In this document: in pieces, positions 1 to 64,000 of the stretch
Position numbering within the stretch: position 1 is the first letter of the stretch
Layout: each line of letters starts with the position of its first letter
From: Gammaproteobacteria bacterium
GTDB lineage: Bacteria > Pseudomonadota > Gammaproteobacteria > Natronospirales > REEB76
DNA length: 64,000 bases
Reading direction: 5' to 3'
Assembly: GCA_049698775.1 (NCBI GenBank)
Contig: JBAVYM010000009.1
Location: 5,020-69,019 of the forward strand
The notes under the pieces: generated by a model
The model's input: the letters and a program-made list of their open reading frames with translations, nothing else
What the model was told of the DNA's origin: nothing
Database searches by the model: none
Made by a program: the position numbers and the translations under genes

Positions 1-1281
1 CGCGGTCCAATCGCCGATGCCGGCGATGCTCGTGAGCCGGCTTGGGAATTCTTCATCGGGAACACTCGTGTCGAAATTCAAATCGCCCGCGGCGACTGCG
101 CGCGCCAATGACTGTATGGTTCGTATCCGAGATAACGGCATACCTTTGAGATTCGCATTTGCCAAAGCACCGGCGTGTGGGAATACATGCGTCAGACCGC
201 CTGTATCCGGGAACGCCAGCGGCTCGCCGTGGGCCTGCACCAACCTCCCCGCCAGGGTGCTGGCGCCGCGTACCGTTATCTGCTGGCCGAGGACGGCGCG
301 CACCGTCAGATCGAAACTATCCCAGTGCCCAGGCACCCGTAATCCAGGATGACGTTTCACAACTGGACCCAGCAGGGAATCGTCACGAAAATGCCGCACA
401 ATCGCCGTGGGATCGGCCGCCAGATCGAACATGGCCCGTACCCGCGCCACGATCTGCAGCAGGCAGGCGGGTTCTGGAAAACGGATGCATGCCTCCAGTG
501 CATGCGCACGTTTCAATGACCTCACTTCCAGAATACCGTGTTGATTCTTGAACACGATGCTGCGGCGGTAAGCGCCATCGCGCACTTCTTCCACACCCGG
601 CGTGGCGCGTGCCGCGAGGAACGCGAGCAGCGCGTCCCAATCGTAGGGCGGGCGGTACGCCAATCGGAAAACATATTCGCCGCGTGCCGCTGGCGTGGCA
701 GTGGCTTGACGCAACCGCCGCAATTCCGACGGCGTGCGCCCGTACAGCTTGCGGAACACATCGTTGAAACGCCGGATACTCTGAAAACCGGACGCCAGCG
801 CGACCTGCGCCATGGGCAGCGCAGTCTCGTCAATGAGCTGCTTCGCGAAATGCAGCCGCCGTGTCTGTGCCACCGCGACCGGCGGTGCACCCAGGTGCTG
901 CAGGAACAGCCGATGCAGATGGCGCGCGCTGACGCCCAGGCGTACGGCCAGGACATCCACGCCATCCTCATCCAGCACACCTTCGGAAATCAGCCTCAGG
1001 CCGCGGCTGACGGTCGCCGACGTACCGTTCCAGGCGGGACTGCCGGGCGCGGTTTCGGGCCGGCAGCGCAGGCAGGGACGAAAACCGGCTTCCGCCGCCG
1101 CGGCCGCCGACGGGAAATAGCGCACGTTGAGCCGCTTCGCGGTCGGCGATGGACAGATCGGCCGGCAATAAATGCCGGTGGAGGTTACGCCGATGAAAAA
1201 ACGCCCGTCGAAATGCGGATCGCGCGCCAGGCGCGCGCGGTCGCACACGCGAGGATCAAGTGATGTCGGGACCGGGTCCAT
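1..1281 (-). CDS. Ada-type Zn/AraC-family regulator fused to DNA-3-methyladenine glycosylase II (AlkA-like); C-terminus runs off the left edge
   Basis: Hand translation of the minus strand from ATG at 1281 stays open to position 1 (427 codons). It is absent from the ORF track because it is edge-truncated. Reads MDPVPTSLDPRVCDRARLARDPHFDGRFFIGVTSTGIYCRPICPS...FRPCLRCRP (Ada Zn Cys cluster), then an AraC HTH (ARHLHRLF...GFQSIRRFNDVFRKLYGRTPSELR), then AlkA_N/HhH-GPD ending ...LTSIAGIGDWTA. The plus-strand ORFs listed at 17-1263 are shadow ORFs. Confidence 0.85.
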   Translation of the reverse strand, partial: MDPVPTSLDPRVCDRARLARDPHFDGRFFIGVTSTGIYCRPICPSPTAKRLNVRYFPSAAAAAEAGFRPCLRCRPETAPGSPAWNGTSATVSRGLRLISEGVLDEDGVDVLAVRLGVSARHLHRLFLQHLGAPPVAVAQTRRLHFAKQLIDETALPMAQVALASGFQSIRRFNDVFRKLYGRTPSELRRLRQATATPAARGEYVFRLAYRPPYDWDALLAFLAARATPGVEEVRDGAYRRSIVFKNQHGILEVRSLKRAHALEACIRFPEPACLLQIVARVRAMFDLAADPTAIVRHFRDDSLLGPVVKRHPGLRVPGHWDSFDLTVRAVLGQQITVRGASTLAGRLVQAHGEPLAFPDTGGLTHVFPHAGALANANLKGMPLSRIRTIQSLARAVAAGDLNFDTSVPDEEFPSRLTSIAGIGDWTA

Positions 1282-1396
1282 GGGCGGGTACTATACCTCC
1301 GCCCGCGTCCTTCGCTAGCCATTTTCGGACATGGGTGTGGCTTCCCGAAAGCGCCCGAGGTGCGGCTGGCGGACCGCACCGGCGTGCATCAGACTC

Positions 1397-1431
1397 ATAA
1401 AAAAGACAGCGGCCCCGTTGCGGGGCCGCTG
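1397..1431 (-). terminator. Rho-independent terminator after the TonB-dependent receptor gene
   Basis: Perfect 11-bp stem cagcggccccg/cggggccgctg (1407-1417 / 1421-1431) with a 3-nt loop, followed on the minus strand by a T-run (plus-strand a-run 1399-1404). Confidence 0.75.
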
Positions 1432-1459
1432 ACTGCACTCAATCACCTGTTATATTGGT

Positions 1460-4400
1460 TCAGAACTTCACGCCGATGCGTGCGTAGAAGAACCGGCCGG
1501 GGGCCCGGTAGAACGTCGGCAGGAAGCTATTGGCAAAGGCCGACATGGCAATCGGCGGCTCCTTGTCGAACAGGTTGCGGATGCCGAACGTGAAGTCGCT
1601 ATTCCAGCTGTCCATATGGTAGGTCACCGCCACGTCGTGGTAGGTGGTCGCACCAATGTGGTTGGCGAGTACCCTGCCGTTCGGGCCCGTGCCTGGGTCG
1701 TACGGGAAGGAGAAGTTCGGCATATTGCAACGCGCTAAAGCCAGCGCGGCCGTGGGTGTCGAACCGGGACCATCCTCACCGTAGAGCGCATCGCAGTCCT
1801 CAATCAAGTGACTGATGTATTCCACGTTCCACACCGCCGACCAGTCGCCATAGTTCCAGTTCAAGCCAAAATTGGCGCGTTGTTTAGGCACGCCGCCTAA
1901 TACCGTACCCGTGCCACCTATATCGGCACCGGTACCGCCGGTAGTGCCGGATATTTCCTGGCTGCTCAAGGCGCCCGAACCGTAAGGCTGAGTCAGCACC
2001 CATTGCTTGGTGAAGTTGACGTTCAGGCTCGCCTTGAAATCACCCACACTGGTAGATGGGAACTTGTAGTCGGTCACTACGTCCACACCCTCGGTCTTGA
2101 TGCCGCCGATGTTCACATTGGTATTGATAATATTGGTAATCGAGCCGGCGGCGTTGTACGGGCCACCGACGCCGCGGGTAATCAGACTACAGTAGTACGG
2201 ATTACCGCCGTAGTAGCAGCCGTTCACGATGGTCTGGGCGCCTATCGTAGACACGGCGTTCAGTAGGTTGATCTTGTAGTAGTCGGCGCTGAAGTCAAAG
2301 CCCGGCAACCAGTCGGGGCTGTACACAAACCCGCCGGTTTCCGAGATGGAGCGCTCCGGCGTCAAGTTCGGATTGCCGCCCACTGTGGTCCGGATCTGCG
2401 CATTCGGCTGGGTAGAAGCCGGACTGCAGAATCCGGGCTTGGTTCCCACGCCCCCCCCTACACACGGATCGGTTACGCCCGGGAAGCTCTGGCTGTTACC
2501 CAAAAAGAACTCGCTGATGCTTGGGATACGAAATCCCTGCGACCAGGATCCTCGCAGCAGCAACTCGTCGGTGGCCTGCCAGCGCAGCGCCGCGCGTCCC
2601 GAAGCGTTAGCGGCGCTATGTTCGATACCGGCCCCGGTTGTGTCGGCATTACCGCCTTCCCACTGGAACTGCGACCAGCGATCGGCGATGTCCAGACTCA
2701 CACTCTTCATGAACGGCATATCCGCGACGAGTGGGATGTTGAGCTCGATGTATTCCGCCTTGGTGCTTTCCTCGCCATTGGTGGATTCAATCACATTCCC
2801 GCTGGTATTACCTTCCTGCACCAGTGCATCGGGATGTGCTAACGCATTGTGCCCCAACGATTCGGCACCCAGGGCGAGCCCAACCGGACCCGCCGGCAGG
2901 TTGAACAGGGTACCGGTGATATTGGCGGTGTAGTCCCGCATGGTCTCTTCAATGACATCATGTTCTTCGAAAAGCACGTATTGCGCCATCGCCGGGGTGA
3001 TGCTGCCCTGGCCGGTGACCAGGTTGTAGCCGCCGAAAATGTTGAATGGCACGCAATCGCCTGACCCTCCTGTCGGTAACCCGGCACATGGCGCTTCACC
3101 CGGATAGCCTAGAGCCTGCTGCAGCCGTTCGGTATTAACTAAGCCGTTGGTGACATCAGAATCGTAGTTATTACCGTAGTTGTAGGTAGCGTCCCAGTCC
3201 CATTCGCTGCCCAGTAGGTTGAAGTAGCCCGTGAACCCGCCGCGGAACGCGAAGCTTTGCACGTTCTGATTGAACAGGCGGTTACCGAGTTCCAGCGGCC
3301 GGCGGCCCAGGAACTGCAACACGTCGCAGTTGTCTTTGGCTGCGCAGGTGGCGGCCGTGCCGGTGCTGCCGCCGGTCAGGTCCACTCCGAAGGGGTTATA
3401 GGGGTTCTTGCCCGAGATCGTGATGGGCTCACCATTGACGTCGCTGGTACCGCTGCGGCCCAAGAACAGTGGCGAGGGCGCCAATTGCAATTGCGATACC
3501 CGGTTGTTGTAAATCGCCATGGTGTTGAAGGTCAGGTTGTCGGCCAGATCGTAATGGCCCTGCACATACAGGCTGGTGCGTTCGTTGGGCGTCACCAGGT
3601 AGTTCAGTGGCGCGAAGTTGAAGTGGTCGGAGTTCTGGAAATCCCGGAAATTGCTCAAGGAAGGATTATTGTCCGGGGTGTTGATCAACGACATGTCGCA
3701 GGTAGTGGAATTGGGATTGACGTTGGTGGTCACGCCCGCTGGGCAGGTGGTGCCCTTGGGAATACCGATGAAAAACCGCCCCGCGGCCGCACCCGAACTG
3801 CCCACCGAAGCTCCGCCCCCGACACTCGGTTCCTTGGAAATAGAACGGTTACCGGCATAGATGGGTGACTGGTTTACATACTCCACGTTCATAACCACGC
3901 CGGAGCGGTCACCGCTGGAGCCAATGGTGAAGTTGTAATCCTGGGTCTTGCCGTCCCAGCCACCGCCGTCGTTCTTGCCGTCAAACATACCCATATAGGC
4001 ACTGGCCTCGGCGCCGTTGTAGTTCTTAACGGTGATGATATTCACCACGCCCGTGATGGCATCGGACCCATAAATGGCCGAGGCGCCGTCCTGCAGCACC
4101 TCGATATGGTCCACGATAGAAATCGGGATGTTGTTCAGATCCACTGTTCCATCTATCCCCGCATCCACCCGCTGGCCATTCAATAGCACCAAAAGGCGCT
4201 GCGATCCCACGTTGCGCAGGTTTAACTCTACCGAACCATTACCGCCATTATTAAACTGGGTATTTATGGCTGCACCAACGGACGACAGCTGCTGTAGCAC
4301 ATCGCCAATGGAAGTCAGACCTGTGGCCTTTATCTGGGCTTGGGTGACGATGGTCACCGGCTGGGCGGTTTCTACGTCGGTGCGCTTGATGCGCGTGCCC

Positions 4401-4567
4401 GTGACCTCGATCTTGCCGAGCTCGGCGGTGTTGGCGTTCTGGTTTTGATTCTGATTGGCGGTGCTCTGCGCGGCGTCCTGGGCGAAGACCGCCGGGGCCG
4501 CGAGAGCGGTGGCCACGCCTGTGACCAGGGCGTAACGCACGGCTTTAGTGATTAAATCTGTTTTCAT
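1460..4567 (-). CDS. TonB-dependent outer-membrane receptor (1035 aa)
   Basis: Signal peptide (MKTDLITKAVRYALVTGVATALAAPAVFAQD). Plug-domain motifs (IEVTGTRIKR, DVLQQLSSV, LVLLNGQRV, IEVLQDGASAIYGSDAITGVVNIIT). Long beta-barrel with C-terminal ...FYARIGVKF ending in Phe. Confidence 0.9.
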   Translation of the reverse strand: MKTDLITKAVRYALVTGVATALAAPAVFAQDAAQSTANQNQNQNANTAELGKIEVTGTRIKRTDVETAQPVTIVTQAQIKATGLTSIGDVLQQLSSVGAAINTQFNNGGNGSVELNLRNVGSQRLLVLLNGQRVDAGIDGTVDLNNIPISIVDHIEVLQDGASAIYGSDAITGVVNIITVKNYNGAEASAYMGMFDGKNDGGGWDGKTQDYNFTIGSSGDRSGVVMNVEYVNQSPIYAGNRSISKEPSVGGGASVGSSGAAAGRFFIGIPKGTTCPAGVTTNVNPNSTTCDMSLINTPDNNPSLSNFRDFQNSDHFNFAPLNYLVTPNERTSLYVQGHYDLADNLTFNTMAIYNNRVSQLQLAPSPLFLGRSGTSDVNGEPITISGKNPYNPFGVDLTGGSTGTAATCAAKDNCDVLQFLGRRPLELGNRLFNQNVQSFAFRGGFTGYFNLLGSEWDWDATYNYGNNYDSDVTNGLVNTERLQQALGYPGEAPCAGLPTGGSGDCVPFNIFGGYNLVTGQGSITPAMAQYVLFEEHDVIEETMRDYTANITGTLFNLPAGPVGLALGAESLGHNALAHPDALVQEGNTSGNVIESTNGEESTKAEYIELNIPLVADMPFMKSVSLDIADRWSQFQWEGGNADTTGAGIEHSAANASGRAALRWQATDELLLRGSWSQGFRIPSISEFFLGNSQSFPGVTDPCVGGGVGTKPGFCSPASTQPNAQIRTTVGGNPNLTPERSISETGGFVYSPDWLPGFDFSADYYKINLLNAVSTIGAQTIVNGCYYGGNPYYCSLITRGVGGPYNAAGSITNIINTNVNIGGIKTEGVDVVTDYKFPSTSVGDFKASLNVNFTKQWVLTQPYGSGALSSQEISGTTGGTGADIGGTGTVLGGVPKQRANFGLNWNYGDWSAVWNVEYISHLIEDCDALYGEDGPGSTPTAALALARCNMPNFSFPYDPGTGPNGRVLANHIGATTYHDVAVTYHMDSWNSDFTFGIRNLFDKEPPIAMSAFANSFLPTFYRAPGRFFYARIGVKF

Positions 4568-5250
4568 GAGTAGTTCCTCGATAAAGTAGATTGGGACTTA
4601 AGAATTGTGCAATTCACCAAGCTCAAGGAATCGCGCAAGTGGTTCGATAACGAACATCGCAATGTTTGTTTTTAACAACACCGAAGTCACCTTGAACAAT
4701 GAGTAATTCATGAGTTGTATCAAAAATACCCTAGCTTGGAAGTCGCGCATATTCTTGGCTTGCGACTCGGACAATTCCAGAGGTGAAAGGCGTGAATTCA
4801 TGCTACTAGCCATCTCATTCAAGGTCTTCACATATAAAAATTATCTGTTCGTCCCCTCGGTTCAATCGTTTCATGCATTAACTTCATTGTGTTTTCGACG
4901 CTTATTCCGCCGAATCTTGTGTTCAGAATTATTGATTCGGTTTGAAAGTCAGAAAGACTCCCCATACGAGGAGTCAATCCGCGCTAATGGCGCAATGACT
5001 GAAGAAAATATGCACGAATGACACGAACCGGGGGCCGAAGGATTACAGGAAACTGTGCAACTGGTGGATTTGGATGCTGAACCGGTATTTCCAGACTGGA
5101 AATCCGTGACATCCCAAACTATATTTGCCGACGCGTTGCGTTGGCAATGCGCTGGCGCCGGCTATTCTGGAAGTCGTTGTTACGTTGCTGTTCTCCGCCT
5201 TCTCTGCTAGCCGGCGCCTTTTATTTCCGAGTAGCCTGAAGGAATCACTC

Positions 5251-5340
5251 TTGTACCGTCTTTACGGCATGTCTGGTTCGGGCAATTGCTACAAACCGAG
5301 GCTCTTGCTGGCGCAACTGGACCTGCCGCTCGTCTGGAAT
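5251..5340 (+). pseudogene. Glutathione S-transferase N-terminal fragment (~30 codons only)
   Basis: Reads (L)YRLYGMSGSGNCYKPRLLLAQLDLPLVWN, which resembles the conserved N-terminus of a bacterial GST subfamily (..LYG...SGNCYKVRLLL..LGLPYEW). Similarity stops after ~30 codons and no continuation is seen in any frame. Confidence 0.4.
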
Positions 5341-5447
5341 TCAGGGACCAGTCAATGTGGCCATGGCCTGAAGCGGCTTGCCCGCTGGTGTCGCGAGGGT
5401 CCGCCGCAAGCCCGTGCATTCACAAACATTCACGATGTAATCACCGC

Positions 5448-6227
5448 ATGGCTTCAACAACCCTATTGGCATGGCTCCTCATTGGTGGGGTCTTTGCGAC
5501 TACAGCGGCCATGGCACAGGATTCCGCGCCGCCCGATCCCTTCACCGGCTATGTGCAGTTCATGAGCAACTACATTGGCCGGGGTCTGGCGCAAAGCGTC
5601 GGCAATCCCTCGGTGCAGGGCGAGCTCGACTATTACTCCCCAAGCGGCTTCTATATCAATCTCGACGGCACCAGTATCAACTGGGTTGATCAAGTCTATC
5701 CCGGCGACAGCGTCAGCATGGAGGTGGACGGTATCGTCGGTTATCGTCAGGCTTTCGCCCAGGACTGGCTGTGGAAGGCAGGCGTGTTGCGTCTGCAATT
5801 TCCCGGCCGCTACGTGCCGCAATCGCCGCCAGTCGATCAGCCCAACACCACCGAGGTGTTCGGCTATATAAGTTGGAAAGGCCTGAGCGCCAAGCTTAAT
5901 TACTCGGTGACCAACAACGTCGCTACGCCGGACTCGCGTGGCACGATATACGCGGACTTGTCTGCTACGCAGCCGCTGGTCGGCGGCTGGAGCCTGGGCG
6001 CACATCTGGGTCGCAGACAATTCAGCGGCACAAATACAACCACCGGCCAGTCGAATGCGCGCATGGACTATACGGACTACAAGCTGTTGGTAGCCTACGC
6101 GTTCCGACCCGACCTCAGTCTCACGCTGGCCGAGACTTGGACCAACGGCAATCCCGTCATCTATACCCTGAACGGCTATAACGTCGGCGGCCATCATTTG
6201 GCCTTGACTCTGGAAAAAGACTTCTGA
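5448..6227 (+). CDS. TorF-family putative outer-membrane porin (TIGR02001/Gcw_chp-like), 259 aa
   Basis: Internal ATG at 5448 of ORF 5286-6227 gives signal peptide MASTTLLAWLLIGGVFATTAAMAQD. Then FTGYVQFMSNYIGRGLAQS..., alternating beta-strand pattern, C-terminal ...LALTLEKDF (terminal Phe). Confidence 0.7.
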   Translation: MASTTLLAWLLIGGVFATTAAMAQDSAPPDPFTGYVQFMSNYIGRGLAQSVGNPSVQGELDYYSPSGFYINLDGTSINWVDQVYPGDSVSMEVDGIVGYRQAFAQDWLWKAGVLRLQFPGRYVPQSPPVDQPNTTEVFGYISWKGLSAKLNYSVTNNVATPDSRGTIYADLSATQPLVGGWSLGAHLGRRQFSGTNTTTGQSNARMDYTDYKLLVAYAFRPDLSLTLAETWTNGNPVIYTLNGYNVGGHHLALTLEKDF

Positions 6228-6305
6228 GCCGTTGACGAATCATGGAAGCAACTCACACAAATGACACGGATATAGATATTCTCAACTCTCATAATAGGAA
6301 TTCCC

Positions 6306-6595
6306 ATGAAACTACCTGTAACCACGACATTTACCAAGCCGGACGAAGTACGCCGGTCTGAGAAAGGAAGGTTTGAAATCATTCACGTTGGCGGCATGAC
6401 GCTTGGACGTGCCACCTATGAACCTGGTTGGATATGGTCGAAGCACGTCGGGGCAGCGCTCCATATAAACCTGTGCAACGTTGAGCATGTCGGTATGGTG
6501 TTGTCAGGGCGCATGCTCCTGCAGATGGCCGATGGAGCAATGCTCTAACTTAATGCCGGTACTGTCTTTTACATTCCTCCTGGTCATGACAGTTA
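6306..6595 (+). pseudogene. Cupin-domain protein, disrupted (in-frame TAA at 6546 and TAG at 6592)
   Basis: MKLPVTTTFTKPDEVRRSEKGRFEIIHVGGMTLGRATYEPGWIWSKHVGAAL...VEHVGMVLSG...DGAML*LNAGTVFYIPPGHDS*. The cupin motif FYIPPGHDS continues in frame after the first stop, and the Trp expected after HDS is a TAG. Confidence 0.7.
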
Positions 6596-6616
6596 GGCGT
6601 CGGTGAAGGTACAGCC

Positions 6617-6955
6617 GTGCACCTTGACGCGATCTCGCTAAAATCACTGCTGTCGCTGGGTTACCTGATCGTGTTCGGCTCGCTCGCCGGGTTCTCCGCC
6701 TATGTGTGGTTGCTTAAAGTCTCGACGCCAGCACGCGTGTCCACATATGCATTTGTGAACCCGGTAATCGCAGTGATGCTCGGTTGGTTGTTCGCCAGCG
6801 AGCCATTGACACCGCGCGTGCTCATCGCTGGTACCATCATCGTCGCGGCCGTGTCACAGATCCAGTATTTTGGTTCAGCGACTGCCCCGAATGTAGCATC
6901 ATCGAAAGAAGCGTTAGCCCCCAATGGCACCAGTACCGCCGACAAGCCTACATAA
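6617..6955 (+). pseudogene. C-terminal fragment of an EamA/DMT-family transporter (last ~3 TM helices only)
   Basis: LGYLIVFGSLAGFSAYVWLLKVSTPARVSTYAFVNPVIAVMLGWLFASEPLTPRVLIAGTIIVAAV matches the C-terminal EamA repeat. No N-terminal half lies upstream; it abuts the cupin remnant. Confidence 0.65.
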
Positions 6956-7017
6956 GATGACTGGTCTGTATAACAAGCCCAAGAACGGAGATGCAAGAAA
7001 TTTGAGGTAATCGCTGG

Positions 7018-7416
7018 TCATATGATTGCATCGGCTTCGATTTCAACCAGCCATTCTCGGCTTATGAAGCAGGTCACCTGGATAATAGATGTTACGGGCT
7101 TAATTTCCCAAAAGTAATCACCGTGTGCGCGCGCTACTACTTTCCAATCTTTTATTCTGGTTAGCAATATGCGAGTCCGAATCACGTTCTCTAGGCTTGC
7201 GCCAGCCCCCTCAAGCGTATCCTTGATGATTATAATGCAGCTTCGTGCCTGCCCTTCCGCATCACCGATTGCGACAGTCTTCCCGTAATGATCAATGGGT
7301 GCTGTGCCAGCGACTGAAACAAAATTCCCCACACGAACAGCTCTTGAAAAACCAACGATTGATTCGTATGGACTTCCATTTGCGACGAGTTGTCTGTTCA
7401 TTTTTATTTCCCGCAA
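7018..7416 (-). CDS. RidA/YjgF (endoribonuclease L-PSP) family protein
   Basis: SPYESIVGFSRAVRVGNFVSVAGTAPID...GDAEGQARSCIIIIKDTLEGAGASLENVIRTRILL...REWLVEIEADAII. Start could be 7416 or ATG 7401. Confidence 0.85.
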   Translation of the reverse strand: MREIKMNRQLVANGSPYESIVGFSRAVRVGNFVSVAGTAPIDHYGKTVAIGDAEGQARSCIIIIKDTLEGAGASLENVIRTRILLTRIKDWKVVARAHGDYFWEIKPVTSIIQVTCFISREWLVEIEADAII

Positions 7417-7469
7417 ATGAAAACTTGATCTCGGCGAATCATCAGATACAGCAAGGCACAGTCTATCTT

Positions 7470-7600
7470 CTTTTGCAGTTGCTCATGAACTACACGTAAC
7501 TGGCGAATGGATCAAGGGCGGCGGAATCTTGCGCCGTGCCTGCGACGGCGTGAAATGTACAACAGGCCGTGAGAAAAATTGGCAGAATTTTTGTTTTCAT
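7470..7600 (-). pseudogene. 5' fragment of a second TorF-family porin gene (paralog of 5448-6227), nonsense-interrupted and truncated
   Basis: Minus strand from ATG 7600 reads MKTKILPIFLTACCTFHAVAGTAQDSAALDPFASYV*FMSNCK, compared with AQDSAPPDPFTGYVQFMSNYIGRG in the intact gene. TAG (7490-7492) replaces the Gln codon, a 14-nt identical run gttcatgagcaact is shared, and homology ends ~7470. Confidence 0.55.
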
Positions 7601-7673
7601 TTAACCGGTAGTAGTTCCCAGCGTCTAAATCTTATCTCAGTCGCACGGTTTTCTGTCTGATACATGACGGAAC

Positions 7674-8804
7674 TCAGTGCGCTTTGTCAGATTCATCTTT
7701 TATCCGTGTGTCCGTCGCGACCCAATTTACTTCCCAAGTCTTGCCTCCATCATCCGAGAACGCCTGATCGAATCTGACTGCATTCCGAGTGATATCCGAA
7801 ATATCAAATCGAACCAAAATGGTTCTGCCGTTAAATGATTCCTGATCTATAAATTCATCGCGTCCATTTTTGAACTCGCCAATCGTGGGTGCATTCAGGG
7901 TACCGCCGCTGCTGTTGGCAACATTGAGGCTCCACTGCCGGGATTGGGGATTGAATAGACGCAGCGACAGAAGTTCAAGGTGACCTGCTGGGCCACCGGC
8001 CTCAAGCTCTGCCAGATTGGCGCGGCCGTTCCAAACCGAGCGGACGACGGTAGTGCCTTCATATCTGACCCAGGCAGCGGAGCCGGTCAGTGGATGCAGG
8101 AGCCGCCGTATATGACTTTTCCAGGTACCAATCTCGAAGTCAAAATCGCGTTGGCCGCCGCGCTCTGTGCCGGCATGCCGCCATCCTGTTTTGGCGGCGA
8201 CGTGCTTTTCTCGCGTCACCGTTACAATCCAGTTCGGTTCCCAAGTCTTGCCGCCATCCTTTGAGAAAGCCTGCTGCCAGTGATAGGAATTCGGTGTGAT
8301 GTCCGACCAGGCATGTCGAACAAAGATGGCCCTGCCGTTGAATTGTTCCTGGTCATAAAATAGGCCGCGCCCATTCTTGAACTCGCCAATCATGGGTGGA
8401 CTGAGGACGCCATCCCGACTATTCGCCATATACAAATACCACTGATGGGACTGGGGGTTGTAGAGGCATAACCGTAGCTCTTCAATTGGCCCCGTTGGAG
8501 TATCAACTTCGATCTCCTGCAGATTGGAACGGCCGCCCCAAACCTTGCGAACGACGACAGTGCCATTGAATTCAGTCCATGTTTTTGAGTCAGTAAGCGG
8601 GTGCTGGAGATGCAATATGTGGACTTTCCAGGTACCAATCGCGAAATCAAAATCGTGTTGCTCGTCCCGTTCCGACGCAGCCTGTTTAGGGCTGAGGTTC
8701 GATGTATTGGAACTCTGCTGTGCGAATCCCTGCAGGGGCAGCGCAATAGTAACCAGGCTGCACACCAGGAGATAAGCCCGAATACGTTTGAGCGCATTCA
8801 TCAC
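7674..8804 (-). CDS. Secreted protein of unknown function built from two tandem ~160-aa homologous domains
   Basis: Signal peptide MMNALKRIRAYLLVCSLVTIALPLQGFAQQ. Domain 1 reads HDFDFAIGTWKVHI...IGEFKNGRGLFYDQEQFNGRAIFVRHAWSDIT...FSKDGGKTWEPNW. Domain 2 reads RDFDFEIGTWKSHI...IGEFKNGRDEFIDQESFNGRTILVRFDISDIT...FSDDGGKTWEVNW. Confidence 0.75.
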   Translation of the reverse strand: MMNALKRIRAYLLVCSLVTIALPLQGFAQQSSNTSNLSPKQAASERDEQHDFDFAIGTWKVHILHLQHPLTDSKTWTEFNGTVVVRKVWGGRSNLQEIEVDTPTGPIEELRLCLYNPQSHQWYLYMANSRDGVLSPPMIGEFKNGRGLFYDQEQFNGRAIFVRHAWSDITPNSYHWQQAFSKDGGKTWEPNWIVTVTREKHVAAKTGWRHAGTERGGQRDFDFEIGTWKSHIRRLLHPLTGSAAWVRYEGTTVVRSVWNGRANLAELEAGGPAGHLELLSLRLFNPQSRQWSLNVANSSGGTLNAPTIGEFKNGRDEFIDQESFNGRTILVRFDISDITRNAVRFDQAFSDDGGKTWEVNWVATDTRIKDESDKAH

Positions 8805-8904
8805 TGCCTCCTTAAAGTCGTCTGTCTATCCGGCCTGGAAAGCAAGTCGCCGAGAACCTGAAGATCATCTACACCGTCGCCATAGCGGATTACGACACCG
8901 ACGG

Positions 8905-9372
8905 TCAGGTTTTTGGCGCATCCGCCAGGCGCTGCGCGGACTGGGCAAACGTGTAACGCCAGCCGGTGGCAGTACAGAGGTACATGTCGCTAAACCAGGC
9001 GCGATACTCGAAGGGTTTGCCGCCTTCGCTGCCCTTGGCCCAGAGCAGCGCAGTGAGGACCGCGGTCTTGCCCCAGACCCGCACCTTCTGCCGGCTGTCG
9101 TCCTGCCTCTCGTAGATGATGCGGCCGCTGCGCGCTTCCGTCAGAAAATCGGCTTTCGTGTAGACCGCACCCTTGCCGTTGACCAGTATGAAATCATTTG
9201 CCAATAGCCGGTCCATAGTGGCAGCGTCATTCTTTGCTACCGCCGCTTGGTATTCAGTATCGAGCGCCGCCACCAGGGCTAGGGCATGCTCTGGCGAGCA
9301 GTCAGGCCCAGGCGCGGCCAGGACAGAAAAACCGGAGATGAGTAGGGCCAAGGCGAGTAACAATTTTTCCAT
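8905..9372 (-). CDS. Secreted DUF4440/SnoaL-like (NTF2-fold) protein
   Basis: Signal peptide MEKLLLALALLISGFSVLAAP. Then LDTEYQAAVAKNDAATMDRLLANDFILVNGKG...WRYTFAQSAQ, typical of nuclear transport factor 2-like DUF4440 proteins. Confidence 0.65.
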   Translation of the reverse strand: MEKLLLALALLISGFSVLAAPGPDCSPEHALALVAALDTEYQAAVAKNDAATMDRLLANDFILVNGKGAVYTKADFLTEARSGRIIYERQDDSRQKVRVWGKTAVLTALLWAKGSEGGKPFEYRAWFSDMYLCTATGWRYTFAQSAQRLADAPKT

Positions 9373-9563
9373 GATGAACTCTTCTTTACGGGCAGGCGTT
9401 GCCCGGATCTGGCTGGTGGAACGGTTCTTTATTTGGTTTTAATGGCAACGGCGGCTCCGTATGATGTGTATTGGTCATTTCTACGTCAGTAGAGAATGCA
9501 TCAACGATCTATACCTCCAGAACTACATTCGATTAAGTATTCGCAGCCATGCCTCAAACGGCA

Positions 9564-10565
9564 TCAGATTTCAAAACCAAAGACGAGATCATCGTAATCG
9601 TGGTCCCCGCCCCGGCAAAGATATTCACCCACCGGTCGGAATCCCAAGCGTTGGTAGAAATCCGTGGCCCGGTCGTTATATTTGTAGTCACCGAGCAATA
9701 TGCGTTTGAATCCGTTTTGCTTTGCAAACTGAATCGCTTTTGTCATGAGGCTCTTGCCCAAGCCGCCGCCCTGGAAGTGCTTCAGCAGGTAGATGCGGTG
9801 AATCTCCAAATCATCAGGTTGCACGCCGTTAAACGGCAGGCTGGGCGGCGCCGCCACGAGATAGCCCACCGGTGCATTGCAGGTTTCGGTCTCCGCCATC
9901 CAGGTTCGCGCCTTGGCATTTTCGAGCCATCTCCGGTAAGTACCGGGCGAATCGTGGTTAACACAATGTGCGAGGATGTCCTCGTCCGCAAAAGCGCCCG
10001 TGTAGGTTTCCATGAACGTGACTTTCCCCAAGAAAGTCAGGGCATCCTCATCACCTGGAGCGCATGCACGTATGTGTGTGCACTTGGACAGTCGGTGATA
10101 TTTCCCGTGTGCAACAGGCATTGGATGGAAATCAACAACATTATTGTCGGTACGCTGATTGAGCACAGGCTTGCGGTCATGCTGCGGTTTGATTAAAAGC
10201 TGTGCGCGAATGTCTTTTCTGTAAGTTGATCCGGAAATAATCTTGACGTTACCAGTCAGGGTCAATTCATAGCCGTTTTGCTGGGCCCGGATTTCATTGA
10301 CACACCTGATATTGACAATGAAAGACCGGTGTACTCTCGCGAATGGGGGCGTTGGCAATCTGCCTTCAATGTGGGTTATGGTTTCCTTGGTGTGGATTGT
10401 CTCTCCACTGACCATGACAATGCCAATGTAATTGCCGGAGGCTTCCACATACATGATCTGTGCCGGGTCAATAAGCTTGATGCGGGTTCCGACTTTTACA
10501 GAAAGCTTGTCCGCCATGATTTTTGTCTCACTGGGAACAAGGTCATCAACTTCTGGATTAAACAT
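9564..10565 (-). CDS. Fusion protein: N-terminal LytTR DNA-binding domain + C-terminal GNAT N-acetyltransferase domain
   Basis: LytTR: KLSVKVGTRIKLIDPAQIMYVEASGNYIGIVMVSGETIHTKETITHIEGRLPTPPFARVHRSFIVNIRCVNEI. GNAT: LEIHRIYLLKHFQGGGLGKSLMTKAIQFAKQNGFKRILLGDYKYNDRATDFYQRLGFRPVG (Q/RxxGxG/A acetyl-CoA loop). Visibly lower GC than upstream genes. Confidence 0.8.
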   Translation of the reverse strand: MFNPEVDDLVPSETKIMADKLSVKVGTRIKLIDPAQIMYVEASGNYIGIVMVSGETIHTKETITHIEGRLPTPPFARVHRSFIVNIRCVNEIRAQQNGYELTLTGNVKIISGSTYRKDIRAQLLIKPQHDRKPVLNQRTDNNVVDFHPMPVAHGKYHRLSKCTHIRACAPGDEDALTFLGKVTFMETYTGAFADEDILAHCVNHDSPGTYRRWLENAKARTWMAETETCNAPVGYLVAAPPSLPFNGVQPDDLEIHRIYLLKHFQGGGLGKSLMTKAIQFAKQNGFKRILLGDYKYNDRATDFYQRLGFRPVGEYLCRGGDHDYDDLVFGFEI

Positions 10566-10577
10566 ATCTTGGGTTCC

Positions 10578-11321
10578 TCATGTGCTGGCAAAATCAAAGA
10601 CAGCGTCAATGTGCGCTGCAGTGGTATTGATGTAGGTGACGCCATCAATCTCGAACATTGCAAGGGTTTTCAGTTCAGGGAATGCCAGCGGCAGTTCGGT
10701 GCAGGCCAGGCACACAACCGGCGGTGCCGCGAACTGCTGTTCGCAGCATCGCCTCGCGATGTCTCCCAGGCGCACATCCGTTCCCCCGGTTTTCCCGTGT
10801 TGCAGTTGTTCACTGAGCCGGATGGTCATGGCCCTGGCGTCCGGATCCTCCGGCCCCGTCGCTTCGATTCCCTGAGCGGCAAAGATCTCACGGAGTCTTG
10901 CTGACCGCATGGTCGTGGCCGTGCCCAGTATCAGGACCTGTTTGGCTTCGATGCGCGCACATTCCCTGGCGGCGACCTCGAACATGTTGATGACGGGAAT
11001 CCCGATGCCGCGCACGATCTCCGCGAACCGGTGGTGAGATGTATTGCTGGCTATCAGTGCAACACACGCGCTGCTTACTTCCAGGCGTTGCAGCGCGGCG
11101 CGATGGTATTGGTCAAATCGCGACCAAGACGCCTCATCGTCGTCAGTGCCAAGGTAGGCAACGGCCTTGTCGTGATCCAGCGATTCGATGACCATCTCCG
11201 GCATGGCGTGACCGGCGTGCGGATGGCTATGGTTCCACAACTCGCCCAGGCGACAGAGTTCGCTGTAATACTCGACGGTGGACGGCCAGGCGATGCCACC
11301 GACGATCCCGATTTTCTTCAT
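10578..11321 (-). CDS. Asp/Glu/hydantoin racemase superfamily protein (first catalytic Cys position is Ser)
   Basis: MKKIGIVGGIAWPSTVEYY...; motif 1 LIASNTSHH (canonical xCNTAH); motif 2 VCLACTELP (canonical GCTE). 4-nt overlap with the upstream gene. Confidence 0.8.
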   Translation of the reverse strand: MKKIGIVGGIAWPSTVEYYSELCRLGELWNHSHPHAGHAMPEMVIESLDHDKAVAYLGTDDDEASWSRFDQYHRAALQRLEVSSACVALIASNTSHHRFAEIVRGIGIPVINMFEVAARECARIEAKQVLILGTATTMRSARLREIFAAQGIEATGPEDPDARAMTIRLSEQLQHGKTGGTDVRLGDIARRCCEQQFAAPPVVCLACTELPLAFPELKTLAMFEIDGVTYINTTAAHIDAVFDFAST

Positions 11322-12196
11322 TGCGCCCTCCGCTTTTCAACGACGCGATGGATGAGCCGTTGCGCGGCTGCGGTATCGGTCTTGAATAAAGTATTGATAT
11401 CCCGGTAGCTCACCGCGTCATCTGCGAACGAAAAGCTGCCATGCTCAAGCATCTCCCTAGCCGCGCGCAGGAAAGTGCCGAGGGCGGCGCGCGCGAGCGC
11501 GCTGCCGACGCTGATGCGTTTGACCCCGATGGCGGATAGATCCGCGAGATTCAAGCGGATGCCTTGCAGGCCCATGACCACGTTTACGGGGCGATCTACT
11601 GAGTTGACCACGGCGGCGATGTCTCCCCGGCTCGCGAGACCAGGCGCGTAGAGCACGTCTGCGCCCGCTTCCTGGTAAGCCTGAAGCCGCTTGATCGTAT
11701 CCCTGATATCCGGCCTGCCGACGAGATAATTTTCGGCTCGCCCAGTCAGCATGAATGAGAACGGCAATGCGTGTGCCGCCTCTGCTGCCGCGCGGACCCG
11801 CTCGACCGCATGCTCAAACTCATAAACCGGATGATCCGGTCGGCCGGTTGAATCCTCGATTGAGCCGCCGACAGCACCGGTGGCGGCCGCGAGTCGGATG
11901 GTTTCCGCAACCGTTGCGGGATCATCTCCATAACCGTTCTCGAGATCGGCACTGACCGGCAGATCAGTGGCAGATGCGATACCGGCGACATGAGCCAGCA
12001 TCTCATCACGCGGAATCGAATTGTCCGGCCTGCCGGCAGAAAACGCATAACCGGCGCTAGTGGTCGCCAGTGCCTCGAAACCCAGATACGCAAGCAGCTG
12101 GGCCGTACCCACATCCCACGGGTTGGGGATAATGAATGCGCCTTCGCGCGCATGCAGCGCGCGGAAGGCTCTGCCCTTTTCAGCCTGGGTAAGCAT
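11318..12196 (-). CDS. Isocitrate lyase/PEP mutase superfamily protein (no KRCGH loop)
   Basis: MLTQAEKGRAFRALHAREGAFIIPNPWDVGTAQLLAYLGFEALATTSAGYAF...LPVSADLENGYGD...VGGSIEDS. The internal ATG at 12196 is preferred over the ORF-track start at 12235. Confidence 0.8.
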   Translation of the reverse strand: MLTQAEKGRAFRALHAREGAFIIPNPWDVGTAQLLAYLGFEALATTSAGYAFSAGRPDNSIPRDEMLAHVAGIASATDLPVSADLENGYGDDPATVAETIRLAAATGAVGGSIEDSTGRPDHPVYEFEHAVERVRAAAEAAHALPFSFMLTGRAENYLVGRPDIRDTIKRLQAYQEAGADVLYAPGLASRGDIAAVVNSVDRPVNVVMGLQGIRLNLADLSAIGVKRISVGSALARAALGTFLRAAREMLEHGSFSFADDAVSYRDINTLFKTDTAAAQRLIHRVVEKRRAQ

Positions 12197-12336
12197 TTGG
12201 CATCTCGCTCCTCGAATGGCCGGAAACCATGCCACACCGCTTTATGGCACGGATTTCCCTGTCACCGAGGCAGGTATAGTTCATTTGCGTTGTCGCTAGC
12301 CGCTGGATTTCTGAAATAACTCCGATTTATTTCTTA

Positions 12337-12669
12337 CTACACGGTCGAGGGAATTCCCAGTGTGCCGTCCACGACTGCCACGAAATTCCTTTCCTCACGG
12401 AGAATCAGCCGCTTGGCCTCGGCCATGGCAAAATTCTCACGTCCTTCCGGATCCGATCGCAGGCGTAATTGGTACGCCTCATAGGAGGCCAAGCTGTCAA
12501 ACGCAATCAAACCCCAGGCAATATTGTTCGTCCCCTGATGCGGCAGAAAGTACCCAATGAGGTGCCCGCCGCAACGCGGGATGATGTGCCCCCAGTTCTC
12601 CGCGTATTCTTTGAACGCGTTACGCTGGAACGGATCAATCTCATAGCGGATGATGCAAGTAATCGTCAT
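12337..12669 (-). CDS. NIPSNAP-family protein
   Basis: [80 protein letters not shown]. Internal ATG 12669. Confidence 0.75.
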
Positions 12670-12793
12670 GTGCTCTCTCCTGATGTGGTCGGAACCGCAT
12701 ACAGGGCGGATGGCTGTTCGTCCGGCTTGAGGCGGTAAATCCGGAGCAAGTATCTCCATTGCGAGACAAACACACTTCGTTTACGATAAAACT

Positions 12794-13492
12794 ATGAATG
12801 CAGCGACGCCTGACGCTCTGGTGGCTGGAATTGCCGCGGCCATCGCCGAACCGGCCCGCACCCGCATGCTCTATTGCCTGATGGACGGCCACGCGCGCAC
12901 CAGCACTGAGCTCGCGATCGTGGCGGAGGTCGGCCCCTCGACAGCCAGCGTGCATTTGGCGCGCCTGAAGGAGCAGCGCCTCATAAAAGTTGTGATTCAG
13001 GGAAAATATCGCTACTACAGCTTGGAAAACGAAAGCGTGGCGAAGGCGCTTGAAGCCCTGACGGTCGTTGCCGGCATATCCCGTGGCGGGTTCGTTCCGA
13101 ATACCCCAACCCGCCTGCGCGCCGCGCGCACCTGCTACGACCACATGGCGGGCAGCTTGGCCGTAGCACTGCACGACCGCTTCGTGGACATGGGATGGTT
13201 GTCAAACGCTTCGGCAGACACTGGCGAATACGCCGTCACCAGCGAGGGAGCCAAGGCACTGAAAGAGTTTGGCGTTGACATGCAAGCGGCCAGCGGGCGG
13301 CGGCGCCGTTTCGCCTATGCCTGCCTCGATTGGAGCGAACGCCGGCCGCACATCGCCGGTGCGCTCGGCGCAGCGTTGTTGAAGCTCGCGCTGAAACGCA
13401 AATGGGTTGTCAAAGACCTTGATAGCCGTGCCTTGCGGATTACCACAGCCGGCCGCAAGGAGCTTCTGCGCCAATTCGGCCTGCAAGTTTGA
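12794..13492 (+). CDS. ArsR/SmtB-type winged-helix transcriptional regulator with C-terminal extension
   Basis: AIAEPARTRMLYCLMDGHARTSTELAIVAEVGPSTASVHLARLKEQRLIKVVIQGKYRYYSL. Divergent from the NIPSNAP gene. Confidence 0.8.
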   Translation: MNAATPDALVAGIAAAIAEPARTRMLYCLMDGHARTSTELAIVAEVGPSTASVHLARLKEQRLIKVVIQGKYRYYSLENESVAKALEALTVVAGISRGGFVPNTPTRLRAARTCYDHMAGSLAVALHDRFVDMGWLSNASADTGEYAVTSEGAKALKEFGVDMQAASGRRRRFAYACLDWSERRPHIAGALGAALLKLALKRKWVVKDLDSRALRITTAGRKELLRQFGLQV

Positions 13493-13608
13493 GTGCGGGA
13501 GCGAGACCATCGCCCAGAATCAGGAATTTTCCCGCATGATCGCATCACCCGCGTCAAAAGAATTCAAACGCGGGAACCCGGGATCTTTATCCTGAAGAAA
13601 AAACAACC

Positions 13609-13630
13609 GGGCGGACCGCAAAGTCCGCCC
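13609..13630. terminator. Bidirectional hairpin terminator between convergent genes
   Basis: gggcggac-cgcaaa-gtccgccc (8-bp stem), flanked by an a-run upstream (13598-13605) and gttttct downstream, so each strand sees a T-rich tail. Confidence 0.7.
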
Positions 13631-13656
13631 AGTGTTTTCTGACTATCGAATGCTTA

Positions 13657-14136
13657 TCAGCCGCAGGCCGGCGCGTTGCGCTGCGTCACATTGAAGTTCA
13701 CCTGCTTGGTGGTTGCGGGCGCCGAGGCAAACGCATACGGCTCGGATGTGCCGGAAGGAAAACGGCAATTCGTCCCCGGAATGGTGACTTCCACCGTCAC
13801 GTTCACGGTGGCACCCGATGCATCGAAATTCGTGAACCGGATAATGTAACCGCCGTGCTTTTGCTCACCGAGGAACATGGTCAACACCATGTTATTTGAA
13901 AAATCCACGGCCGGTTTGGATGGCGCGCTCGATTGATTTGCAAAGGCCTGTTGCCACAAAGCATCGAAATCCGCCTGGTTATGGACGTCCTTGTACTGCT
14001 CATCCTTCATGTTGCTGTGATTGCCCGTGCTTAACATTTCGGTGCCAGAACTGCTGCCGCCCATGCTAGCGCAACCGGCGAGCAGTAGCATCAGCGTCGC
14101 GGCCGCCGTCAAAGTTTTAACAAAATTGCTTTTCAC
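13657..14136 (-). CDS. Lipoprotein, PrcB C-terminal-domain-like
   Basis: Lipobox LLLAGC in MKSNFVKTLTAAATLMLLLAGCAS. DFDALWQQAF...MVLTMFLGEQKHGGYIIRFTNFD resembles the PrcB_C family. Confidence 0.6.
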   Translation of the reverse strand: MKSNFVKTLTAAATLMLLLAGCASMGGSSSGTEMLSTGNHSNMKDEQYKDVHNQADFDALWQQAFANQSSAPSKPAVDFSNNMVLTMFLGEQKHGGYIIRFTNFDASGATVNVTVEVTIPGTNCRFPSGTSEPYAFASAPATTKQVNFNVTQRNAPACG

Positions 14137-14183
14137 GATACACCTCCACTATCGGTTAAGATTTAATTGTACTCCAGCCATAC

Positions 14184-14879
14184 TCAACGCGCTTGCTTGA
14201 GCAGATACACAACGGTGACGTCGGCGGTGATTTCAATGGTGCCTGGCTCGTATTCCGCGCCATCGGAAGCAGGTGCCACCCGGAATCCCGTCACAATCGG
14301 GCGCGGCGCGAAGCCGGTATTCTCGGTGATGCTGTACACGGAGCCCAAGTTTACGTTGGCCGCCTTCGCCAAGGCTAGAGCCCGGGCGTGGGCGTCGTCC
14401 ACCGCCTGGGCCAGTGCCTGCCGACGCAGCTCTGGCATGTCGCTGCGATCCAGCGAGGTGTTGCTTACATTGTTCACGCCCGCTTTCACCAGAGCGCTCA
14501 CCAAGTCCGCGTATCGGTCCAGGTCGTGCAGCGTTATCTCGATGCGCCGGCTTACATGCTGGCCCACAAAGATCTGGGTATTGTTCTGCCACCGGTATTC
14601 GGGCCAGATGGACAGGGTGTTCGCGCTGATGTCACGTTCCGCTACACCCAGCCGCTTTGCGGAAGCGATGACCTGGCTGGTGCGGCGTTCCACATCCGCG
14701 CGTGCGGCGGACATATCCTCGCCGGTCTTTTCCACCGTGACGGAGACATGCGCCATATCCGGCACTACCGTAAGCGAACCATGACCTGTCACCTGGACGT
14801 AAGGTACCGATGGCAACGCATCCGCGAGTGCCGCCAAAGGCAGCAGGCAGGCAAGCAACAAAACGGTGATGTGTTTCAT
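14184..14879 (-). CDS. SIMPL/DUF541 (YggE-like) periplasmic protein
   Basis: Signal peptide, then YVQVTGHGSLTVVPDMAHVSVTVEKTGEDMSAARADVERRTSQVIASAKRLGV...ALAQAVDDAHARALALAKAANVNLG...PGTIEITADVTVVYLL. Confidence 0.85.
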   Translation of the reverse strand: MKHITVLLLACLLPLAALADALPSVPYVQVTGHGSLTVVPDMAHVSVTVEKTGEDMSAARADVERRTSQVIASAKRLGVAERDISANTLSIWPEYRWQNNTQIFVGQHVSRRIEITLHDLDRYADLVSALVKAGVNNVSNTSLDRSDMPELRRQALAQAVDDAHARALALAKAANVNLGSVYSITENTGFAPRPIVTGFRVAPASDGAEYEPGTIEITADVTVVYLLKQAR

Positions 14880-14889
14880 ATCGCAGCCT

Positions 14890-15867
14890 TCATTCAGCCA
14901 GCAAATAGGCGAACATCAGCGGCGCCACGATGGTGGCGTCAGATTCAATGATGTAGCGTGGCGTGTCCTTGCCGAGCTTGCCCCAGGTGATTTTTTCGTT
15001 GGGCACGGCGCCCGAATAGGAGCCGTAGCTCGTCGTGGAGTCGCTGATCTGGCAGAAATACGCCCATAGCGGCGTTTCCTGCTCCATGTCCTGCTCCAGC
15101 ATCGGCACCACGCAGATGGGGAAATCGCCGGCGATGCCGCCGCCAATCTGGAAGAAGCCCACGCCCTGACCGGCGGCATTCTTCCGGTACCAATCGGACA
15201 GCAGCATCATGTACTCGATGCCGGTGCGCACCGTGTGCACGTTTTTCACGTCGCTTTTCATGCAGTGCGCCGCGAAAATGTTGCCGAGTGTGGAATCTTC
15301 CCAGCCCGGCACGATGATGGGCAGGTTCTTCTCGCACGCCGCCACCATCCAGGAATCCTTCGGGTCAATCTGATGGAACTGCTTGAGCACGCCGCTGCGG
15401 ATAATTTTGTACATGAACTCATGCGGGAAAAGCCGTTCGCCTTTCCGGTCCGCCGCGGTCCATTCCTGCAGCACGGCTTTCTCAATGCGACGGATGGCTT
15501 CGCCTTCCGGAATGCAGGTATCGGTGACCCGGTTCAGATGCTGATCCAGCAACTTTTCTTCCTCGGCGGGAGAAAGCTGGCGATAATGCGGCACGCGCAC
15601 GTAATGATCGTGGGCCACGAGATTGAAGATGTCCTCTTCCAGATTCGCGCCGGTACAGGTGATGATCTGCACCTGGTCGCGGCGGATCATCTCGGCCAGC
15701 GACAATCCCAGTTCCGCGGTGCTCATGGCGCCTGCCAGCGTCAGCATCATCTTGCCGCCTGCGGCCATGTGACGCTTGTAGGCTTCGGCGGCGTCAATCA
15801 ATGCCGCGGCATTGAAGTGCCGGTAGTGGTGGCGGATGAATTCGGCGACAGCTTGGCTGTGCTTCAC
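14890..15867 (-). CDS. Deoxyhypusine synthase-like protein (DHS family)
   Basis: MLTLAGAMSTAELGLSLAEMIRRDQVQIITCTGANLEEDIFNLVAH...NRVTDTCIPE...ISDSTTSYGSYSGAVPNEKITWGKL. Confidence 0.85.
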   Translation of the reverse strand: MKHSQAVAEFIRHHYRHFNAAALIDAAEAYKRHMAAGGKMMLTLAGAMSTAELGLSLAEMIRRDQVQIITCTGANLEEDIFNLVAHDHYVRVPHYRQLSPAEEEKLLDQHLNRVTDTCIPEGEAIRRIEKAVLQEWTAADRKGERLFPHEFMYKIIRSGVLKQFHQIDPKDSWMVAACEKNLPIIVPGWEDSTLGNIFAAHCMKSDVKNVHTVRTGIEYMMLLSDWYRKNAAGQGVGFFQIGGGIAGDFPICVVPMLEQDMEQETPLWAYFCQISDSTTSYGSYSGAVPNEKITWGKLGKDTPRYIIESDATIVAPLMFAYLLAE

Positions 15868-15937
15868 GTCTCGGGTCTCCCGGTAACAAAGTTTGCGGCA
15901 AGAATTGTAGCGGCTGGCGTGGATTTGACCATGCCCT

Positions 15938-16138
15938 TCAGGTCTTCTTTTCTGCCGGCACGACCGGCTCTGTCAGCACTTGGTCGAGTTTGAGGGCGCG
16001 GATCGCACCCAGCGAAGCTTCCACGGCGCCCTCGTGACACAGGCCGCTTATGGCCGCGGATTCATAGCCCTCGCGTGCTGCCTTGAGGCAGGCGGCGCGC
16101 ACCGCCTCCGCCAATGCCCGCGCTTCGGCTGCGTTCAC
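15938..16138 (-). CDS. Small hypothetical protein (66 aa), translationally coupled to the upstream beta-propeller gene
   Basis: GTG start overlaps the upstream TGA (GTGA, 16135-16138). Protein-like Ala/Glu-rich helical sequence MNAAEARALAEAVRAACLKAAREGYESAAISGLCHEGAVEASLGAIRAL. No family recognised. Confidence 0.5.
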   Translation of the reverse strand: MNAAEARALAEAVRAACLKAAREGYESAAISGLCHEGAVEASLGAIRALKLDQVLTEPVVPAEKKT

Positions 16139-17163
16139 GAGGTATTCCCGTGATCCGGCGCAGTTACCACATATACGCGAATCTCCGCCACGCGTTTGCC
16201 CCGGGCCGGAACCGCCAGGTAATAGCGGCCGGTGGCGGTATCCAGCAATGCTGTGCCAGCGCCGCGCGCCGTATGGATATCCGCGCTCTCGCGCAGCCGG
16301 CCTTCCCGGCCTTCGGCGTACACCGCGATCCGGCCCACGCCGCCCGAGGCGTACAGTTCGCCGCTCGCGGCGTTGTAAAACAAACCCTCCACGTCACCCG
16401 GCGCCACCAGCGTCTGCACTACTCGCCCGCTGCGGGTTTCCAGCACCAGCAATTCGTCGGGATCACGGGTAGCGATGAACAACCTGCCGTGTGCACTATC
16501 CAGCGCCATGGGAAAATTTGTGCCACTCTCAATACCCAGCTCCCAAGTGGCAATGCGCTTGTTGCTCATCAGATTGAATATCGCGATCTCGTGGCTGGCG
16601 GGCAAGTTCACGTACAGATGCTTGGCGTCCGCATCCGCCGTAAAACCGGCCGGATGGTTGTCCAGCGACAGTTGCGTCAGGGGGCGACCGTCGCTGTCCA
16701 TGATGGCGATGCCGCTGGCATGCCCTTCACCATAGCCGAGATAGAGGCGTTTGGTGGCGGCGTCGTAGTATAGGCCATCGGCATCACCGCCGAACGTGAT
16801 GCTGCCGCCGGGCATCAGGGTATCCGCGTCATAGAAATCGAGATCGCCGTTGCCGGCGTTGCTCACGGCCAGCCGTTTGCTTTGCGGAAGATACACCACG
16901 TCCACCGGCTGAGCGAGGCTCGTGATGCTGGCGCTTATCTTGCCGGTTGCGAGGTTCAACACCAGCAGTGTGTCGCTACCTGTGACACACACGAACAGAC
17001 GCCGATGTGCTGCATCCACGGCCATGTGCCCAAACACGCCGCGCACATTCGGCAGCATGGAAACGCTGTTGAGACCAAGTCCGGCGCGGGCCAGGGGGGC
17101 CATGAGCAACAGCAACATGCCCAAAGCCGCATGGAAACATAGCCGCATCATGTTTACTGCCAA
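16135..17163 (-). CDS. Secreted YncE/YVTN-type beta-propeller repeat protein
   Basis: Signal peptide MRLCFHAALGMLLLLMAPLARAG. Repeated ...RLFV/RLAVSN/KRLYLGY/KHLYVNL/GRLFIAT/GELYASG/GRYYLAV blade motifs. Confidence 0.75.
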   Translation of the reverse strand: MAVNMMRLCFHAALGMLLLLMAPLARAGLGLNSVSMLPNVRGVFGHMAVDAAHRRLFVCVTGSDTLLVLNLATGKISASITSLAQPVDVVYLPQSKRLAVSNAGNGDLDFYDADTLMPGGSITFGGDADGLYYDAATKRLYLGYGEGHASGIAIMDSDGRPLTQLSLDNHPAGFTADADAKHLYVNLPASHEIAIFNLMSNKRIATWELGIESGTNFPMALDSAHGRLFIATRDPDELLVLETRSGRVVQTLVAPGDVEGLFYNAASGELYASGGVGRIAVYAEGREGRLRESADIHTARGAGTALLDTATGRYYLAVPARGKRVAEIRVYVVTAPDHGNTS

Positions 17164-17243
17164 CTATCCTGCATCAAACTTGCAAAATTACCCGCTACAT
17201 TCCGCTACAATCTCCGCGGCCCGTAACTCCCGGACGCCTACCC

Positions 17244-18581
17244 ATGCCAAACCAGCGCAGTCTCGGTCTTGCCACCACCACCTCCATTGTACTCGGCAAC
17301 ATGGTGGGCTCGGGGGTGTTCCTGCTGCCCGCTTCGCTCGCGCTGTACGGCGTGTACAGCTTGTGGGGCTGGGGGTTCAGCACTGTCGGCGCGCTGTTGC
17401 TGGCTTGGGTGTTCAGCAGCCTGTCGCGCCGCCTGCCGAAGGCCGGCGGTCCTTATGCTTACACACGCGAAGCGTTCGGCGATTTCGCGGGCTTTACCAT
17501 CGCCTGGATTTACTGGATCAGCATCCTCGCCGCCAACGCCGCCATTGCGGTCGCGTTTGCCAGCTACCTGACCGCGTATTTCCCGGCGTTGTCCGCTGAG
17601 CCGATATACGGCGGCCTGGCGGCCATCGTCGCGCTGTGGGTACTCACCGGACTCAACATCTGGGGTGTGCGTGCGGCAGGGAAAATGCAGCTTATCACCG
17701 TGATCCTCAAACTCGCGCCGCTCTTGGCGCTGGCGATATTCGGTTTCTTTCACTTTGATCCAAAGCTGCTGGAATCCGGCCACCTCAGCGGCTCACCGGT
17801 TTCCGCCATCAACACGGCGGCCGCCTTCACCATGTTCGCGTTCCTGGGACTCGAGTGCGCCACCATCCCCGCCGCGCACGTGAAGAATCCGGAAAAAACC
17901 ATCCCGCGCGCCACGATATTGGGCACGGTGATTGCCGCGGTGTTTTATATCGTGTGCACTACCGTGGTCATGGGCCTGATCCCGAGCGCCACGCTCGCGC
18001 ATTCCACCGCGCCGTTTGCCGACGCCGCCAAACTGATATGGGGAAACTGGGGAGGCTACGTTATCGCCGCAGCCGCACTGATTTCCTGTTTCGGTGCGCT
18101 CAACGGCTGGATCCTGATGCAGGGACAATTCCCCCAAGCGGTAGCGAATGACGGTTTATTTCCACGATTCTTCGCGCGCGAATCACGCCGTGGCACACCA
18201 GCAGTGGGTCTGGCGGTCTCGAGCGTACTGGGCACGCTGCTCATCCTCATGAATTACAGCCACGGACTCGTCGGCATGTTCAACATTATCGTGCTGCTGG
18301 ACACGTTTTTCGTACTGGTGCCGTACATGTTCTGCGCCATGGCCGAAATCGTATTGAGCCGCAATCAAAAACACACTATCAAATCGCCGGTGCGCAGGCT
18401 GGTGCTGGCCTGTCTCGCGTTCGCCTTCGCGCTATGGGCCGCCGCCGGCACCGGTGAGGATTCCCTGTACTGGGGTACGCTGTTGCTGCTCGTGGGACTC
18501 CCCATTTACGTCTGGCAAAAACGACATCAGAAACAGTCCGCCCCAGTTCATGTTGAGAATCTAGATACCAATATCGGCTGA
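17244..18581 (+). CDS. APC-superfamily amino acid/polyamine permease (basic amino acid-polyamine antiporter-like)
   Basis: LGLATTTSIVLGNMVGSGVFLLPASLALYG..., ~12 predicted TM segments, 445 aa. Confidence 0.9.
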   Translation: MPNQRSLGLATTTSIVLGNMVGSGVFLLPASLALYGVYSLWGWGFSTVGALLLAWVFSSLSRRLPKAGGPYAYTREAFGDFAGFTIAWIYWISILAANAAIAVAFASYLTAYFPALSAEPIYGGLAAIVALWVLTGLNIWGVRAAGKMQLITVILKLAPLLALAIFGFFHFDPKLLESGHLSGSPVSAINTAAAFTMFAFLGLECATIPAAHVKNPEKTIPRATILGTVIAAVFYIVCTTVVMGLIPSATLAHSTAPFADAAKLIWGNWGGYVIAAAALISCFGALNGWILMQGQFPQAVANDGLFPRFFARESRRGTPAVGLAVSSVLGTLLILMNYSHGLVGMFNIIVLLDTFFVLVPYMFCAMAEIVLSRNQKHTIKSPVRRLVLACLAFAFALWAAAGTGEDSLYWGTLLLLVGLPIYVWQKRHQKQSAPVHVENLDTNIG

Positions 18582-18586
18582 GTCTC

Positions 18587-19228
18587 TCAGACTGCATCCC
18601 AGAAAAAACGGCCAATTGAAAAACTGGCGATCTCAATGCGATCACCCGGCAACAGCGGCCCTACGCCAGCCGGCGTGCCGGTATAGATCAGATCGCCCGG
18701 CAACAGCCGCCAGTAATGGCTTAGAAATGCAACGATCTCCGCCACCGGAAACAGCATGTCACGGGTGTTGCCCTGCTGGCGCAGTACGTCATTCACACGG
18801 CACTGCATATCAATGTTCTGTATATCCAGATTCGCCGGCCACGCAACGAGATTTCCGATCACCGCGCTGCCGTCGAAAGATTTGGACAACTCCCAGGGCT
18901 GGCCCGCCTGTTTCAGCTTAGCTTGCAGTTCCCGCAACGTGAGATCAATTCCGAGTGTCACACCGGCCACATGATCAAGCGCGTCGCCGGCTGAAATTTC
19001 TTTTCCCTCGCGCCCGATGGCCACTACCAGCTCCAGCTCGTGATGTACGCTGCCCTGGTCTTTGGGCAGCTTCAGAGGCTCGCCGACTGCCACCAGACTG
19101 GTTGCAGGTTTCATGAACACCACCGGCTGCGCCGGTTTCGGCGCGCCCATCTCCTTCGCATGCTCGGCATAATTGCGGCCGATACAGAATATACGTGGTG
19201 GAACTACAGGATGGCTCATATCAGTCAT
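18587..19228 (-). CDS. Fumarylacetoacetate hydrolase (FAH) family protein
   Basis: RIFCIGRNYAEHAKEMG...VVFMKPATSLV...HHELELVVAIG...GVTLGIDLTLRELQ...PWELSKSFDGSA...GDLIYTGTPAGVGPL. Confidence 0.9.
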   Translation of the reverse strand: MTDMSHPVVPPRIFCIGRNYAEHAKEMGAPKPAQPVVFMKPATSLVAVGEPLKLPKDQGSVHHELELVVAIGREGKEISAGDALDHVAGVTLGIDLTLRELQAKLKQAGQPWELSKSFDGSAVIGNLVAWPANLDIQNIDMQCRVNDVLRQQGNTRDMLFPVAEIVAFLSHYWRLLPGDLIYTGTPAGVGPLLPGDRIEIASFSIGRFFWDAV

Positions 19229-19276
19229 GTCTGCGTGTTTACCTGATTCAAATCCGGCAATACGCAGGAGTCAATC

Positions 19277-19591
19277 TCACAAACGATCCAGCGGGCTGAG
19301 CACGCCTTTACCACCCTTGTTCATCACGTGCGTATATATCATGGTGGTGCTCACATCCTTGTGTCCCAGCAATTCCTGCACCGTGCGGATATCGTAACCC
19401 GCCTGCAAGAGATGTGTGGCAAAGGAATGCCGCAGGACATGCAGCGTCTGCGGTTTAAATCCGTCACCGATGTACGGCAGCGCCCGATCCAAGATCACGT
19501 ACCTGGAAAAATCCAGGTACGCCTTCTCGGTGAAGGCCTTCAGCGGCTGGCGCTCGGCGCCTGCGACGGCAAGGATGGACGTATTACTCAT
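19277..19591 (-). pseudogene. Chimeric ORF: topoisomerase IV subunit A (ParC) N-terminal ~48 codons fused in frame to the last ~56 codons of an integron integrase (IntI)
   Basis: N-part [36 protein letters not shown], compared with E. coli ParC ERLALHEFTENAYLNYSMYVIMDRALPFIGDGLKP. C-part [52 protein letters not shown] is the IntI/tyrosine-recombinase box II with catalytic Tyr. Junction ~19441-19450. Confidence 0.75.
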
Positions 19592-19755
19592 GGCTTAACC
19601 CGCGGACAATGCCGGAACCGCGCTATCACGCGGCTTGCGGGCGTCATGATACCGGGTGAAAGCGCCAGTTGTAACAGGGCGTATGCAGAGGCAGAGTTTC
19701 TCTAGGTCGTGCACTGACCTCACGATTCAAACCTCCGCCATGCTAAACTCTTTGA

Positions 19756-19944
19756 ATGAAGGTCAGGGAACTTGTGACCTTGATTGAGAAGGACGGCTGG
19801 AAGCAGGTTCGCCAGAAAGGCAGCCACCGGCAATTTCACCACGTTTCCAAACCCGGCACGGTTACAATCTCAGGCAATCCGGGAGTTGATGTTCCACCGG
19901 GAACATTAAACAGCGTTTTGAAACAGGCCGGCCTTAAAAAGTAG
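19756..19944 (+). CDS. hicA: HicA-family mRNA interferase toxin
   Basis: MKVRELVTLIEKDGWKQVRQKGSHRQFHHVSKPGTVTISGNPGVDVPPGTLNSVLKQAGL. Confidence 0.85.
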   Translation: MKVRELVTLIEKDGWKQVRQKGSHRQFHHVSKPGTVTISGNPGVDVPPGTLNSVLKQAGLKK

Positions 19945-19953
19945 GTGATTCCT

Positions 19954-20172
19954 ATGCGATACATGGTTGTGGTTGAAGAAGGACCATCCAGCTTCGGTGC
20001 CTATGTACCGGATCTTCCGGGCTGCGTGGCCGTCGGAAAATCGCAACAGGAAGTCCTGAAACTTATCCAAGAAGCGATTGAGTTCCACCTGGAAGGAATC
20101 ATGGAGAAAGGGAAATCCATGCCTACACCGCATTCATCCAGCATCTTCGTTGAGATTCATCCAACACAGTAA
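19954..20172 (+). CDS. hicB: HicB-family antitoxin
   Basis: MRYMVVVEEGPSSFGAYVPDLPGCVAVGKSQQEVLKLIQEAIEFHLEGIMEKG. ATG 19954 is preceded by aggtga, and the ORF track starts at GTG 19945. Confidence 0.8.
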   Translation: MRYMVVVEEGPSSFGAYVPDLPGCVAVGKSQQEVLKLIQEAIEFHLEGIMEKGKSMPTPHSSSIFVEIHPTQ

Positions 20173-20315
20173 AATGTAGTGTCTGTTGATTGTTCCCGCG
20201 CATACCAGTGCACGGGAACCAAATTACGATTCTTTGCGCCCACGGTATGCATGGAGTTCATTCAAGAGCAGTCCGGTAACAGTTCGTCCGCAGAAATCTG
20301 GCGCGAACTCGCCTT

Positions 20316-20552
20316 TCATTTCATGGCGGAGTGCGGAACAGCTTTGCGCTCTGCTGCCGGGTGAGTCAGAAACCGTTCCACCTCGGCAGCACCCAGTTCG
20401 CGTGGATACCGCTTGCCGTGGAACAGAATAAATCGCCTGGCCCAATCCACATAAGCATCTTCCGTCCGGATGCTGTAATGCCTGAGCCGGATTGCTTCTC
20501 GAATCTGGTCGAGCAGCTTGAGTGGCTTGGAGACAGTGGTTGGAGAATCCAT
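20316..20552 (-). pseudogene. intI: Integron integrase N-terminal fragment (~65 IntI-like codons, then divergence and stop)
   Basis: LLDQIREAIRLRHYSIRTEDAYVDWARRFILFHGKRYPRELGAAEVERFLTH is the conserved IntI N-terminus. Divergently oriented to the cassette array. Confidence 0.85.
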
Positions 20553-20629
20553 ACGGAAGATTTTAGGCCGCCCTAAAATTCAAATCAAACGGTAAATTGG
20601 CACGAGATGTAGAGCCCGACCTGCTTTTG

Positions 20630-20659
20630 TTGACATTAGACGACAAAGCTCACTAAAAT
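20630..20659 (+). promoter_or_regulatory. Candidate cassette promoter (Pc-like), sigma-70 type
   Basis: TTGACA (20630-20635), 18-nt spacer, TAAAAT (20654-20659), reading toward attI and the cassettes. Confidence 0.55.
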
Positions 20660-20676
20660 CTCTCGGTCTAATTCAA

Positions 20677-20683
20677 GTTAGGC
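20677..20683 (+). other. attI core recombination site (GTTAGGC)
   Basis: GTTRRRY match gttaggc between intI and the first cassette ORF. A nearby inverted repeat ttttagg-ccgc-cctaaaa (20564-20581) contains a TTAGGC-like half site. Confidence 0.5.
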
Positions 20684-20742
20684 CGCAAAAAGTATCTGCT
20701 GTCACATGACCACACCTCCGCGTCCCGCAAATAGGCATATCT

Positions 20743-21156
20743 ATGAGTAAAGCTATTGAGAATCTGAAGTCGGCCCAGCAGCGAGCGATGGCTGGTCGTC
20801 CCAAGGTCGGCGGGTTTCCCTACCTTGCGGAAACGCTTCGCAAAGCGGGTGTAACGCGCAACATCTGGTCGCTGCCCGCCTGCCAAAGCTTGTATTTGAC
20901 CGAGCAAGGCCCGGTCGTGACGCAAGGAAGTCCTCTTATCACCGGCATGGAGGACGTACCGTCATTCAATCAAGATGCTCTCATCACAGCACTGCGGACT
21001 GACCAGGCTGGCGAAAGCACTTTCCCAGAGTTCTTGGTGGCCACTTGGAAGGCGGGCGTCGTAAGCTACGACGTGGATTTCAGCAAAAGGACCGTCACCT
21101 ACTACGGGTCGGGCGGAGAAAGTTATGTCGAGTCGTATCCTGCTGCAAAGTTGTAG
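20743..21156 (+). CDS. Cassette 1: DUF1398-family protein
   Basis: FPYLAETLRKAGV...FPEFLVATWKAGVVSYDVDFSKRTVTYYGSGGESYVESYP. Confidence 0.7.
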   Translation: MSKAIENLKSAQQRAMAGRPKVGGFPYLAETLRKAGVTRNIWSLPACQSLYLTEQGPVVTQGSPLITGMEDVPSFNQDALITALRTDQAGESTFPEFLVATWKAGVVSYDVDFSKRTVTYYGSGGESYVESYPAAKL

Positions 21157-21184
21157 GCGCATTGCGATGATCAAGACGGTTGCG

Positions 21185-21196
21185 GCCTAACAATTC
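21185..21196 (+). repeat. attC of cassette 1, left part (R'' gcctaac + aattc), interrupted by the IS
   Basis: gcctaacaattc aligns with ggctaacaactc (attC4) and gcataacagttc (attC2). It continues at 22722. Confidence 0.65.
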
Positions 21197-21538
21197 TGTA
21201 AGAGACTTCCTGTCAACAGTGCGTGCTTGACTCTCTCGTCTTAAGCTTTCAGGCGTTTGCTCGTCATCATCGCGTTGTGCGCCTTGACGGGAGGCGGCAT
21301 TGCCAGTGCGATGCGATGTTCAACGGTGCCAGACTGCATTTCTGTAAACGGTCTTGTTGAGCCGATTCTGTCGGCTCGGACCAAGGTATAAACCGCGCCC
21401 GGAGACCTCGTTCGTCCAGCGGTGTCGCCCGTGACCGGGGATCAACCGGAACACGTGGATGACGACCGGATAGTTAGTCAGGTTCTCTCTGGGTGGGTCT
21501 GACCCGTGACTACCGCTTCGCGCTGACGTAGAACCCAT
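21197..21538 (-). ncRNA. Putative bridge RNA / seekRNA encoded in the IS 3' non-coding arm
   Basis: No credible ORF. Position (downstream of the recombinase) matches IS1111-group guide RNAs. Compared with the paralogous copy at 25243-25497, hairpin 21359-21377 (GAGCC...GGCTC) versus 25402-25420 (GCACC...GGTGC) shows two compensatory pair changes. Internal ttctgtaa (21339-21346) equals core + IS terminus (21194-21201). Exact RNA ends and strand are not determinable from sequence. Confidence 0.5.
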
Positions 21539-22636
21539 TCATATCATGGCAGCGACCGTGCGAGCCTGTTTGCCGGCCGGGCGCTGCACCATGGGGTGCT
21601 TCAGCCAGGCGTCGGCGTCGTAGGCCTCGTCGTGCGCGAGCATCGCCCACAGTTGCCGCGCATGCTTGTTGGCGATAGCCACCAGCACTTTGCCAAATGG
21701 CATCCGGCAGGCCAACTGGCGGATCCAGATCTGCTCGGGCGTGGACTTCTCGGCGCTCACTGCTTGGGCACGCTGCAGGCTGCTGCGTGCGCCCTGGATC
21801 AGCAGCGTGCGCAGGTACGCATCGCCCCGGCAGCTGATGGTGCCAAGGCGCGTGTGCCCGCCACTCGAGTGCTGCGTCGGCACCAAACCGAGCCAGGCCG
21901 CGAGCTGCCGTCCGTTGCGAAAATCCTTGGCTGAGCCGAGAGTCGCGACTGCGGCGTCGGCCGTGAGCGGCCCGATCCCTGTGATGGCGCGCAGCCGCAC
22001 GCAGCGTTCATCGGCCTTGGCGTGCGCTTCAATGCGTGCATCGCAGGCACCGATACGCTCCCGCACCTCGGCCCAGTGCGCACCGAGCTCATTCAGGAGT
22101 TCGTGCGTTTCCGCAGGCAGCGCCGCGAGCTGCTCCGGATTCGCCAGCACACGACGTAGCGCCACCTCGCTCTTCGCCACCACGATCCCGAATTCGGCGA
22201 GCAGTCCGCGCAGGCGGTTGCCGATTGCGAGGCTCTCCACTTTGTAGCCCTCGCGCACCCGGTGCCACGACAGCCGCGCTTGTTGCTCGACGCTCTTCAC
22301 CGGCACAAACCGCATGTTGCCCTGCCGGGCGGCCGTGGCAATCGCCTCGGCATCGCTGCGGTCGTTCTTGGCTGTGCTGTTCTTGCGAAAGGGCTTCACG
22401 AACTGCGCCGCCATCAGCCGCGGCTGCAGGCCATAGTCCAGGCAGCGCCGTGCCCAGTGATGCGCCCCACTGCAGGCCTCCATCGCCACCACCGTACCGC
22501 CCGGTACCTGGGCGAGCCACACGCTAAACGCCTCACGCCCCAAATCCCGCCAGCCCAGTACGCGGCCTGCCGCGTCCACCTCGCACACCGAAAACACGCT
22601 CTTTGCCAAATCCACACCGATGGTTATAGTGTTCAT
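21539..22636 (-). CDS. IS110/IS1111-family DEDD transposase (recombinase), 365 aa
   Basis: MNTITIGVDLAKSVFSV...VVAMEACSGAHHW...KNDRSDAEAIATAA (DEDD RuvC-like), C-terminal Transposase_20 region ITGIGPLTADAAVA...GLVPTQHSSGGHTRLGTISCRGDAYLR. ATG 22636 is preceded by gaggaag. Confidence 0.9.
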   Translation of the reverse strand: MNTITIGVDLAKSVFSVCEVDAAGRVLGWRDLGREAFSVWLAQVPGGTVVAMEACSGAHHWARRCLDYGLQPRLMAAQFVKPFRKNSTAKNDRSDAEAIATAARQGNMRFVPVKSVEQQARLSWHRVREGYKVESLAIGNRLRGLLAEFGIVVAKSEVALRRVLANPEQLAALPAETHELLNELGAHWAEVRERIGACDARIEAHAKADERCVRLRAITGIGPLTADAAVATLGSAKDFRNGRQLAAWLGLVPTQHSSGGHTRLGTISCRGDAYLRTLLIQGARSSLQRAQAVSAEKSTPEQIWIRQLACRMPFGKVLVAIANKHARQLWAMLAHDEAYDADAWLKHPMVQRPAGKQARTVAAMI

Positions 22637-22721
22637 GGAGACTTCCTCTTCTGCTGACGGTTGTATACACACACCATCATGGCCCTCGAGGCCGTAGGGA
22701 GCAGGAAGTCTCTTTTTACTC

Positions 22722-22767
22722 AATCAAGCGGACGCGGTTCCCGCGCCGCTTATTTCAAGCGTTATGC
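22722..22767 (+). repeat. attC of cassette 1, right part (L''-L'-R' gttatgc)
   Basis: aatcaagcgg-a-cgcgg ttc ccgcgccgctt atttcaagc gttatgc, the same architecture as the other attCs. Confidence 0.7.
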
Positions 22768-22785
22768 CCCTCAAGGAGAGTTTCG

Positions 22786-23133
22786 ATGATCCCGCTGCAA
22801 GAGGTTGATGTTCACACCGACAAAAAGGTGTTCTATAAGCTGCATCTTGTCGCACCAACTGGCGCGGCCCCTTTCTCTTCCGAGGTTCTCGTTTACGACT
22901 CCGAGTTCAATCCTGCTTTTGCATCCACCGTGTCGTTTCATCAACATTTCCCAGACGCTGCTGCTGCTTTCGCCCACGCTATCAGTTGGGTCAAAGGTTA
23001 TAGCCATGCCCATGGTTACACCATCAACCGCATCGACAATCCGTGCAATTGCGAGTTTCTTTCGCAAGCCGACCAACAGCAAACCATTAACGCGGCAGGG
23101 TTCACGTTACAGGTGCAGGTAAACGGGGCATAA
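22786..23133 (+). CDS. Cassette 2: hypothetical protein (115 aa), no family recognised
   Basis: Strong RBS aaggagag 6 nt upstream. The ORF fills the cassette and ends inside attC2. Confidence 0.6.
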   Translation: MIPLQEVDVHTDKKVFYKLHLVAPTGAAPFSSEVLVYDSEFNPAFASTVSFHQHFPDAAAAFAHAISWVKGYSHAHGYTINRIDNPCNCEFLSQADQQQTINAAGFTLQVQVNGA

Positions 23134-23183
23134 CAGTTCATTCAAGCGGACGGCTACGCCGCCGCTTAATTCAGGCGTTAGGC
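23128..23183 (+). repeat. attC of cassette 2
   Basis: gcataac agttcattc aagcgg-a-cggc tac gccgccgctt aattcaggc gttaggc (R'' 23128-23134, R' 23177-23183). Confidence 0.8.
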
Positions 23184-23217
23184 CGCGCAAGCCACCGCCT
23201 CAGCAGGGTCGCCCTAT

Positions 23218-23646
23218 ATGAACACCCGGAAGCAGATCGAAGAACATATTGCCACTCAGCCCGAACCAAAACGCGGCGATATGCAAGAACTGCACCGCGT
23301 CATTCTGGCACAAATGCCAAAGTGCAAGTTGTGGTTCCTAGATGGCAAAGACGAACAGGGCAAGGTTGTCTCCAACCCAAACATAGGATACGGACTGCAG
23401 ATCATCAAATATGCCGACGGAAGAACCAAGGACTTCTATCAAATTGGCATGAGCGCAAACACGACAGGAATCTCCATCTACATCCTTGGCATCGAAGACA
23501 AGAAGTATTTGGCCCAAGCGTATGGAAAGGAGCTCGGCAAGGCGAGTGTCACCGGCTATTGCATCAAGTTCAAAAAGCTCAAGGATATAGACACTGACGT
23601 ACTCGTCGCCGCAATACGGTATGGAGTTGAGCAAACAAGCATCTAA
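23218..23646 (+). CDS. Cassette 3: DUF1801 (YdhG-like) domain protein
   Basis: MNTRKQIEEHIATQPEPKRGDMQELHRVILAQMPKCKLWF...GISIYILG...ASVTGYCIKFKKLKDIDTDVLVAAIRYG. Confidence 0.7.
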   Translation: MNTRKQIEEHIATQPEPKRGDMQELHRVILAQMPKCKLWFLDGKDEQGKVVSNPNIGYGLQIIKYADGRTKDFYQIGMSANTTGISIYILGIEDKKYLAQAYGKELGKASVTGYCIKFKKLKDIDTDVLVAAIRYGVEQTSI

Positions 23647-23670
23647 CAACTCGGTCGAGGCACGAGCGCG

Positions 23671-23727
23671 GCCTAACCCCTCGTTCAAGGCGGACGGCTG
23701 CGCCGCCGCTTAACTCCAGCGTTAGCC
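23671..23727 (+). repeat. attC of cassette 3
   Basis: gcctaac ccctcgttc aaggcgg-a-cggc tgc gccgccgctt aactccagc gttagcc. Confidence 0.75.
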
Positions 23728-23750
23728 TCCTTCCAATCATTGGGACACAA

Positions 23751-24659
23751 ATGAAACGCCTTCTTCTCGTTGCATTGCTCGCAATCTCGTTCACGGCCAG
23801 CGCCGTCGTTATTCGTAGCGATGTCAAGGATGCCAAGTATCGAGTTCCGGCTTCGGCATTTCCCGCGCTGGTCGACATGCCTGGTGAGGGACATGGCGTC
23901 CTAATTGCACCTCAGTGGGTCGTAACCGCAGCTCACGCGGCGCCAATGCAAGGCATGGAAGAAGACGTAACTATCGGCGGTGTGGCGCGCAAGGTCAAAC
24001 GTGTCATCACTTATCCGGGCTACAAGAGACTGCCTGACCAGCTGGTCAAGCAGGCCTTGGCATCCGGCGATTTCTCCAAGGCGCATGCATTTCTTGCGTC
24101 GTCCAACGATATCGCGCTGATCGAACTTGTGTCTCCAGTAACGGATGTAGCTCCCGTTCCCCTCTATCGCGGGAACAAAGAGGTGGGGATGACCGTAGAG
24201 CTTGTGGGCAAGGGCGCCACGGGCAATGGCACCGAAGGCCAGGATCCTCACAGCTCGCATCGCACCGTCTTGCGCCGTGCCTTCAACGTGATTGTCGGTG
24301 CCGACGCCCGCTATGTTTGGTATCGTTTTGACCCGCCTCCATCTGCTTTGCCGCTTGAAGGCGCGACGGGAAGCGGCGACAGCGGCGGCCCCTTGCTCAT
24401 CGGAAATGGGAGTTCAAGGCAACTCGTCGGCCTGGCCTCTTGGAGCAAATATCCACCGGGCCATCCATTTTTGAGCAAATATGCACCGGGTCGCCCATTC
24501 GTGGAAGGCCTCTACGGCGAAATCGTGTACGCCGTTCGCATCTCAAGCTACATCCAATGGATAGAAGGCGTGATATCTGTGCCCGCGAGTGCCCGTACTC
24601 GGCTTCAGCCAGCGGAGGCTAACAACTCAATCCAGCGGACGCGCTATGCGCGCCGCTGA
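23751..24659 (+). CDS. Cassette 4: secreted trypsin-like (S1 family) serine protease
   Basis: Signal peptide MKRLLLVALLAISFTASA. Catalytic triad contexts WVVTAAHA (His), NDIALIEL (Asp), GDSGGPLL (Ser). The last ~14 codons are encoded by attC4. Confidence 0.85.
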   Translation: MKRLLLVALLAISFTASAVVIRSDVKDAKYRVPASAFPALVDMPGEGHGVLIAPQWVVTAAHAAPMQGMEEDVTIGGVARKVKRVITYPGYKRLPDQLVKQALASGDFSKAHAFLASSNDIALIELVSPVTDVAPVPLYRGNKEVGMTVELVGKGATGNGTEGQDPHSSHRTVLRRAFNVIVGADARYVWYRFDPPPSALPLEGATGSGDSGGPLLIGNGSSRQLVGLASWSKYPPGHPFLSKYAPGRPFVEGLYGEIVYAVRISSYIQWIEGVISVPASARTRLQPAEANNSIQRTRYARR

Positions 24660-24672
24660 TTTCCAGTTAGCG
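24617..24672 (+). repeat. attC of cassette 4
   Basis: ggctaac aactcaatc cagcgg-a-cgcgc tat gcgcgccgctg atttcca gttagcg. Confidence 0.75.
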
Positions 24673-24690
24673 CCCACAGTAACGTTTCGG

Positions 24691-24719
24691 TTGATACGTA
24701 ACTACATTGTAGTTATAAT
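24691..24719 (+). promoter_or_regulatory. Cassette-internal sigma-70 promoter with palindromic operator for the brnTA cassette
   Basis: TTGATA (24691-24696), 17 nt, TATAAT (24714-24719). The spacer contains a 7-bp-arm palindrome aactaca-t-tgtagtt (24700-24714). Confidence 0.6.
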
Positions 24720-24725
24720 CTGTGC

Positions 24726-25004
24726 ATGACCGAGCTGCGCTTCGAGTGGGATCCGGCCAAGGCCGCCGCAAACATCAAGAAGCATGGCATCGGCTTCGAT
24801 GAAGCCAAGTCCGTGTTTGCTGACGAGCGGGCCAAGCTCATCGCTGATCCGCAGCATTCGGATAACGAGGACCGGTTCGTCCTGCTCGGGCTAAGCACAA
24901 GGCTCAGATTGCTTGTCGTTTGCCACTGTTATCGCAGCAAGAGCAACACGATCCGAATCATTTCGGCCAGAAAGGCTACGGCCACTGAGTCTCGGCAATA
25001 CTGA
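24726..25004 (+). CDS. brnT: Cassette 5: BrnT (DUF497) toxin
   Basis: MTELRFEWDPAKAAANIKKHGIGFDEAKSVFADE...RFVLLGLS...LLVVCHCYR...IRIISARKAT. Confidence 0.85.
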   Translation: MTELRFEWDPAKAAANIKKHGIGFDEAKSVFADERAKLIADPQHSDNEDRFVLLGLSTRLRLLVVCHCYRSKSNTIRIISARKATATESRQY

Positions 25005-25015
25005 TAGGTGCTCCC

Positions 25016-25225
25016 ATGCGCAAAGAATACGATTTCTCCAAAGCCAAGAAGAACCCCTACGCTCCTCAGCTCAAGAAGCAAATCACTATTCGCTTGGACG
25101 GTGATGCGATTGATTACTTCAAGTCAGTTTCGGAGGAGGTCGGGATCCCATACCAGAGCCTGATCAACCTTTACTTGCGAGATTGCGCTGCCACTCACAA
25201 GCAGCTCGACTTGTCGTGGAAGTAA
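25016..25225 (+). CDS. brnA: Cassette 5: BrnA-like (CopG/RHH) antitoxin
   Basis: MRKEYDFSKAKKNPYAPQLKKQITIRLDGDAIDYFKSVSEEVGIPYQSLINLYLRDCA. Confidence 0.8.
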   Translation: MRKEYDFSKAKKNPYAPQLKKQITIRLDGDAIDYFKSVSEEVGIPYQSLINLYLRDCAATHKQLDLSWK

Positions 25226-25242
25226 GCGGGCGCTGACAGTTC

Positions 25243-25497
25243 CGTAAGAGACTTCCTGTCAATACCGCGCGCCTCATGTTCTGGCCTTGAGCTTTCAGGC
25301 ATTTGCTGTTCAGCGTGGTGTTCTCGTGGCCGAATGCGGCTTCGTCAGTTCGATGCGGTGTTGCAACGTTGCCAGACTGCATTTCCGTAAGCGGTCTTGT
25401 TGCACCGATGGTGCGGGTGCGGACCAGAGTATAAACCGCGTCCGGAGACCTCATTCATCCAGCGGTTTCGTCGGTGTTTCGGAGATCGGCCACCCGG
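25243..25497 (-). mobile_element. Orphan, diverged copy of the IS1111-attC 3' non-coding (guide-RNA) arm, with no transposase; it interrupts the decayed attC of cassette 5
   Basis: Block-wise homology to 21197-~21450: cgtaagagacttcctgtcaa, ttgagctttcaggcatttgct, ttgccagactgcatttccgtaagcggtcttgtt..., ggaccagagtataaaccgcgtccggagacctc. Preceded by the attC start cgctgacagttc. It ends against the 3' end of ltaE. Confidence 0.7.
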
Positions 25498-25514
25498 AAA
25501 GAAGGGCGGCGCAT

Positions 25515-26528
25515 TCAGCCGGCGTGGAAATACGCACGGAATGCCGCAATGACCCGCTCCACATCTGCCGCGCTGACATCCAGGTGCGTAACCAAGCGCA
25601 AATTAGCATTGGGCAGGATCAGAATACTGGCGTTCTTCAAGTGTGCGGTCAGTGGCTGCACATGCTCCGCTGCTATGCTCGCAAAAACCATGTTGGTCTG
25701 CACGGCGGCCGGATCAATTTTTATCTGCTTTATCTGTGCCAGACCTTCAGCAAGTTTCCGGGCATTGGCGTGATCTTCCGCCAAACGTTCAACGTGGTGT
25801 TCCAGCGCGTATAAGCCCGCCGCGGCCAGGACGCCCGCCTGACGCATACCGCCGCCGAGAATCTTACGCGCGCGGTGCGCTTTGCGGATCAGCTCGCGCT
25901 TGCCCACCAGCACCGTGCCGACCGGACAGCCAAGCCCTTTTGAAAGACAGATGGAAACGCTGTCAAAATGGCGGGTGATGTCCTTTACCGGCACGCCGAG
26001 TTTCACCGCCGCGTTGAACACCCGCGCGCCGTCCAGATGGATGCCAAGTCCATGCTGGCGTGCAAAGTCCGCGGCATCTTTGAGATAGGCCAGCGGCAAC
26101 ACGCGGCCGTTCTGGGTGTTTTCCAGCACCAGCAGGCGCGTGCGGGCGAAATGCGCATCATCGGGTTTGATGGCAGCCTTGATTTTTTTCAGGTCCAGCG
26201 TGCCATCGGCTTCATATTCAACGGGGCACGGCCACAAACTTCCCAGTACCGCCGCGCCACCGGCTTCGTATTTGTAGCTGTGGCCGAGTGAGCCGATGAT
26301 GAATTCCTCACCACGTTCACAGTGCGCCATAAGCGCTGCGAGATTGGATTGCGTACCGCTCGGGAAGAACAGACCGGCCTCGTGGCCGGTCAGCTCCGCG
26401 AGTTTTTCCTGCAGGCGATTGACCGTCGGATCGTCGCCGAACACGTCATCGCCTACCTCGGCCGCGGCCATGGCGGCGCGCATCGCCGCCGTCGGCCGCG
26501 TCACCGTATCACTGCGCAAGTCAACCAT
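25515..26528 (-). CDS. ltaE: Low-specificity L-threonine aldolase
   Basis: MVDLRSDTVTRPTAAMRAAMAAAEVGDDVFGDDPTVNRLQEKLAELTGHEAGLFFPSGTQSNL...LENTQNGRV...HLDGARVFNAAV...DSVSICLSKGLG. Confidence 0.9.
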   Translation of the reverse strand: MVDLRSDTVTRPTAAMRAAMAAAEVGDDVFGDDPTVNRLQEKLAELTGHEAGLFFPSGTQSNLAALMAHCERGEEFIIGSLGHSYKYEAGGAAVLGSLWPCPVEYEADGTLDLKKIKAAIKPDDAHFARTRLLVLENTQNGRVLPLAYLKDAADFARQHGLGIHLDGARVFNAAVKLGVPVKDITRHFDSVSICLSKGLGCPVGTVLVGKRELIRKAHRARKILGGGMRQAGVLAAAGLYALEHHVERLAEDHANARKLAEGLAQIKQIKIDPAAVQTNMVFASIAAEHVQPLTAHLKNASILILPNANLRLVTHLDVSAADVERVIAAFRAYFHAG

Positions 26529-26557
26529 ATTGGCCGTGCTGAAAGCACACTTCGTTC

Positions 26558-26583
26558 TCTCTCCCCCTAAAAGGGGGGAGAGA
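26558..26583 (-). terminator. Stable hairpin downstream of the skp-like gene (possible terminator/REP-type hairpin)
   Basis: tctctccccc-taaaag-gggggagaga, 10-bp perfect stem. No clear T-run on the minus strand, hence low confidence as a terminator. Confidence 0.4.
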
Positions 26584-26600
26584 CAAAAGTGAAGGGGTGA

Positions 26601-27173
26601 TTAACCTCCGCCACTCTTCGCGGCAGGCGCCTTGCTCTGCTGCTGTTTCTGCGCCTGCGCCCAATCTTTGTCCAGGGCATCGGTCAGGCCTTGAGTCACA
26701 TCGTATTTGCCCGAGGCATACACCGCACCAGCGGCATCCTTGCTGAGCAGGATGTCGTAACGGTGGGTCTTGGCATATTGGTCCAGCACCTTGCCCAGTT
26801 CCTGTTCGATGGGTTGCAATAATTCCTGACGGCGCTGCTCCAGATCCTGGCGGCTCATCAGCACGTATTGCTGCAGGTTATTGCGGCTGTCATCGTAGCT
26901 CTTCTGCAATTGCTGGTAATTCGCGGCTTTTGAATCGGTCTTGTCCAGTTGCTGCTTCAATACGTTCAGCTTGTTATTCTGATCGTTGGCCTGGTCCTGG
27001 AATTTCTTGACGATGGTCTGCAATTGCTGGTTGGCTTGCTGGCCCGCCTGGGATTTGGCGAGCACTTCCTGAAGATTGACGACGCCGATGCGCGGCGCTT
27101 CCGCGGCTTGCGCCGAAGTCATTGAAAACGCAGCGACCGCCAGTACGCCGGCGGCAAGAAATCCGTAACGCAT
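26601..27173 (-). CDS. OmpH/Skp-family periplasmic chaperone
   Basis: Internal ATG 27173 gives MRYGFLAAGVLAVAAFSMTSAQAAEAPRIGVVNLQEVLAKSQAGQQANQQLQ..., coiled-coil Q/K/D-rich body. Confidence 0.8.
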   Translation of the reverse strand: MRYGFLAAGVLAVAAFSMTSAQAAEAPRIGVVNLQEVLAKSQAGQQANQQLQTIVKKFQDQANDQNNKLNVLKQQLDKTDSKAANYQQLQKSYDDSRNNLQQYVLMSRQDLEQRRQELLQPIEQELGKVLDQYAKTHRYDILLSKDAAGAVYASGKYDVTQGLTDALDKDWAQAQKQQQSKAPAAKSGGG

Positions 27174-27292
27174 GATGGAATACTCCTGAAATGTGGGAAT
27201 AGACAAAGCCCGCCGGGTGGCGGGGCAGGTGGAAAGCACGTCTAGGATAACGCACCCAGGGCGGTGCGGACTACCGCACCGCCCCGCGATGC

Positions 27293-27694
27293 TCAGGCTT
27301 TTTTCAGGTTCACAAACAGATTGATGGTAAAAAACAGGATGCCGATAACCGCCAACACTGCGCCCACCGCCACCACCGGTATGGCTCCCACATGGCCGCT
27401 ATTCACGAAAAACAGGCCGATGACAAATATCGGCAGACCGATATTGTGCAACCAGAAATGGGCCAACCCCAGCCAGTGGCCGCCGGCTCGGGGGCATAGC
27501 CAGTAAATGACACCCGCAAGACCCAGCGAAGCCCAGCCCAACAGGTTGATGTGGGCGTGCACCGGGGCGTACTGGAATTGATGGCTCAGGCCCATGACCA
27601 GACCGAAAATCACCCCGATCAGCAGATACAGCACGGCGATTTTCAGCCAGATTGGCGCCATGCGAGCGCCGCGCTGTTCGATAAGACTGTCCAT
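27293..27694 (-). CDS. Small His-rich 4-TM membrane protein (133 aa), function unknown
   Basis: ATG 27694 is preceded by a perfect aaggag. MDSLIEQRGARMAPIWLKIAVLYLLIGVIFGLVMG...PVHAHINLLGWASLGLAGVIYWL...HFWLHNIGLPIFVIGLFF. Confidence 0.6.
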   Translation of the reverse strand: MDSLIEQRGARMAPIWLKIAVLYLLIGVIFGLVMGLSHQFQYAPVHAHINLLGWASLGLAGVIYWLCPRAGGHWLGLAHFWLHNIGLPIFVIGLFFVNSGHVGAIPVVAVGAVLAVIGILFFTINLFVNLKKA

Positions 27695-27847
27695 AACTAA
27701 CTCCTTGTCTTGATTTGCAATTTCGTTTACGGGCGCCGCCGTCTGACGGCGCCCGGCGCAGCATATCAGAGCGGCGGTTGAACCCACAGCCTGCTCTGGT
27801 GTCATACTTGCCACCCTTTTCGCTTTCATAACAAAAGGAATATACCC

Positions 27848-30800
27848 ATGTTCCGGAACTGCTTTTCCCTTCGGGCCGTATGGCTGCCCGCTTTGATCCT
27901 CCTAGGTTTGGCGGCAGGCACCGCCCAAGCCAGCAATACCCTCATGCGCTATCCCACTCTGCACGGTGATTCCGTGGTGTTTGAGGCGCATAGCAATCTG
28001 TGGGAAGTGAACCGTGCCGGCGGTACCGCCCGCCGGCTCACCACCGACCCCGGTTTCGATATCATGCCGCGCTTCTCGCCAGACGGGCAGTGGATCGCCT
28101 TCACCGGCCAGTACCGCGGCAACACCGACGTGTATGTGATTCCCGCGGGCGGCGGCAACGCCAAGCGCCTCACCTTCCATTCCGACGTGGTGGCAAACGC
28201 GCCGCTGCGCTGGGGACCGGACAACATGGTGGTCACCTGGACGCCGGACAGCAAAAACATCGTGTTCCTGTCACGCCGCACCACCTTCAATTCCTGGTTC
28301 GGCCAGTTATTCACGGTGCCGCTAGACGGCGGACTGCCCACACAACTGCCGCTGCCCAAAGGCGGCATGCTGACCTATTCGCCAGACGGACAATCCATCG
28401 CTTATAACCGCATCTTCCGCAACTTCCGCACCTGGAAGCGCTACAAGGGTGGTTTGGCGCAGGACGTGTGGCTGTACAACTTCGCCACCAAGAAAAGCAC
28501 GCGTGTCACCGATTATCCCGGCGCCGACATGGACCCCATGTGGTACGGGCATGTGATTTATTTCATTTCCGACCGCGGCCCGGAGGAACGCAAAAATCTT
28601 TGGGTCTATGATCTGAACACCAAACAGTTCCGCCAGGTCACGCACTTCAAGGATTTCGACATTGACTGGCCGAGCCTCGGCGACACCGGTATCGCGTTCC
28701 AGGATGGCGGCGATCTCTACGTCATGGACCTGCCGTCCGAACAACTGCACAAGCTCGACGTGAGCGTACCGGACGACGGTAGCCGCACCGGTCTGCGCTG
28801 GGTGGACGCCTCCAAATACATCCAGGTGATGGATACCGCAGGCGACACCAATCTGGCGCTTTCGCCCAATGGCAAGCGCGCGCTGTTGCAGGCACGCGGC
28901 GACATCTGGTCGCTGCCGAAAGAGCACGGTCCAAGCCGTGACTTGACCGACACCAGCAACTCCGAGGAGGAATATCCTGCCTGGTCGCCGGACGGCAAAT
29001 GGATCACCTACGCCACCGACATTAGTGGCGAAGACCAGATCGCGGTGCGTCCGGCCGATAATTCCGGCCCGCAACAAACTCTGACCAATTTCAAAACCGG
29101 CTATTTCTACGGTCCCAGTTGGTCGCCCGCAAGCGACATGCTCGCGTTCTCGGACAACGAGCATCGCCTGTGGTATCTCAACGTGAAGAGCCGCAAGCTC
29201 ACGCAGGTGGCGCAGGACAAGTACAGCGAGATGCACGACTACAGTTGGTCGCCGGACGGACGCTGGCTCGCTTACAGCGTCACCGCGCCGAACCAGATGC
29301 GCCAGATTTATCTCTACAATCTGGCGGACGACCAAGCGACGCTCATTAGCTCGCCCATGGACAACGATCAGGGTCCGGTGTTCGATCCGGATGGCAAGTA
29401 CCTGTATTTCGTATCCGCACGTCACGAGAACCCGACCTTCAGCCAAAGCGAGTTCAACATCGCGACCTTGCAGATGGACGGCGTGTATGTCACCACGCTG
29501 ACCAAGGATGAGGCTTCGCCGTTCGCGCCGCGCAATGACGAAGGCACGCTTTCGGAACAGAAAGAGCAGAAGCCCGGCGAATGGAAACCGGGCAACAGCA
29601 AGCCCATCAAGATTGATCTCGATGGCCTGATGGCGCGCGCCGTACCGCTGCCGATTCCGGCAGCCAATATCTCGGGGCTTACCGCGACGCCGGGCCACGT
29701 GTTCTACAGCACCACACCCAACCAAACCATCGCCGGACCGCTGACCGGCATGCAGCCGGAATTGCATGTCTATGATCTCGCTAAGCGTGAGGACAAGACG
29801 CTGGTGACGGGCCTGGCCGGCTGGACGCTTTCAGCCGACGGCTCCACGATTCTCTACAACAACCCCGACGGCAAACTGTTCACGCAGGACGCCATGCCGG
29901 ATGCGAAACCCAAGCCGCTCGACACCTCGCACATGTGGGTGCAGATCAATCCGGTCGCGGAATGGAACGAGATGTATCACATGGCCTGGCGGCTGGACCG
30001 GGATTTCTTCGTCAACCGCAAGATGAACGGTGTGGACTGGGATGCGGTGCAGGCCAAGTACTCGAAGCTCCTGCCGCTCATGGGTTCGCGTGAGGATTTG
30101 AATTATTTCATCGGCCAGACCATCGGCGAACTCAGCAACTCCCACACCTATGTGGGTGGCGGCGACATGGATTACGCCGTGCACCGCACGCCGACGGGCT
30201 TGCTGGGCGTGGATTTCGGCCTGGATGAAAATTCCGGCCGCTATTACTTCAAAACGATTTACCCCGGCGACAACACTCGCGAAAACTACCGCTCGCCCTT
30301 GACTGAGCCGGGCGTAAATGTGAAAACCGGCGATTATCTGCTGGCGGTGAATGGCCGCGAGTTGAAAGCACCCGTGAATCCCTACAGCCTATTCGTGGAC
30401 ACCGCCAACGATGACGTGGAACTCACCATCGCGGACAATGCCGCCGGCAAGAACACGCGCCGGGTGCTGATCAAGACCATCCCCAATGAACTGGACATCC
30501 GCCTCAAGGCCTGGATAGATCATAATCGCGAAGAGGTAAACAAGCTCTCAGGCGGCCAGATCGGTTACATCTATATGTCCGATATGGAAGCCCAGGGCAT
30601 GGACCAGTTCATCCGCCAGTTCTACCCGCAGCTCACCAAGCAGGGCCTGATCATAGATGACCGCTACAACGGCGGCGGTTTCATTGACCAGATCGTGCTG
30701 GAGCGACTGCGGCGGGTATTGATCGGCATGAACAGCGACCGTCAGCAGATCGCCTCGCCGATCCCGCAGCAGGTGAGCAACAGTTACAAGGTGACGCTCA

Positions 30801-31171
30801 TCAACCACTACTCGGCGTCCGACGGCGACATCTTCCCGTATTTCTTCAGGAAATACGGCTTGGGGCCGTTGATCGGCACCCGCACTTGGGGCGGGGTGCG
30901 TGGCATCCGCGGGCCATGGCCGCTGCTCGACAACGGCTACATCACCATCCCCGAAAGCACCATGTACGGCCTCGACTCCCAGTGGGTAATCGAAAACCAT
31001 GGCGTGGATCCGGACATGGAAGTGGACGATCTGCCGGAGGATGTTATGCGCGGCTACGACGCACAACTGCACACCGCGGTGGATTACCTGATGGGGAAAA
31101 TCAAGGCGCATCCGCTGCACCTGCCGCCGCCGCCGCTGATCCCGGCCTATCCGCCGCCGGGCCACGACTGA
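27848..31171 (+). CDS. Tricorn protease homolog (beta-propellers + PDZ + S41 peptidase), secreted, 1107 aa
   Basis: Signal peptide, then LMRYPTLHGDSVVFEAHSNLWEVNRAGGTARRLTTDPGFDIMPRFSPDGQWIAFTGQYRGNTDVYVIPAGGG. C-terminal S41 region ...INHYSASDGDIFPYFFRKYGLGPLIGTRTWGG. Confidence 0.85.
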   Translation: MFRNCFSLRAVWLPALILLGLAAGTAQASNTLMRYPTLHGDSVVFEAHSNLWEVNRAGGTARRLTTDPGFDIMPRFSPDGQWIAFTGQYRGNTDVYVIPAGGGNAKRLTFHSDVVANAPLRWGPDNMVVTWTPDSKNIVFLSRRTTFNSWFGQLFTVPLDGGLPTQLPLPKGGMLTYSPDGQSIAYNRIFRNFRTWKRYKGGLAQDVWLYNFATKKSTRVTDYPGADMDPMWYGHVIYFISDRGPEERKNLWVYDLNTKQFRQVTHFKDFDIDWPSLGDTGIAFQDGGDLYVMDLPSEQLHKLDVSVPDDGSRTGLRWVDASKYIQVMDTAGDTNLALSPNGKRALLQARGDIWSLPKEHGPSRDLTDTSNSEEEYPAWSPDGKWITYATDISGEDQIAVRPADNSGPQQTLTNFKTGYFYGPSWSPASDMLAFSDNEHRLWYLNVKSRKLTQVAQDKYSEMHDYSWSPDGRWLAYSVTAPNQMRQIYLYNLADDQATLISSPMDNDQGPVFDPDGKYLYFVSARHENPTFSQSEFNIATLQMDGVYVTTLTKDEASPFAPRNDEGTLSEQKEQKPGEWKPGNSKPIKIDLDGLMARAVPLPIPAANISGLTATPGHVFYSTTPNQTIAGPLTGMQPELHVYDLAKREDKTLVTGLAGWTLSADGSTILYNNPDGKLFTQDAMPDAKPKPLDTSHMWVQINPVAEWNEMYHMAWRLDRDFFVNRKMNGVDWDAVQAKYSKLLPLMGSREDLNYFIGQTIGELSNSHTYVGGGDMDYAVHRTPTGLLGVDFGLDENSGRYYFKTIYPGDNTRENYRSPLTEPGVNVKTGDYLLAVNGRELKAPVNPYSLFVDTANDDVELTIADNAAGKNTRRVLIKTIPNELDIRLKAWIDHNREEVNKLSGGQIGYIYMSDMEAQGMDQFIRQFYPQLTKQGLIIDDRYNGGGFIDQIVLERLRRVLIGMNSDRQQIASPIPQQVSNSYKVTLINHYSASDGDIFPYFFRKYGLGPLIGTRTWGGVRGIRGPWPLLDNGYITIPESTMYGLDSQWVIENHGVDPDMEVDDLPEDVMRGYDAQLHTAVDYLMGKIKAHPLHLPPPPLIPAYPPPGHD

Positions 31172-31200
31172 AAATCGCCAGAACGATAACGGTGAATGTT

Positions 31201-31231
31201 TGCGGCGGCCATCCGGCCGCCGCATTTTTTT
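31201..31231 (+). terminator. Rho-independent terminator of the tricorn-like gene
   Basis: tgcggcggcc-atcc-ggccgccgca (10-bp perfect stem) followed by ttttttt (31225-31231). Confidence 0.85.
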
Positions 31232-31403
31232 GCGCACGCAGTCAATACGAGATCAGCCGATCCGCTGCCCAGGTGTCCGGTCGGACACTTCGGCATGTCC
31301 GCGGGCGCCATCAATGCCGCTTTCATGGATGCAACATGCAATCACATGGTGGTTCTATGGCCTGAATACAGGCCCGGCGACCGGAGAAACTCACTGCGAA
31401 GAT

Positions 31404-31419
31404 TGGCACGCGGCTTGCT
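31404..31419 (+). promoter_or_regulatory. Sigma-54 (-24/-12) promoter upstream of the HlyD/ABC exporter operon
   Basis: tTGGCACgcggcTTGCTt matches YTGGCACGrNNNTTGCW. It lies 12 nt before ATG 31431. The candidate activator gene with GAFTGA is in the same cluster. Confidence 0.7.
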
Positions 31420-31430
31420 TGATGGTTTGC

Positions 31431-32738
31431 ATGAGCACAAACAACCCAAAAAAAATCGTCAGTATCCACGATAACACCGCTAGCCAGGACGTGGCGATTG
31501 ACAACCGGGCGCATCGCCGACGCAAGCGCCTGTTCCTAATAGGCGGCAGCGTGATTTTGCTGGTGGTGCTGGGGCTGTTGGTGCCGGCAATCATGCGCAT
31601 GCTCTCCGCGGATGCCTCGGTCAGCACCTCACGGTTGCAGTTCGCCACCGTCGAACGCGGCCTGTTTGTGCGTGACATCGCTGCCGACGGGCGCGTGGTC
31701 GCGGCGGTCAGCCCAACCCTGTACGCGACCGCGGGCGGCGCAGTGACGCTGAAGGTGCACGCCGGTGACAGCGTGAAGAAAGGTCAGGTGCTGGCGGTGA
31801 TTGACAGTCCCGAATTGACCAGCAAGCTCGCACAGGAGGAGAACAACGCCGACGCGCTGCAGGTGGCGTACGAGCAGGCCAAAGTGGACGCCCGCCAGCA
31901 GCGTTTCAAACTGCAGGAGACATTCGATAACGCACAAATCGACGAGCAGAGCGCCGCGCGCGATCTGGCTCGCTACAAGCAAGCCTTCGAATTGGGCGCG
32001 GTGTCAAAGATGGACTTGGACCATTACAGCGATGCCCTGGAGAAGGCGCAGATCGCGCTGCACCACGCACACGATAACCTGGGCATGGACAACGACAGTC
32101 TCAATCTGGAGATCAAGGCCAAGAAACTGGCATTTCAGCGCCAGACGCTACTGGTCAAGGACCTGCAACGCCAGGTGGGCGACTTGAACGAGCAATCGCC
32201 GGTCAACGGCCAGGTTGGGCAATTGTTCATCGCGCAGACCGCGACGGTCGCCAAGGACGCCAAGCTGCTGACCGTGGTGGATCTGTCCGCGCTGGAGGTG
32301 GAAGTGACGGTGCCGGAAAGTTTCGCACGCGATCTCGCGCCCGGCATGCCCGCCGATATCAGCGGCAACGACCGTGACTGGAAAGGCGCGGTCAGCGCAA
32401 TCTCGCCGGAAGTGGTCAACGGCGAAGTCGTGGCGCGCGTGCGTTTCGAGGGCGGCAAGCCGCAGCAGTTGCGTCAGAACCAGCGTCTCTCGGTACGCAT
32501 CCTGCTCGACAAGCGCGACAACGTGCTGACCGTGACGCGCGGCTCGTTTGTTGATGAATCCGGCGGCCGTTACGCCTACGTGGTGCGCGAAGGCATCGCC
32601 TACAAGGCGCCAGTGACGCTCGGACCCAGCTCCATCGACAAGGTCGAAATTCTGCAAGGGCTGAAGGCCGGAGACAAGGTCGTGATTTCCGGCACCGACA
32701 GCTTCAGCGGCGCTGCGCGCGTGGCCATCAGCAATTAA
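31431..32738 (+). CDS. HlyD/MacA-family periplasmic adaptor (membrane fusion protein)
   Basis: N-terminal TM (RLFLIGGSVILLVVLGLLVPAI), coiled-coil hairpin and beta-barrel motifs (GQVLAVIDSPEL..., VTVPESFARDLAPGMPADI). Start is uncertain (ATG 31431 or GTG 31491), and the ORF-track start 31200 is rejected because it spans the terminator. Confidence 0.8.
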   Translation: MSTNNPKKIVSIHDNTASQDVAIDNRAHRRRKRLFLIGGSVILLVVLGLLVPAIMRMLSADASVSTSRLQFATVERGLFVRDIAADGRVVAAVSPTLYATAGGAVTLKVHAGDSVKKGQVLAVIDSPELTSKLAQEENNADALQVAYEQAKVDARQQRFKLQETFDNAQIDEQSAARDLARYKQAFELGAVSKMDLDHYSDALEKAQIALHHAHDNLGMDNDSLNLEIKAKKLAFQRQTLLVKDLQRQVGDLNEQSPVNGQVGQLFIAQTATVAKDAKLLTVVDLSALEVEVTVPESFARDLAPGMPADISGNDRDWKGAVSAISPEVVNGEVVARVRFEGGKPQQLRQNQRLSVRILLDKRDNVLTVTRGSFVDESGGRYAYVVREGIAYKAPVTLGPSSIDKVEILQGLKAGDKVVISGTDSFSGAARVAISN

Positions 32739-32836
32739 GAACCAGGAACAGGGAATCGGAATGCATCCATCCATCTACCGCGTGGCTGACCACCTCGCTC
32801 GTCTTTCCGGGCTATCCTGGCTTCATCGGGATGGAA

Positions 32837-32935
32837 CCCGGAATCCAGCATCTTCATTTTTCCGCATCGCCGCAAAGCAAAGTTGCCGGATTCCCGCTTG
32901 CGCGGCAATGACCAGCTTCGGATCACGCGAATCCT
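32837..32935. repeat. REP/MITE-like hairpin repeat cluster in the adaptor-ATPase intergenic spacer
   Basis: cccggaatccagcatc (32837-32852) and hairpin attcccgc-ttgc-gcggcaat (32890-32909, 7/8 bp) belong to the same family as 45308-45389 (attcccgcc...ggcgggaatccagcaatatc). Confidence 0.5.
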
Positions 32936-32993
32936 GGATCCCGAACCCCGGCTTTAGCCAATATCCATCACCTCACAAAAAGGAATCTTTGCC

Positions 32994-33710
32994 ATGCTCA
33001 AGATGAACCACCTGTCCAAAATCTACCGCACCGAAGTAGTGGAAACCTATGCCTTGCGGGATTTCAGCATTGATGTGAAAGAAGGCGAGTTCGTCGCGGT
33101 CATGGGGCCTTCGGGTTCCGGCAAGACCACCTTTCTGACCATCGCCGGGCTGCTGGAAAGTTTCACTGGTGGTGAGTATCACCTGGACGGCAAGGATGTC
33201 AGCAGACTCAGCGACAACGCACGCTCGAAGATCCGCAACGAGAAAATCGGTTTCATCTTCCAGAGCTTCAACCTGATCCCTGACCTCAACGTGGCCGACA
33301 ACGTGGACGTGCCATTGCGCTATCGCGGCTTCAAGGCTGCGGAACGGGGTCGCCGGATTCGCGAAGCGCTAGAAGTGGTCGGCCTTGCTTCGCGCATGAA
33401 GCACTACCCGGCCGAGCTTTCCGGCGGCCAGCAGCAGCGCGTCGCCATCGCCCGCGCACTGGCGGGTGAACCGCGCATCCTGCTGGCGGACGAACCCACC
33501 GGCAACCTGGATTCGCTGATGGCACGGCAGGTACTGGACCTGATTGAGCACATCAACGAGAGCGGCACCACTGTCGTCATGGTTACGCACGATCCGGAGC
33601 TGGCGCACCGCGCGCACCGCAGCGTGCACGTACTCGACGGTCAAGTCACGGACATGCAAGCCGATACCGCCTACGAACTTCCTCAGGCTGAGACCACGGT
33701 CCGCGCGTGA
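32994..33710 (+). CDS. ABC transporter ATP-binding protein (MacB/LolD-type)
   Basis: Walker A GPSGSGKTT, signature LSGGQQQRVAIARAL, Walker B ILLADEPTGNLD, H-loop VTHD. Confidence 0.9.
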   Translation: MLKMNHLSKIYRTEVVETYALRDFSIDVKEGEFVAVMGPSGSGKTTFLTIAGLLESFTGGEYHLDGKDVSRLSDNARSKIRNEKIGFIFQSFNLIPDLNVADNVDVPLRYRGFKAAERGRRIREALEVVGLASRMKHYPAELSGGQQQRVAIARALAGEPRILLADEPTGNLDSLMARQVLDLIEHINESGTTVVMVTHDPELAHRAHRSVHVLDGQVTDMQADTAYELPQAETTVRA

Positions 33711-33722
33711 CTCGATAACACA

Positions 33723-35039
33723 ATGTTCACCTACTACCTCGATCTGGCCCTGCGCAGCCTCAAGCGTACGCCGATCCTGACCGGCCTGATGGTGCTGGCG
33801 ATTGGACTCGGCATCGGCGCCAGCATGACCATGATCACCGTGTTGCACGTGATGACGGACGATCCGCTGCCGGGACGCAGCGCGCATCTGTTTTATCCCT
33901 ACCTCGACCCGTTGCCGCTGAAATTCTCCACCGTGCCGATCGCTGCCGACCCGAGGAACAGCCTGACCTGGCCGGATGCGATGGCGCTGCTGCGCGCACA
34001 TCGCGGCGTGCGGCAGGCGGCGATGTCGGGCGGCACCTTGCTGGACTGGCCGCAACGCACCGACCTGCAACCGTTCTACGTCGATGGCCGCTACACCACG
34101 CCGGATTTCTTCGCGATGTTCAGAGTGCCGTTCGTCGCAGGCATCGGCTGGACGGATGCCGAGGAAAGCGCGCAGGCGAATGTTGTCGTGCTGGCCCAAT
34201 CCCTGGCGCAAAAACTGTTCGGCACCGCGGATGCCGTGGGCCGCAGCGTACGGTTGGGCGACCACGACTATCGCGTGGTGGGCGTCATCAAGGACTGGAT
34301 GCCCACGCCGATGTTCTACGCCGCGGCCGACGATTCCTTACAATATTCCGACGCCGACAAGTTCTTCTTGCCGCTGTCGGTGGCGGTGCAACGCAAATTG
34401 TGGAGAAATGGCAATGTGTCGGGCTGGAGCGAGGATGGCGCACCCGACAATTTTCGTGACCCGAACACGAGCTGGCTGCAATTCTGGGTGCAACTTGATA
34501 CCCCCGCGCAGGTCGCGGCCTATCGGCAATTCCTGGTCAACTATTCCGCGCAACAGAAGGCGCTCGGCCGTTTCCAGCGGCCGCCCACGAACGCGCGCTT
34601 GTTCAACCTGATGGGTTGGCTCAGTTATCAGAACCTGGTGCCCGACGACGTGTGGCTGCAACTGTGGCTGGCGCTGGGGTTCATGTTCGTGTGCATGGTG
34701 AACATCGTGGCACTGTTGCTGGCAAAGTTCCTGCGCCGCAGCGGCGAGATCAGCATGCGCCGCGCCCTCGGCGCACGTAAACGCGACATCTTCCTGCAGT
34801 TCGGGATCGAATCAGCGCTGATCGGCATGGTCGGCGGCGTTTTGGGCTTCGCGATCGCGCAGATCGGTTTGTGGAGCATTCGGCAACGTCCCGATGACTA
34901 TGCGCATCTGGCCACGATGGATCCGGCGATGCTGTTCGGGACACTGGCGTTGGCCATCGTCGCCAGCGTGCTGGCCGGACTGTTGCCGGCATGGCGTGCG
35001 TGCCGGGTGCCCCCGGCGTTGCAACTGAAATCACTGTGA
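33723..35039 (+). CDS. ABC transporter permease, FtsX/MacB-type with large periplasmic domain
   Basis: LALRSLKRTPILTGLMVLAIGLGIG... C-terminal FtsX motif MRRALGARKRDIFLQFGIESALIGMVGGVLG. Confidence 0.85.
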   Translation: MFTYYLDLALRSLKRTPILTGLMVLAIGLGIGASMTMITVLHVMTDDPLPGRSAHLFYPYLDPLPLKFSTVPIAADPRNSLTWPDAMALLRAHRGVRQAAMSGGTLLDWPQRTDLQPFYVDGRYTTPDFFAMFRVPFVAGIGWTDAEESAQANVVVLAQSLAQKLFGTADAVGRSVRLGDHDYRVVGVIKDWMPTPMFYAAADDSLQYSDADKFFLPLSVAVQRKLWRNGNVSGWSEDGAPDNFRDPNTSWLQFWVQLDTPAQVAAYRQFLVNYSAQQKALGRFQRPPTNARLFNLMGWLSYQNLVPDDVWLQLWLALGFMFVCMVNIVALLLAKFLRRSGEISMRRALGARKRDIFLQFGIESALIGMVGGVLGFAIAQIGLWSIRQRPDDYAHLATMDPAMLFGTLALAIVASVLAGLLPAWRACRVPPALQLKSL

Positions 35040-35050
35040 GGGAAACGACG

Positions 35051-36283
35051 ATGGAAATCCGGCCGATCCTTTCCACGCTGCGCCGCCACCGTCTTACCGC
35101 CGCATTACTTATATTGCAGGTCGCCTTCACCTGCGCGATCGTGTGCAACGTCACGTTCATGATTGTTCAGCGCGTGCAGCGGATTTCGCTGCCCACCGGC
35201 ATCGCCGAAAAGGAATTGTCGGTGATTCACGCGGCCGGTATCGGCAAGAACGAGAATCCGCAGGTGCGTCACGCGGAGGATGTGGCCGCGTTGCGCGCGA
35301 TTCCGGGTGTCGAATCGGTGGTCGCGGTGAGCTTTCCGCTGCCGCTGGACAACAGCATGGACATGTACGGTGTGTGCCCCGATCTGGCGGCCATGCAGCG
35401 CGTGATGCAAACCATGTCAACCAAGGACACGGGCTGCCTGGAGTCCAGCGTGTACGACAGCTCGCCCGGATTGCTGCAAACGCTCGGGCTCGACCTGGTC
35501 GCCGGTCGCGATTTCCAGCCCGACGAGTACGTGACGGATCAAAAGAACGTCGCGGTCGTGATCATCAGCAGCGCGTCGGCGCAACAGTTGTATCCCGACC
35601 AGAACGCGTTGGGCAAGGAGATGTACATGGGCCCGAAGCACGTCGTGCGCGTCGTCGGCATCGTGAAAACATTGTTGAGTCCAGTTCTGCTGGGCAAAGG
35701 CACCGACTACGACACGATAATCTGGCCGCGACTGCCGCACGCCATGGACTACGTGCTGCGCAGTGCGCCGCAGGATCGCGCGCGAGTGCTGAGGGCTGCG
35801 TCCGTGACGTTGCTGAAACTCGACCCGAGCCGCCTCATCAATCGCGACCGCACAGAGACTTACGCGCACATTCGCGCGCGGTATTTCCAGCGCGACCGCA
35901 CCATGATCGGCCTGCTGATCGCCTCGGCGCTCGGACTGCTGTTCGTCTCCGCGCTGGGCATCACCGGACTGGCGAACTTCTGGGTGCAGCAGCGCACGCA
36001 CAGCATCGGCATCCGCCGCGCGTTGGGCGCAACCCGCGGCGACATCCTGCGTTACTTCCAGACCGAGAACTTCCTGATCGTCAGCGGCGGTATCGTGCTT
36101 GGCATCATATTGGCGGTGGCATTGAACCTGACCCTGATGCAGCACTACGAACTGCCGCGCTTGCCATTGTGGTATTTACCGGTCGGCGCGCTGGTGCTGT
36201 GGCTGCTGGGGCAACTTGCGGTGCTGGCGCCTGCGCTGCACGCTTCGCACGTGCCTCCGGCCACTGCCACACGCTCCGCATAA
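35051..36283 (+). CDS. Second FtsX/MacB-type ABC permease
   Basis: MEIRPILSTLRRHRLTAALLILQVAFTCAIV... IRRALGATRGDILRYFQTENFLIVSGGIVLG. Internal ATG 35051 is preferred. Confidence 0.85.
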   Translation: MEIRPILSTLRRHRLTAALLILQVAFTCAIVCNVTFMIVQRVQRISLPTGIAEKELSVIHAAGIGKNENPQVRHAEDVAALRAIPGVESVVAVSFPLPLDNSMDMYGVCPDLAAMQRVMQTMSTKDTGCLESSVYDSSPGLLQTLGLDLVAGRDFQPDEYVTDQKNVAVVIISSASAQQLYPDQNALGKEMYMGPKHVVRVVGIVKTLLSPVLLGKGTDYDTIIWPRLPHAMDYVLRSAPQDRARVLRAASVTLLKLDPSRLINRDRTETYAHIRARYFQRDRTMIGLLIASALGLLFVSALGITGLANFWVQQRTHSIGIRRALGATRGDILRYFQTENFLIVSGGIVLGIILAVALNLTLMQHYELPRLPLWYLPVGALVLWLLGQLAVLAPALHASHVPPATATRSA

Positions 36284-36371
36284 GGCTGTTTATGCCGCAG
36301 GAAAACCCTTAGACTTCAGTCAGCCTGACCGGCACCGGTCACACACTTCCGGTTGCGAATTCGGGGTTTGC

Positions 36372-37709
36372 ATGGCGACCATCCTGATTATTGACGACAA
36401 CCGCGCCATCGGCCAGGCATTGACGGTATTGCTCGACTTGCACGGTCTCGGCACCTTGAGCGCGGTTTCGCCCGCGGAAGGACTCACGATGCTGGAACGC
36501 GAAGCCGTGGACCTCGTGATCCAGGACATGAACTTCACCGGCAGCGACACCTCCGGCCGTGAAGGCGCTGCCTTGTTTGCCGAGATTCGCCGCCGCGACC
36601 CGGACCTGCCCATCATCCTGCTGACTGCCTGGACCCATCTCGAACATGCCGTGGAACTGGTCAAGGCCGGCGCAGCGGACTATCTCGCCAAACCCTGGGA
36701 CGACGACAAGCTCATCACCACGCTGAAAAACCTGCTGCAACTGGGTGGCTTGCAACGTGAGCATCGCCGCACACACGCAGCGCGACAGGTAGCACGTCGC
36801 AAGCTGGCGGAAAGTTTCGATCTGTGCGGCATTGTTTATGAAAGCGATGCCATGCAGCAGGTGGTCAGTATCGCCACCCAGGTTGCGCATGCGGATGTGC
36901 CGGTAATCTTGACCGGCGCCAGTGGCGTGGGCAAGGAGAAGATCGCCGACATCCTCCAGATAAACTCTGCGTGCAAAAACGGGCCTTACATAAAAGTGAA
37001 CATGGGCGCATTGCCGGCCGAACTGATGGAGAGCGAATTGTTCGGCAACGAGGTCGGTGCATTCACCGGCGCGCAGAGAGCGCGCGCCGGACGTTTCGAG
37101 GCGGCTGACAACGGCACCCTGTTCCTTGACGAGATTGGTACGCTGCCCCCGGCCGGGCAGATCAAACTGCTGCGGGTTCTTCAGACCGGCGAATTCGAAC
37201 GGCTCGGTAGCAACCAGACCCGACACACGCGGGTACGCATCATCACCGCCACCAACAGCGATCTGCGCGCGGCCATCGCCGCCGGAAGTTTTCGCGAAGA
37301 TCTGTATTACCGTCTGAACGTGATCGAGATCCATGTGCCGCCTCTGGCTGAACGACGTGAAGACATCCTGCCGCTGGCACGCGCATTTCTCGGCAGCACT
37401 CACCAATTGAGCCGGGAAGCCGAACAGGCGCTCGCTGAGCACGACTGGCCGGGCAATGTGCGCGAATTGCAGAACTGCATGAGGCGTGCCGTGTTGTTGA
37501 GTGACAGCACGCAAATTACACCGCAGGCGCTGGGGCTGGTGGATGACGCCGTGACTGGCGCCAAATCCGCAAAAGAGCCCTCGCGCGCAGATATCGAAAC
37601 CGCGTTGACGCGTCATGCCGGCGTGATCGCATCGGCGGCGCAGGAACTCGGCTTGAGCCGCCAGGCACTGTATCGCCGCATGGAAAAGTTCGGCATCGGC
37701 AAGACGTGA
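36372..37709 (+). CDS. Sigma-54-dependent response regulator (NtrC family: REC + AAA+ + Fis HTH)
   Basis: [14 protein letters not shown]...DLVIQDMNF (REC). GASGVGKE Walker A, GAFTGA sigma-54 contact loop, [10 protein letters not shown]-terminal [21 protein letters not shown]. Confidence 0.9.
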
Positions 37710-39022
37710 AACTGCACCAATCCCTTGAAGGCAAGTTCGCATTGCTCACCGGCGTGCTGGTATTGGCAGCGATCCTGATCGCCGCATTCCTGTTCCGATT
37801 ATTTGACTCGTTTGCCACCAGTTTGGTCATCTCGCTGCTTGTGATGCTGCCCATCCTCATTTACGCGGTACGCCGCTTCATGCAGCCGATATACCGCATG
37901 CTCACGGCACTCGGTAACGGCGTGTCCAGTTTCAAGGACGGCGATTTCAGCCTCAGCCTGAACGCGACGCGCGAAGATGAACTCGGCGAACTGGCACACC
38001 AATACAATCAGATGGGGGAGATACTGCGCCAGGAGCGCTATAACCTTTATCAGCGTGAATTGCTGCTTGATACCGTGATCCAGAACACACCTTGGGCGCT
38101 GCTGCTCACCAACGCCGGCGAGCGGGTGATTTACAGCAACATCGCCGCACGCCAGTTGTTCAATGCCGGGCGTAAGCTGGAAGGCCATAGCCTTGCAAAG
38201 CTGTTGGAACAAGCCCCAAAGGCGATGCAAGAAGCGGTTACGGGTGATAACGACGGCATGTTCAGTGTGCGCAACAAGGAAGAGGAAGAAATCTATTACC
38301 TCAGCCGCGAACGCTTCACCTTGAATGCACAGCCACACCATTTGTACATCTTCAAACAGCTCACCCGGGAACTGAACCGTCAGGAAGTGGCTGTATGGAA
38401 AAAGGTAATCCGCGTCATCAGCCATGAACTCAATAATTCGCTGGCACCGATCTCGTCGCTGGCGCATTCCGGGCAGCTCCTGGCAGGACAGCCGGATTCC
38501 GTGAAGCTCAGGAACGTGTTCGGAAACATTGAGGAACGCACCACCCACCTCAAGAAATTCATAGACGGGTATGCGCGCTTTGCCAAACTGCCGTCGCCGC
38601 AGATCGCGCTGGTGGACTGGACGCCGTTTATCGCCTCGCTGCATGCGCTCATACCCTTCACGCTGCGCGGAGGCCTGCCCGGGCAGCCCGCACATTTCGA
38701 TCCGGCGCAACTCCAGCAGGCGCTCATCAATCTGCTCAAGAATGCCCACGAATCCGGCTCGCCGCCGGCAGCGGTCACGCTCGGCGTGCGCCAAAACGCG
38801 GAAGGTGTGCGGCTCGACATCAGCGATGCGGGGCCGGGTATGGCACCCGAGGTGCTCGAACAATCGCTGCTGCCATTCTATTCGACCAAGCAGTCCGGCT
38901 CGGGCTTGGGATTGCCCTTGTGCCGCGAGATCGTGGAAGCGCACGGTGGGCGTATTAGCGTTGCCAATCGCGCGCAAGGCGGATTGACCGTAAGCATCTG
39001 GTTGCCGGCGCCTGCACCGTAA
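37706..39022 (+). CDS. Sensor histidine kinase (TM-HAMP-PAS-HisKA-HATPase)
   Basis: GTG start overlaps the RR stop (GTGA). H-box ISHELNNSLAPI, N/G boxes LLKNAHES, DAGPGM, GSGLGLPLCREIVEAHGG. Confidence 0.9.
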   Translation: MKLHQSLEGKFALLTGVLVLAAILIAAFLFRLFDSFATSLVISLLVMLPILIYAVRRFMQPIYRMLTALGNGVSSFKDGDFSLSLNATREDELGELAHQYNQMGEILRQERYNLYQRELLLDTVIQNTPWALLLTNAGERVIYSNIAARQLFNAGRKLEGHSLAKLLEQAPKAMQEAVTGDNDGMFSVRNKEEEEIYYLSRERFTLNAQPHHLYIFKQLTRELNRQEVAVWKKVIRVISHELNNSLAPISSLAHSGQLLAGQPDSVKLRNVFGNIEERTTHLKKFIDGYARFAKLPSPQIALVDWTPFIASLHALIPFTLRGGLPGQPAHFDPAQLQQALINLLKNAHESGSPPAAVTLGVRQNAEGVRLDISDAGPGMAPEVLEQSLLPFYSTKQSGSGLGLPLCREIVEAHGGRISVANRAQGGLTVSIWLPAPAP

Positions 39023-39173
39023 TCGCGCTTGGACAAACTGGAACGCACGGCAGTCCGGAATACCGTCAGCAAGCCATCGCATGGCTCTCTTACTGCTACC
39101 TCACCCGCCTGTAGGAAAAGTGGGGCGAGAGGAAACGATGCATCATCTCACCCGACGCACTTGAGGTTTTAAT

Positions 39174-39677
39174 ATGCACGTCAGCTATAAGACAACATTT
39201 GCCGCCGTACTTTATGGTGGCTTTATTGCAGGCACCATTGATATCGGGGCCGCGTCGCTCATCAACTGGCTCAGTCCCGTGGTCATCCTGCATGCGATCA
39301 CCAGCGGCCTGCTGGGTGCAGACTCGTTCCGTGCGGGTGCATCCGCCGCGCTGCTGGGATTGCTTCTGCAATGGGCCATGTCGCTGGTAATCGCGGCGAT
39401 CTTCGTGTTCGCGGCGCACGCGCTACCCTGGTTGAAACGCCATTGGATGCCAGCCGGATTGATGTACGGCGTGGTGATTTTCTTTGTCATGAACTACATG
39501 GTGGTGCCGTTGTCCGCCGCGTCGTTCAAAGCGCATCACTTTGGAGCCACGAAATTCGTAGAGAATCTGCTGGCCATGCTGCTGTTTGGCCTGATTGTGG
39601 CATTCTGTGCATGCCGGCTTCTTTCTGGAAATAAAACTGCGAAACCTGCTTATACCGCTGCCAGCGAAGACGACTGA
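39174..39677 (+). CDS. Hypothetical multi-pass membrane protein (167 aa)
   Basis: 4-5 hydrophobic segments (FAAVLYGGFIAGTIDIG..., LLGLLLQWAMSLVIAAIFVFAA..., YGVVIFFVMNYMVVPL..., LLAMLLFGLIVAF). No family recognised. Confidence 0.6.
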   Translation: MHVSYKTTFAAVLYGGFIAGTIDIGAASLINWLSPVVILHAITSGLLGADSFRAGASAALLGLLLQWAMSLVIAAIFVFAAHALPWLKRHWMPAGLMYGVVIFFVMNYMVVPLSAASFKAHHFGATKFVENLLAMLLFGLIVAFCACRLLSGNKTAKPAYTAASEDD

Positions 39678-39684
39678 ATCCGCG

Positions 39685-40569
39685 TCAGGTGCTCAACTCC
39701 GACAGCAATCGCACCATCAATTGCTGCGCCTGATCGAGATAATTCACGCCGAAAAAATTGAGGTGATTCAGCACGTGATAGAGGTTGTAGAGATCGCGGC
39801 GCGTTTGGTACCCAGCGTCCAGCGGCCACACGCCGTTGTAGGCAGCGTAAAATTCCGGCGCGAAGCCGCCGAACAATTCGGTCATGGCAATATCCGCCTC
39901 GCGGTCGCCGTAATATATCGCTGGATCGAATATCACCGGTTCGCTATTGTCCAGCGCGCCCCAGTCGCCGCCCCATAGATCACCGTGCAGCAGTGAAACT
40001 TGCGGTATGTAACCTGCAAAAAGTGCCGGCAGCGTTTCCATGAGCCGCGCGCCTTGTTCCTGCAATTCGCCGCGATAACCGTTTTCAGCCGCCAGACGCA
40101 GTTGAAAACCAAGGCGGTGATCGCGGAAGAACTTTACCCAATCATCCGTTGGCCAGTTGAACTGTGGCGTGGCGCCGATAAAATTGTTGCGCCGCCATCC
40201 GAAACGCTCGCCAAGGCAGCGGTGCTGCCGGGCGAGTTGTTCACCCAGTTTCGCGGCGGCGGGTGCGTTCTTGGTACTGAACGCCAGCCACTCCATGAGC
40301 AGATAGGCTTCGCCGTCGCACGCTTCCGCCGCCAGTACCTGCGGCACGCGTACCGCGCCACATTGTGTTAGCGCCCGCAGCCCGTCGGCTTCGGCGATCA
40401 GCATCTGCGGATCGTCTGCCGTAGTCTTCACGCACCAGCCCATATCGGCGGATTGCACCTGCCACAGCGCGCCGCCCACCCCGCGACCCCTCGCCTTCCA
40501 GCGGAACGGCCCGGGATGCTCGGCACCTAAAAGACGCTCAACAATCGCGTGGGTTCCTGCGTCGGACAT
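39685..40569 (-). CDS. Fructosamine/ketosamine-3-kinase family protein
   Basis: Internal ATG 40569. ...EADGLRAL...AYLLMEWL...SLLHGDLWGGDWG...VIFDPAIYYGDREADIAMTELFGGF... Confidence 0.85.
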   Translation of the reverse strand: MSDAGTHAIVERLLGAEHPGPFRWKARGRGVGGALWQVQSADMGWCVKTTADDPQMLIAEADGLRALTQCGAVRVPQVLAAEACDGEAYLLMEWLAFSTKNAPAAAKLGEQLARQHRCLGERFGWRRNNFIGATPQFNWPTDDWVKFFRDHRLGFQLRLAAENGYRGELQEQGARLMETLPALFAGYIPQVSLLHGDLWGGDWGALDNSEPVIFDPAIYYGDREADIAMTELFGGFAPEFYAAYNGVWPLDAGYQTRRDLYNLYHVLNHLNFFGVNYLDQAQQLMVRLLSELST

Positions 40570-40634
40570 AAACGGAAGCTTAAACGAAAACGGGCGCAGT
40601 GCGCCCGGTTCATCGTCGGTTCGCCAGTAAGGGT

Positions 40635-41249
40635 TCAGGCAAGCAACTGTTTCACTCTGAGATGCAACGGACTCGAACGCGGGAAATGCGCCAGCAGGAA
40701 TTCCATCTGGTCGGCGAGGATGCGCCGGCCTTTGAGGAAAATGTACTCGGCGTAATTGGGGGTGAACGGCACCGCCAGCAACTGCATGCCGGATCCCTCC
40801 GGCGTGCGACCGGCCTTGTGGTTGTTGCAGCGCTTGCAAGCCGTAACCACGTTGTTCCAGGTATCGGTGCCGCCGCGGCTCAGGGGCGTCACGTGTTCGC
40901 GCGACAGATCGTGCGCGGAAAACCGCTGGCCGCAGTACATGCACAGATTGGCGTCACGCCTGAACAGTGTGTGGTTGTTGAGCGGCGGCACGTAATGTTC
41001 GCGCGCCTTGGCGAGCGCGTGGTTGTTGCCGTAAGTCGCAATGATGGAATTGACTTCGACCACGCTCTGCCGGCCGGTTTTAGCGCTGATGCCGCCGTGC
41101 AGACAATACAGCAGCGTGCCGCAGCCATAGGCTACCTGTTCGAGGTAATACAGCCTGACGGCATCCTCATAGCCGATCCACTCGAGCGGCATACCCGCCG
41201 CATCGGTGCGCAACACTTCTTGGGATAGATCGTACACGGACAGTTCCAC
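40635..41249 (-). CDS. HNH endonuclease-domain protein
   Basis: CMYCGQRFSAHDLSREHVTPLSRGGTDTWNNVVTACKRCNNHKAGRTPE (HNH with CxxC...CxxC). Confidence 0.8.
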   Translation of the reverse strand: MELSVYDLSQEVLRTDAAGMPLEWIGYEDAVRLYYLEQVAYGCGTLLYCLHGGISAKTGRQSVVEVNSIIATYGNNHALAKAREHYVPPLNNHTLFRRDANLCMYCGQRFSAHDLSREHVTPLSRGGTDTWNNVVTACKRCNNHKAGRTPEGSGMQLLAVPFTPNYAEYIFLKGRRILADQMEFLLAHFPRSSPLHLRVKQLLA

Positions 41250-41431
41250 AGCGCCACTAAGCGGCGGATGTTATTACAGAAATCACCTTAAAATGCAACG
41301 ATAAGTCGTTCCGGGAACATATCTTACTCCGGTCGCAGTGGCAAAAACCGGGGTCCGCGCCTACACTTCACGCAGTCAACGGGTATCCACGGACCGCGCC
41401 GGACGCCGCGCGGCGGCTTAACGAGAACAAC

Positions 41432-42556
41432 ATGGCCATCCAGCTATTCATTCCCAAAGAACAGGCTGCCGGCGAACGCCGGGTGGCGCTTTGCCCGCCG
41501 GTGGCCGTCAAACTCAAGTTGCTGGGCGTGGAGCTGCTGTTGGAATCCGGTGCGGGTTTGGCGGCCGGTTTTCCCGATAGCCTGTTTCCAGACGCACGTT
41601 TGGTGAGCGCCGCTGACGGCGCGGCGGCGGCCGACGTGGTGTTCAAATTCTTGGCGCCGCTGCCGGCGAACATCGCGCACATGCAAGCAGGTTCCGTGCT
41701 GATCGGCCTGCTCAATCCGCACCGCAATCTCGACGCCGTAAAAGCGCTACGCGATCGCAAAGTCACCAGCTTCGCCATGGAACTGGTGCCGAGAATTTCC
41801 CGTGCCCAAGCGATGGATGCGCTCTCCTCGCAGGCCGCCGCGGCCGGTTACAAGGCCGCGCTCATCGCCGCGGAAAAACTCGGCCGCTTCTTCCCCATGC
41901 TCACCACCGCCGCTGGCACGATGCGGCCGGCAAAAGTGCTGGTGATCGGCGCGGGCGTGGCCGGTTTGCAGGCGATTGCCACCGCGCGGCGGCTGGGCGC
42001 GATGGTCGAGGGTTACGACGTGCGCGCGGCGGCGCGTGAACAGGTGGAATCGCTGGGCGCGAAGTTCGTGGACACCGGCGTATCCGCGGAAGGCGTGGGC
42101 GGCTATGCACGCGAATTGACGGCTGAAGAAAAACAGAAACAGCAGGACGCACTGGCGAAGCACATCGCCCAGGCCGATGCGGTCATTACTGCCGCCGCGG
42201 TTCCGGGCCGGGCCGCACCACGCATCATTACTAGAGCGATGGTGGACGCCATGAAACCCGGCTCCGTCATCGTGGACCTGGCGGCCGAATCCGGCGGCAA
42301 TTGCGAATTGACCAAGCCCGGCGAAGACGTGCAGCACGGACACGTACTGGTGAGCGGTCCGCTGAACCTGCCGAGCCTGCTTGCAGAACACGCGAGCGAC
42401 ATGTACGCCCGCAACCTGCTGAATTTCTTTACGCCGCTGGTAAAGGACGAGAAGCTGACCATAGACTGGAACGACGAGGTCTATGCCAAAAGCGTATTGA
42501 CCCACGACGGCGTGATCAAACACGAGCCGACGAGGAAATTAATCGAGGGTAATTAG
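41432..42556 (+). CDS. pntAA: NAD(P) transhydrogenase subunit alpha, part 1 (dI)
   Basis: ERRVALCPPVAVKL..., Rossmann VLVIGAGVAGLQAIATARRLGA, ...GSVIVDLAAESGGNCE. Confidence 0.9.
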   Translation: MAIQLFIPKEQAAGERRVALCPPVAVKLKLLGVELLLESGAGLAAGFPDSLFPDARLVSAADGAAAADVVFKFLAPLPANIAHMQAGSVLIGLLNPHRNLDAVKALRDRKVTSFAMELVPRISRAQAMDALSSQAAAAGYKAALIAAEKLGRFFPMLTTAAGTMRPAKVLVIGAGVAGLQAIATARRLGAMVEGYDVRAAAREQVESLGAKFVDTGVSAEGVGGYARELTAEEKQKQQDALAKHIAQADAVITAAAVPGRAAPRIITRAMVDAMKPGSVIVDLAAESGGNCELTKPGEDVQHGHVLVSGPLNLPSLLAEHASDMYARNLLNFFTPLVKDEKLTIDWNDEVYAKSVLTHDGVIKHEPTRKLIEGN

Positions 42557-42707
42557 AAATGTTTTCGGCCTCTCAAACGCCGCAGATTTTGTCATCTGGC
42601 AAGGCGCGGACGGCCGAGAAACCGGAGTGTACACGGCAGTACATGAGGATTTCGAGGCCAGCCGCAACGCCGACAGAGGACAAAAGATCAAGTTTGAGAG
42701 GTCGAAA

Positions 42708-43013
42708 ATGATTAGCGGATTCCTAGCATTATATATTTTCATGCTCGCCGCCTTCACCGGTTACGAGGTGATTTCGCGCGTGCCGGTGATCCTGCACACG
42801 CCGCTCATGTCAGGCTCGAATTTCGTGCACGGCATCGTGCTGGTGGGCGCCATGGTGGCGCTCGGCAATGCGCACACCACCGCGGAACAGGTCATTGGTT
42901 TCATCGGCGTGCTGCTCGCGGCCGGCAACGTGGTCGGCGGTTACGTGTCCACCGAGCGCATGCTGGCCATGTTCAAGACCAGCGAGAAAAAGAAACCGGA
43001 AAGCCGCGCATGA
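42708..43013 (+). CDS. pntAB: NAD(P) transhydrogenase subunit alpha, part 2 (membrane dII-a)
   Basis: MISGFLALYIFMLAAFTGYEVISRVPVILHTPLMSGSNFVHGIVLVGAM... Internal ATG 42708 with gagagg RBS. Confidence 0.85.
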   Translation: MISGFLALYIFMLAAFTGYEVISRVPVILHTPLMSGSNFVHGIVLVGAMVALGNAHTTAEQVIGFIGVLLAAGNVVGGYVSTERMLAMFKTSEKKKPESRA

Positions 43014-44410
43014 ATCATTTCCTATCGCCCAAAGTCACCAACGATCTGATCCAAGCGGCGTATTTCATCGCCGCATTGCTGTTCATCATCGGTTTGAAAC
43101 GCATGAGTTCGCCGAAAGGCGCCAAGACCGGCATCATCTGGGCCGGCGTCGGCATGCTCATCGCCGGCCTCATCACCTTCCTGTGGCCGGGGATGCACAA
43201 CTACATCCTGATCATCGTCGCCATTTTCATCGGCGGCGTGGCCGCGTGGTGGAGCGGCAAGCGCGTGCCCATGACCGCCATGCCGCAGATGGTGGCGCTC
43301 TACAATGGCATGGGCGGCGGCGCGGCGGCGGCCATTGCCGCGGAGGAATTAATCCGCAATCAACCGTTTGCCATAGCGCCGGTGGTGCTGGCGGTCATCG
43401 GCGCGATCATCGGTGCGGTGTCCTTCAGCGGCAGTCTGATCGCGTTTGCCAAACTGCAGGGGCTCATCAGGAAATCCCTGCGCTACCGCGTCCAGCAGAT
43501 CGTGAATTCGCTGGTGCTGCTCGTGACGGTGGCGCTTGGCATCTGGATCATGGTGTTGCACGGCGCCGCGCCCATGTACGTGGTGATTCCGTTCTTCGCG
43601 CTGGCGCTCTTGTTCGGCATCCTGGTCACGCTGCCCATCGGTGGCGCGGATATGCCGGTGGTGATTTCGCTGTACAACGCCTGCACCGGCCTTGCGGTCG
43701 CCTTTGAGGGTTTCGTGCTCGGCAATGCCGCCATGATCATCGCCGGCATGGTGGTGGGCGCGGCCGGCACACTATTGACACAACTCATGGCGAAAGCCAT
43801 GAACCGTTCCATCGCCAACGTGTTGTTCAGCAACTTCGGCGAGACCGTGAGCGGCGGTGCGGAGAGCGTCAGCGGCAGCCTCAAGCCGATTGACGCCGCG
43901 GATGCCGGCACCATGATGGCTTACGCCAACAAGGTCATCATCGTGCCGGGTTACGGCATGGCCGTGGCCCAAGCCCAGCACAAGGTCTGGGAACTCACGC
44001 AGTTGCTGCAATCCCGCGACGTGCAGGTAAAATTCGCCATCCATCCGGTGGCAGGCCGCATGCCGGGCCACATGAACGTGCTGCTGGCGGAAGCCGGTGT
44101 GCCTTACGATCTGATTTCTGATTTGGAAGATATCAATCCGGAATTCGCCAGCGCCGACGTGGCACTCATCATCGGTGCCAACGACGTAGTGAATCCCGAC
44201 GCCCGCAACAAAAAGGACAGCCCCATCTACGGCATGCCCATCCTGAACGCCGACAAAGCCAGGAACGTCATCGTCATCAAGCGCGGACAGGGACGCGGCT
44301 TCTCCGGTATCGAGAACACGCTGTTCTACATGGACAACACCCGCATGCTCTACGGCGATGGCCAGGAAGCCGTAACGCGGCTGATTCAGAGCATCAAGTC
44401 GCTGGAATAG
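43010..44410 (+). CDS. pntB: NAD(P) transhydrogenase subunit beta
   Basis: ...MPQMVALYNGMGGGAAA..., C-terminal dIII IVPGYGMAVAQAQHKV...FAIHPVAGRMPGHMNVLLAEA...GANDVVNP. Confidence 0.9.
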   Translation: MNHFLSPKVTNDLIQAAYFIAALLFIIGLKRMSSPKGAKTGIIWAGVGMLIAGLITFLWPGMHNYILIIVAIFIGGVAAWWSGKRVPMTAMPQMVALYNGMGGGAAAAIAAEELIRNQPFAIAPVVLAVIGAIIGAVSFSGSLIAFAKLQGLIRKSLRYRVQQIVNSLVLLVTVALGIWIMVLHGAAPMYVVIPFFALALLFGILVTLPIGGADMPVVISLYNACTGLAVAFEGFVLGNAAMIIAGMVVGAAGTLLTQLMAKAMNRSIANVLFSNFGETVSGGAESVSGSLKPIDAADAGTMMAYANKVIIVPGYGMAVAQAQHKVWELTQLLQSRDVQVKFAIHPVAGRMPGHMNVLLAEAGVPYDLISDLEDINPEFASADVALIIGANDVVNPDARNKKDSPIYGMPILNADKARNVIVIKRGQGRGFSGIENTLFYMDNTRMLYGDGQEAVTRLIQSIKSLE

Positions 44411-44477
44411 ACCTGGCCGCATTCGCGCACAACAAAAGCTCCGCTGTTGCGGGACTTTTATTTGGATCCGGAACGTT

Positions 44478-44993
44478 TCAACCCGGCGGATGATGGGCGC
44501 GCATGCGCTGGCGGAACTGTTCGCGTTGGGCCGGCGTCATGTTCTGCCAACGTTGCCGCAGCGCCGCGCGCTTGTCCGGCGGCAGTTGCTGGAATTTCTG
44601 GAATTCCCCGCGGATCTGCTGCTGCTCCGCCGGCGGCAGTTTCTGGAAAGCCTCGAAGCGCTGACGGATCTGCGCACGATTCGCCGGTGACAGCTTGCGC
44701 CAGCGCGCCTGGCGCTGACGCGCGCGGGCGCGCTGCTCCGGCGTCATCTGCGCCCAGCGATCCGCGCCGCGCGCCAACTTGGCCTGCCGGTCCGCCGGCA
44801 AGCTCGTCCATTTGTTCTGCAAGGGTGCCAGTAATTGCTGCTGTTGCGGCGTCAGACTGGTCCACGGTACCGGTGCGGCGGGTGCAGCGACCGGCGCTTG
44901 CGGGCTAGGCATAGTGGCGGGTGGATCGGCGAATGCCAAGCCGCCGGCAGTCGCCAAGACTACGGCCAGAAATGAAGTTGCAAGTACACGCAT
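44478..44993 (-). CDS. DUF3106-domain periplasmic protein
   Basis: Signal peptide, then repeated W..L.P.Q/R..R helical units (WTSLTPQQQQLLAPL, WAQMTPEQRARARQR, FQKLPPAEQQQIRGEF, WQNMTPAQREQFRQR). Confidence 0.8.
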   Translation of the reverse strand: MRVLATSFLAVVLATAGGLAFADPPATMPSPQAPVAAPAAPVPWTSLTPQQQQLLAPLQNKWTSLPADRQAKLARGADRWAQMTPEQRARARQRQARWRKLSPANRAQIRQRFEAFQKLPPAEQQQIRGEFQKFQQLPPDKRAALRQRWQNMTPAQREQFRQRMRAHHPPG

Positions 44994-45289
44994 CACAGAC
45001 CGTGGCTCTCTGCATCCGGCGGAGTTTTGCCGGCATTGGCATCCTTGGAAGGTGGCAACGGCTTGCCTTCGCGGCGGGCGTGCTCCGCGGCCAGCTTGTC
45101 CGGATCAATGCGCGCGAAGGTCATGGGATCCACCCATTTGCCATCCGCGCCCTGCCAGGAGCCGAGGAACTCCAGCAACGCCGGATCCGCCTTGGGTGGC
45201 GGCACGACGGATTTTTGCTGGCTCGCGAACACCGGCGCGCTGAACAACAGCGCAGTCAACAGCCAGCCTGTGAATTTAGGGAAGCCCAG
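44993..45289 (-). CDS. Possible small secreted protein (~98 aa); start codon unresolved
   Basis: Stop overlaps the DUF3106 start (TGATG). Contains a signal-peptide-like FPKFTGWLLTALLFSAPVFASQQ. No ATG/GTG sits between the REP element and the signal peptide, so CTG 45289 or TTG are the only options. Confidence 0.3.
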   Translation of the reverse strand: MGFPKFTGWLLTALLFSAPVFASQQKSVVPPPKADPALLEFLGSWQGADGKWVDPMTFARIDPDKLAAEHARREGKPLPPSKDANAGKTPPDAESHGL

Positions 45290-45307
45290 ATTTATTCCAT
45301 TTCTGTC

Positions 45308-45389
45308 ATTCCCGCCCCCGCTACGCGAGGGCAGGCTCCGGCGGGAATCCAGCAATATCAAGAACCTGGATACCCGCTTCCGCGGGTAT
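45308..45389. repeat. REP-like double hairpin element
   Basis: attcccgcc-N23-ggcgggaat (45308-45348, 9-bp stem) and atacccgc-ttcc-gcgggtat (45370-45389, 8-bp stem). Related to 32837-32935. Confidence 0.6.
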
Positions 45390-45410
45390 GACGGATAAAT
45401 CAGAGGTTCC

Positions 45411-45818
45411 TTAGCCATTGTTGTTGGCTCCGGCATCGGTGGGTGACTCATTTTGCTGCTGCTGTTGCGCTTGCAGCCAGCGGTAGAAATCCATGTCAGC
45501 GTACATGTCCAGATTGTCGCTGGACAACACAATGGCCATATCTTCGTTGTTGGTAGTGGCGAAGGGCACGGCCGGCTGTGAACCGAGATTCCACCAGACC
45601 AGGCCGCCCGCCACCAGGGCGAACACAACGGCGATGGCGCCGGCCGGTAACGTCCAGCGGCGGATGCGCCAGAATGGCTGACGCCGCTCGGCGGCCTCCA
45701 CCGCGCGGGCACGGGCCTCGCGCAGGCGCGCCAAGATGCGGGCATCGAGTCCCGCGGCGCTGTCGGTGAAAAGCCTGCGGGCTTTATTGAGGAAAATCAT
45801 TTCGGTTTCAGTGTTCAT
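45411..45818 (-). CDS. DUF3619-family membrane protein (putative anti-sigma partner)
   Basis: MNTETEMIFLNKARRLFTDSAAGLDARILARLREARARAV..., single TM LPAGAIAVVFALVAGGLVWW. Start overlaps the sigma gene stop. Confidence 0.75.
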   Translation of the reverse strand: MNTETEMIFLNKARRLFTDSAAGLDARILARLREARARAVEAAERRQPFWRIRRWTLPAGAIAVVFALVAGGLVWWNLGSQPAVPFATTNNEDMAIVLSSDNLDMYADMDFYRWLQAQQQQQNESPTDAGANNNG

Positions 45819-46414
45819 TACCAGTGTTCTCCCAAGCTGTTCCGCAGGCTGTGTACCGCCCGCGAAAGATGGGTTTTGACGCTGCCCTCGGAGCAGCCCA
45901 TGGAGCGCGCGGTTTCAGCCACGTCCAGCCCCTCCAATATACGCAGCACAAAGGCCTCCCGTTGACGCCCTGGCAGGCCGTCCAGTGCGGTTTCCAGGGC
46001 TTTCATGGCCTCGCCCTGGGCCACCTGTTCGGACGGATCCCGGCCCGCCGGATCGGCCGCCGCCTCCACGGGGTCCGGCGGGTCGTCATCGGCATACCGC
46101 TGGCCGCCGAAAAAGCTCATCACCCGGTTGCGCACCGCCCGGCGACGCTGGCAGTCGCGGATGCGGCTTTGCAGGATGCAGTAGAACAGCGGCGGCCACT
46201 CGGCCTCGGGGCGTTGGGCGTAGCGCTTGGCCAGTTGCAGCATGGTGTCCTGCACAGCATCCAGAGCGTCGTCGGGATTACGCAAGGCCATCTGGGCGAT
46301 GCGGAAGGCGCGCCGCTCGACACCGGCCAGAAATGCGTTCAGATGGACTGCGGTATCCAGAAAGCCCCCCCGGGGGTGAAGTCGGACACGGCGGAACCGT
46401 GACATCGGCGTCAA
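45818..46414 (-). CDS. ECF-type RNA polymerase sigma-70 family factor
   Basis: Region 2 DALDAVQDTMLQLAKRY...LFYCILQSRIRDCQRR. Region 4 LPGRQREAFVLRILEGLDVAETARSMGCSEGSVKTHLSRAVHSLR. Confidence 0.85.
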   Translation of the reverse strand: MTPMSRFRRVRLHPRGGFLDTAVHLNAFLAGVERRAFRIAQMALRNPDDALDAVQDTMLQLAKRYAQRPEAEWPPLFYCILQSRIRDCQRRRAVRNRVMSFFGGQRYADDDPPDPVEAAADPAGRDPSEQVAQGEAMKALETALDGLPGRQREAFVLRILEGLDVAETARSMGCSEGSVKTHLSRAVHSLRNSLGEHW

Positions 46415-46673
46415 AGGTTATCATGCCGTCTCGCGCGGGTGCGGCCGGGCTGGCGCGCTGTGCCAGGGCGCGGCTTATTTTACCGGCCGACCCCGATAAA
46501 CAAACATCGCAAGTGCTTGATTAAAATTTCAAACGATTGATTCCCATGCAAAATTGCAGCGGACAAAATTTGCCCAAACTGATATTCACACACGGTAAAT
46601 CGGGAATCGCGGTATCTTCCGACAAAACATCCACAAACTTATCCACAGATAATGTGAATAAGACCCTACGCCT

Positions 46674-48884
46674 GTGACCGTGACGCCCCCACTCTACCTG
46701 CGGGTAGCGGTGCCTTCGCCTTTATACCGGCACTTTGATTATCTGCCGCCAGTAGACACGGACCCGAGCGCACTCATTCCCGGCGTGCGGGTACGGGTGC
46801 CGTTTGGCAGGCGTGCCATGGTGGGCGTGCTGCTGGAAACCGCCGCACACTCGGATATCCCGGCGGCCAGACTCAAGCCGGCGCTGCAAGTGCTGGATGC
46901 AGCGCCGCTGATTCCGGCGGACATGCTGGCGCTGGCACGTTGGGCGGCGGAGTACTACCGCCACCCGATCGGCGAAGTCATTCAGGCGCTGTTGCCGCTG
47001 CCCTTGCGCCGGGGAAAATCCACCTTGCAAACGCAGGTATTCCAATGGCGGCTCACGCCGCAAGGTACGGCGGCGGATACCACCCTGCTGAAGCGCGCAC
47101 CGAAACAGTTGGCGCTGTGGAAATTGCTGCAACAATATCCCGCGGGGCTGGATACCAACACACTCGATACCCATTTCAAAAACTGGAGTACGGCGCTCAA
47201 TGCGTTGCGAAAACGCGGCTGGGTGGAACGCATTCCGCTGACCTTCGAACCACCGGCCAGTCCGGTTTACACGGCTGCGGCGGTGCCACTCAACGCCGCC
47301 CAGCAAGACGCGGCGGGGAAAATCCGCGCTGCACTCGGAACCTATCAGGCATTCCTGCTGGACGGTGTCACCGGCAGCGGCAAAACCGAGGTGTACCTGG
47401 ACATCATGGCCGAAGTGGTGAAGCGCGGCCGACAGGCACTGGTGCTGGTGCCTGAAATCGGCCTCACACCGCAATTGCTGGATCGCCTGCGCGCACGTTT
47501 CGGCCAGGTGGCGGTGTTTCATTCGGGGCTGAGTGACGGCGAACATCTTGAAACCTGGCTCGCCGCTCGCGACGGGCGTGCGCCGGTGGTGGTCGGCACG
47601 CGCTCGGCGGTGTTCGTGCCACTGAAGAATCCCGGCGTGATCGTGGTGGACGAGGAACACGATGCTTCGTTCAAACAACAGGACGGTTTCCGTTACTCGG
47701 CGCGCGATCTGGCCGTAGTGCGCGCCCAACGCCACCGGATTCCGGTGGTGCTGGGTTCCGCCACGCCGTCACTGGAATCGCTGCACAACGTGGATCAACT
47801 GCGCTACGCACATCTTGTGCTGCCGGAGCGTGCCGGGAATGCCAAACATCCGGCGATGCGCCTGCTCGACATCCGCAGCCGGCCGCTGGATGAAGGTCTG
47901 TCCGATCTGCTGCTGGTCGCCATGCGCGAACATCTGCGCGCGAACGGCCAAGTGTTGCTGTTCCTCAACCGGCGCGGTTATGCGCCCACGGTCATGTGTC
48001 ACGGCTGCGGGCACAGCTTGAAGTGCAAACGTTGCGACGCACGCATGACGCTGCACGGCAACCGGCGTTTGCAATGCCATCACTGTGGCGCCGAGCGCGC
48101 GTTGCCGGCGCGTTGCGAACACTGTGGCGGCAGCGAGTTCGGTCACTTCGGTGCGGGCACCGAGCGCATTGAACGGGCACTGGTGCGGTTATTCCCGGAT
48201 ACCGGCATTGCGCGCATGGATCGCGACAGTACCCGCCGCAAGGGCAGCATGACAGCCTTGCTGGATGGCGTGCGCCGCGGCGAGCATCAAATTCTGATCG
48301 GCACGCAGATGCTCGCCAAGGGCCACGATTTTCCGAACGTAACCCTGGTCGGCATCCTGGATGCGGATCAGGGCCTGTTCGGTGTGGATTTCCGCGCCAG
48401 TGAGCGCATGGCGCAACTCATCATCCAGGTGGCGGGCCGGGCCGGCCGCGCCGAGCGTCCCGGCGAGGTATTGATCCAGACCCATCATCCGGATCACCCG
48501 CTGCTCAACCATCTGGTGCGCGAGGGCTACACCAGTTTTGCCACGGTGGCGTTGACGGAACGCCGCAACGCCGGACTGCCGCCCTATGCCGCCATGGCCC
48601 TGTTGCGCGCTGAGGCGGCCACCGGGAGCGCCCCGCACACGTTCCTGGAAGCTGCCAAAGCCAGATTGGCGCCGGCCTGCGGCCGCCAGGTGCAGTTGCT
48701 GGGTCCGGTGCCGGCGCCCATGGAACGCCGCGCCGGCCGTTTCCGCGCCCAGTTGCTGCTGCTGGCCAGCCAGCGCGCGCTCTTGCAACAGGCACTGGCC
48801 ACAGCTCTGCCGGCTATTGAAACGCTGAAGGCGACACGGCGTGTGCGCTGGTCCATAGATATTGATCCGGCTGAAACCTATTGA
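46674..48884 (+). CDS. priA: Primosomal replication-restart helicase PriA
   Basis: [16 protein letters not shown]..., Walker [17 protein letters not shown], Zn-finger region [31 protein letters not shown]...CEHCG, ...[18 protein letters not shown]. Confidence 0.9.
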
Positions 48885-48963
48885 AACCGGTTTTGCTTCT
48901 ACGCCCGCAACGCAACCGGTAGAATTCAGCCCCGGTTTCATTCCTGCCGGCAGGAATCGTGTT

Positions 48964-50640
48964 TTGAAACAAGCGCTCGAAACTCTGCTGCACACGACGC
49001 TCAAACATCTGGCCGGCGACCTGTTCCCGAAAGCGGCTTTGCCCGAGGCGGCGTTGCTGGAACGCACGCGCGACCGCAGTCACGGCGATTTCGCCACCAA
49101 CGTGGCCTTGATGTTGGCGAAACACGCCGGCAAAAAGCCGCGCGAACTGGCGGAACAAATCATCCGGGCACTGCCGCAGTCCGATCTTGTTGCCAAAGTC
49201 GAAATCGCCGGCCCCGGTTTCATCAATTTCTTCCTCGCGCCATCCGCCTATTACGCGGAAGTGAAACAAATACTGGCAGCCAGCAACACATACGGCCGCA
49301 ACAATTCCGGCAGCGGCGCGCGCGCCATGCTGGAATTCGTGTCCGCCAATCCGACCGGACCTTTGCACGTGGGCCACGGCCGCGCTGCCGCCATCGGCGA
49401 TACGCTGGCGCGGCTGCTGGACGCGACTGGCTGGAAGGTGACGCGCGAGTTCTATTACAACGATGCTGGCGCACAGATAGACAACCTGGCCTTGTCGGTG
49501 CAGGCGCGTTGCAAACACATCGAACCCGATCAAGCCGGCTGGCCGAAAGACGGTTACCGCGGCGAATACATCCAGGAGGTGGCGCGTGCATACATGCAGC
49601 GCGAAACCGTTCAGACGGACGGAACCAGCGTCACCGGCGCCGCCGATCTGGACGCCATCTGCCGGTTCGCAGTCGCATATCTCAGGCGCGAACAGGATCT
49701 GGACTTGCGCGCATTCGGCGTGGAGTTCGATGCTTATTACCTTGAATCCTCGCTCTATACTGGCGGCAAGGTGGACGAAACCGTGCGCCAGCTCGTGGCG
49801 CACGGCCACACCTACGAGGAAGGCGGTGCGCTGTGGCTCAAGACCACCGACTTCGGCGATGACAAGGACCGCGTGATGCGCAAGTCCGACGGCAGCTACA
49901 CCTATTTCCTGCCGGACGTGGCGTACCACCTGAGCAAATGGCAACGCGGTTACCAGCGCGCCATCACCGAGCTGGGTGCCGATCACCACGGCTCGCTCAT
50001 GCGCGTACACGCCGGTTTGCAGGCACTCGAAGCGGGCATCCCGAACGGTTGGCCGGAATACGTGCTGCACCAGATGGTGACCGTGATGCGCGGCGGCGCG
50101 GAAGTGAAACTCTCCAAGCGCGCCGGCAGCTACGTCACGCTGCGCGACCTCATAGACGAAGTGGGCCGCGACGCCACGCGCTACTTCCTGGTGGCGCGCA
50201 AGAGCGATTCGCAACTCACCTTTGATATTGATCTGGCGCGTTCGCGGACCAACGAAAATCCGGTGTACTACATCCAGTACTCACATGCGCGCGTCGCCAG
50301 CGTATTCCGGCAACTGGCGGAGAAAGGCTACGTCTGGGACGCGGACAATGGCAAACGAAACCTGCCGAAACTAACCGAAAGTCATGAACAAGCCTTGCTG
50401 GTCAGCCTGTCACGCTTTCCGGAAATGGTGGACATCGCCGCGCGCAACCTGGAACCGCATCTCGTCGCTCAGTATCTGCGGGAACTGGCCAACGATTTCC
50501 ACACCTATTACGACGCCCACCACTTCATCGTGGAAGATGCAATGCTGCGCGATGCGCGCCTTACGCTTATCGCCGCTACCAAACAAGTGTTACGCAACGG
50601 ACTGGCATTGCTGGGCGTATCAGCGCCCGAGAGTATGTAA
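48964..50640 (+). CDS. argS: Arginine--tRNA ligase
   Basis: TTG 48964 gives (M)[15 protein letters not shown]... aligned to ArgS N-termini. HIGH-type [14 protein letters not shown], ...[14 protein letters not shown]..., MSKR-like KLSKRAG, C-terminal anticodon-binding domain. Confidence 0.9.
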
Positions 50641-51218
50641 TGGCGAAAGACTACAAGCATTCTCCCAAACCCAAAGACAAGCCGCCCAGAAAAAACGGCA
50701 GCCTGCCCGGCTGGGGCTGGTTCATCATCGGCATCATCGTGACGGTGGTAATCATCAAGGCTGCACCGCAAATGTGGAAGAAAGCCGAGCAGCGTTTCCA
50801 TTTCGGCAATCTGCAAACGGCGCAATCGGTTCCGAAAACTGGCAACAAGGCGTCCGCTGCAAGCACAGCGCCGTCAGAACCGCATTTCGATTTTTACAAA
50901 CTGCTGCCGTCCTTCCAGGTGGTCATCCCCAGCCAGGACAAGGAAACCCGCTCTGGTGATGTGCCCGGCCCCGTCAGCCAACCCGGCATCTATATCCTGC
51001 AAGTGGGCTCGTTCCAGAACTACGCCGAAGCCGACAAACTCAAGGCCAATCTCGCGCTGCTCGGCGTCGAGTCCAGCATCCAGCAGGTGACGGTCTCCAA
51101 CGGCAGCACCTGGAACCGGGTGCGCATCGGACCCATCAACAACCTGCCGCAACTCAATTCACTGCGCGCGAAACTCGCTCAGAATCACATCGAACCGCTG
51201 GTCATCAAGACCAATTAA
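50640..51218 (+). CDS. SPOR-domain (FtsN-like) cell-division protein
   Basis: N-terminal TM GWGWFIIGIIVTVVII. C-terminal SPOR YILQVGSFQNYAEADKLKANLALLGVESSIQQVTVSNGSTWNRVRIGP. Confidence 0.85.
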   Translation: MAKDYKHSPKPKDKPPRKNGSLPGWGWFIIGIIVTVVIIKAAPQMWKKAEQRFHFGNLQTAQSVPKTGNKASAASTAPSEPHFDFYKLLPSFQVVIPSQDKETRSGDVPGPVSQPGIYILQVGSFQNYAEADKLKANLALLGVESSIQQVTVSNGSTWNRVRIGPINNLPQLNSLRAKLAQNHIEPLVIKTN

Positions 51219-51411
51219 GCGCGTTCAACAAAATAAACGCCCGTCTCTCATGGCTTCCCTCTCGATGCCCTCGCCCCCTGGCGGGAGATGACTGCGCGGA
51301 TGCAGGAGGTACGGCAACACATGCAGTAGTTGCCGAGGCCAGGTGAGACATTTTCTTATACGCATTAGACGCTATACTGTCCCCTACGCGCTCTGCATCA
51401 GGCCACGGAAG

Positions 51412-51642
51412 ATGATCCGGTACGACCCCCATGCCCTGTTCCAAATGACACGGCGTGGCATTCAAACGGAATGGGTGGAAGCAGCCGTTCTGGCGCCTGA
51501 GGAACAGGAAACGCGGGACGACAAACGCTCCTTTTTCAAATGCCATAGGGACCGGGGTAAAATGTTGCGTGTAGTCACGCGGCTGGATGACCCTGAGTAT
51601 GTCATCACCGTTTATTTTGACAGGAGAAGACCATGCGGGTAA
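51412..51642 (+). CDS. DUF4258-domain protein (putative toxin)
   Basis: MIRYDPHALFQMTRRGIQTEWVEAAVLAPEEQETRDD...LRVVTRLDDPEYVITVYFDRR. Internal ATG 51412. Confidence 0.65.
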   Translation: MIRYDPHALFQMTRRGIQTEWVEAAVLAPEEQETRDDKRSFFKCHRDRGKMLRVVTRLDDPEYVITVYFDRRRPCG

Positions 51643-51869
51643 GAGTGGATAAGGGTTCCGATGCGGTGTACCTGGATCTAACCGGCGCCCCGATTGAAAG
51701 CAGCGAAGAAGTCGCGCCGGGGATGATTGCCGACTACGATGCCAAAGGTCATCTCGTTGGTATTGAACTTCTGGATGCCTCCAAACACGCAGGGGATATC
51801 GGCATTCTCGAAGAAATCACCGTGCTAAGCAAAACCAAGCCATCAGGTAAAACACCTGCGCACCTATAG
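51633..51869 (+). CDS. DUF2283-domain protein (putative antitoxin)
   Basis: MRVRVDKGSDAVYLDLTGAPIESSEEVAPGMIADYDAKGHLVGIELLDASKH. 10-nt overlap with the upstream ORF. Confidence 0.7.
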   Translation: MRVRVDKGSDAVYLDLTGAPIESSEEVAPGMIADYDAKGHLVGIELLDASKHAGDIGILEEITVLSKTKPSGKTPAHL

Positions 51870-52011
51870 TGCTTGACTTGGGAAACGTTTGGCGCTTCAA
51901 CATACGACATCTCCTCAGGCAGTATGTGCCTATCTGGGTGTCCGTTAAATCGGGGGCAGTTCAGACTACGGTTATTCGTATCGCAAAAGCTCGCACGTTA
52001 AATCACCACCC

Positions 52012-53391
52012 TCACGAAGCATCCTGTTCATCGCCACCCAGACTGCGGAAATCAATGCCTAGGGCATTGAGCTTGCGGTATAAATGGGTGCGTTCCATGC
52101 CGACACGCTCGGCGAGCTTGCCGACCTTGCCGCCGCAGAGTTGCAACTGCTGTTCGAGGTACGCGCGCTCGAAGAGTTCGCGCGCCTCGCGCAGCGGCAG
52201 GGATAGCAAATCCTGTTTTACCAGCGGTCCGTCGGCGTTGTAGGGCGTGAGCGCGCCTTCCACTTCTTGCAGCGACACTTCGCTGTCGTCGCCCAGCATC
52301 AGGAAGCGCTGCACCAGATTCCTGAATTCCTGCAGATTGCCCGGCCAGGGATAATTGCGCAGACGGTTCTGGGCGGCGACGCTGAAACGCCGGTATTTGA
52401 GGTGGCCGCCGTCCGCCAAGGCATCGGTGTAATGACGCAGCAGCTCCGGCACGTCTTCCAGGTAGTCGCGCAGCGGCGGCACTTGTAGCAGCACGCCCTC
52501 GAGGCGCGCGTACAGATCGCGGCGGAAACGTCCGTCCGCCAACTGTTTTTCGATGTCCGGCAGCGCCGAAGACATGATGCGCAGATCCAGGGTTTCGGAC
52601 TTCTGCCCGCCGATACGCGTATAGCTGCCCTGCTCAAGCACACTCAACAGTAATTGCTGCGCCGGTGGCGGCATGTCGGTAAGTTCATTCAGGAACAAGG
52701 TGCCTTCGCGCGCGGCATCGAACCAGCCCGGCTCGATCTGGCCGTTGTGTTCGCGGCCAAGCAAACGGATTTCGGCTGCCTCGGCGGACAGCCCCGCCAG
52801 CACCGCGTTCACGAACGGACCAGCGGCGCGCGCGCTCAGGGCATGCATGTGGCCCGCGATGCTCTCACGGCCGGTACCGGCTTCGCCCATCAGCAGCACC
52901 GGCGCGTCATGCGGCGCGAGGCGGCGGCATTGATCGCGCAGTCTTTGCATGGCGCGGCTCTTGCCGAGCGGTTCGAGCGGCGTCTGCGCACTGCGGTTGG
53001 CATACTGACTGCGCGTCTGCCGCCCGGTCTCGATGGCGTGCTCCACGGTGCTCAGCAGTTTGGCCAGCGCCAGGGGTTTTTCGACGAAATCCAGCGCGCC
53101 AAGTTTGGTGGCTTCGATGGCGGCATCCACGGTGCCGTGACCCGACATCATCACCACCGGGAATGGCAGTGTGTTTTCGCGGCTCCATTCCTTGAGCAGG
53201 CTGATGCCGTCCATGTCCGGCATCCAGATATCCAGCAACACCAGATCCGGTTCGGATTTGGTGCGCGCCGCGCGCGCTTCCGCGGCGTTGCCCGCCACGC
53301 GCACCTCATAACCTTCGTCGGTGAGGATTTCCTGGACCATGTCGCGGATGTCCGCTTCATCATCCACCACCAGAATCTGCGAAGCCCGCAT
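52012..53391 (-). CDS. ntrX: NtrX-like response regulator (REC + AAA+ lacking GAFTGA + Fis HTH)
   Basis: ILVVDDEADIRDMVQEILTDEGYEV...DLVLLDIWMPDMDG. GEAGTGRE Walker A with no GAFTGA loop. C-terminal KLAERVGMERTHLYRKLNALGI. Confidence 0.8.
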   Translation of the reverse strand: MRASQILVVDDEADIRDMVQEILTDEGYEVRVAGNAAEARAARTKSEPDLVLLDIWMPDMDGISLLKEWSRENTLPFPVVMMSGHGTVDAAIEATKLGALDFVEKPLALAKLLSTVEHAIETGRQTRSQYANRSAQTPLEPLGKSRAMQRLRDQCRRLAPHDAPVLLMGEAGTGRESIAGHMHALSARAAGPFVNAVLAGLSAEAAEIRLLGREHNGQIEPGWFDAAREGTLFLNELTDMPPPAQQLLLSVLEQGSYTRIGGQKSETLDLRIMSSALPDIEKQLADGRFRRDLYARLEGVLLQVPPLRDYLEDVPELLRHYTDALADGGHLKYRRFSVAAQNRLRNYPWPGNLQEFRNLVQRFLMLGDDSEVSLQEVEGALTPYNADGPLVKQDLLSLPLREARELFERAYLEQQLQLCGGKVGKLAERVGMERTHLYRKLNALGIDFRSLGGDEQDAS

Positions 53392-53400
53392 CTGATCCTC

Positions 53401-55608
53401 CTACGCGCCGGAACGCCGCTGCAGACCGCCGAGCAACGCACTGCTGCGCCCTGCCTCGGTCACCGGCAGACGGATGATGAGCAAGGCGCCGCCTTCGGGA
53501 TTGTTCTGGGCGCGAATGTTGCCGCCGTGCTCTTCGGCGAGCTTCTTCACGATCGCGAGACCCAGGCCCGTGCCCTTGGGCTTGCTGGTCACGTAGGGTT
53601 CGAACGCGTGACCGAGAATCTCGGTGTTGAAACCGGGACCGTTGTCTTCCACTGTAATCTCCGCCATTTCCTCGTCGCCTCGATGATAGTAATGAGTGGT
53701 GATTTTCACGCGGCCGCCCTTGCGGCCTTCGAGCGCTTCCTGGGAATTCTTGAGCAGATTATGCAGCATCTGGCGTACCCGGCCGGAATCCGCGCGCACC
53801 GGGGGCAGCTTGTCATCCAGCACCAGCTGGATGCTCATGCCGGATTCTCGCACCCGGTAGAGTTCGGTGACTTCGCCGATCAAAGCGTTCAAGTCCAGCG
53901 GTACGAATTCGAGCGCCGGGGTGTGCGCATATTCGCTGAACGCGTTGACCATGGATTTCATGGCCTCCACCTGCTGCACGATGGTGTGGGTGGCGCGCTC
54001 CAGCACGTCGGCATCCGCACCCTTGAGCAGTCCCAGGTATTTGCGGCGCATGCGCTCGGCCGCCAGCCGGATGGGTGTGAGCGGGTTCTTGATCTCATGC
54101 GCCAGGCGCCGCGCCACCTCGCCCCAGGCGGCGTCGCGTTGCGCCTCGATGAGTGCGGTCAGGTCATCGAACACGATCACGTGGCCGGGCGGTGCCTCGC
54201 CGCTGCCCGGCAGCGCGGTGCAGCTCACCATGAGCATACGCCGGCCGGTGGCGCCGTGCAGCAGCATTTCCTCGCGCCATTCGGTCTCGCGCGCTTCCAG
54301 ACGCGCGCGGCAGGCGCTCGCGAATTGGCCGAACAGCGAATCGTCACCGGCCGGCGGCGTCAGGGATTTGTTCAGATGCCGCCGCAGGTCGGCGCCGAGG
54401 ATCGCGTCGGCAGCGGGATTCGCGGTCTTGAGCACCAGATTCGCGTCCACGGAAATCACGCCTGAGGACAGGCGCGTCAACACCGCGTCCAAGTAACTGC
54501 GCTCGCTTTCCACCTGCGCACGGCTCTTGCGCGCCGCATCCTGCGCCAGCGACAGCCGTTGCGTCATCTCATTGAAGGATGACACCAGATAGCCCACCTC
54601 GTCGCGCGAAGGCAGCGGCAGGCGCGTGCTGAAATCCCCGCGCGCCACGCTGCGGGTACCTTCCACCAGGTTCTGGATCGGCTCCACCAGTTTGCGCGCC
54701 GCCACGAACGCGACCCACACCGCCATCAGCACCGACAACAACAGCACCAGCGACAAGGTGAGCATGAAACTGTACTTGAGCGGCCGACGCAGCACCGTGA
54801 GTTCGCGGTAATTGGAATACGCCGCCTGCACACGGTTGGCGAGCGCGCTCTGCTGATCGGCCACCGGGAAAATCGCCTGCAAGACTTCCGGACGCCACCA
54901 CAAACCACCGGTGGTCACCGGCACCAGCGCGCGGATATGCAGACCGTTGTCACCTACCGGGTCCAGACCGACATAGACGCGGCCGTTTCGCACCTGCATG
55001 AGCATTTCCTGGCCCGGCAGGTCCGGAATCAACTGCGCCGCCATCGAGGAGCTGGTGGCGACGATATGGCCGTCCATGCCGCTCAGCAGCGTCAGTTCTG
55101 TAGCGCCGCTCTGACGCCGCAAGCCGTCCAACGTCACCGCCACGTCGCCGGGGCTGGTGATCGTAAGACTGTTACCCATCTGTTCAGTGCGCGCCAGCAG
55201 TTCCCGCACCCGCAGTTGCAGCGCGGTGCGCGACAACTCGATGGCGTCGCTCAGAGCACGCTCTACGCGCACGTCAAACCAGGAATCTATGCCGCGGCTG
55301 ATAAATTGGACGGAAAAATAGTACACCAGCACCACCGGCACGATGGCCAGCATCACGAACATGATTACCAGGCGGGTGGTGAGCCGCGAACCGGTCACGT
55401 TGCGCCGGTATTGGACTATCAGCCGCACCAGATTGAAGCCGATGACGCTCAACAGCACCAGCACGGCGATGGCGTTGAGCAGCAGCAGGCCGCCGTGCAG
55501 ATGGTCGAACGCGGCTGAATTCGAAGTGCTCTTGCTCAACAGGATGAGCGACACCAGCATGACGACCACGCCGGCGGCGATCACGAGAGGCATGAGATAA
55601 CGTCTCAT
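53401..55608 (-). CDS. ntrY: NtrY-like sensor histidine kinase (multi-TM, HAMP, PAS, HisKA, HATPase)
   Basis: LAHEIKNPLTPIRLAAERMRRK H-box. LLKNSQEAL, DNGPGF, GTGLGLAIVKKLAEEHGG. Confidence 0.8.
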   Translation of the reverse strand: MRRYLMPLVIAAGVVVMLVSLILLSKSTSNSAAFDHLHGGLLLLNAIAVLVLLSVIGFNLVRLIVQYRRNVTGSRLTTRLVIMFVMLAIVPVVLVYYFSVQFISRGIDSWFDVRVERALSDAIELSRTALQLRVRELLARTEQMGNSLTITSPGDVAVTLDGLRRQSGATELTLLSGMDGHIVATSSSMAAQLIPDLPGQEMLMQVRNGRVYVGLDPVGDNGLHIRALVPVTTGGLWWRPEVLQAIFPVADQQSALANRVQAAYSNYRELTVLRRPLKYSFMLTLSLVLLLSVLMAVWVAFVAARKLVEPIQNLVEGTRSVARGDFSTRLPLPSRDEVGYLVSSFNEMTQRLSLAQDAARKSRAQVESERSYLDAVLTRLSSGVISVDANLVLKTANPAADAILGADLRRHLNKSLTPPAGDDSLFGQFASACRARLEARETEWREEMLLHGATGRRMLMVSCTALPGSGEAPPGHVIVFDDLTALIEAQRDAAWGEVARRLAHEIKNPLTPIRLAAERMRRKYLGLLKGADADVLERATHTIVQQVEAMKSMVNAFSEYAHTPALEFVPLDLNALIGEVTELYRVRESGMSIQLVLDDKLPPVRADSGRVRQMLHNLLKNSQEALEGRKGGRVKITTHYYHRGDEEMAEITVEDNGPGFNTEILGHAFEPYVTSKPKGTGLGLAIVKKLAEEHGGNIRAQNNPEGGALLIIRLPVTEAGRSSALLGGLQRRSGA

Positions 55609-56207
55609 GAAGCCAGCTCCCAGGCGTACCAGTCGCTGGACAGATCCCAGCCCTTGAACAACGAAGCGATGAGTTTCAGCGGTCCGGGAAAATCCGTGAT
55701 GTCCAGTACCGCGCGCATGCGAATCATGTACTGGGTGTGCGGCTCCAGCAGGCCCGCGTCTATCACCGGCAGATCATTCACCTGGCCGAGGTTGGTGATG
55801 GCGTCGCGGTAACTGGCGAAGCTCTGTTGCTCGCCGCTGTTCAGGTTCTTGATGACAAAACGGCGCGTGAGCGGATGGTAGCTGATCTGGTAGCGTTCGG
55901 TGAGCGTCGCCACGGTCTTGTTCCAGATGAAGCGGCGGTGCCGAATCACCTCGATCTGCCATTCCACCGTGAGTGGCACGCCGTTTTCAAGTGCGTTGAG
56001 CGCGTCCTCGCTCATGCCCAGGTCCACGTCGGCGCTCAGGTAGTACACGCCATTGAGGAGTTCCGTGTACGCGGTGCGGATCACAAATCCGCCCTGGGTG
56101 TTTTCCGCGTGAACCACGGGCATCAGACAAGCCGCGCTCAACACGCAGGCCAGTACGGTCAAGCCGGTACGGCGCAAGATACGATTAAAGTGCGGCACGT
56201 GCTTCAT
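55605..56207 (-). CDS. DUF4390-domain periplasmic protein
   Basis: Signal peptide. ...YYLSADVDLGMSEDALNALENGVPLTVEWQIEVIRHRRFIWNKTVATLTERYQISYHPLTRRF. Conserved position between rsmB and ntrY. Confidence 0.8.
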   Translation of the reverse strand: MKHVPHFNRILRRTGLTVLACVLSAACLMPVVHAENTQGGFVIRTAYTELLNGVYYLSADVDLGMSEDALNALENGVPLTVEWQIEVIRHRRFIWNKTVATLTERYQISYHPLTRRFVIKNLNSGEQQSFASYRDAITNLGQVNDLPVIDAGLLEPHTQYMIRMRAVLDITDFPGPLKLIASLFKGWDLSSDWYAWELAS

Positions 56208-57526
56208 GCATCGGACAGTCGTTCAGTTTTTTCCAGACAAGCATAATAAAACCCGTCCATGCGATTCCGGCCGGTGAGAGTCTGCCGGCCGGGAGGCGCA
56301 TTCACGCCCCAGCCGCAGCGCAACTCTACCGGCCGCGCATCCGGGTGGGCCGCCAGGAAAGTTTGCGCCTGGCGGGCGTTCTCCTCGTCCAGCACCGAAC
56401 AGGTGGCGTACAGCAGCTTACCGCCGCGGGCCAGCAGCGGCCAGAGCGCCGTGAGCAGGCGGCCTTGCAGCGCGGTGGCCGCGGCAATGTCCTGTGGGCG
56501 GCGACGTATCTTGATGTCGGGATGACGGCGGATCACGCCCGTGGCGCTGCAAGGTGCGTCCAACAAGATGCGCTCGAAGGGCCGCCGGTCCCACCAATCC
56601 TGCGGGCGGGTGGCGTCTGCCACCTTGACCTCGGCGGCGAGGCCCAGGCGTTGCAGATTCTGGTGGATCTTCTGGACACGCGGCGCGTCGTTGTCCAGGG
56701 CCAGGACTTGCGCGCCGGGACAATGTTCCAGCACATGGCAAGTCTTGCCGCCGGGCGCCGCGCACGCATCCAGTACCCGCATGCCCGCGTGTATATCCAG
56801 CAACTGCGCCGCGAGTTGCGCCGCCTCGTCCTGTACGGAAAATTTTCCCGCACCAAATCCGGGCAGCGTTTCCACATCCAGCGGCTTCGCCAGCGTCAGC
56901 CCAGCTTCGGAAAATTCGCACGCCTGCGCACCGATGCCGGCGGCTGCGAATTCCGCAAGCAGTCCGTCACGCGTGGTGGCGCGGCGATTGACGCGCAGCG
57001 TCAACGGCGGCCGGGCATTGTTGGCTTCGAGAATCCCTTGCCAGTCGTCGGGCCAGGATGCCTGGATGCGTTCGATCAACCAGTCGGGATGGGCGTAATA
57101 CGCGGCTGCATGTCGAGGCAAATCCGATTGGAACTGCACCTGCTCCCGCTGGAAACGGCGCAGCACCGCATTCACCAATTTCACGGCCCAGGGTTTGTGC
57201 AAAAGCCGGGCGGCCTCGGCGCTTTCTTGAACCGCGGCATGCGCCGGCACCCGCATTTCCGTGAGTTGATACAGGCCCAGCACCAGCAGCGCCTGAATAT
57301 CACGATCCCGATCCTTGAGGGATTGTTCCAGCAACTGCGAGACCCAGAATTCCAGCCGCGGCAGGAATCGCAGCGTGCCGTAACAAAGTTCCCGCACCAG
57401 TGACGCATCGCGCTTCGCGAGCGTGAGCGGAATCAACTGGCGCAGCGCGGCATCGAGATACTGGCCATCATGCAACACCGCCACCAGCACCTGGGCTGCC
57501 ACGGCGCGCGGCGAGGCGGCCGGCAT
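56204..57526 (-). CDS. rsmB: 16S rRNA (cytosine967-C5)-methyltransferase
   Basis: N-terminal NusB-like domain. SAM motif DACAAPGGKT, ...ILLDAPCSATGVIRRHPDIK..., LLYATCS. Confidence 0.9.
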   Translation of the reverse strand: MPAASPRAVAAQVLVAVLHDGQYLDAALRQLIPLTLAKRDASLVRELCYGTLRFLPRLEFWVSQLLEQSLKDRDRDIQALLVLGLYQLTEMRVPAHAAVQESAEAARLLHKPWAVKLVNAVLRRFQREQVQFQSDLPRHAAAYYAHPDWLIERIQASWPDDWQGILEANNARPPLTLRVNRRATTRDGLLAEFAAAGIGAQACEFSEAGLTLAKPLDVETLPGFGAGKFSVQDEAAQLAAQLLDIHAGMRVLDACAAPGGKTCHVLEHCPGAQVLALDNDAPRVQKIHQNLQRLGLAAEVKVADATRPQDWWDRRPFERILLDAPCSATGVIRRHPDIKIRRRPQDIAAATALQGRLLTALWPLLARGGKLLYATCSVLDEENARQAQTFLAAHPDARPVELRCGWGVNAPPGRQTLTGRNRMDGFYYACLEKTERLSDA

Positions 57527-58458
57527 CAGTCAAAACACCGGCCAACCAGGGCGCGGGCATGCGCAAACTCCGCCGCCGGCATGCGGCGCCCGCCGGCGGC
57601 CTGCAATTCACTGATGCGCAATACGCCGTTGCCCGTGGCCACATCAATACCGTCACGGCCGGTCTCGATGATGCTGCCGGACTTGGCGGAAACTACGGCG
57701 GAAATCGCCCGTGCGCGCCAGATGCGCAAGGGCTCACCCTGCCAGCGGGTATGCGCGACCGGCCAGGGATTGTATGCGCGCACCTGCCGCGCCAGCTCCG
57801 ATGCCGGCAGTGGCCAATCGAGACGGGATTCCTCGCGGGTGAGTTTTGCCGCATAGGTGGTTCTCGATTCATCCTGCGGTACAGGTTTGGCATCCGGCAT
57901 TTGCGCCAGCCATTCCACGATCGCGTCCGCACCCAATGCCGCCAGCCGGTCATGCAGGGTTTGTGCGGTATCGTCGTCGTGAATCGCCGTGCGGCGCGTG
58001 CTCAACAGGTCGCCGGTATCCAGACCCCGATTCATTTGCATGAGCGTGATGCCGCTTTCCGCATCACCCGCCAGGATTGCGCGCTGAATGGGCGCGGCGC
58101 CGCGCCAGCGCGGCAACAGCGAGGCATGGATGTTGACGCAACCGTAGCGCGGAATCTCGAGCACCGCGGCGGGCAGCAACAAACCATACGCCGCCACCAC
58201 CATCACATCGGGCCCCGTGGATTTGATTTGCGCGCGTGCATCGGTGTGCTTGAGTGTGTCCGGCTGATACACCGGCAGGTTCAACTCGAGCGCACGGCGT
58301 TTCACCGGCGAGCTGCGGAGTTTGCGGCCGCGGCCGGCCGGCCGGTCCGGCTGGGTCCAAACGCCGACCACGGCATGCTGCGTGGCCACCAACGCCTCGA
58401 GCGTCGGCATGGCAAACTCAGGCGTGCCGGCGAAGGCGATACGTAAGGACGTTGTCAT
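57526..58458 (-). CDS. fmt: Methionyl-tRNA formyltransferase
   Basis: MTTSLRIAFAGTPEFAMPTLEAL...VVAAYGLLLP...GCVNIHASLLPRWRGAAPIQRAI. ATG 58458 is preferred. Confidence 0.9.
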   Translation of the reverse strand: MTTSLRIAFAGTPEFAMPTLEALVATQHAVVGVWTQPDRPAGRGRKLRSSPVKRRALELNLPVYQPDTLKHTDARAQIKSTGPDVMVVAAYGLLLPAAVLEIPRYGCVNIHASLLPRWRGAAPIQRAILAGDAESGITLMQMNRGLDTGDLLSTRRTAIHDDDTAQTLHDRLAALGADAIVEWLAQMPDAKPVPQDESRTTYAAKLTREESRLDWPLPASELARQVRAYNPWPVAHTRWQGEPLRIWRARAISAVVSAKSGSIIETGRDGIDVATGNGVLRISELQAAGGRRMPAAEFAHARALVGRCFD

Positions 58459-58497
58459 GAACGGCCTCGGCAAAACGGAGATGGGCCGGGAAAGAAA

Positions 58498-59031
58498 TCA
58501 GATGGCCGGTGCGGCGTCATGCACGCCGTCGCGTTCATCGCGCTGTTCTTTTTCCAATTTCTTGCGGATACGCCGGCGCTTGAGTTCCGAGAGATAGTCC
58601 ACGAACAGCTTGCCGTCCAGATGATCTATTTCATGCTGAATACACACCGCCAATAAACCATCCGCGTTGAATTCGAGAACCTTGCCGTCGCGGTCCAAGG
58701 CGCGCACCCGGATACGCTCGGCGCGCTGCACGTCCTCGAACACCCCCGGCACCGACAGACAGCCTTCCTGCATGGTTTCGCTGCCCTCCCGCGACAGGAT
58801 TTCCGGATTGATGAACACGCGCGCTTCGTTGCCCTTCTCGGATACGTCCACCACCATGACGCGCTCGTCCACCCCCACCTGGGTGGCCGCCAAGCCGATG
58901 CCCGGTGCGGCATACATGGTTTCCAACATAGCGTCCGCGAGCCGGCGGGTCTCGGCGCTCACCGCCGGCAGCGGCCGGGCACGGATTCGCAGCCGCGGGT
59001 CGGGGTAATGCAGGATGGTCAACAAGGCCAT
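58498..59031 (-). CDS. def: Peptide deformylase
   Basis: [15 protein letters not shown]...[10 protein letters not shown]...EGCLSVPG...QHEIDHLDG (three PDF motifs). ATG 59031. Confidence 0.9.
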
Positions 59032-59232
59032 GGTTCTATCCGGATGGGGTGGGGAGCCCCGGTTTCTCAAGGGGGCCGCTGCAATCTTCATGCACTTTTG
59101 CACAAAATGCTGCTAAAGTTATGATGCTACTAACAAGTTGCCCGGCACATCCACCATTCTGGAGGCCCGCCGCCGTCGCGGGAAGAGGCCTGAAAACGTG
59201 GGGACCGCCAGGCGCGTCGTGGAGATTGCCCG

Positions 59233-60405
59233 ATGAAAGATTATAGCGCGACCCGCTGTCTAACCGCCCTGTGCCTGGCCGGCTTGCTCGCCGCCTGCGC
59301 GCACGCGCCGCAAAAACCTGTGGCTGCAGCCGCACCGCCACCCGCGCAGCCGCCTCCCCAGGAACAACCCGCGGCTCCGCCACCGGCGCCGGTCATGCAA
59401 CCGCAGGCGCCACGCTCCTACGTGGTGAAGAAGGGCGATACCCTGTGGGGCATCGCTTCCATGTATCTGCAGGATCCTTGGCACTGGCCGGACATCTGGT
59501 ACGCCAATTCGGCCATCAAGAACCCCCACCTTATTTATCCCGGTGACCAGTTGATGCTGGGCTACATCAATGGGCGGCCGAGCCTCACCGTAGTGCGTAA
59601 CGGCAAGGTCGTCACCGAAGCAACGGAAGCAGCAGCCGAGACCACCCTGCCGACCGAGAAGCTGGAACCACAGATTCGCTATTCGCCTCTCAATCAGGCC
59701 ATCCCGGCGATTCCGCTTAATTCCATCAGCCAATTCATAACCGGCACACGCGTGGTGAGCAGCGACGAGCTCAATGATGCGGGCTATCTGCTGCGTGCTC
59801 TCGACAACCGGCCGGTAATCGGCGCGGGCAGCAAAGTGTATGCGCGCGGTCTCAAGCAATCCGAAGGCGGCCGCTACAACCTGTTCCGTTTGGGCGAGAA
59901 ATACGTGGACCCCGACAACGGCGACACACTCGGCTACGAGGCCACTTACATCGGTGACGGCAGTGTCGAAGTCTGGGGCGATCCCTCGAAAGTGCTGCTC
60001 ACCGCTACCGCCCAGGAAGCCATGGCGGGAGACCGTTTCCTGGCGGTGACCGCCCATCAGCTCAACCAGAACTACATGCCCCACGCACCCGCGCAACCGG
60101 TGAAGGGCAACATCATTTCGGTGCTGGGCGGCGTGCTGGAAATCGGTCAATACCAGGTGGTCGTGCTGGATCGTGGCAGCGACGCGGGCCTCGATCAAGG
60201 CACCGTGCTGGGCATTTACAGCCGTGGCGACAAGGTCAGCGATTCTTATGCTTTCGACGGCCTCAGCAGTTCCGTGAAACTGCCGGAAGAGCGCGAAGGT
60301 ACGCTGTTGGTGTTCCGCACTTTCCCGAAGGTGAGCTACGGTCTGGTGATGGAAGCCAAGAGCGAAATTCATCTGCTCGATGTAGTCAAAAATCCGGCTC
60401 CTTAA
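59233..60405 (+). CDS. LysM-domain lipoprotein
   Basis: Lipobox LLAAC. LysM YVVKKGDTLWGIASMYLQDPWHWPDIWYANSAIKNPHLIYPGDQL. Conserved def-LysM-dprA context. Confidence 0.85.
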   Translation: MKDYSATRCLTALCLAGLLAACAHAPQKPVAAAAPPPAQPPPQEQPAAPPPAPVMQPQAPRSYVVKKGDTLWGIASMYLQDPWHWPDIWYANSAIKNPHLIYPGDQLMLGYINGRPSLTVVRNGKVVTEATEAAAETTLPTEKLEPQIRYSPLNQAIPAIPLNSISQFITGTRVVSSDELNDAGYLLRALDNRPVIGAGSKVYARGLKQSEGGRYNLFRLGEKYVDPDNGDTLGYEATYIGDGSVEVWGDPSKVLLTATAQEAMAGDRFLAVTAHQLNQNYMPHAPAQPVKGNIISVLGGVLEIGQYQVVVLDRGSDAGLDQGTVLGIYSRGDKVSDSYAFDGLSSSVKLPEEREGTLLVFRTFPKVSYGLVMEAKSEIHLLDVVKNPAP

Positions 60406-60426
60406 CCCCAGAAGAGGGATCGGGAC

Positions 60427-61551
60427 ATAGACGCACAGGACGCGACTTACTGGCTGGCGCTGGTCCGGGCTCCCGGCCTCGGACCCGCAGCCTTCTCTAC
60501 GCTGCTGACGCACTGCGGCACGCCAGCGGGAATTTTCGCCGCGACTCCCCATGATCTTGCCGGACTTGGCCTGCGCACGGAAACCAGTGAATGGCTGAAG
60601 ACGCCCGATTGGGCGGCCCTGGAAAAAGACCGGCATTGGCTGGAAAATTCCGGCGCAAGTTTGCTGCCGTGCACCGATCCCGCCTACCCGTCACTACTCA
60701 AGCAGATTTCCGATCCGCCCATTGCGCTGTTTCTGCGCGGTAACGCGAGCCTGCTCGGTAATCCGCAGCTCGCCATCGTGGGCAGCCGCAATCCCAGCAC
60801 CGAAGGCCGGCGCAACGCAGAAGAATTTGCCGCGTATCTCGCGCGTTGCGGCTTGACCATCACCAGCGGCATGGCGCTCGGCATTGATGCCGCCGGTCAT
60901 CGCGGCGCGCTCAAAGCGGGCGGAACCACGATTGCGATTCTTGGCACCGGTCTCGACAAAGTGTATCCGCCGAGCCATCGGGAACTGTGCGAAGAAATCG
61001 CGGTCAAGGGTCTGGTGGTCTCGGAATTCCCGCCCGGCACGCCACCATTGCCACACAATTTTCCGCGCCGCAACCGGTTGATCAGCGGACTGTCCGTGGG
61101 CGTGCTGGTGGTGGAAGCGGCACAATCCAGCGGTTCGCTCATCACCGCCCGGCTTGCCAGCGAACAGGGCCGCGAAGTGTTCGCCATCCCCGGTTCCATC
61201 CACAATCCGCTGGCGCGCGGCTGTCATCGCTTGATCCGCGAGGGCGCCAAGCTGGTGGAATCCGCCGGCGACATCCTCGAGGAACTGGCGCCGTTGCTGA
61301 AACTGGAACCGATGCGTGTGCTTGAACAAAATCAAACCCGCACGACGACGACCGCGGCCGAGGATCCCGAATACCGGCTGCTCTTGAATTCGATGGATTA
61401 CGCACCCACTTCGGTGGATGCTTTGGTGGAGCGCACCGGATTGACGCCCGACGTGGTTTCCTCCATGCTGCTGATGCTCGAGCTTCAGGGCCAAGTGGAA
61501 GCAGCACCGGGCGGACATTATTCCCGGGTCAACAAGAGGCCAACGTCATGA
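60427..61551 (+). CDS. dprA: DNA-processing protein DprA (Smf); 5' end uncertain because there is no canonical start codon
   Basis: The frame is open from 60406. Conserved N-terminus WLALVRAPGLGPAAFSTLLTHCG lies upstream of the ORF-track TTG (60661). Rossmann-like core LAIVGSRNPS..., GLTITSGMALGIDAAGHRGAL, ...GSLITARLASEQGREVFAIPG. Confidence 0.75.
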   Translation: MDAQDATYWLALVRAPGLGPAAFSTLLTHCGTPAGIFAATPHDLAGLGLRTETSEWLKTPDWAALEKDRHWLENSGASLLPCTDPAYPSLLKQISDPPIALFLRGNASLLGNPQLAIVGSRNPSTEGRRNAEEFAAYLARCGLTITSGMALGIDAAGHRGALKAGGTTIAILGTGLDKVYPPSHRELCEEIAVKGLVVSEFPPGTPPLPHNFPRRNRLISGLSVGVLVVEAAQSSGSLITARLASEQGREVFAIPGSIHNPLARGCHRLIREGAKLVESAGDILEELAPLLKLEPMRVLEQNQTRTTTTAAEDPEYRLLLNSMDYAPTSVDALVERTGLTPDVVSSMLLMLELQGQVEAAPGGHYSRVNKRPTS

Positions 61552-62030
61552 TGAAAGAAAATGTGCTTGACGTGCTCATGTACCTGTTCGAGAACTACCT
61601 GGACGATGACGAGGAAGAAACGGAGACCGACCGCGAATCGCTGACCGTGGAACTGGAAGAAGCCGGTTTCCCCAAAGCCGAAATCAACAAGGCCTTCGAC
61701 TGGCTGGAGAATCTGGCGACGAATCCGCCGGAAACCGAACCGGTACTCAACCGCCACGATGGCTTTCGCGTGTACGCCGAAGCCGAGCTGGAACGCCTCA
61801 CCACCGAATGCCGCGGCTTCATGCAGTATCTGGAAAACATCGGCATCCTCGACGCCGCACAGCGTGAAGTGGTGATCGAGCGCATCATGGCGCTGGACAG
61901 CAGCGAGATTGACCTGGAACAGGTGAAGTGGATCATCCTCATGGTGTTGTTCAACCGGCCCGGACAGGAAGACGCGTATTCACGCATGGAAGATCTGGTA
62001 TTCGATGATTCACTCGGCGTGATGCACTGA
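61548..62030 (+). CDS. smg: Smg (DUF494) protein
   Basis: MMKENVLDVLMYLFENYLDDD...LEEAGFPKAEINKAFDWLENL. Overlaps the dprA stop. Confidence 0.85.
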   Translation: MMKENVLDVLMYLFENYLDDDEEETETDRESLTVELEEAGFPKAEINKAFDWLENLATNPPETEPVLNRHDGFRVYAEAELERLTTECRGFMQYLENIGILDAAQREVVIERIMALDSSEIDLEQVKWIILMVLFNRPGQEDAYSRMEDLVFDDSLGVMH

Positions 62031-62152
62031 TTTACAGCGCGCCATGAGACCCGTCACGGCGATCCCGCGGCGGGTTTTTGTTGCCGCTGTGTACGCCTGA
62101 CGACCCCTCGGACTTGCCGCCGCACTGACATTTGTAGTATTGCTGTATATAT

Positions 62153-64000
62153 ATGAGTGAAAATCTGGTCATCGTCGAGTCTCCGGCCAAAGCCAAGACC
62201 ATCAAGAAGTACCTGGGCAACGGCTTCGAGGTGCTGGCGTCCTACGGTCACGTGCGCGATCTGGTGCCCAAGGAAGGCGCGGTGGATCCAGAAAAGGATT
62301 TCGCGATGAAGTACGCGCCCATCGAACGCAATGAAAAACACGTGGACGCCATCGTCAAGGCGCTCAAGAAGGCCGATGCGCTGTACCTCGCCACTGACCC
62401 GGACCGCGAAGGCGAGGCCATTTCCTGGCATTTGCATGAAATCCTCAAGGACAAGGGCGCGCTCAAGAACAAGGACGTGCACCGCGTGGTGTTCCACGAA
62501 ATCACGCAGCGCGCCGTGAATGATGCGGTGGCGCATCCGCGCGCGCTGTCCATCGAACTGGTGAATGCCCAGCAGGCGCGGCGCGCGCTGGATTACCTGG
62601 TCGGCTTCAACCTGTCGCCGCTGCTGTGGAAGAAAATCCGCCGCGGCCTGTCCGCCGGCCGCGTGCAAAGCCCGGCACTGCGCCTGATCGTGGAGCGCGA
62701 GAACGAGATAGACAAATTCAAGACCGAAGAATACTGGACGCTCCTCGCCAATGTGGAGAAAGAGGCGCAGCCCTTCAGTGCGCGGCTGTACCGCTATGCC
62801 GGCGACAAAGTGGAACAGTTCAGCTTCCGCGATGAAAAATCCACGCGCGCCGCCGAACAGGCGCTGCTCAAGTCCGCAGACGGTCAGCTCACTGTCGCCT
62901 CGGTCGAAAAGAAGCAGCGCAAACGCAATGCTGCACCGCCATTCACCACCTCTACCTTGCAGCAGGAAGCCGCGCGCAAACTCGGCTTCACCGCGCAACG
63001 TACCATGCGCACCGCCCAGCAGTTGTATGAAGGCATAGACCTGAGCGGCGAAGGCCCGGTCGGCCTGATTTCCTACATGCGCACCGACTCGGTGTCGCTG
63101 GCGGCGGAAGCCGTGGCCGAAATCCGCGAGGTGATTCTCAAGCGTTACGGCCAGGATCATCTGCCGGAAGAGCCGCGGGTGTACAAGACCAAATCCAAGA
63201 ACGCGCAGGAAGCCCACGAAGCCATCCGCCCCACTTCCGCGGCGCGCGCGCCGGAGGATGTGCATGGCAAGCTCACGGATGAACAGCGCAAGCTCTACGA
63301 TCTCATCTGGAAACGTACCGTCGCCTGCCAGATGGAACAGGCGGTGTTCGACACCGTTACCGCCGATCTGGATGCCGGCCATGACAGCAGTTTCCGTGCC
63401 ACCGGCTCGGTGCTGGTGGTGCCGGGATTCATGGCCGTGTACCAGGAAGGCCATGACGACAACGGCATGGACGAGGAAGAACGCCTGCTGCCTCCGCTCA
63501 CGCAAGGCGAACACATCGCGCTCAAGGATATATTGTGCGAACAGCATTTCACCGAGCCGCCGCCGCGTTACACGGAAGCCAGCCTGGTCAAGGCGCTGGA
63601 GGAATTCGGCATCGGCCGTCCGTCCACCTACGCAACCATCATCTCCACGCTGCAACAGCGCGAATACGTGGAAATGGACCGCAAGCGTTTCAAACCCACC
63701 GACGTGGGCCGCGTGGTCGCGAAATTCCTCACCGAGCACTTTACCCAGTACGTGGATTACGATTTCACCGCGAAGATGGAAGATGAGCTGGATGCCGTGT
63801 CGCGCGGCGAGAAGGAATGGGTGCCGGTGATGCACGAGTTCTGGGGTCCGTTCAAGAAACTTGTGGACCACAAGGAAGAGAACGTCTCGCGCAAGGATGT
63901 CACTACCGAGAAGATGGATGAGAAGTGCCCGAAATGCGGCAAACCGCTGTCCATCCGCCTGGGGCGGCGCGGGCGTTTCATCGGCTGCACCGGCTATCCG
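62153..64000 (+). CDS. topA: DNA topoisomerase I; 3' end runs off the right edge
   Basis: Hand translation from ATG 62153 reads MSENLVIVESPAKAKTIKKYLGNGFEVLASYGHVRDL (Toprim). ...ATDPDREGEAISWH..., ...YEG.....GLISYMRTDS (active-site Tyr region). The first Zn-finger CPKCGKPL...GCTGYP is at the edge. Absent from the ORF track because it is truncated, and the minus ORF 62054-63871 is its shadow. Confidence 0.9.
   Translation, partial: MSENLVIVESPAKAKTIKKYLGNGFEVLASYGHVRDLVPKEGAVDPEKDFAMKYAPIERNEKHVDAIVKALKKADALYLATDPDREGEAISWHLHEILKDKGALKNKDVHRVVFHEITQRAVNDAVAHPRALSIELVNAQQARRALDYLVGFNLSPLLWKKIRRGLSAGRVQSPALRLIVERENEIDKFKTEEYWTLLANVEKEAQPFSARLYRYAGDKVEQFSFRDEKSTRAAEQALLKSADGQLTVASVEKKQRKRNAAPPFTTSTLQQEAARKLGFTAQRTMRTAQQLYEGIDLSGEGPVGLISYMRTDSVSLAAEAVAEIREVILKRYGQDHLPEEPRVYKTKSKNAQEAHEAIRPTSAARAPEDVHGKLTDEQRKLYDLIWKRTVACQMEQAVFDTVTADLDAGHDSSFRATGSVLVVPGFMAVYQEGHDDNGMDEEERLLPPLTQGEHIALKDILCEQHFTEPPPRYTEASLVKALEEFGIGRPSTYATIISTLQQREYVEMDRKRFKPTDVGRVVAKFLTEHFTQYVDYDFTAKMEDELDAVSRGEKEWVPVMHEFWGPFKKLVDHKEENVSRKDVTTEKMDEKCPKCGKPLSIRLGRRGRFIGCTGYP

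Follow-up and report, generated by a model that had tools for sequence, protein, structure and literature searches.

The window, by which we mean the whole 64-kb stretch of DNA analysed here, contains between ltaE and FAH a 6.2-kb integron wreck with a dead intI, an attI, a promoter and five captured cassettes, two of which have been hit by an insertion sequence (IS) at their attC sites. The GC content of the integron is 52–56%, as against 57–61% in its flanks. An earlier, sequence-only reading had proposed a dead platform (intI fragments, Pc and attI) followed by five attC-bounded cassettes, and this core is correct; each feature it described was located, at most a few bases from the position given. 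We put at about 90% the probability that the ltaE–FAH intergenic element is a degraded chromosomal integron, with earlier capture by IntI, a dead platform, a patched intI and IS-invaded attC sites.

The integrase gene and the patch within it

The integrase gene survives as two fragments, both on the minus strand. The 5′ fragment (20316..20552) shows IntI homology from residue 1 to about residue 76 (20552 to 20337), past which the ORF runs on to a stop at 20316; it lies where the sequence-only reading had placed it and matches integron-integrase models only (NF011946, 72.9 bits; TIGR02249, 59.2 bits; profile positions 1–61). The 3′ fragment (19277..19456) corresponds to residues 275–333 of the intact IntI of a related MAG, L205, is 85% identical to it over residues 275–329 and carries the HxxR and catalytic Tyr region (MIYTHV); TIGR02249 positions 257–315 match it at 108.6 bits compared with 75.5 for XerC. 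Integron-integrase models thus win over XerC/D for the 3′ fragment, and exclusively for the 5′ fragment. The L205 reference is a bona fide integrase (333 aa, TIGR02249 493.7 bits), its alignment with the 5′ fragment stops at K76, and the two fragments cover its residues 15–76 and 275–333. With residues 77–274 the first catalytic Arg has been lost, as has the IntI-specific region, which shows that the platform is dead.

The integrase had been called dead, and an inactive remnant it is, but not by plain decay, since its central 198 codons (77–274) have been replaced by an 880-bp patch (19451–20336) that consists of the parC 5′ end with its promoter, hicAB and the 5′ part of another antitoxin gene. 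DNA of this type sits between an intact intI and parC in related MAGs. The orphan parC fragment (19451..19591, minus strand) comprises codons 1–47, matches parC_Gneg TIGR01062 positions 2–42 (E=2e-9) and is 69% identical to residues 5–40 of Escherichia coli ParC; full-length parC was not found within the window. At junction J2 the reading frame of the fragment continues into the intI 3′ fragment, at Lys-Pro, over a 7-bp microhomology (AAGCCGG), giving a chimeric parC′-intI′ ORF of 104 aa (19277–19591, minus strand) whose 3′ part is the intI 3′ fragment. Because J2 lies on this microhomology, the patch would have arisen by an illegitimate event or templated repair rather than by the action of IntI. 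The parC promoter and leader (19592..19755, minus strand; GTTACA-18-TATCAT ... TAAGCC-ATG) came in with the patch, and their sequence is conserved upstream of both the L204 parC′ and the L205 parC; a promoter scan places a promoter-like site at 19675 to 19646. On the plus strand follow hicA (19756–19944; Pfam HicA_toxin, 78 bits), hicB (19954–20172; Pfam HicB_lk_antitox, 49 bits) and the second antitoxin fragment (20240..20336), which breaks off at J1, the junction with the intI 5′ fragment. Its EFIQEQSGNSSSAEIWRELAFHFMAE aligns to RLIQEQPDDSSPEEIVRELAYHVMVE of a 61-aa antitoxin adjoining ParE in L202, with a DNA match of E=4e-9.

The same J1/J2 architecture is present in L203, where the chimeric ORF has decayed further. 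The HicA and HicB proteins are 96.8% and 98.7% identical to those of L203, as against about 84% for the flanking intI pieces at the DNA level, and the pair appears to be intact and under purifying selection, judging from these comparisons. Overall, when the window is compared with L203, the patch shows about twice the conservation (92–98%) of the intI fragments that flank it (84–85%), and the attI regions are not alignable. A simple history of single descent predicts neither the high conservation of the patch nor the unalignable attI.

attI, cassettes and attC sites

The intI–attI intergenic region (20553..20683, plus strand) holds a palindrome, GATTTTAGGCCGCCCTAAAAT, a Pc-like promoter (20630–20659, plus strand; TTGACA-18-TAAAAT, 11 of 12 consensus positions by promoter scan) and the attI core GTTAGGC (20677–20683, plus strand; TCTAATTCAAG|TTAGGC, with the crossover G at 20677). 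Both motifs had been noted at these positions. The –35, the –10 and the core TCTA(A/C)T..(A/C)GTTAG recur in the related integrons L203, L093, L090 and L157, whose cassettes diverge immediately past GTTAG.

All five cassettes read on the plus strand, and the earlier calls for their cargo all hold. Cassette 1 (20678..22761) has a DUF1398 ORF (20743–21156; Pfam, 30.9 bits) and an attC1 split by an IS into 21185–21196 and 22722–22767. Cassette 2 (22762..23177) has a 115-aa ORF (22786–23133) and attC2; the ORF has no Pfam or NCBIfam hit and belongs to a small uncharacterised family with 57 full-length homologous cluster representatives (best identity 66%). Cassette 3 (23178..23721) has attC3 and a DUF1801-like ORF (23218–23646), which scores 27.0 bits with Pfam DUF1801, marginally under the 27.2 cut-off. 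Cassette 4 (23722..24666) encodes a secreted S1 (trypsin-like) protease (23751–24659; Pfam Trypsin, 47.5 bits), with a signal-peptide-like N-terminus and H/D/S motifs visible in the translation and with last codons that extend into attC4. Cassette 5 (24667..25242) has brnT (24726–25004; Pfam BrnT, 97 bits) and brnA (25016–25225; BrnA, 35 bits), and a predicted promoter of its own (TTGATA-17-TATAAT, 24691–24719, 11 of 12 by promoter scan).

The attC sites were scored with a covariance model (R1) built from 48 metagenomic attC sites, none of them from this window. These training sites were chosen by a pattern derived from the window's attCs, with the R′ arm outside the pattern, and R1 is therefore specific to this subfamily; the bias is partly offset by a class 1 positive control, in which the qacL and aadB attCs of an annotated integron score 59 and 49.9 bits. 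R1 finds the 3′ part of attC1 (22713–22767, 44.2 bits), attC2 (23128–23183, 71.0 bits), attC3 (23671–23727, 74.8 bits) and attC4 (24617–24672, 55.6 bits), all in bottom-strand orientation, consistent with plus-strand cassettes, and nothing elsewhere in the 64-kb window at E<0.002. The four sites lie at the coordinates and on the strand that the sequence-only reading had predicted. Of attC5 the first 12 nt are left (25231–25242, plus strand), and in these a mutation has turned the TAAC of R′′ into TGAC.

It had to be considered that there is no integron here, the repeats being ordinary intergenic palindromes (REP-like or terminators) and the recombinase fragments Xer-type. The sites are indeed short GC-rich hairpins 3′ of ORFs, terminator-like, and one is listed by a terminator scan. 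Against this, integron-integrase models outscore Xer, as described above; R1 scores are strongly strand-asymmetric (71–75 bits versus 15–20); attC2 is 85% identical to the attC of the qacL cassette in 1,743 plasmid records; and at least 120 metagenome contigs contain arrays of this generic short attC family, several of them adjoining intI. Furthermore, the unpaired A of the top-strand 5′ arm, proposed earlier as the position of an extrahelical base, is borne out, since the bottom strand has a bulged T there that is invariant, and a second bulged bottom-strand base, a G, is also invariant. Together these observations refute the palindrome reading, to which we attach a negligible probability.

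In keeping with attC sites, the family pattern has three matches in the window versus 0.00 expected, the helices covary (98.3% of cells paired versus 25–44% with partners slid; none of 500 shuffles reaches the observed score), and for the restored bottom strand of attC1 the folding energy is –17.6 kcal/mol (z = –3.9). The five sites had been described as near-identical, the one inexact point among the earlier observations, but their pairwise identity is only 71–81%, and the short family to which they belong is not specific to a lineage but a generic one, which is also seen in class 1 cassettes such as qacL and aadB. With those class 1 attCs they share a 56–60-nt architecture, the R′′/R′ boxes and the bulged bottom-strand T and G; unlike in class 1 integrons, there is here neither antibiotic-resistance cargo nor an intI1, Tn402 or 3′-conserved segment context.

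The functions of Pc, attI and attC are predicted from sequence. From the way integrons work, IntI, read from the minus strand, would have joined attC sites, as folded bottom strands, to attI by recombination at G|TT (20677), thereby stacking promoterless cassettes downstream of Pc (20630–20659). The remaining cassettes may still be transcribed, from Pc or, in the case of brnTA, from their own promoter, and the persistence of the remnant is probably aided by its two intact toxin–antitoxin pairs, hicAB and brnTA.

An IS1111-family element in the attC sites

The element that splits attC1 is a 1525-bp IS of the IS1111 family (21197..22721, minus strand). Its transposase (21539–22636) matches NF033542 (IS110-family RNA-guided transposase, 316.9 bits) and Pfam DEDD_Tnp_IS110 and Transposase_20, and downstream of tnp lies a non-coding region of 342 bp (21197–21538), the predicted seekRNA region. 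With the ends read by the IS1111 end rule (PMC11187229), the subterminal inverted repeats AAGAGACTTCCTG (21200–21212) and its complement (22702–22714) are followed by terminal extensions of 3 bp and 7 bp, and attC1 is interrupted at 21196|21197 and 22721|22722, just where the split had been proposed. Of a second, diverged copy only a footprint is left (25243..25476, minus strand), made up of the right end together with most of the non-coding region and broken off about 38 bp away from the ltaE stop codon. Over IS positions 2–237 its identity is 77% (repeat families D1 and D2), some 150 nt forming a conserved core, and it is inserted in attC5 at the same point as the whole IS in attC1; the 5′ part of attC5 aligns with that of attC1 as far as this junction. 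The decayed attC start previously noted at 25231–25242 and the truncation of the right end of the array by an IS remnant are thus both confirmed.

The IS is not incidental but an attC-targeting IS1111-family element, which was overlooked in the initial reading. It invaded the array twice at the same attC point, between the R′′ and L′′ boxes; elements of this family select their target by means of an RNA that their non-coding region supplies. One copy is whole, and truncation of the other, the footprint, ended the array beside ltaE. We compared it with the IS1111-attC group, namely ISPst6, ISKpn4, ISPa21 and ISPa25 (Tetu & Holmes 2008; Post & Hall 2009; Siddiquee et al. 2024, PMC11187229). It resembles them in its DEDD transposase, in its subterminal inverted repeats of 13 bp, extended by 7 bp and 3 bp, and in the non-coding region that lies downstream of tnp; its position is likewise between R′′ and L′′, tnp runs antisense to the cassettes, and the target is not duplicated. 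ISKpn4 splits the qacL attC at TAACAATTCA|TTCAAG and the window IS splits attC1 at TAACAATTC|AATCAAG, in the same orientation, an offset of 1 nt under the 3/7-bp end rule. Transposase identity is 36% to ISKpn4 and 42% to ISPa25, and the closest match among 72,556 plasmids is at most 53% identical. Given this low identity and the 1-nt offset, the IS is a new, distant attC-targeting lineage. In the work of Tetu and Holmes, chromosomal arrays of Pseudomonas reportedly terminate in many cases in a degenerate IS1111-attC footprint, which is also how the present array ends.

Class and origin of the element

The remnant is best filed as a CALIN, a cluster of attC sites lacking integron-integrase (Cury et al. 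2016, PMC4889954), with an intI pseudogene. It shares with other CALINs a small array of two or more attC sites, the lack of a functional IntI, cargo of unknown function and a neighbouring IS; 83% of CALINs have five or fewer attC sites, and 38% have an IS nearby (PMC4889954). Unlike them, it still possesses attI and Pc, and the destruction of intI is visible, its centre having been replaced by foreign chromosomal DNA and not lost to a frameshift or plain deletion. Recognisable intI remains lie beside only 15 of 279 CALINs (PMC4889954), which makes this a less common and more informative type. Decayed integrons as such are already well known; the unusual feature is the scar inside the integrase gene.

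Cassette movement would now need IntI supplied in trans, and it is conceivable that the array is not fossil at all: its platform would be dead in cis, but a second intact integron elsewhere in the genome would supply IntI, the same partner having donated the patch and the array swaps. Three attCs are structurally intact and score like or above clinical attCs, and L203 shares the dead-intI junctions, yet the attI-proximal regions and first cassettes of the two are unrelated. Among genomes with integrons, about 20% have more than one IntI, and for half of the CALINs the genome also encodes an IntI (PMC4889954); related MAGs have an intact intI of this lineage beside parC. On the other hand, no second intI or attC site was found within the 64-kb window, and the IS disrupts two of the five attCs. 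Moreover, the difference from L203 begins 30 bp from the intI start and spans all of attI, which suggests that an entire segment underwent homologous replacement rather than G|TT cassette exchange. We regard a supply in trans as unlikely and keep to the degraded integron.

A further rival concerns how the integron came to this locus. In the FAH–ltaE interval of relatives, where the sequence-only reading had suggested looking for an intact intI and longer arrays, the two nearest genomes found carry no integron: ltaE and FAH are adjacent in L002, and in L001 one membrane-protein gene separates them. The native spacer left here (38 + 48 bp) agrees with the 88-bp spacer of L002, so that its length has been kept. 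These observations favour a fairly recent horizontal acquisition, or an intragenomic translocation, into the ltaE–FAH spacer of a mobile or relocated integron whose original home adjoined parC, as opposed to an old sedentary one. The same is suggested by the lower GC of the integron, by the parC′-TA DNA within intI, which matches the intI–parC neighbourhood of L202, L205 and L206, by the L203 sequence past the intI 3′ fragment, which is unlike the FAH flank here, and by the close IntI relatives, which occupy several different chromosomal loci. The borders, however, are without transposition genes, Tn402-like ends or target duplication, and L001 and L002 are distant (LtaE identity 74–78%), so that absence of the integron there says little about its age. 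We hold relocation to be a serious possibility, with somewhat less than an even chance.

The label sedentary, applied earlier, is not supported for the degraded integron. By published criteria (PMC4889954), a sedentary integron has more than 19 attC sites or occurs in all (100%) of the genomes of its species, and we find five attC sites, two closest genomes without an integron between ltaE and FAH, and the several loci of IntI relatives just mentioned. According to a summary of Gillings et al. (PMC12444791), the chromosomal integrons of Xanthomonas sit downstream of ilvD. The integron here is likewise chromosomal and beside a housekeeping gene; it differs in that no evidence of vertical inheritance was obtained for the ltaE–FAH locus, in that the related lineage has intI adjoining parC, and in its attCs, which are of the generic class-1-like 56–58-nt type.

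Cassettes and attC sites

The segment between a FAH-family hydrolase gene (18587-19228, minus strand) and an ltaE-type threonine aldolase gene (25515-26528, minus strand) holds a chromosomal integron of five cassettes in a degraded state, and protein models, an attC covariance model and gene content (ORFs listed over 18800-26200 and checked with Pfam and NCBIfam) agree with the sequence-only reading on this point. First of all, the cassettes carry, on the plus strand, a DUF1398 protein gene (20743-21156), a 115-aa ORF (22786-23133), a DUF1801-like protein gene (23218-23646; 27.0 bits against a cut-off of 27.2), a gene for a secreted trypsin-like protease (23751-24659) and brnT with brnA (24726-25225), the last pair having a promoter of its own in a promoter scan, TTGATA-17-TATAAT. 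BrnT/BrnA, as well as HicA/HicB encoded next to the integrase remains (19756-20172, plus strand; Pfam), are specified by adjacent small genes and carry family domains, as is required of type II toxin-antitoxin pairs. The 115-aa ORF had been called an orphan; it is indeed without a Pfam or NCBIfam family, but a search of 1.84 billion cluster representatives returned 57 homologous representatives (E<=1e-3), most of them full length at 110-120 aa, and the ORF belongs to a real protein family, small and uncharacterised, which lacks a Pfam model. Within the protease gene, a 30-nt tandem duplication (24429-24488, 77% identity) encodes (S)KYPPGHPF / LSKYAPGRPF.

Second, four palindromes in the window follow an attC core pattern, TAACNNNTCNNTCN{2,3}GCGGACGN{7,9}CGCCGCT, which occurs three times there against 0.00 expected, and which was found in metagenomes at 212 or more sites on at least 120 contigs; among the matches listed, a contig has up to seven sites, at intervals of a few hundred bases, and several of these arrays adjoin intI (comparison loci L136, L093, L090 and L157). 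A covariance model, R1, was derived from an alignment of 48 metagenomic sites, taken as bottom strands and including none from the window. The R' arm was absent from the search pattern used to pick these sites, and its presence is thus an independent result. Pairing in the R and L helices reaches 98.3% across the alignment, as against 25-44% with the partners slid, compensatory changes are seen in four pairs, and the observed covariation was reached by none of 500 shuffles. R1 matches the window at 23671-23727 (74.8 bits), 23128-23183 (71.0 bits), 24617-24672 (55.6 bits) and 22713-22767 (44.2 bits), in each case in the orientation in which cassettes and attC top strand share one strand, as against 15-20 bits in the opposite orientation, and a scan of the whole 64 kb gave no further credible attC. 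An annotated class 1 integron served as positive control: R1 found its qacL and aadB attCs, at 59 and 49.9 bits, and their relative orientation was the same. An Rfam search of the region returned no meaningful match and neither an attC nor a seekRNA family.

When folded, the bottom strands form a CTAAC/GTTAG helix at their ends, then an internal loop, and an inner helix from which a T bulges. This T, together with a bulged G, is invariant in the 48-site alignment; the unpaired A in the attC 5' arm to which the sequence-only reading had drawn attention corresponds to this extrahelical T. Imperfect palindromes of the form R''-L''...L'-R' with extrahelical bottom-strand bases are thus present at four sites, and the fifth amounts to 12 nt. 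Pairwise identity among the window sites is 71-81%: they are one family, and the description of them as near-identical does not hold. The second site, attC2, is ~85% identical to the attC of the class 1 qacL cassette, and matches covering at least 80% of it occur in 1,743 plasmid records. Environmental chromosomal arrays are thus seen to be rich in the short attC family that clinical class 1 cassettes carry. Remnants of attC were also suspected downstream of hicB, at 20255-20300 (TAACAGTTCGTCC, GAGTTCATTCAAG), and the covariance model found no match in this stretch, where an antitoxin gene has its coding 5' end; the idea that hicAB is itself a cassette depended on those remnants and was rejected with them.

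The insertion sequence in attC1 and attC5

Members of the IS1111 family have subterminal inverted repeats of 11-13 bp with 7-bp left and 3-bp right extensions, and their long non-coding region downstream of tnp encodes a target-selecting seekRNA (PMC11187229). All of these features are found in the insertion sequence that splits attC1 (21197-22721, 1525 bp), which has an IS110-family DEDD transposase gene (21539-22636, minus strand; NF033542, 316.9 bits), 13-bp repeats at 21200-21212 and 22702-22714, extensions TGT and TTTACTC, and 342 bp of non-coding sequence after the transposase stop codon. Its removal in silico restores attC1 as GCCTAACAATTC/AATCAAGCGG..., the slash marking the insertion point, with no target duplication. 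A remnant at 25243-25476, which shares 77% identity with the 237 nt at the right end of the element, comes after ...GCTGACAGTTC, the equivalent point of attC5; there have been two independent insertions, in attC1 and in attC5, at an identical point and in identical orientation. The window array resembles in this respect certain Pseudomonas arrays, which reportedly end in IS1111-attC footprints, as it has such a footprint at its end.

For comparison we located ISKpn4 in a Klebsiella plasmid, where it cuts the qacL attC at TAACAATTCA/TTCAAG and its tnp runs antisense to the cassettes; the window element has the same orientation and an insertion point at most 1 nt away. Its transposase, on the other hand, is 36% identical to that of ISKpn4 and 42% to that of ISPa25 (sequences from the supplement of PMC11187229), which are themselves 46% identical to each other, and so lies below the >70% identity to ISPst6/ISKpn4/ISPa21 transposases taken as the measure of closeness to the IS1111-attC group. 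The element acts like that group and is not a close member of it. The best transposase match in the plasmid collection reaches at most 53% identity, and a DNA search of the plasmids returned no close relative, coverage being at most 28% at ~70% identity; the subterminal repeat, searched in the other loci, gave one chance match. The combination of a distant transposase with attC targeting makes this a new lineage of attC-targeting IS1111-family elements, and the element itself a new and distant one, which the sequence-only reading had not described. Such a lineage (36-42% transposase identity) lends itself to the question of how guides (seekRNA/bridge-RNA) come to converge on attC. A core of ~150 nt of the non-coding region is conserved between the two copies. 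In a G-U-tolerant search guided by ISKpn4, the segments CUCAACAAGAC ... GUUGAAC stand in the same order as UAACAAUCA ... GUUUGAAC of ISKpn4, whose target-matching segments we assigned by sequence matching within its non-coding region; these matches are short and statistically insecure, exact matching of 6-mers or longer between the non-coding region and the target gave chance-level matches only, and the assignment of guide segments in the window element is tentative.

The integrase gene, attI and the replacement patch

The integrase survives in two pieces, a 78-aa ORF with the N-terminal SAM-like domain (20316-20552, minus strand) and the C-terminus within a 104-aa ORF (19277-19591, minus strand). 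Better alignment with XerC/D than with IntI was the outcome named in advance as fatal to the integron reading; instead, the 3' fragment scores 108.6 bits with the integron-integrase model TIGR02249 (positions 257-315) as against 75.5 with XerC, and the 5' fragment matches integron-integrase models only. Compared with the IntI of a related MAG (L205), which is intact at 333 aa and scores 493.7 bits on TIGR02249, the window gene keeps the residues up to K76 and from K275, and residues 77-274 have been replaced. The gene is a pseudogene, and the element is consequently a former integron, not a complete one. Sedentary chromosomal integrons are defined by more than 19 attC sites or by presence in all genomes of a species (Cury et al. 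2016, PMC4889954). The window array has five sites, four detectable and one a 12-nt stub, so the first of these definitions does not apply and the term sedentary has been removed from the description. Four attC matches lie within 2 kb when the insertion sequence is excluded, beside an intI pseudogene, and under the Cury scheme the element is a CALIN (an attC cluster lacking an integron-integrase) with an intI pseudogene. The integrons of Xanthomonas, in which intI has often been inactivated by large deletions (PMC12444791), are of a similar kind.

The best promoter-like site of the region, TTGACA-18-TAAAAT at 20630-20659 (11/12), is the candidate Pc, and GTTAGGC (20677-20683), at a distance of 125 bp from where intI starts, the candidate attI crossover. 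At equivalent positions L203, a related metagenomic locus with the same dead-intI architecture, has TTGACT-17-TAAAGT and TCTAATTCTAGTTAGCG, and its sequence is unrelated to that of the window directly after GTTAG. A core TCTA(A/C)T..(A/C)GTTAG before the first cassette is common to L203, L093, L090 and L157, after which the cassette sequences diverge, and an attI crossover would be expected to behave in this way. The match between the window and L203 ends ~30 bp upstream of the intI start codon, beside a palindrome, GATTTTAGGC..CCCTAAAAT; beyond it the two attI/Pc regions have only motifs in common and cannot be aligned, and the first cassettes are unrelated. Motifs of the type TTAGGC(C/G/T)GC(C/T/G) lie between intI and attI in L090 and L137 (GATTAGGCCGCC, GATTAGGCGGCG, GATTAGGCTGCT), with a counterpart at window 20553-20575 (TTTTAGGCCGCCC). 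The integron site attI1 carries IntI-binding direct repeats, DR1 and DR2, and by analogy these motifs may be similar repeats or else an intI operator.

The 880 bp between the two integrase fragments (19451-20336), which we call the patch, contain parC codons 1-47, a parC promoter region conserved with L204 and L205, hicAB, and the 5' end of an antitoxin gene, namely the 61-aa antitoxin that accompanies parE in L202. The 104-aa ORF is a chimera, its first 47 codons being a parC 5' end (TIGR01062 positions 2-42, E = 2e-9) with 69% identity to residues 5-40 of E. coli ParC. The 64-kb window contains no complete parC. At the junction of parC and the intI 3' fragment (J2), parC ...AAGCCGG... is joined to intI ...AAGCCGG..., encoding Lys-Pro in both, and this is a 7-bp microhomology, not a GTT site. 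L203 is 91% identical overall; its chimeric ORF is further decayed, and its HicA and HicB are 97-99% identical to those of the window, which together argue that the event is old, that the chimera has not been maintained and that hicAB has. A 2.1-kb contig (L201, from the Logan assembly of SRR27973342) is 100% identical to window 19528-21654 and breaks inside the parC fragment and inside the transposase gene, as would happen if the genome repeated these sequences at other places, in the true parC and in further copies of the insertion sequence.

In the scenario that we prefer, a copy of the parC-intI neighbourhood would already have carried a deletion running from the antitoxin gene into intI (junction J1), and this copy would have served as the template by which intI at the ltaE-FAH locus was repaired or converted, one end of the templated repair lying in intI homology and the other at the J2 microhomology. 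Between the window and L203, however, the intI fragments are 84-85% identical and the patch between them 92-98%, the patch being about twice as conserved as the intI pieces, and the repair scenario leaves both this pattern and the unalignable attI unexplained. The identity pattern, combined with the unalignable attI/Pc region, marks the locus as a recombinational mosaic. The patch that killed intI is, like the attC-specific insertion sequence, an addition to the sequence-only reading, and it links the element to a parC-adjacent lineage. The window element leaves the current understanding of integrons unchanged; it is a clean example of how a chromosomal integron dies, its integrase lost, apparently by templated replacement, its array invaded twice by an attC-specific, putatively RNA-guided insertion sequence and then truncated.

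Host locus and parC neighbourhoods in relatives

Among 185,579 species genomes, in which no conspecific one was found, the closest LtaE relatives are 78% (L001) and 74% (L002) identical, and neither has an integron in the ltaE-FAH interval: FAH begins ~90 bp after ltaE in L002, and a single membrane-protein gene separates them in L001. The window keeps 38 bp of native sequence after ltaE, with a terminator-like hairpin, and 48 bp before FAH, which together equal the L002 spacer; the GC content of the insert is 52-56%, against 57-61% in the flanks. IntI proteins 85-88% identical to that of L205 are encoded at other chromosomal loci, beside tsaB/HIT or AbiEii/ETF-QO genes, and as these close homologues are not beside parC, FAH or ltaE, a conserved locus for the integron was rejected.

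With the 48-residue ParC fragment as query, only short ParC N-terminal ORFs were returned, and a tblastn search of the ltaE-related and attC-array loci gave no parC match. In L205 and L206 an intact intI is followed, after 18 bp, by an orphan parC 5' fragment (parC', 52 aa), a hicB remnant and antitoxin on the other strand, the conserved promoter and full parC. L202 has an internally deleted intI, parC', parE with antitoxin, and parC; L212 has parC', parE with antitoxin, and parC; and L204 has an antitoxin, promoter and parC', then an Rce1-like gene and a second promoter before parC. The parC' context of L213 was set aside, the contig being ridden with frameshifts. These five contexts indicate that in the clade of nearest IntI relatives the integron abuts parC and toxin-antitoxin modules, and that the patch is a piece of that neighbourhood.

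Orphan parC 5' fragments of ~40-54 codons thus recur in related MAGs just upstream of small modules (parDE-like, hicB, an Unstab antitoxin, an Rce1-like gene), which are followed by a complete parC whose N-terminus, and sometimes also its promoter, differs. The stretches concerned are window 19451-19591, L202 641-787/1405-, L204 373-555/1256-, L205 1174-1332/2250- and L212 1093-1284/1867-, as well as L206; most of the orphans start MSNTS..., L204 having MSNRC... and L212 MGNVA.... Their 3' boundaries vary by ~15 codons, and the orphan and full copies of L205 have an identical 75-nt run in common. The fragment in the dead intI may be an example of something that recurs across related gammaproteobacterial MAGs, and the recurrence of parC' beside intI and toxin-antitoxin modules is the one thread here that could exceed the ordinary. 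It strikes us as improbable that the 5' end of the essential parC gene is a hot spot at which small modules insert site-specifically, bringing a replacement 5' end, as opposed to these fragments being the residue of one old duplication; were it true, the integron would have beside it another site of gene capture, at which IntI or a different recombinase might act. Finally, the parC fragment of the window contains, at the conserved AYLD(Y/F)S.YV codons, a 19-nt inverted repeat (19489-19530, 79% complementary, core GTACCTGGA...TCCAGGTAC), of which the parC copies of related MAGs have a weaker form; it is probably a coincidence, but its position is ~15-20 codons upstream of the recurrent truncation zone.

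Follow-up and report, generated by a model that had tools for sequence, protein, structure and literature searches.

In the window (the whole stretch of DNA that was analysed, 64 kb in length) the integron integrase gene intI survives as two separated pieces, and the space between them holds DNA of other origin that ends in a promoter and the first codons of parC, read in frame into the tail of intI. With a probability of roughly 0.7 we consider this to be a mosaic intI pseudogene that carries the fossil of a former intI-parC neighbourhood and that was formed by illegitimate recombination at Lys-Pro(-Val) codons, the locus as a whole being, as part of the same explanation, the integrase end, now inactive, of a chromosomal integron that is classical in other respects. 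What is seen is gene decay, a decaying mosaic, and neither a new protein nor a new system.

The integron and the remains of its integrase gene

The integron platform covers positions 20553–20683 and contains a Pint-like promoter on the minus strand (20588–20560), a strong Pc-like promoter on the plus strand (TTGACA-18-TAAAAT, 20630–20659) and an attI core, GTTAGGC at 20677–20683, which agrees with the consensus GTTRRRY. A cassette array follows on the plus strand (20677–25537) with DUF1398, 115-aa, 142-aa, trypsin-like (302 aa) and BrnT-like cassettes, separated from each other by attC-like repeats with CTAAC...GTTAGGC ends, and an IS110-family element sits in the first attC of the array. An attI core, divergent promoters and a cassette array with attC-like repeats, the features by which an integron is recognised, are thus all present.

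When comparing the surroundings with a relative from a soil metagenome (L142/L143, FAA hydrolase 78% identical), synteny with the window was found on both sides of the integron (17191–19239, 25538–26528 and 26681–30836), and between these flanks the relative carries a PemK pair and a Y1 transposase and lacks the integron. The integron, 19240–25537, therefore fills a variable slot that has no relation to parC. No other ParC- or GyrA-like sequence was found in the 64-kb window, leaving 19 kb free of parC on one side of the locus and 43 kb on the other. The suggestion, made when the sequence was first read, that the 5' end of a resident essential gene had been duplicated locally consequently looks unlikely, given a window without parC and an integron in a variable slot.

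The two pieces of intI were defined against the intact 333-aa IntI of locus L058, which scores 493.7 bits with TIGR02249 (cut-off 265). The N-terminal fragment (20343–20552, minus strand) corresponds to IntI residues 16–76 and to TIGR02249 positions 1–61, is 62% identical to the L058 protein and matches the SAM-like domain PF13495 with 63.7 bits; its open reading frame of 78 aa (20316–20552, minus strand) continues beyond the homology to a stop at 20316. The C-terminal fragment (19277–19456, minus strand) corresponds to residues 275–333, is 85% identical to L058 IntI, covers PF00589 positions 125–169 and retains both box II (HVLRH) and the tyrosine of MIYTHV, the Lys-Pro codons at 19451–19456 being attributable to either parent, parC or intI. 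Neither fragment approaches a full-length match, the two giving 108.6 and 59.2 bits against the cut-off of 265 bits. Absent from the window are IntI residues 77–274, with TIGR02249 positions 62–256 unmatched, so that the gutting of intI described in the sequence-only reading stands while its figure of about 190 lost central codons becomes 198 relative to L058 IntI. The lost part includes the box I arginine and the additional domain specific to IntI. The integrase of the window does not work, and with a dead integrase the cassettes need another IntI, acting in trans, in order to move. Further IntI proteins with internal deletions were encountered as well (P0324, P0261 and that of L003).

The mosaic in the gap and the chimeric reading frame

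The gap between the intI fragments is filled by a mosaic of about 890 bp, in which an antitoxin gene that has been cut short, a complete hicAB pair and a parC promoter with the 48 codons that it precedes are combined. It had been proposed that a hicAB module fills the gap; hicAB is indeed there but not alone, since a second antitoxin gene, which had been missed, has left its 5' remnant in the filler and makes it a mosaic. This remnant (20252–20343, plus strand) encodes residues ~3–39 of 61 of a ParE-associated antitoxin, is cut by the intI N-terminal fragment and shows 57% amino acid identity to the antitoxin of the parE pair beside parC in loci L003 and L060. The toxin gene hicA (19756–19944, plus strand, 62 aa, PF07927 with 78 bits) is intact, and the antitoxin gene hicB (19954–20172, plus strand, 72 aa, PF15919 with 49.4 bits) begins with an ATG at 19954; the mechanically called hicB reading frame begins at a GTG at 19945. 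Both proteins score above their Pfam cut-offs and the genes form an adjacent operon with 9 nt between them, apparently a working addiction module of the kind that can stabilise a cassette array.

A spacer with a short stem-loop lies 3' of hicB (20173–20251), and folding of this spacer (z-score -0.57) gave no attC-like structure after hicB. The hicAB block accordingly differs from a gene cassette in having no attC at its 3' end. An attC-like folding of the parC' piece was also considered and rejected, as the piece (19448–19591) contains just one local, perfect hairpin of 10 bp. In a metagenome scan with HicA the best match was 85% identical, close hicAB homologues adjoined intI in 7 of 80 metagenomic loci and no further copy of the mosaic block was found, in each case among the matches listed.

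The intergenic region between parC' and hicA (19592–19755) was analysed by a promoter scan and contains, on the minus strand, a promoter of the parC type with a -35 box (GTTACA, 19675–19670) and a -10 box (TATCAT, 19651–19646), together with the presumed hicAB promoter on the plus strand. A GGTATCAT box, 51–55 nt upstream of the ATG, is invariant among the parC 5' ends of the window and of loci L001, L002 and L060, and L004, whose full-length parC is bona fide, has the same box at the same upstream distance. The idea of a parC-type promoter ahead of the chimera is thereby borne out, and its retention together with the invariant GGTATCAT box makes transcription of the chimera from it plausible. 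To judge from their sequences, the promoters of the window probably work today.

The chimeric open reading frame itself (19277–19591, minus strand, 104 aa) was identified from a mechanical list of reading frames and by profile searches. It consists of parC codons 1–48 followed by the last 57–59 codons of intI and terminates at the native IntI stop. Chimera residues 13–53 match positions 2–42 of the NCBIfam model TIGR01062 (parC_Gneg, E 2.1e-9) and residues 46–104 match positions 257–315 of TIGR02249 (integron integrase, E 3.9e-31), which confirms the in-frame parC'-'intI fusion of the sequence-only reading. The proposed alignment of the translation of 19448–19591 to the N-terminus of ParC held as well, the GyrA models being far worse (E 1e-4 against 2e-9 for ParC). 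The piece is a fragment and no full ParC, reaching 36.1 bits over profile positions 2–42 of 735 where the cut-off for full-length proteins is 628.9 bits. At the DNA level, BLASTN placed annotated plasmid and chromid records of "integron integrase" under 19325–19434 and of "parC" under 19461–19534. The parC' piece (19448–19591, minus strand) is of the type starting with MSNTS and shares 81% identity with the N-terminal end of the authentic ParC protein of L004, and two positions that are invariant in true ParC proteins are altered, YSMYV to FSRYV (M to R) and GDGLKP to GDGFKP (L to F). When 1.84 billion representative proteins were searched in full with HMMER, no other fusion containing both halves was met; nothing reached E 1e-30 and the best score, 121 bits, came from IntI tails only, which dominated the matches because the query was the whole 104-aa chimera rather than its ParC part. 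No sign of function was seen in the chimera, which is most likely a non-functional by-product that may be transcribed.

The switch from parC to intI (the right junction) takes place inside Lys-Pro(-Val) codons lying in the same frame in both genes, with a microhomology of 6–9 nt. At this point the sequence is GGC CTG AAG CCG GTG CAG CGG in the clade's true parC genes and AAG CCG GCG ACG CCG CAT (L058) or AAG CCA GTT ACC CCG CAC (L003) in the intI genes, the codons in common being AAGCCGGTG in parC and AAGCCGGCG or AAGCCAGTT in intI; the chimera has TTT AAA CCG CAG ACG CTG CAT in the case of the window and CTT AAA ACG CAG ACG CCG CAT in that of the related contig L001. Because the junction falls within codons common to both parents, the fusion is in frame by accident and selection need not be invoked, and for the same reason the earlier interpretation as a scar of illegitimate recombination is supported. 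The left junction is without clear microhomology.

Related loci and the origin of the mosaic

The closest relative of the block is found on L001, a JGI metagenome contig from another organism, with 91% nucleotide identity to the window over 1210 bp and the same order of elements (intI', antitoxin remnant, hicB, hicA, promoter, parC', 'intI). When counting codon changes between the two, hicA (97% amino acid identity) showed 4 synonymous and 2 nonsynonymous and hicB (98.6%) 3 synonymous and 1 nonsynonymous changes, together 7 and 3, hicAB being under purifying selection relative to L001. For parC' the numbers are 5 synonymous and 4 nonsynonymous, and for the shared part of the IntI tail 2 and 8; in L001 the chimeric reading frame, open in the window, meets a premature stop that leaves a 63-aa product with a decayed tail. 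The intI N-terminal fragment differs by 21 synonymous and 14 nonsynonymous changes, a mostly synonymous pattern that is the signature of divergence at a time when the intI genes were still functional.

Both intI fragments differ between window and L001 by 13–15%, whereas a difference of only 4–8%, about 6% over the neutral parts of the insert, separates the two in the antitoxin remnant, in the spacer, in the promoter region and in parC'. As the insert is better conserved than the intI arms, a single gutted ancestor followed by neutral decay and vertical descent is insufficient as an explanation, and either the insert moved between intI alleles by way of the intI arms or the arms were converted by other intI copies. 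Past the GTTAGGC core the two sequences are wholly unrelated, as is expected at the attI crossover point. On the other side the L001 sequence stops 98 nt past the truncated IntI tail, and this short stretch gave no informative match.

A search with the 48 ParC-like residues returned short proteins only, among them the L001 chimera, in keeping with a word-indexed search that is biased towards short proteins. Several of the matches are ParC N-termini that break off near GDGLKPVQ, referred to here as parC 5' orphans, and when looking at their loci a recurrent arrangement appeared. In L058/L059 an intact IntI is followed after 20 bp by an MSNTS-type orphan, a hicB remnant (78% to the HicB of the window), an Unstab antitoxin and the true parC. 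An internally deleted intI, an orphan, a parE/antitoxin pair and the true parC follow each other in L003, and an intI N-terminal remnant, promoter, orphan, parE/antitoxin pair and true parC in L060. L002 has an Unstab antitoxin, an orphan, an Rce1-like gene and the true parC, and L057 a cassette array, a 36-nt parC core, an Rce1 unit, an orphan, a second Rce1 unit and the true parC, the Rce1 units forming a 916-bp tandem repeat (95% identical). In L004 attC-like repeats and small reverse-strand reading frames precede a true parC that starts with MSNTS behind the GGTATCAT box. Related uncultured Gammaproteobacteria thus carry an integron, its remains or a cassette array directly upstream of parC, and between intI and parC small modules of cargo accumulate, for the most part toxin-antitoxin genes, with a parC 5' end after each of them. 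The block of the window is made of the same parts, an antitoxin remnant, hicAB, a promoter and an MSNTS orphan; the chimera had earlier been described as an unusual scar, and the hicAB-parC' block is a member of this recurrent set of orphans in related MAGs. A scan of species-representative genomes with the 48-aa ParC piece showed no orphan in 53 other single-copy parC loci. An orphan is usually most similar to the parC of its own genome (L060 94%, L057 98%, L003 80%), which points to gene conversion or duplication in situ. Several orphans terminate at AAGCCGGTGCAG, and end points vary from codon ~37 to ~83, for which reason a strict site-specific crossover was rejected. IntI-mediated joining of attC and parC in L057 was rejected too, since 9 unrelated nt lie between the GTTGGGC core and the parC homology.

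According to the mechanism that we favour, the mosaic would have been assembled in a lineage with the integron immediately upstream of parC. With a genome order of intI, cargo and parC, an unequal exchange or a tandem duplication, mediated by microhomology, would have brought intI codon ~276 and parC codon ~47 together, giving rise to the chimera while a functional parC stayed in place downstream. The gutting would have been completed afterwards, when a deletion that began at IntI codon ~76 extended into the antitoxin gene, and the gutted allele may then have come to its present locus together with the integron, unless recombination through the arms of intI carried it there. The postulated intermediate, in which cargo and a full parC come after the chimera, was found in no sequence examined.

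That the chimera is an assembly artefact, a contig wrongly joining parC reads to intI reads, is hardly credible, even if both halves are conserved sequences repeated in metagenomes and position 19450 is spanned by no independent contig of the same organism. A Logan assembly contig (L061, run SRR27973342) is 100% identical to the window over 19528–21654, left junction included, and L001, from a different sample and organism, has both junctions identical in place and each with substitutions of its own; the misassembly against which the sequence-only reading had cautioned is thereby excluded. A local scar, in which microhomology-mediated repair in this very lineage copied a piece of its own parC locus (hicAB, promoter and 48 codons) into a broken intI, is possible but in our estimation unlikely. 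It would agree with the junction lying within microhomology, with the resemblance of orphans elsewhere to the parC of their own genome and with the break of the Logan contig at 19528 inside parC', as expected if the same k-mers recur in the sample. The presence in L001 of the same block, with both junctions, beside intI arms that differ by the 21 synonymous and 14 nonsynonymous changes given above shows, however, that the block is not private to the lineage of the window; moreover no parC lies within the 19 and 43 kb on either side, and homologues of the antitoxin remnant and of hicB occur elsewhere specifically at intI-parC boundaries.

A directed origin, with promoter and parC 5' modules acting as site-specific integrative units at the KPVQ-coding core of parC, perhaps by use of IntI, and hitting a look-alike site in intI in the case of the window, strikes us as quite improbable. 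Orphans were indeed met solely in loci with integron parts upstream and in none of the 53 other parC loci, several of them end at the same AAGCCGGTGCAG, three successive copies of the KPVQ core flank the Rce1 units in L057, and each type of cargo is accompanied by a parC start and promoter of its own, but the end points are spread over codons ~37 to ~83, the units differ at their left ends (L058 compared with the window at hicB), there is neither an attC-like fold nor a GTT crossover motif, the repeat in L057 is accounted for by unequal crossing-over and the search for orphans was biased towards short proteins. Improbable to much the same degree, if a shade less so, is the broader proposal that, in a clade whose integron abuts parC, cargo modules, mostly of toxin-antitoxin genes and each bringing a promoter and a parC 5' end, insert recurrently at the KPVQ core and orphan the prior 5' ends, forming an integron-associated array of 5'-end replacements, that the junction in the window would be a misfire on the look-alike KPVT site of intI and that the allele, which is stabilised by hicAB and kills the integrase, spreads between integrons by way of the intI arms. 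As for the chimera being a functional small protein expressed from the parC promoter, for example a decoy of the ParC N-terminal arm or a regulator derived from the IntI C-terminus, we find this very improbable. The reading frame is open to the native IntI stop behind a plausible promoter, with slightly more synonymous than nonsynonymous changes in its parC part (5 and 4 relative to L001), yet in L001 it stops after 63 aa with a decayed tail, positions invariant in ParC are substituted, the box I arginine of IntI and DNA-binding domains are lacking and no like fusion was met among the 1.84 billion representative proteins. The mosaic pseudogene with its fossil of an intI-parC neighbourhood remains the reading that we prefer.

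Relation to known systems and significance

Pseudogenes of intI are common, accounting for about a third of surveyed intI genes and including major insertions and deletions (Nemergut et al. 2008, PMC2426708), and cassette clusters (CALIN elements) adjoining intI pseudogenes have been documented (Cury et al. 2016, PMC4889954). As in these cases, the integrase of the window is lost by an internal indel and attI and array persist, but unlike in known intI pseudogenes the gap holds foreign DNA in which an essential gene is represented by its promoter and its 5' end, the latter in frame with the IntI tail.

Toxin-antitoxin modules are reportedly found in sedentary chromosomal integrons. The window resembles such integrons in its intact type II hicAB and in the BrnT-like cassette of the array, and it differs from them in that hicAB lies inside the integrase gene, with no attC detectable after it. 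That toxin-antitoxin systems are a feature of chromosomal integrons has also been described by Richard et al. (2024, PMC13108822).

The related loci bring to mind another kind of element. Islands specific to dusA are said to insert in the 5' end of the gene and to supply a replacement 5' end. The likeness of the related loci lies in the displaced orphan upstream and in a working parC with a start and promoter borne by the cargo: an orphan together with a gene body joined to a replacement 5' end is present in L002, L003, L057, L058/L059 and L060, and the window is without the gene body. In contrast to such islands, which would have a fixed crossover and an integrase encoded by the element, the parC-orphan modules carry no integrase, their junctions vary (codon ~37 to ~83) and the ends of the units are not conserved, and in the window no parC is restored.

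The junction of the window is like that of microhomology-mediated illegitimate recombination or tandem duplication, and of homology-facilitated illegitimate recombination, in that the join lies within 6–9 nt common to both parents, and a conserved essential gene could have served as the homologous anchor; the mechanism in the window is deduced from the sequence alone. A literature search gave no description of an integron abutting parC, of recurrent parC 5' orphans or of a parC'-'intI fusion.

The locus documents the death of an integron integrase, together with the survival of a piece of a neighbouring essential gene as the fossil of a former position in the genome. For annotation this means that the 104-aa reading frame is a pseudogene fusion, neither recombinase nor topoisomerase. 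The recurrence of the parC 5' orphans may, with a low probability, be the outcome of a directed process, and if so, it would provide a route for addiction modules to invade and freeze integrons and a way of placing DNA in an essential gene that leaves the cell alive.

Divergence and composition of the integrase gap

Comparison of the gutted intI with that of L001, a metagenome contig from a different organism that carries both junctions, showed that the two integrase fragments (20343–20552 and 19375–19450) are both 13–15% diverged, and the insert between them 4–8%, about half of that figure. The changes in the N-terminal fragment are mainly synonymous, and together with the roughly twofold higher divergence of the intI arms this points, at the sequence level, to a history of recombination between different intI alleles or of gene conversion of the arms.

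Within the gap, what is left of an antitoxin gene of the ParE-associated type is its 5' part (20252–20343, plus strand, beginning MEFIQEQSGNSSSAEIWRELAFHFMAE), cut short by the intI N-terminal fragment; it is homologous to the antitoxin adjoining parC in L003 and L060, two related loci. The parC' part, encoding the first 48 ParC residues, contains a perfect 10-bp hairpin on the minus strand (CGTACCTGGA-TTTT-TCCAGGTACG, 19507–19530), which owes its perfection to the M-to-R change (YSMYV to FSRYV) and is found as the same palindrome with one mismatch in true parC copies; the hairpin may be due to chance.

The cassette array and its chromosomal slot

The integron fills a variable slot (19240–25537) flanked by genes for an FAA hydrolase and an aminotransferase. 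When compared with L142, a soil-metagenome relative with conserved flanks, its place is there taken by a PemK toxin-antitoxin pair, a Y1 (REP-associated/IS200-like) transposase and a 156-aa ORF (5455–7980). The first attC of the array is the insertion point of a complete IS110-family element (21187–22775; transposase gene 21539–22723, NF033542, 317 bits). Towards the opposite end of the array there is a second copy (25233–25476), 77–83% identical, that comprises only ~245 bp of the element end. The cassette at 24726–25004 (plus strand, beginning MTELRFEWDPAKAAANIKKHGIGFDEA) encodes a putative BrnT-like toxin, and with this identity the array would hold a second toxin-antitoxin module besides hicAB.

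Related rearrangements at other loci

Directly upstream of the true parC in the related locus L057, a 916-bp unit consisting of an Rce1-like gene, the parC promoter and the first 50 parC codons is tandemly duplicated (2204–3999, copies 95% identical), and a third copy of the parC core, 36 nt long, precedes the duplication and abuts an attC-like repeat. In other IntI proteins (P0324, P0261 and that of L003, 75–614) a clean internal deletion brings the N-terminal domain directly up to the C-terminal box II region; as judged from these sequences, unrelated metagenomes repeatedly show gutting of the kind seen in the window, though with no insert.

Close homologues of hicAB (about 80%) were found in two other metagenomic loci: in L072 (8983–10402) they lie upstream of an intact intI, at a distance of 52 bp and in divergent orientation, and in L134 (3–476) they lie 10 bp past an intI stop. 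By gene position, this hicAB family is repeatedly associated with integron integrase genes, outside cassettes.

What the first reader, a model, noticed from the sequence alone, without database searches (positions are those of the whole stretch)
21195..22721. IS1111-attC-type IS inside an integron attC, with candidate bridge/seekRNA arm and a promoter that would assemble only on circularisation
Removing 21197-22721 restores a normal attC (gcctaacaattc|aatcaagcggacgcgg..gttatgc), co-linear with the neighbouring attCs, so the element targeted the attC itself. This is the documented habit of the IS1111-attC subgroup of the IS110 family. TC is present at both junctions (candidate core dinucleotide). 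The 13-bp inverted repeats are sub-terminal, an IS1111 trait. The DEDD recombinase (22636-21539) is followed by 342 nt of non-coding sequence, where IS1111-group guide RNAs are encoded. In the recombinase-sense strand the element ends ...TTGACAggaagtctcttaca and begins gagTAAAAAgag. Joining the ends through one GA/TC core gives TTGACA-17 nt-TAAAAA about 77 nt upstream of the ATG. That is a junction promoter of the kind described for IS110-family circular intermediates. A weaker hint: gcttga in the first variable block (21225-21230) is the reverse complement of the right target flank tcaagc. That is only 6 nt and could be chance.
Basis: partly seen in the sequence, partly recalled or inferred. 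Interest (0 to 1): 0.7.

Follow-up and report, generated by a model that had tools for sequence, protein, structure and literature searches.

The report
RNA-guided insertion sequence in integron attC
An intact 1.5-kb jumping gene of the IS1111 type sits inside the recombination site of the first gene cassette of a chromosomal integron, and it carries a guide RNA whose loops match that site and the element's own end; this kind of element is known, but this copy and its lineage are new.

Summary
Window 21197-22721 is a 1525-bp IS1111-type insertion sequence. It has 13-bp sub-terminal inverted repeats, 7-bp left and 3-bp right extensions, a 365-aa DEDD transposase and a 342-nt 3' non-coding region. 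It splits an attC that is restored exactly when the element is removed.

The transposase is 71% identical to ISPa55. It is only 36% identical to ISKpn4 and 42% to ISPa25, the attC-targeting IS with reported seekRNAs. About 50 relatives (66-83% identity, mostly Lysobacterales) sit at the same attC position, TTGAAY|GAnnTGTTAG.

The non-coding region encodes a 206-nt structured RNA (21325-21530, minus strand), well supported by covariation. One internal loop matches both target strands. A multiloop strand matches the right IS end plus the GA core, and six end variants are each compensated. A model of this RNA also finds the ISKpn4 and ISPa21 non-coding regions.

Joining the ends gives TTGACA-17-TAAAAA. 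A conserved leader hairpin covers the ribosome-binding site unless transcription starts at that junction.

A truncated second copy ends the cassette array. Verdict: a new member of a known kind. Expression and mobility are untested.

The parts
21197..22721 (-). Complete IS1111-type insertion sequence, 1525 bp
   Evidence: Bounded by the two halves of one attC. About 50 relatives have the same ends and the same flanks.
21185..21196 (+). Left part of the interrupted attC: R'' GCCTAAC plus AATTC
   Evidence: The restored site folds as an attC hairpin.
22722..22767 (+). Right part of the interrupted attC (L''...L'...R' GTTATGC)
22715..22721 (-). 7-bp left-end extension GAGTAAA. Its first two bases, GA, are the candidate core dinucleotide.
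   Evidence: GA starts the IS in 51/52 copies.
22702..22714 (-). Left sub-terminal inverted repeat AAGAGACTTCCTG
   Evidence: 13 nt, 100% complementary to 21200-21212.
22713..22718 (-). Candidate -10 hexamer TAAAAA of the junction promoter
   Evidence: Sequence. TAAAAA is present in most relatives, and L079 has TATAAA. Function is inferred.
22638..22712 (-). Leader hairpin: 22703-22712 pairs with 22638-22647 and covers the Shine-Dalgarno GAGGAAG
   Evidence: I18. Covaries across the family. Fold -33.5 kcal/mol, z -3.8; the stem is lost if the RNA starts at IS position 17.
21539..22636 (-). DEDD transposase gene, 365 aa
   Evidence: Pfam PF01548 + PF02371 and NCBIfam NF033542. 71% identical to ISPa55, 65% ISPa34, 42% ISPa25, 36% ISKpn4.
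21325..21530 (-). Structured guide-RNA domain (seekRNA / bridge-RNA type), 206 nt, 9 helices
   Evidence: RNAalifold. 98.1% of cells paired, 17 pairs with compensatory changes, 0/500 shuffles reach this. Covariance model R1 scores it 215 bits.
21469..21479 (-). 5' side of the target-binding loop, GACUAACUAUC; complementary to the right target GA..TGTTAG on the transposase-sense strand
   Evidence: family 225/340 matches against 211.5 in permutations; 4/5000 permutations reach this.
21409..21419 (-). 3' side of the target-binding loop, CUGGACGAACG; reads like left target + GA core, so it would pair with the opposite strand
   Evidence: family 234/306 against 211.9 +/- 4.7; 0/5000. This copy matches its own site at only 5 of 9 positions.
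21338..21349 (-). Multiloop strand GUUUACAGAAAU; UUACA+GA equals the last 5 nt of the right end plus the core (donor guide)
   Evidence: 7-nt match in 39/41 elements, six end variants each compensated. The ACA/ACAGA variant is seen only in this copy and its 89% relative.
21383..21392 (-). Candidate second donor guide UUUAUACCUU (6/7 complementary to left-end GTAAAAA)
   Evidence: Sequence only. It is nearly invariant, so there is no covariation. Inconclusive.
21238..21254 (-). Small conserved hairpin GCCYGAAAGCYYRGGC near the right end
   Evidence: 96.7% paired, one pair switching C-G/U-A 19:15. Role unknown.
21211..21216 (-). Candidate -35 hexamer TTGACA of the junction promoter
   Evidence: Sequence. 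TTGA is conserved in 41/42 relatives. Function is inferred.
21200..21212 (-). Right sub-terminal inverted repeat
21197..21199 (-). 3-bp right-end extension ACA (ACG in most relatives)
25243..25491 (-). Truncated second copy ('footprint'): right end plus about 250 bp of non-coding region of a related IS, at the end of the cassette array
   Evidence: R1 scores it 90 bits.

Best explanation
This is an intact RNA-guided insertion sequence of the IS1111 group of the IS110 family. It belongs to an ISPa55-like lineage and has inserted without target duplication into the R''-L'' end of the attC of the first cassette of a chromosomal integron.

Shown here:
- The IS1111 anatomy.
- The attC target, at the same position and in the same orientation in about 50 relatives.
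- A covariation-supported 206-nt RNA fold directly downstream of the transposase gene.
- A multiloop strand that tracks the right IS end plus a GA core.

Inferred, by analogy with ISEc11, ISKpn4 and IS621:
- The transposase bound to this RNA excises the element as a circle.
- Joining the ends creates TTGACA-17-TAAAAA, which drives the transposase gene and the co-transcribed guide RNA.
- The ribonucleoprotein then pairs the target loop with an attC (TTGAAY|GA|AnTGTTAG) and the donor strand with the circle junction (..TTACA|GA|GTAAAAA). It exchanges strands at the shared GA.
- In the integrated state, transcripts that enter from outside contain the whole left repeat. That repeat folds onto the ribosome-binding site and should keep translation low.
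For: - Family assignment: Pfam and NCBIfam hits.
- Anatomy: 13-bp repeats with 7/3-bp extensions. The attC is restored on removal.
- Relatives: 52 copies with the same ends; 45/47 have GTTAN in the first 12 nt of the right flank.
- RNA fold: 42 pairs, 98.1% of cells paired, 17 pairs with double changes, slid controls 30-47%.
- Guide-to-DNA covariation: 0/5000, 4/5000 and 0/5000 permutations reach the observed match for the 3' loop side, the 5' loop side and the donor strand.
- Natural retargeting: L064 and L042 loops follow their unusual flanks.
- Link to tested RNAs: model R1 finds the non-coding regions of ISKpn4 and ISPa21, whose RNAs were shown to co-purify with their transposases (PMC11187229). 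ISPa21 and ISKpn4 also show right-end/multiloop compensation, ATA/AUA against ATG/AUG.
- Junction model: both observed junctions equal left target+GA+left end and right end+GA+right target.
- Leader hairpin: covaries and depends on the start site.
Against: - No expression, circle or transposition data exist for this element.
- The fold of this sequence alone is no better than shuffles (z -0.57).
- This copy's 3' loop side (UGGAC|GAA) matches its own site (TGATT|GAA) at 5 of 9 positions; the family is typically 6-8.
- The -10 TAAAAA lacks the conserved final T, and the scanning rule used would not call it.
- For ISEc11 a short 82-nt RNA sufficed for transposition (PMC11187229), so the donor-matching multiloop strand may be dispensable.
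- Only one copy of this exact transposase is on record, in a MAG.
Confidence: 0.85

Rival explanations
1. It is a member of the classical IS1111-attC clade (ISPst6/ISPa21/ISKpn4), simply a diverged copy.
For: It targets the same attC end in the same orientation as ISKpn4, with the insertion point 1 nt apart. The RNA scaffold is recognisably shared.
Against: The transposase is 36% identical to ISKpn4, whereas members of that clade are 74-90% identical to each other. The repeats differ (AAGAGACTTCC against ATGGACTCTCCCC). The nearest ISfinder entries are ISPa55 and ISPa34.
Confidence: 0.05
2. It is an inactive relic: structurally complete but stranded, because its guide no longer matches the flanks needed for excision.
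For: The guide matches its own flank at only 5/9 positions. Flank matching is required for circle formation in ISEc11 (PMC11187229). Only a single copy is on record. The integron itself is decaying: intI is a pseudogene and a footprint lies at the array end.
Against: The ORF is full length and the residues that are invariant in the three-sequence alignment with ISPa55 and ISPa34 are all present. Both ends and the RNA domain are intact (215 bits). Relatives tolerate 1-3 mismatches.
Confidence: 0.3
3. The conserved 3' region is a structured 3' UTR or transcription terminator, or a DNA-level site, rather than a guide RNA. Its matches to target and end would reflect shared ancestry.
For: There are no RNA data. 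Part of the fold never varies (P2 and most of P1). Related sequences can inflate shuffle tests.
Against: Slid-partner controls keep relatedness and still collapse to 30-47% paired. Six different right-end variants are each mirrored about 130 nt away. Loop changes follow unusual flanks in L064, L042, L043 and L070. Homologous regions of ISKpn4 and ISPst6 give transposase-bound RNAs (PMC11187229).
Confidence: 0.05
4. The element is a gene cassette or a group IIC-attC intron rather than an IS.
For: It sits at an attC, as those elements do (PMC3001079).
Against: It has no reverse transcriptase and no attC of its own. It has a DEDD transposase, sub-terminal repeats and precise attC restoration.
Confidence: 0.01

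Closest known systems
ISPa55 and ISPa34 (ISfinder; sequences taken from the source data of PMC11187229)
   Same: Closest named transposases: 71% and 65% identity over the full length.
   Different: Below the identity at which IS are given the same name. Their DNA, ends and targets could not be examined here, so it is unknown whether they are recorded as attC-targeting.
ISKpn4 / ISPst6 / ISPa21 (IS1111-attC group; seekRNA shown for ISKpn4 and ISPst6)
   Same: IS1111 anatomy. Insertion into the same end of attC in the same orientation. The non-coding region is downstream of the transposase gene. The RNA scaffold is found by the model built here (31.5 and 27.6 bits for ISKpn4 and ISPa21). The strand order of target matches is the same. 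The -35 abuts the right repeat and the -10 lies in the 7-bp left extension.
   Different: 36% transposase identity. Different repeat sequence. Insertion point 1 nt away (TTGAA|TGAATTG against TTGAAY|GAATTG). Central hairpin much shorter (about 168 nt against 206 nt). Found on plasmids and class 1 integrons, whereas no relative above 60% identity was found on plasmids.
ISPa25
   Same: A diverged IS1111 member reported to use the same attC site with a similar predicted seekRNA (PMC11187229).
   Different: 42% transposase identity to this element. It is a separate lineage.
ISEc11
   Same: IS1111 member with an experimentally shown circle, junction promoter, essential 3' non-coding region and programmable seekRNA.
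   Different: Targets a short linear sequence, not attC. Not compared at sequence level here.
IS621 bridge RNA (IS110 group)
   Same: Guide loops that read both strands of target and donor. A 2-nt core shared by donor and target (CT there, GA here). DEDD recombinase with a serine-containing Tnp domain. Weak sequence match to chains 8wt6 and 9t56.
   Different: That RNA is encoded upstream in the left end, while here it lies downstream in the right end. The strand order of the guides is reversed. The donor contacts here sit in a multiloop. Long sub-terminal repeats are present here.

Membership tests
IS110 family, IS1111 group | DEDD (RuvC-like) transposase with a C-terminal Transposase_20 domain | tested here: met
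   PF01548 E 4.6e-12, PF02371 E 9.5e-24, NF033542 317 bits.
IS110 family, IS1111 group | Sub-terminal inverted repeats of about 11-13 bp | tested here: met
   13 bp, perfect.
IS110 family, IS1111 group | Asymmetric terminal extensions, 7 bp left and 3 bp right | tested here: met
   22715-22721 and 21197-21199, given the restored attC. The rule is quoted from PMC11187229. A 2-nt GA ambiguity remains.
IS110 family, IS1111 group | Longer non-coding region downstream of the transposase gene | tested here: met
   342 nt downstream against 85 nt upstream.
IS110 family, IS1111 group | No target-site duplication; one fixed target and orientation | tested here: met
   Exact attC restoration. Same flanks in about 50 relatives.
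IS110 family, IS1111 group | seekRNA from the non-coding region, with the top-strand match 5' of the bottom-strand match and the two matches overlapping in the target | tested here: met
   Sequence and covariation only. RNA expression could not be tested.
IS110 family, IS1111 group | Circular intermediate with a junction promoter | not testable with these tools
   TTGACA-17-TAAAAA would form; TTGA conserved in 41/42.
IS1111-attC group (Tetu & Holmes 2008; Post & Hall 2009) | Site- and orientation-specific insertion into attC | tested here: met
   The defining papers are not in the held library, so the criteria come from citing papers.
IS1111-attC group (Tetu & Holmes 2008; Post & Hall 2009) | Transposase close to ISPst6/ISPa21/ISKpn4 | tested here: not met
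   36% identity to ISKpn4; members of that clade are 74-90% identical to each other.
IS1111-attC group (Tetu & Holmes 2008; Post & Hall 2009) | Degenerate footprints at cassette-array termini (from my recollection of the abstract) | tested here: met
   Footprint at 25243-25491 at the end of the array.
Bridge RNA (IS621 type) | Target-binding internal loop with two guides reading opposite strands | tested here: met
   Loop between P4 and P5.
Bridge RNA (IS621 type) | Donor-binding loop with two guides | tested here: inconclusive
   The right-end guide is strongly supported. The left-end guide candidate UUUAUAC is invariant and has one mismatch.
Bridge RNA (IS621 type) | RNA encoded in the left end, upstream of the recombinase gene | tested here: not met
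   It is encoded downstream, the IS1111 arrangement.
Rfam families | Match to a curated RNA family | tested here: not met
   No relevant hit at E up to 1 in 18000-30000.

The most novel reading that the evidence does not exclude
attC targeting may not be a trait of one IS lineage. It may be a property of exchangeable guide loops carried on an RNA scaffold common to IS1111 elements. On this reading at least three transposase lineages (ISKpn4-like, ISPa25-like and this ISPa55-like clade) came to hit the same few nucleotides of attC. In this clade the multiloop strand would be a true donor guide. The leader fold-back would make transposase synthesis depend on the promoter formed in the circle.
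Probability: 0.4. Interest if true: 0.5.

Novelty: new member of a known kind. Interest (0 to 1): 0.35.

Why it matters
For integron biology, this element splits the attC of the first cassette. A footprint of a sister element marks the end of the array, next to a decayed integrase gene. That fits the infection-and-decay cycle that, as I recall it, was described for Pseudomonas integrons, and it extends the pattern to soil Lysobacterales.

For RNA-guided recombination, the roughly 50 natural guide/target/end triplets recovered here form a ready-made set of natural reprogramming events for an IS1111 scaffold. They include compensated right-end variants and two copies retargeted away from attC. 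These could guide experiments on which RNA positions read target, donor and core.

None of this changes the known principle.

Tried and rejected
- Rfam scan of 18000-30000: only a chance miRNA hit.
- Megablast of the element against plasmids: nothing. Protein search of plasmids: only relatives below 60% identity.
- My first regular-expression attC scan was too strict and found nothing. A looser scan found the array.
- Tetu & Holmes 2008 is not in the held library.
- Exact-protein look-ups with three alternative starts found no contig. The homology search then showed one identical MAG protein.
- Single-sequence folding of the RNA domain is uninformative (z -0.57).
- The first register used for the multiloop/right-end comparison was off by one. 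It was corrected.
It lies outside the fold, most relatives read TCATGC, and it does not follow the flanks.
- A left-end guide could not be supported by covariation.
- The Azospira plasmid relative L083 (51% identity) has attC-like loop sequences but a left flank that does not look like attC. This was not resolved.
Full report
**The observation**

Window 21197-22721 (1525 bp) is bounded by perfect 13-bp inverted repeats at 21200-21212 and 22702-22714. These lie 3 bp and 7 bp from the points where the flanking sequence resumes. Deleting the segment joins GCCTAACAATTC to AATCAAGCGGACGCGG...GTTATGC. This 58-nt product aligns column for column with the attCs at 23128-23183, 23671-23727 and 24617-24672. 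It folds as a typical attC hairpin (-14.9 kcal/mol, z -3.45). TC occurs at 21195-21196 and at 22720-22721, so the boundaries are ambiguous by 2 nt.

The minus-strand ORF 22636-21539 (365 aa) carries the DEDD_Tnp_IS110 and Transposase_20 domains. It scores 317 bits on NCBIfam's 'IS110 family RNA-guided transposase' model, whose cut-off is 140. It is followed by 342 nt of non-coding sequence. The 7-bp left and 3-bp right extensions, the sub-terminal repeats and the downstream non-coding region are the features given for IS1111 elements by Siddiquee et al. 2024 (PMC11187229).

**Context**

The element lies in a chromosomal integron.
- The integrase gene is a pseudogene. Its N-terminal SAM-like fragment is at 20316-20552 and its catalytic C-terminal fragment at 19277-19591. 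A hicA/hicB pair lies between them on the other strand.
- A Pc-like promoter lies at 20630-20659.
- Five cassettes follow on the plus strand: DUF1398, an unknown, DUF1801, a trypsin-like protease, and a BrnT toxin with a second short ORF downstream.
- The IS interrupts the attC of the first cassette and reads against the cassettes.

The identical transposase is on record once, from an NCBI metagenome-assembled 'Gammaproteobacteria bacterium' on a 79.6-kb contig. The next best protein is 89% identical.

**Which IS it is**

Transposase sequences of ISfinder entries come from the source data of PMC11187229. Against these the protein is 71% identical to ISPa55, 65% to ISPa34, 42% to ISPa25 and 36% to ISKpn4. 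In that paper's identity matrix the ISPst6/ISKpn4/ISPa21 group is 74-90% identical internally, and ISPa34 and ISPa55 are about 35% identical to it. So the element is outside the founding IS1111-attC clade and outside the ISPa25 lineage.

No plasmid in PLSDB carries a relative above 60% identity. A scan of one genome per species returned 79 loci at 66-83% identity. Most are from Rhodanobacter, Dyella, Stenotrophomonas, Lysobacter, Luteimonas, Pseudoxanthomonas and unnamed Lysobacterales.

**The family targets attC**

In 52 complete copies (including the window's own) the ends are GAGTAAA-AAGAGACTTCC ... GGAAGTCTCTT-ACG. The flanks, read in the transposase direction, are ...GTCCGCCTTGAAC | IS | GAATTGTTAGGC.
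- 45 of 47 right flanks have GTTAN within the first 12 nt.
- 46 of 50 right flanks start with GA.
- 51 of 52 elements start with GA.

ISKpn4, fetched from a Salmonella plasmid, sits at ...GGCTTGAA | IS | TGAATTGTTAG. This is the same end of attC and the same orientation, one nucleotide away by the 7/3-bp convention.

Both junctions of the present family fit a shared 2-nt core. The left junction equals left target + GA + GTAAAAA. The right junction equals ..TTACG + GA + ATTGTTAG.

**The guide RNA**

The non-coding regions of 42 distinct family members align well over the first ~220 nt after the stop codon and again at the right end. RNAalifold on the core (window 21325-21530, minus strand) gives nine helices with 42 pairs.

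On that structure 98.1% of cells form standard pairs and 17 pairs show changes on both sides (100 cells). No shuffle out of 500 reaches any of the five measures. Sliding the 3' partners by 1-3 columns drops pairing to 30-47%. Folding of this sequence alone is no better than shuffles (z -0.57), so the support is comparative.

The fold has a closing stem P1, then P2-P3-P4 leading to an internal loop. P5 and the P6 hairpin are closed inside that loop. Back in the multiloop lie hairpin P7 and a single strand before the 3' half of P1.

Three RNA segments track the DNA.
- **5' side of the loop.** GACUAACnnnn (window 21469-21479) is the complement of the right target ..nnnnGTTAG. Family matches are 225/340 against 211.5 in permuted pairings; 4 of 5000 permutations reach this.
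- **3' side of the loop.** nUGAACGAAnG (21409-21419) reads like the left target plus GA plus A. Family matches are 234/306 against 211.9 +/- 4.7; 0 of 5000 permutations reach this. Individual cases are telling:
  - L043: UGGAAUGAG on TGGAAT|GAG.
  - L070: UGAGCGA on TGAGC|GA.
  - L042: GAUUGA on GGATT|GA.
  - L064: sits in a non-attC site CCGACA|GG and reads CCGACAG.
- **Multiloop strand.** GUUUACGGAAAU (21338-21349) contains the last five nucleotides of the right end plus GA in 39 of 41 elements. Six end variants are each mirrored in the RNA: TTACG, CTAAG, CTAGG, TTGAG, CTACG and TTACA (0/5000). The TTACA/UUACAGA pair occurs in the window's copy and in its 89% relative only.

The arrangement agrees with two published descriptions. 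Siddiquee et al. found the top-strand match 5' of the bottom-strand match, with the two matches overlapping in the target. Durrant et al. remarked that IS1111 donor contacts lie in a multiloop (PMC11208160).

A possible left-end guide (UUUAUAC, 6/7 complementary to GTAAAAA) is invariant and cannot be judged.

The nucleotides after the core in the multiloop strand (AAUG) resemble the right target more than the left end (4.1 against 2.1 of 6). I cannot decide whether that reflects a handshake-type contact, as in IS621, or chance.

**Relation to known RNAs**

No Rfam family matches. A covariance model built from the family (R1) gives the scores below.

| Sequence | Score |
|---|---|
| Window's copy | 215 bits |
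| Truncated copy in the window | 90 bits |
| ISKpn4 non-coding region | 31.5 bits (E 2.5e-7) |
| ISPa21 non-coding region | 27.6 bits (E 2.8e-6) |
| Azospira plasmid relative L083 | 111 bits |
| Paraburkholderia plasmid relative L084 | 66 bits |
| Klebsiella plasmid relative L082 | 26 bits |

The ISKpn4 and ISPa21 hits are full-length, on the correct strand and directly downstream of the transposase gene; the E-values are rough. The loops of L084 and L082 are unrelated to attC.

The scaffold is therefore general to IS1111 elements, and the loops carry the specificity. In ISKpn4 and ISPa21 the multiloop strand again follows the right end: AUAUG with ..ATATG, and AUAUA with ..ATATA.

The ISKpn4 match is 168 nt long. 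This is close to the 145-170-nt 'long seekRNA' reported for these elements. The reported 82-nt form would correspond to the P3-P4-loop part; that correspondence is my inference.

**This copy's guide**

Its 3' loop side reads UGGAC|GAA, while its own site is TGATT|GAA. That is 5 of 9 positions, where relatives typically show 6-8. It would fit attCs of the TTGGAC|GAA type seen in L067 and L068. ISEc11 needs matching flanks to excise, so this copy may excise poorly. This is an inference.

**Promoter and leader**

Joining the ends gives TTGACA (21211-21216, minus strand), a 17-nt spacer and TAAAAA (22713-22718). The ATG lies 77 nt further on. TTGA is conserved in 41 of 42 relatives. ISKpn4 has the same layout, TTGTGG-17-TGTAAT. 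For ISEc11 an active junction promoter is documented. The -10 lacks the final T. No promoter-like site reads into the transposase gene in the integrated state.

Nucleotides 10-19 of the IS (inside the left repeat) pair with the 10 nt just before the ATG, which include the Shine-Dalgarno GAGGAAG (pair I18). This pairing is kept through compensatory changes across the family:
- GAGACTTCCTC/GAGGAAGTCTC
- GAGACTTCTCC/GGAGAAGTCTC
- GACTTCCCCTTCTC/GAGAAGGGGAAGTC

The pairing is also seen in the 51% relative L083.

The full leader folds at -33.5 kcal/mol (z -3.8). A leader starting at position 17, where a transcript from the junction promoter would begin, loses the stem. I infer a fold-back that blocks translation of read-through transcripts. 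This was not tested.

**Second copy**

Window 25243-25491 holds the right end (CGT-AAGAGACTTCC on the plus strand) and about 250 bp of non-coding region of a related element. It is cut inside hairpin P6. It abuts the R''-like GCTGACAGTTC of the last cassette and is followed by a beta-eliminating-lyase-family (threonine-aldolase-like) gene. It is a terminal footprint of the kind that, from my recollection of the abstract of Tetu & Holmes 2008, was described for Pseudomonas arrays. That paper could not be read here.

**Verdict**

The kind of element and its mechanism are known, so this is a new member of a known kind.

Noticed in passing
window 25243-25491: Truncated second copy of a related IS: the right end plus the 3' part of the non-coding region, cut inside hairpin P6. 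It abuts the R''-like half of the last cassette's attC and marks the end of the array.
   Followed up: yes
window 19277-20552: The integron integrase is a pseudogene. Its N-terminal SAM-like fragment (20316-20552) and C-terminal catalytic fragment (19277-19591) are separated by a hicA/hicB toxin-antitoxin pair (19756-20172) on the opposite strand.
   Followed up: partly
window 22638-22712: The left inverted repeat pairs with the ribosome-binding site of the transposase gene. The pairing covaries across the family and disappears if transcription starts at the predicted junction-promoter start.
   Followed up: partly
window 22603-22630 (+): Promoter-like TTGCCA-16-TATAGT inside the 5' end of the transposase gene. 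It points out of the left end towards the next cassette and could offset polarity on downstream cassettes. It may be a by-product of the conserved coding sequence.
   Followed up: no
window 20630-20659 (+): Strong promoter-like site TTGACA-18-TAAAAT in the attI region upstream of the first cassette; a likely cassette promoter.
   Followed up: no
window 21238-21254: Small hairpin GCCYGAAAGCYYRGGC between the guide-RNA domain and the right end. It is conserved in the family with one covarying pair, and it is weakened in this copy. Role unknown.
   Followed up: partly
L064:120-1638: A family member sits in a non-attC site (CCGACA|GGCTGCTAGG), and the 3' side of its target loop reads CCGACAGAAU. 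This looks like natural retargeting.
   Followed up: partly
L085-L094: The 89%-identical relative (P0003) appears with one right flank (GACTGTTAGAATG) but several different left flanks in short metagenome contigs, and once with a duplicated right end. These could be rearrangements or assembly chimeras.
   Followed up: no
L083:793-2280: An Azospira IncP plasmid carries a 51% relative with attC-like loop sequences (CUAAC / GAACGA), the same leader hairpin and right-end/multiloop match. Its left flank does not look like attC.
   Followed up: partly
window 24726-25227: The last cassette encodes a BrnT toxin (PF04365), and a second short ORF lies downstream. Together with hicAB this gives at least two toxin-type modules in or beside the integron.
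   Followed up: no
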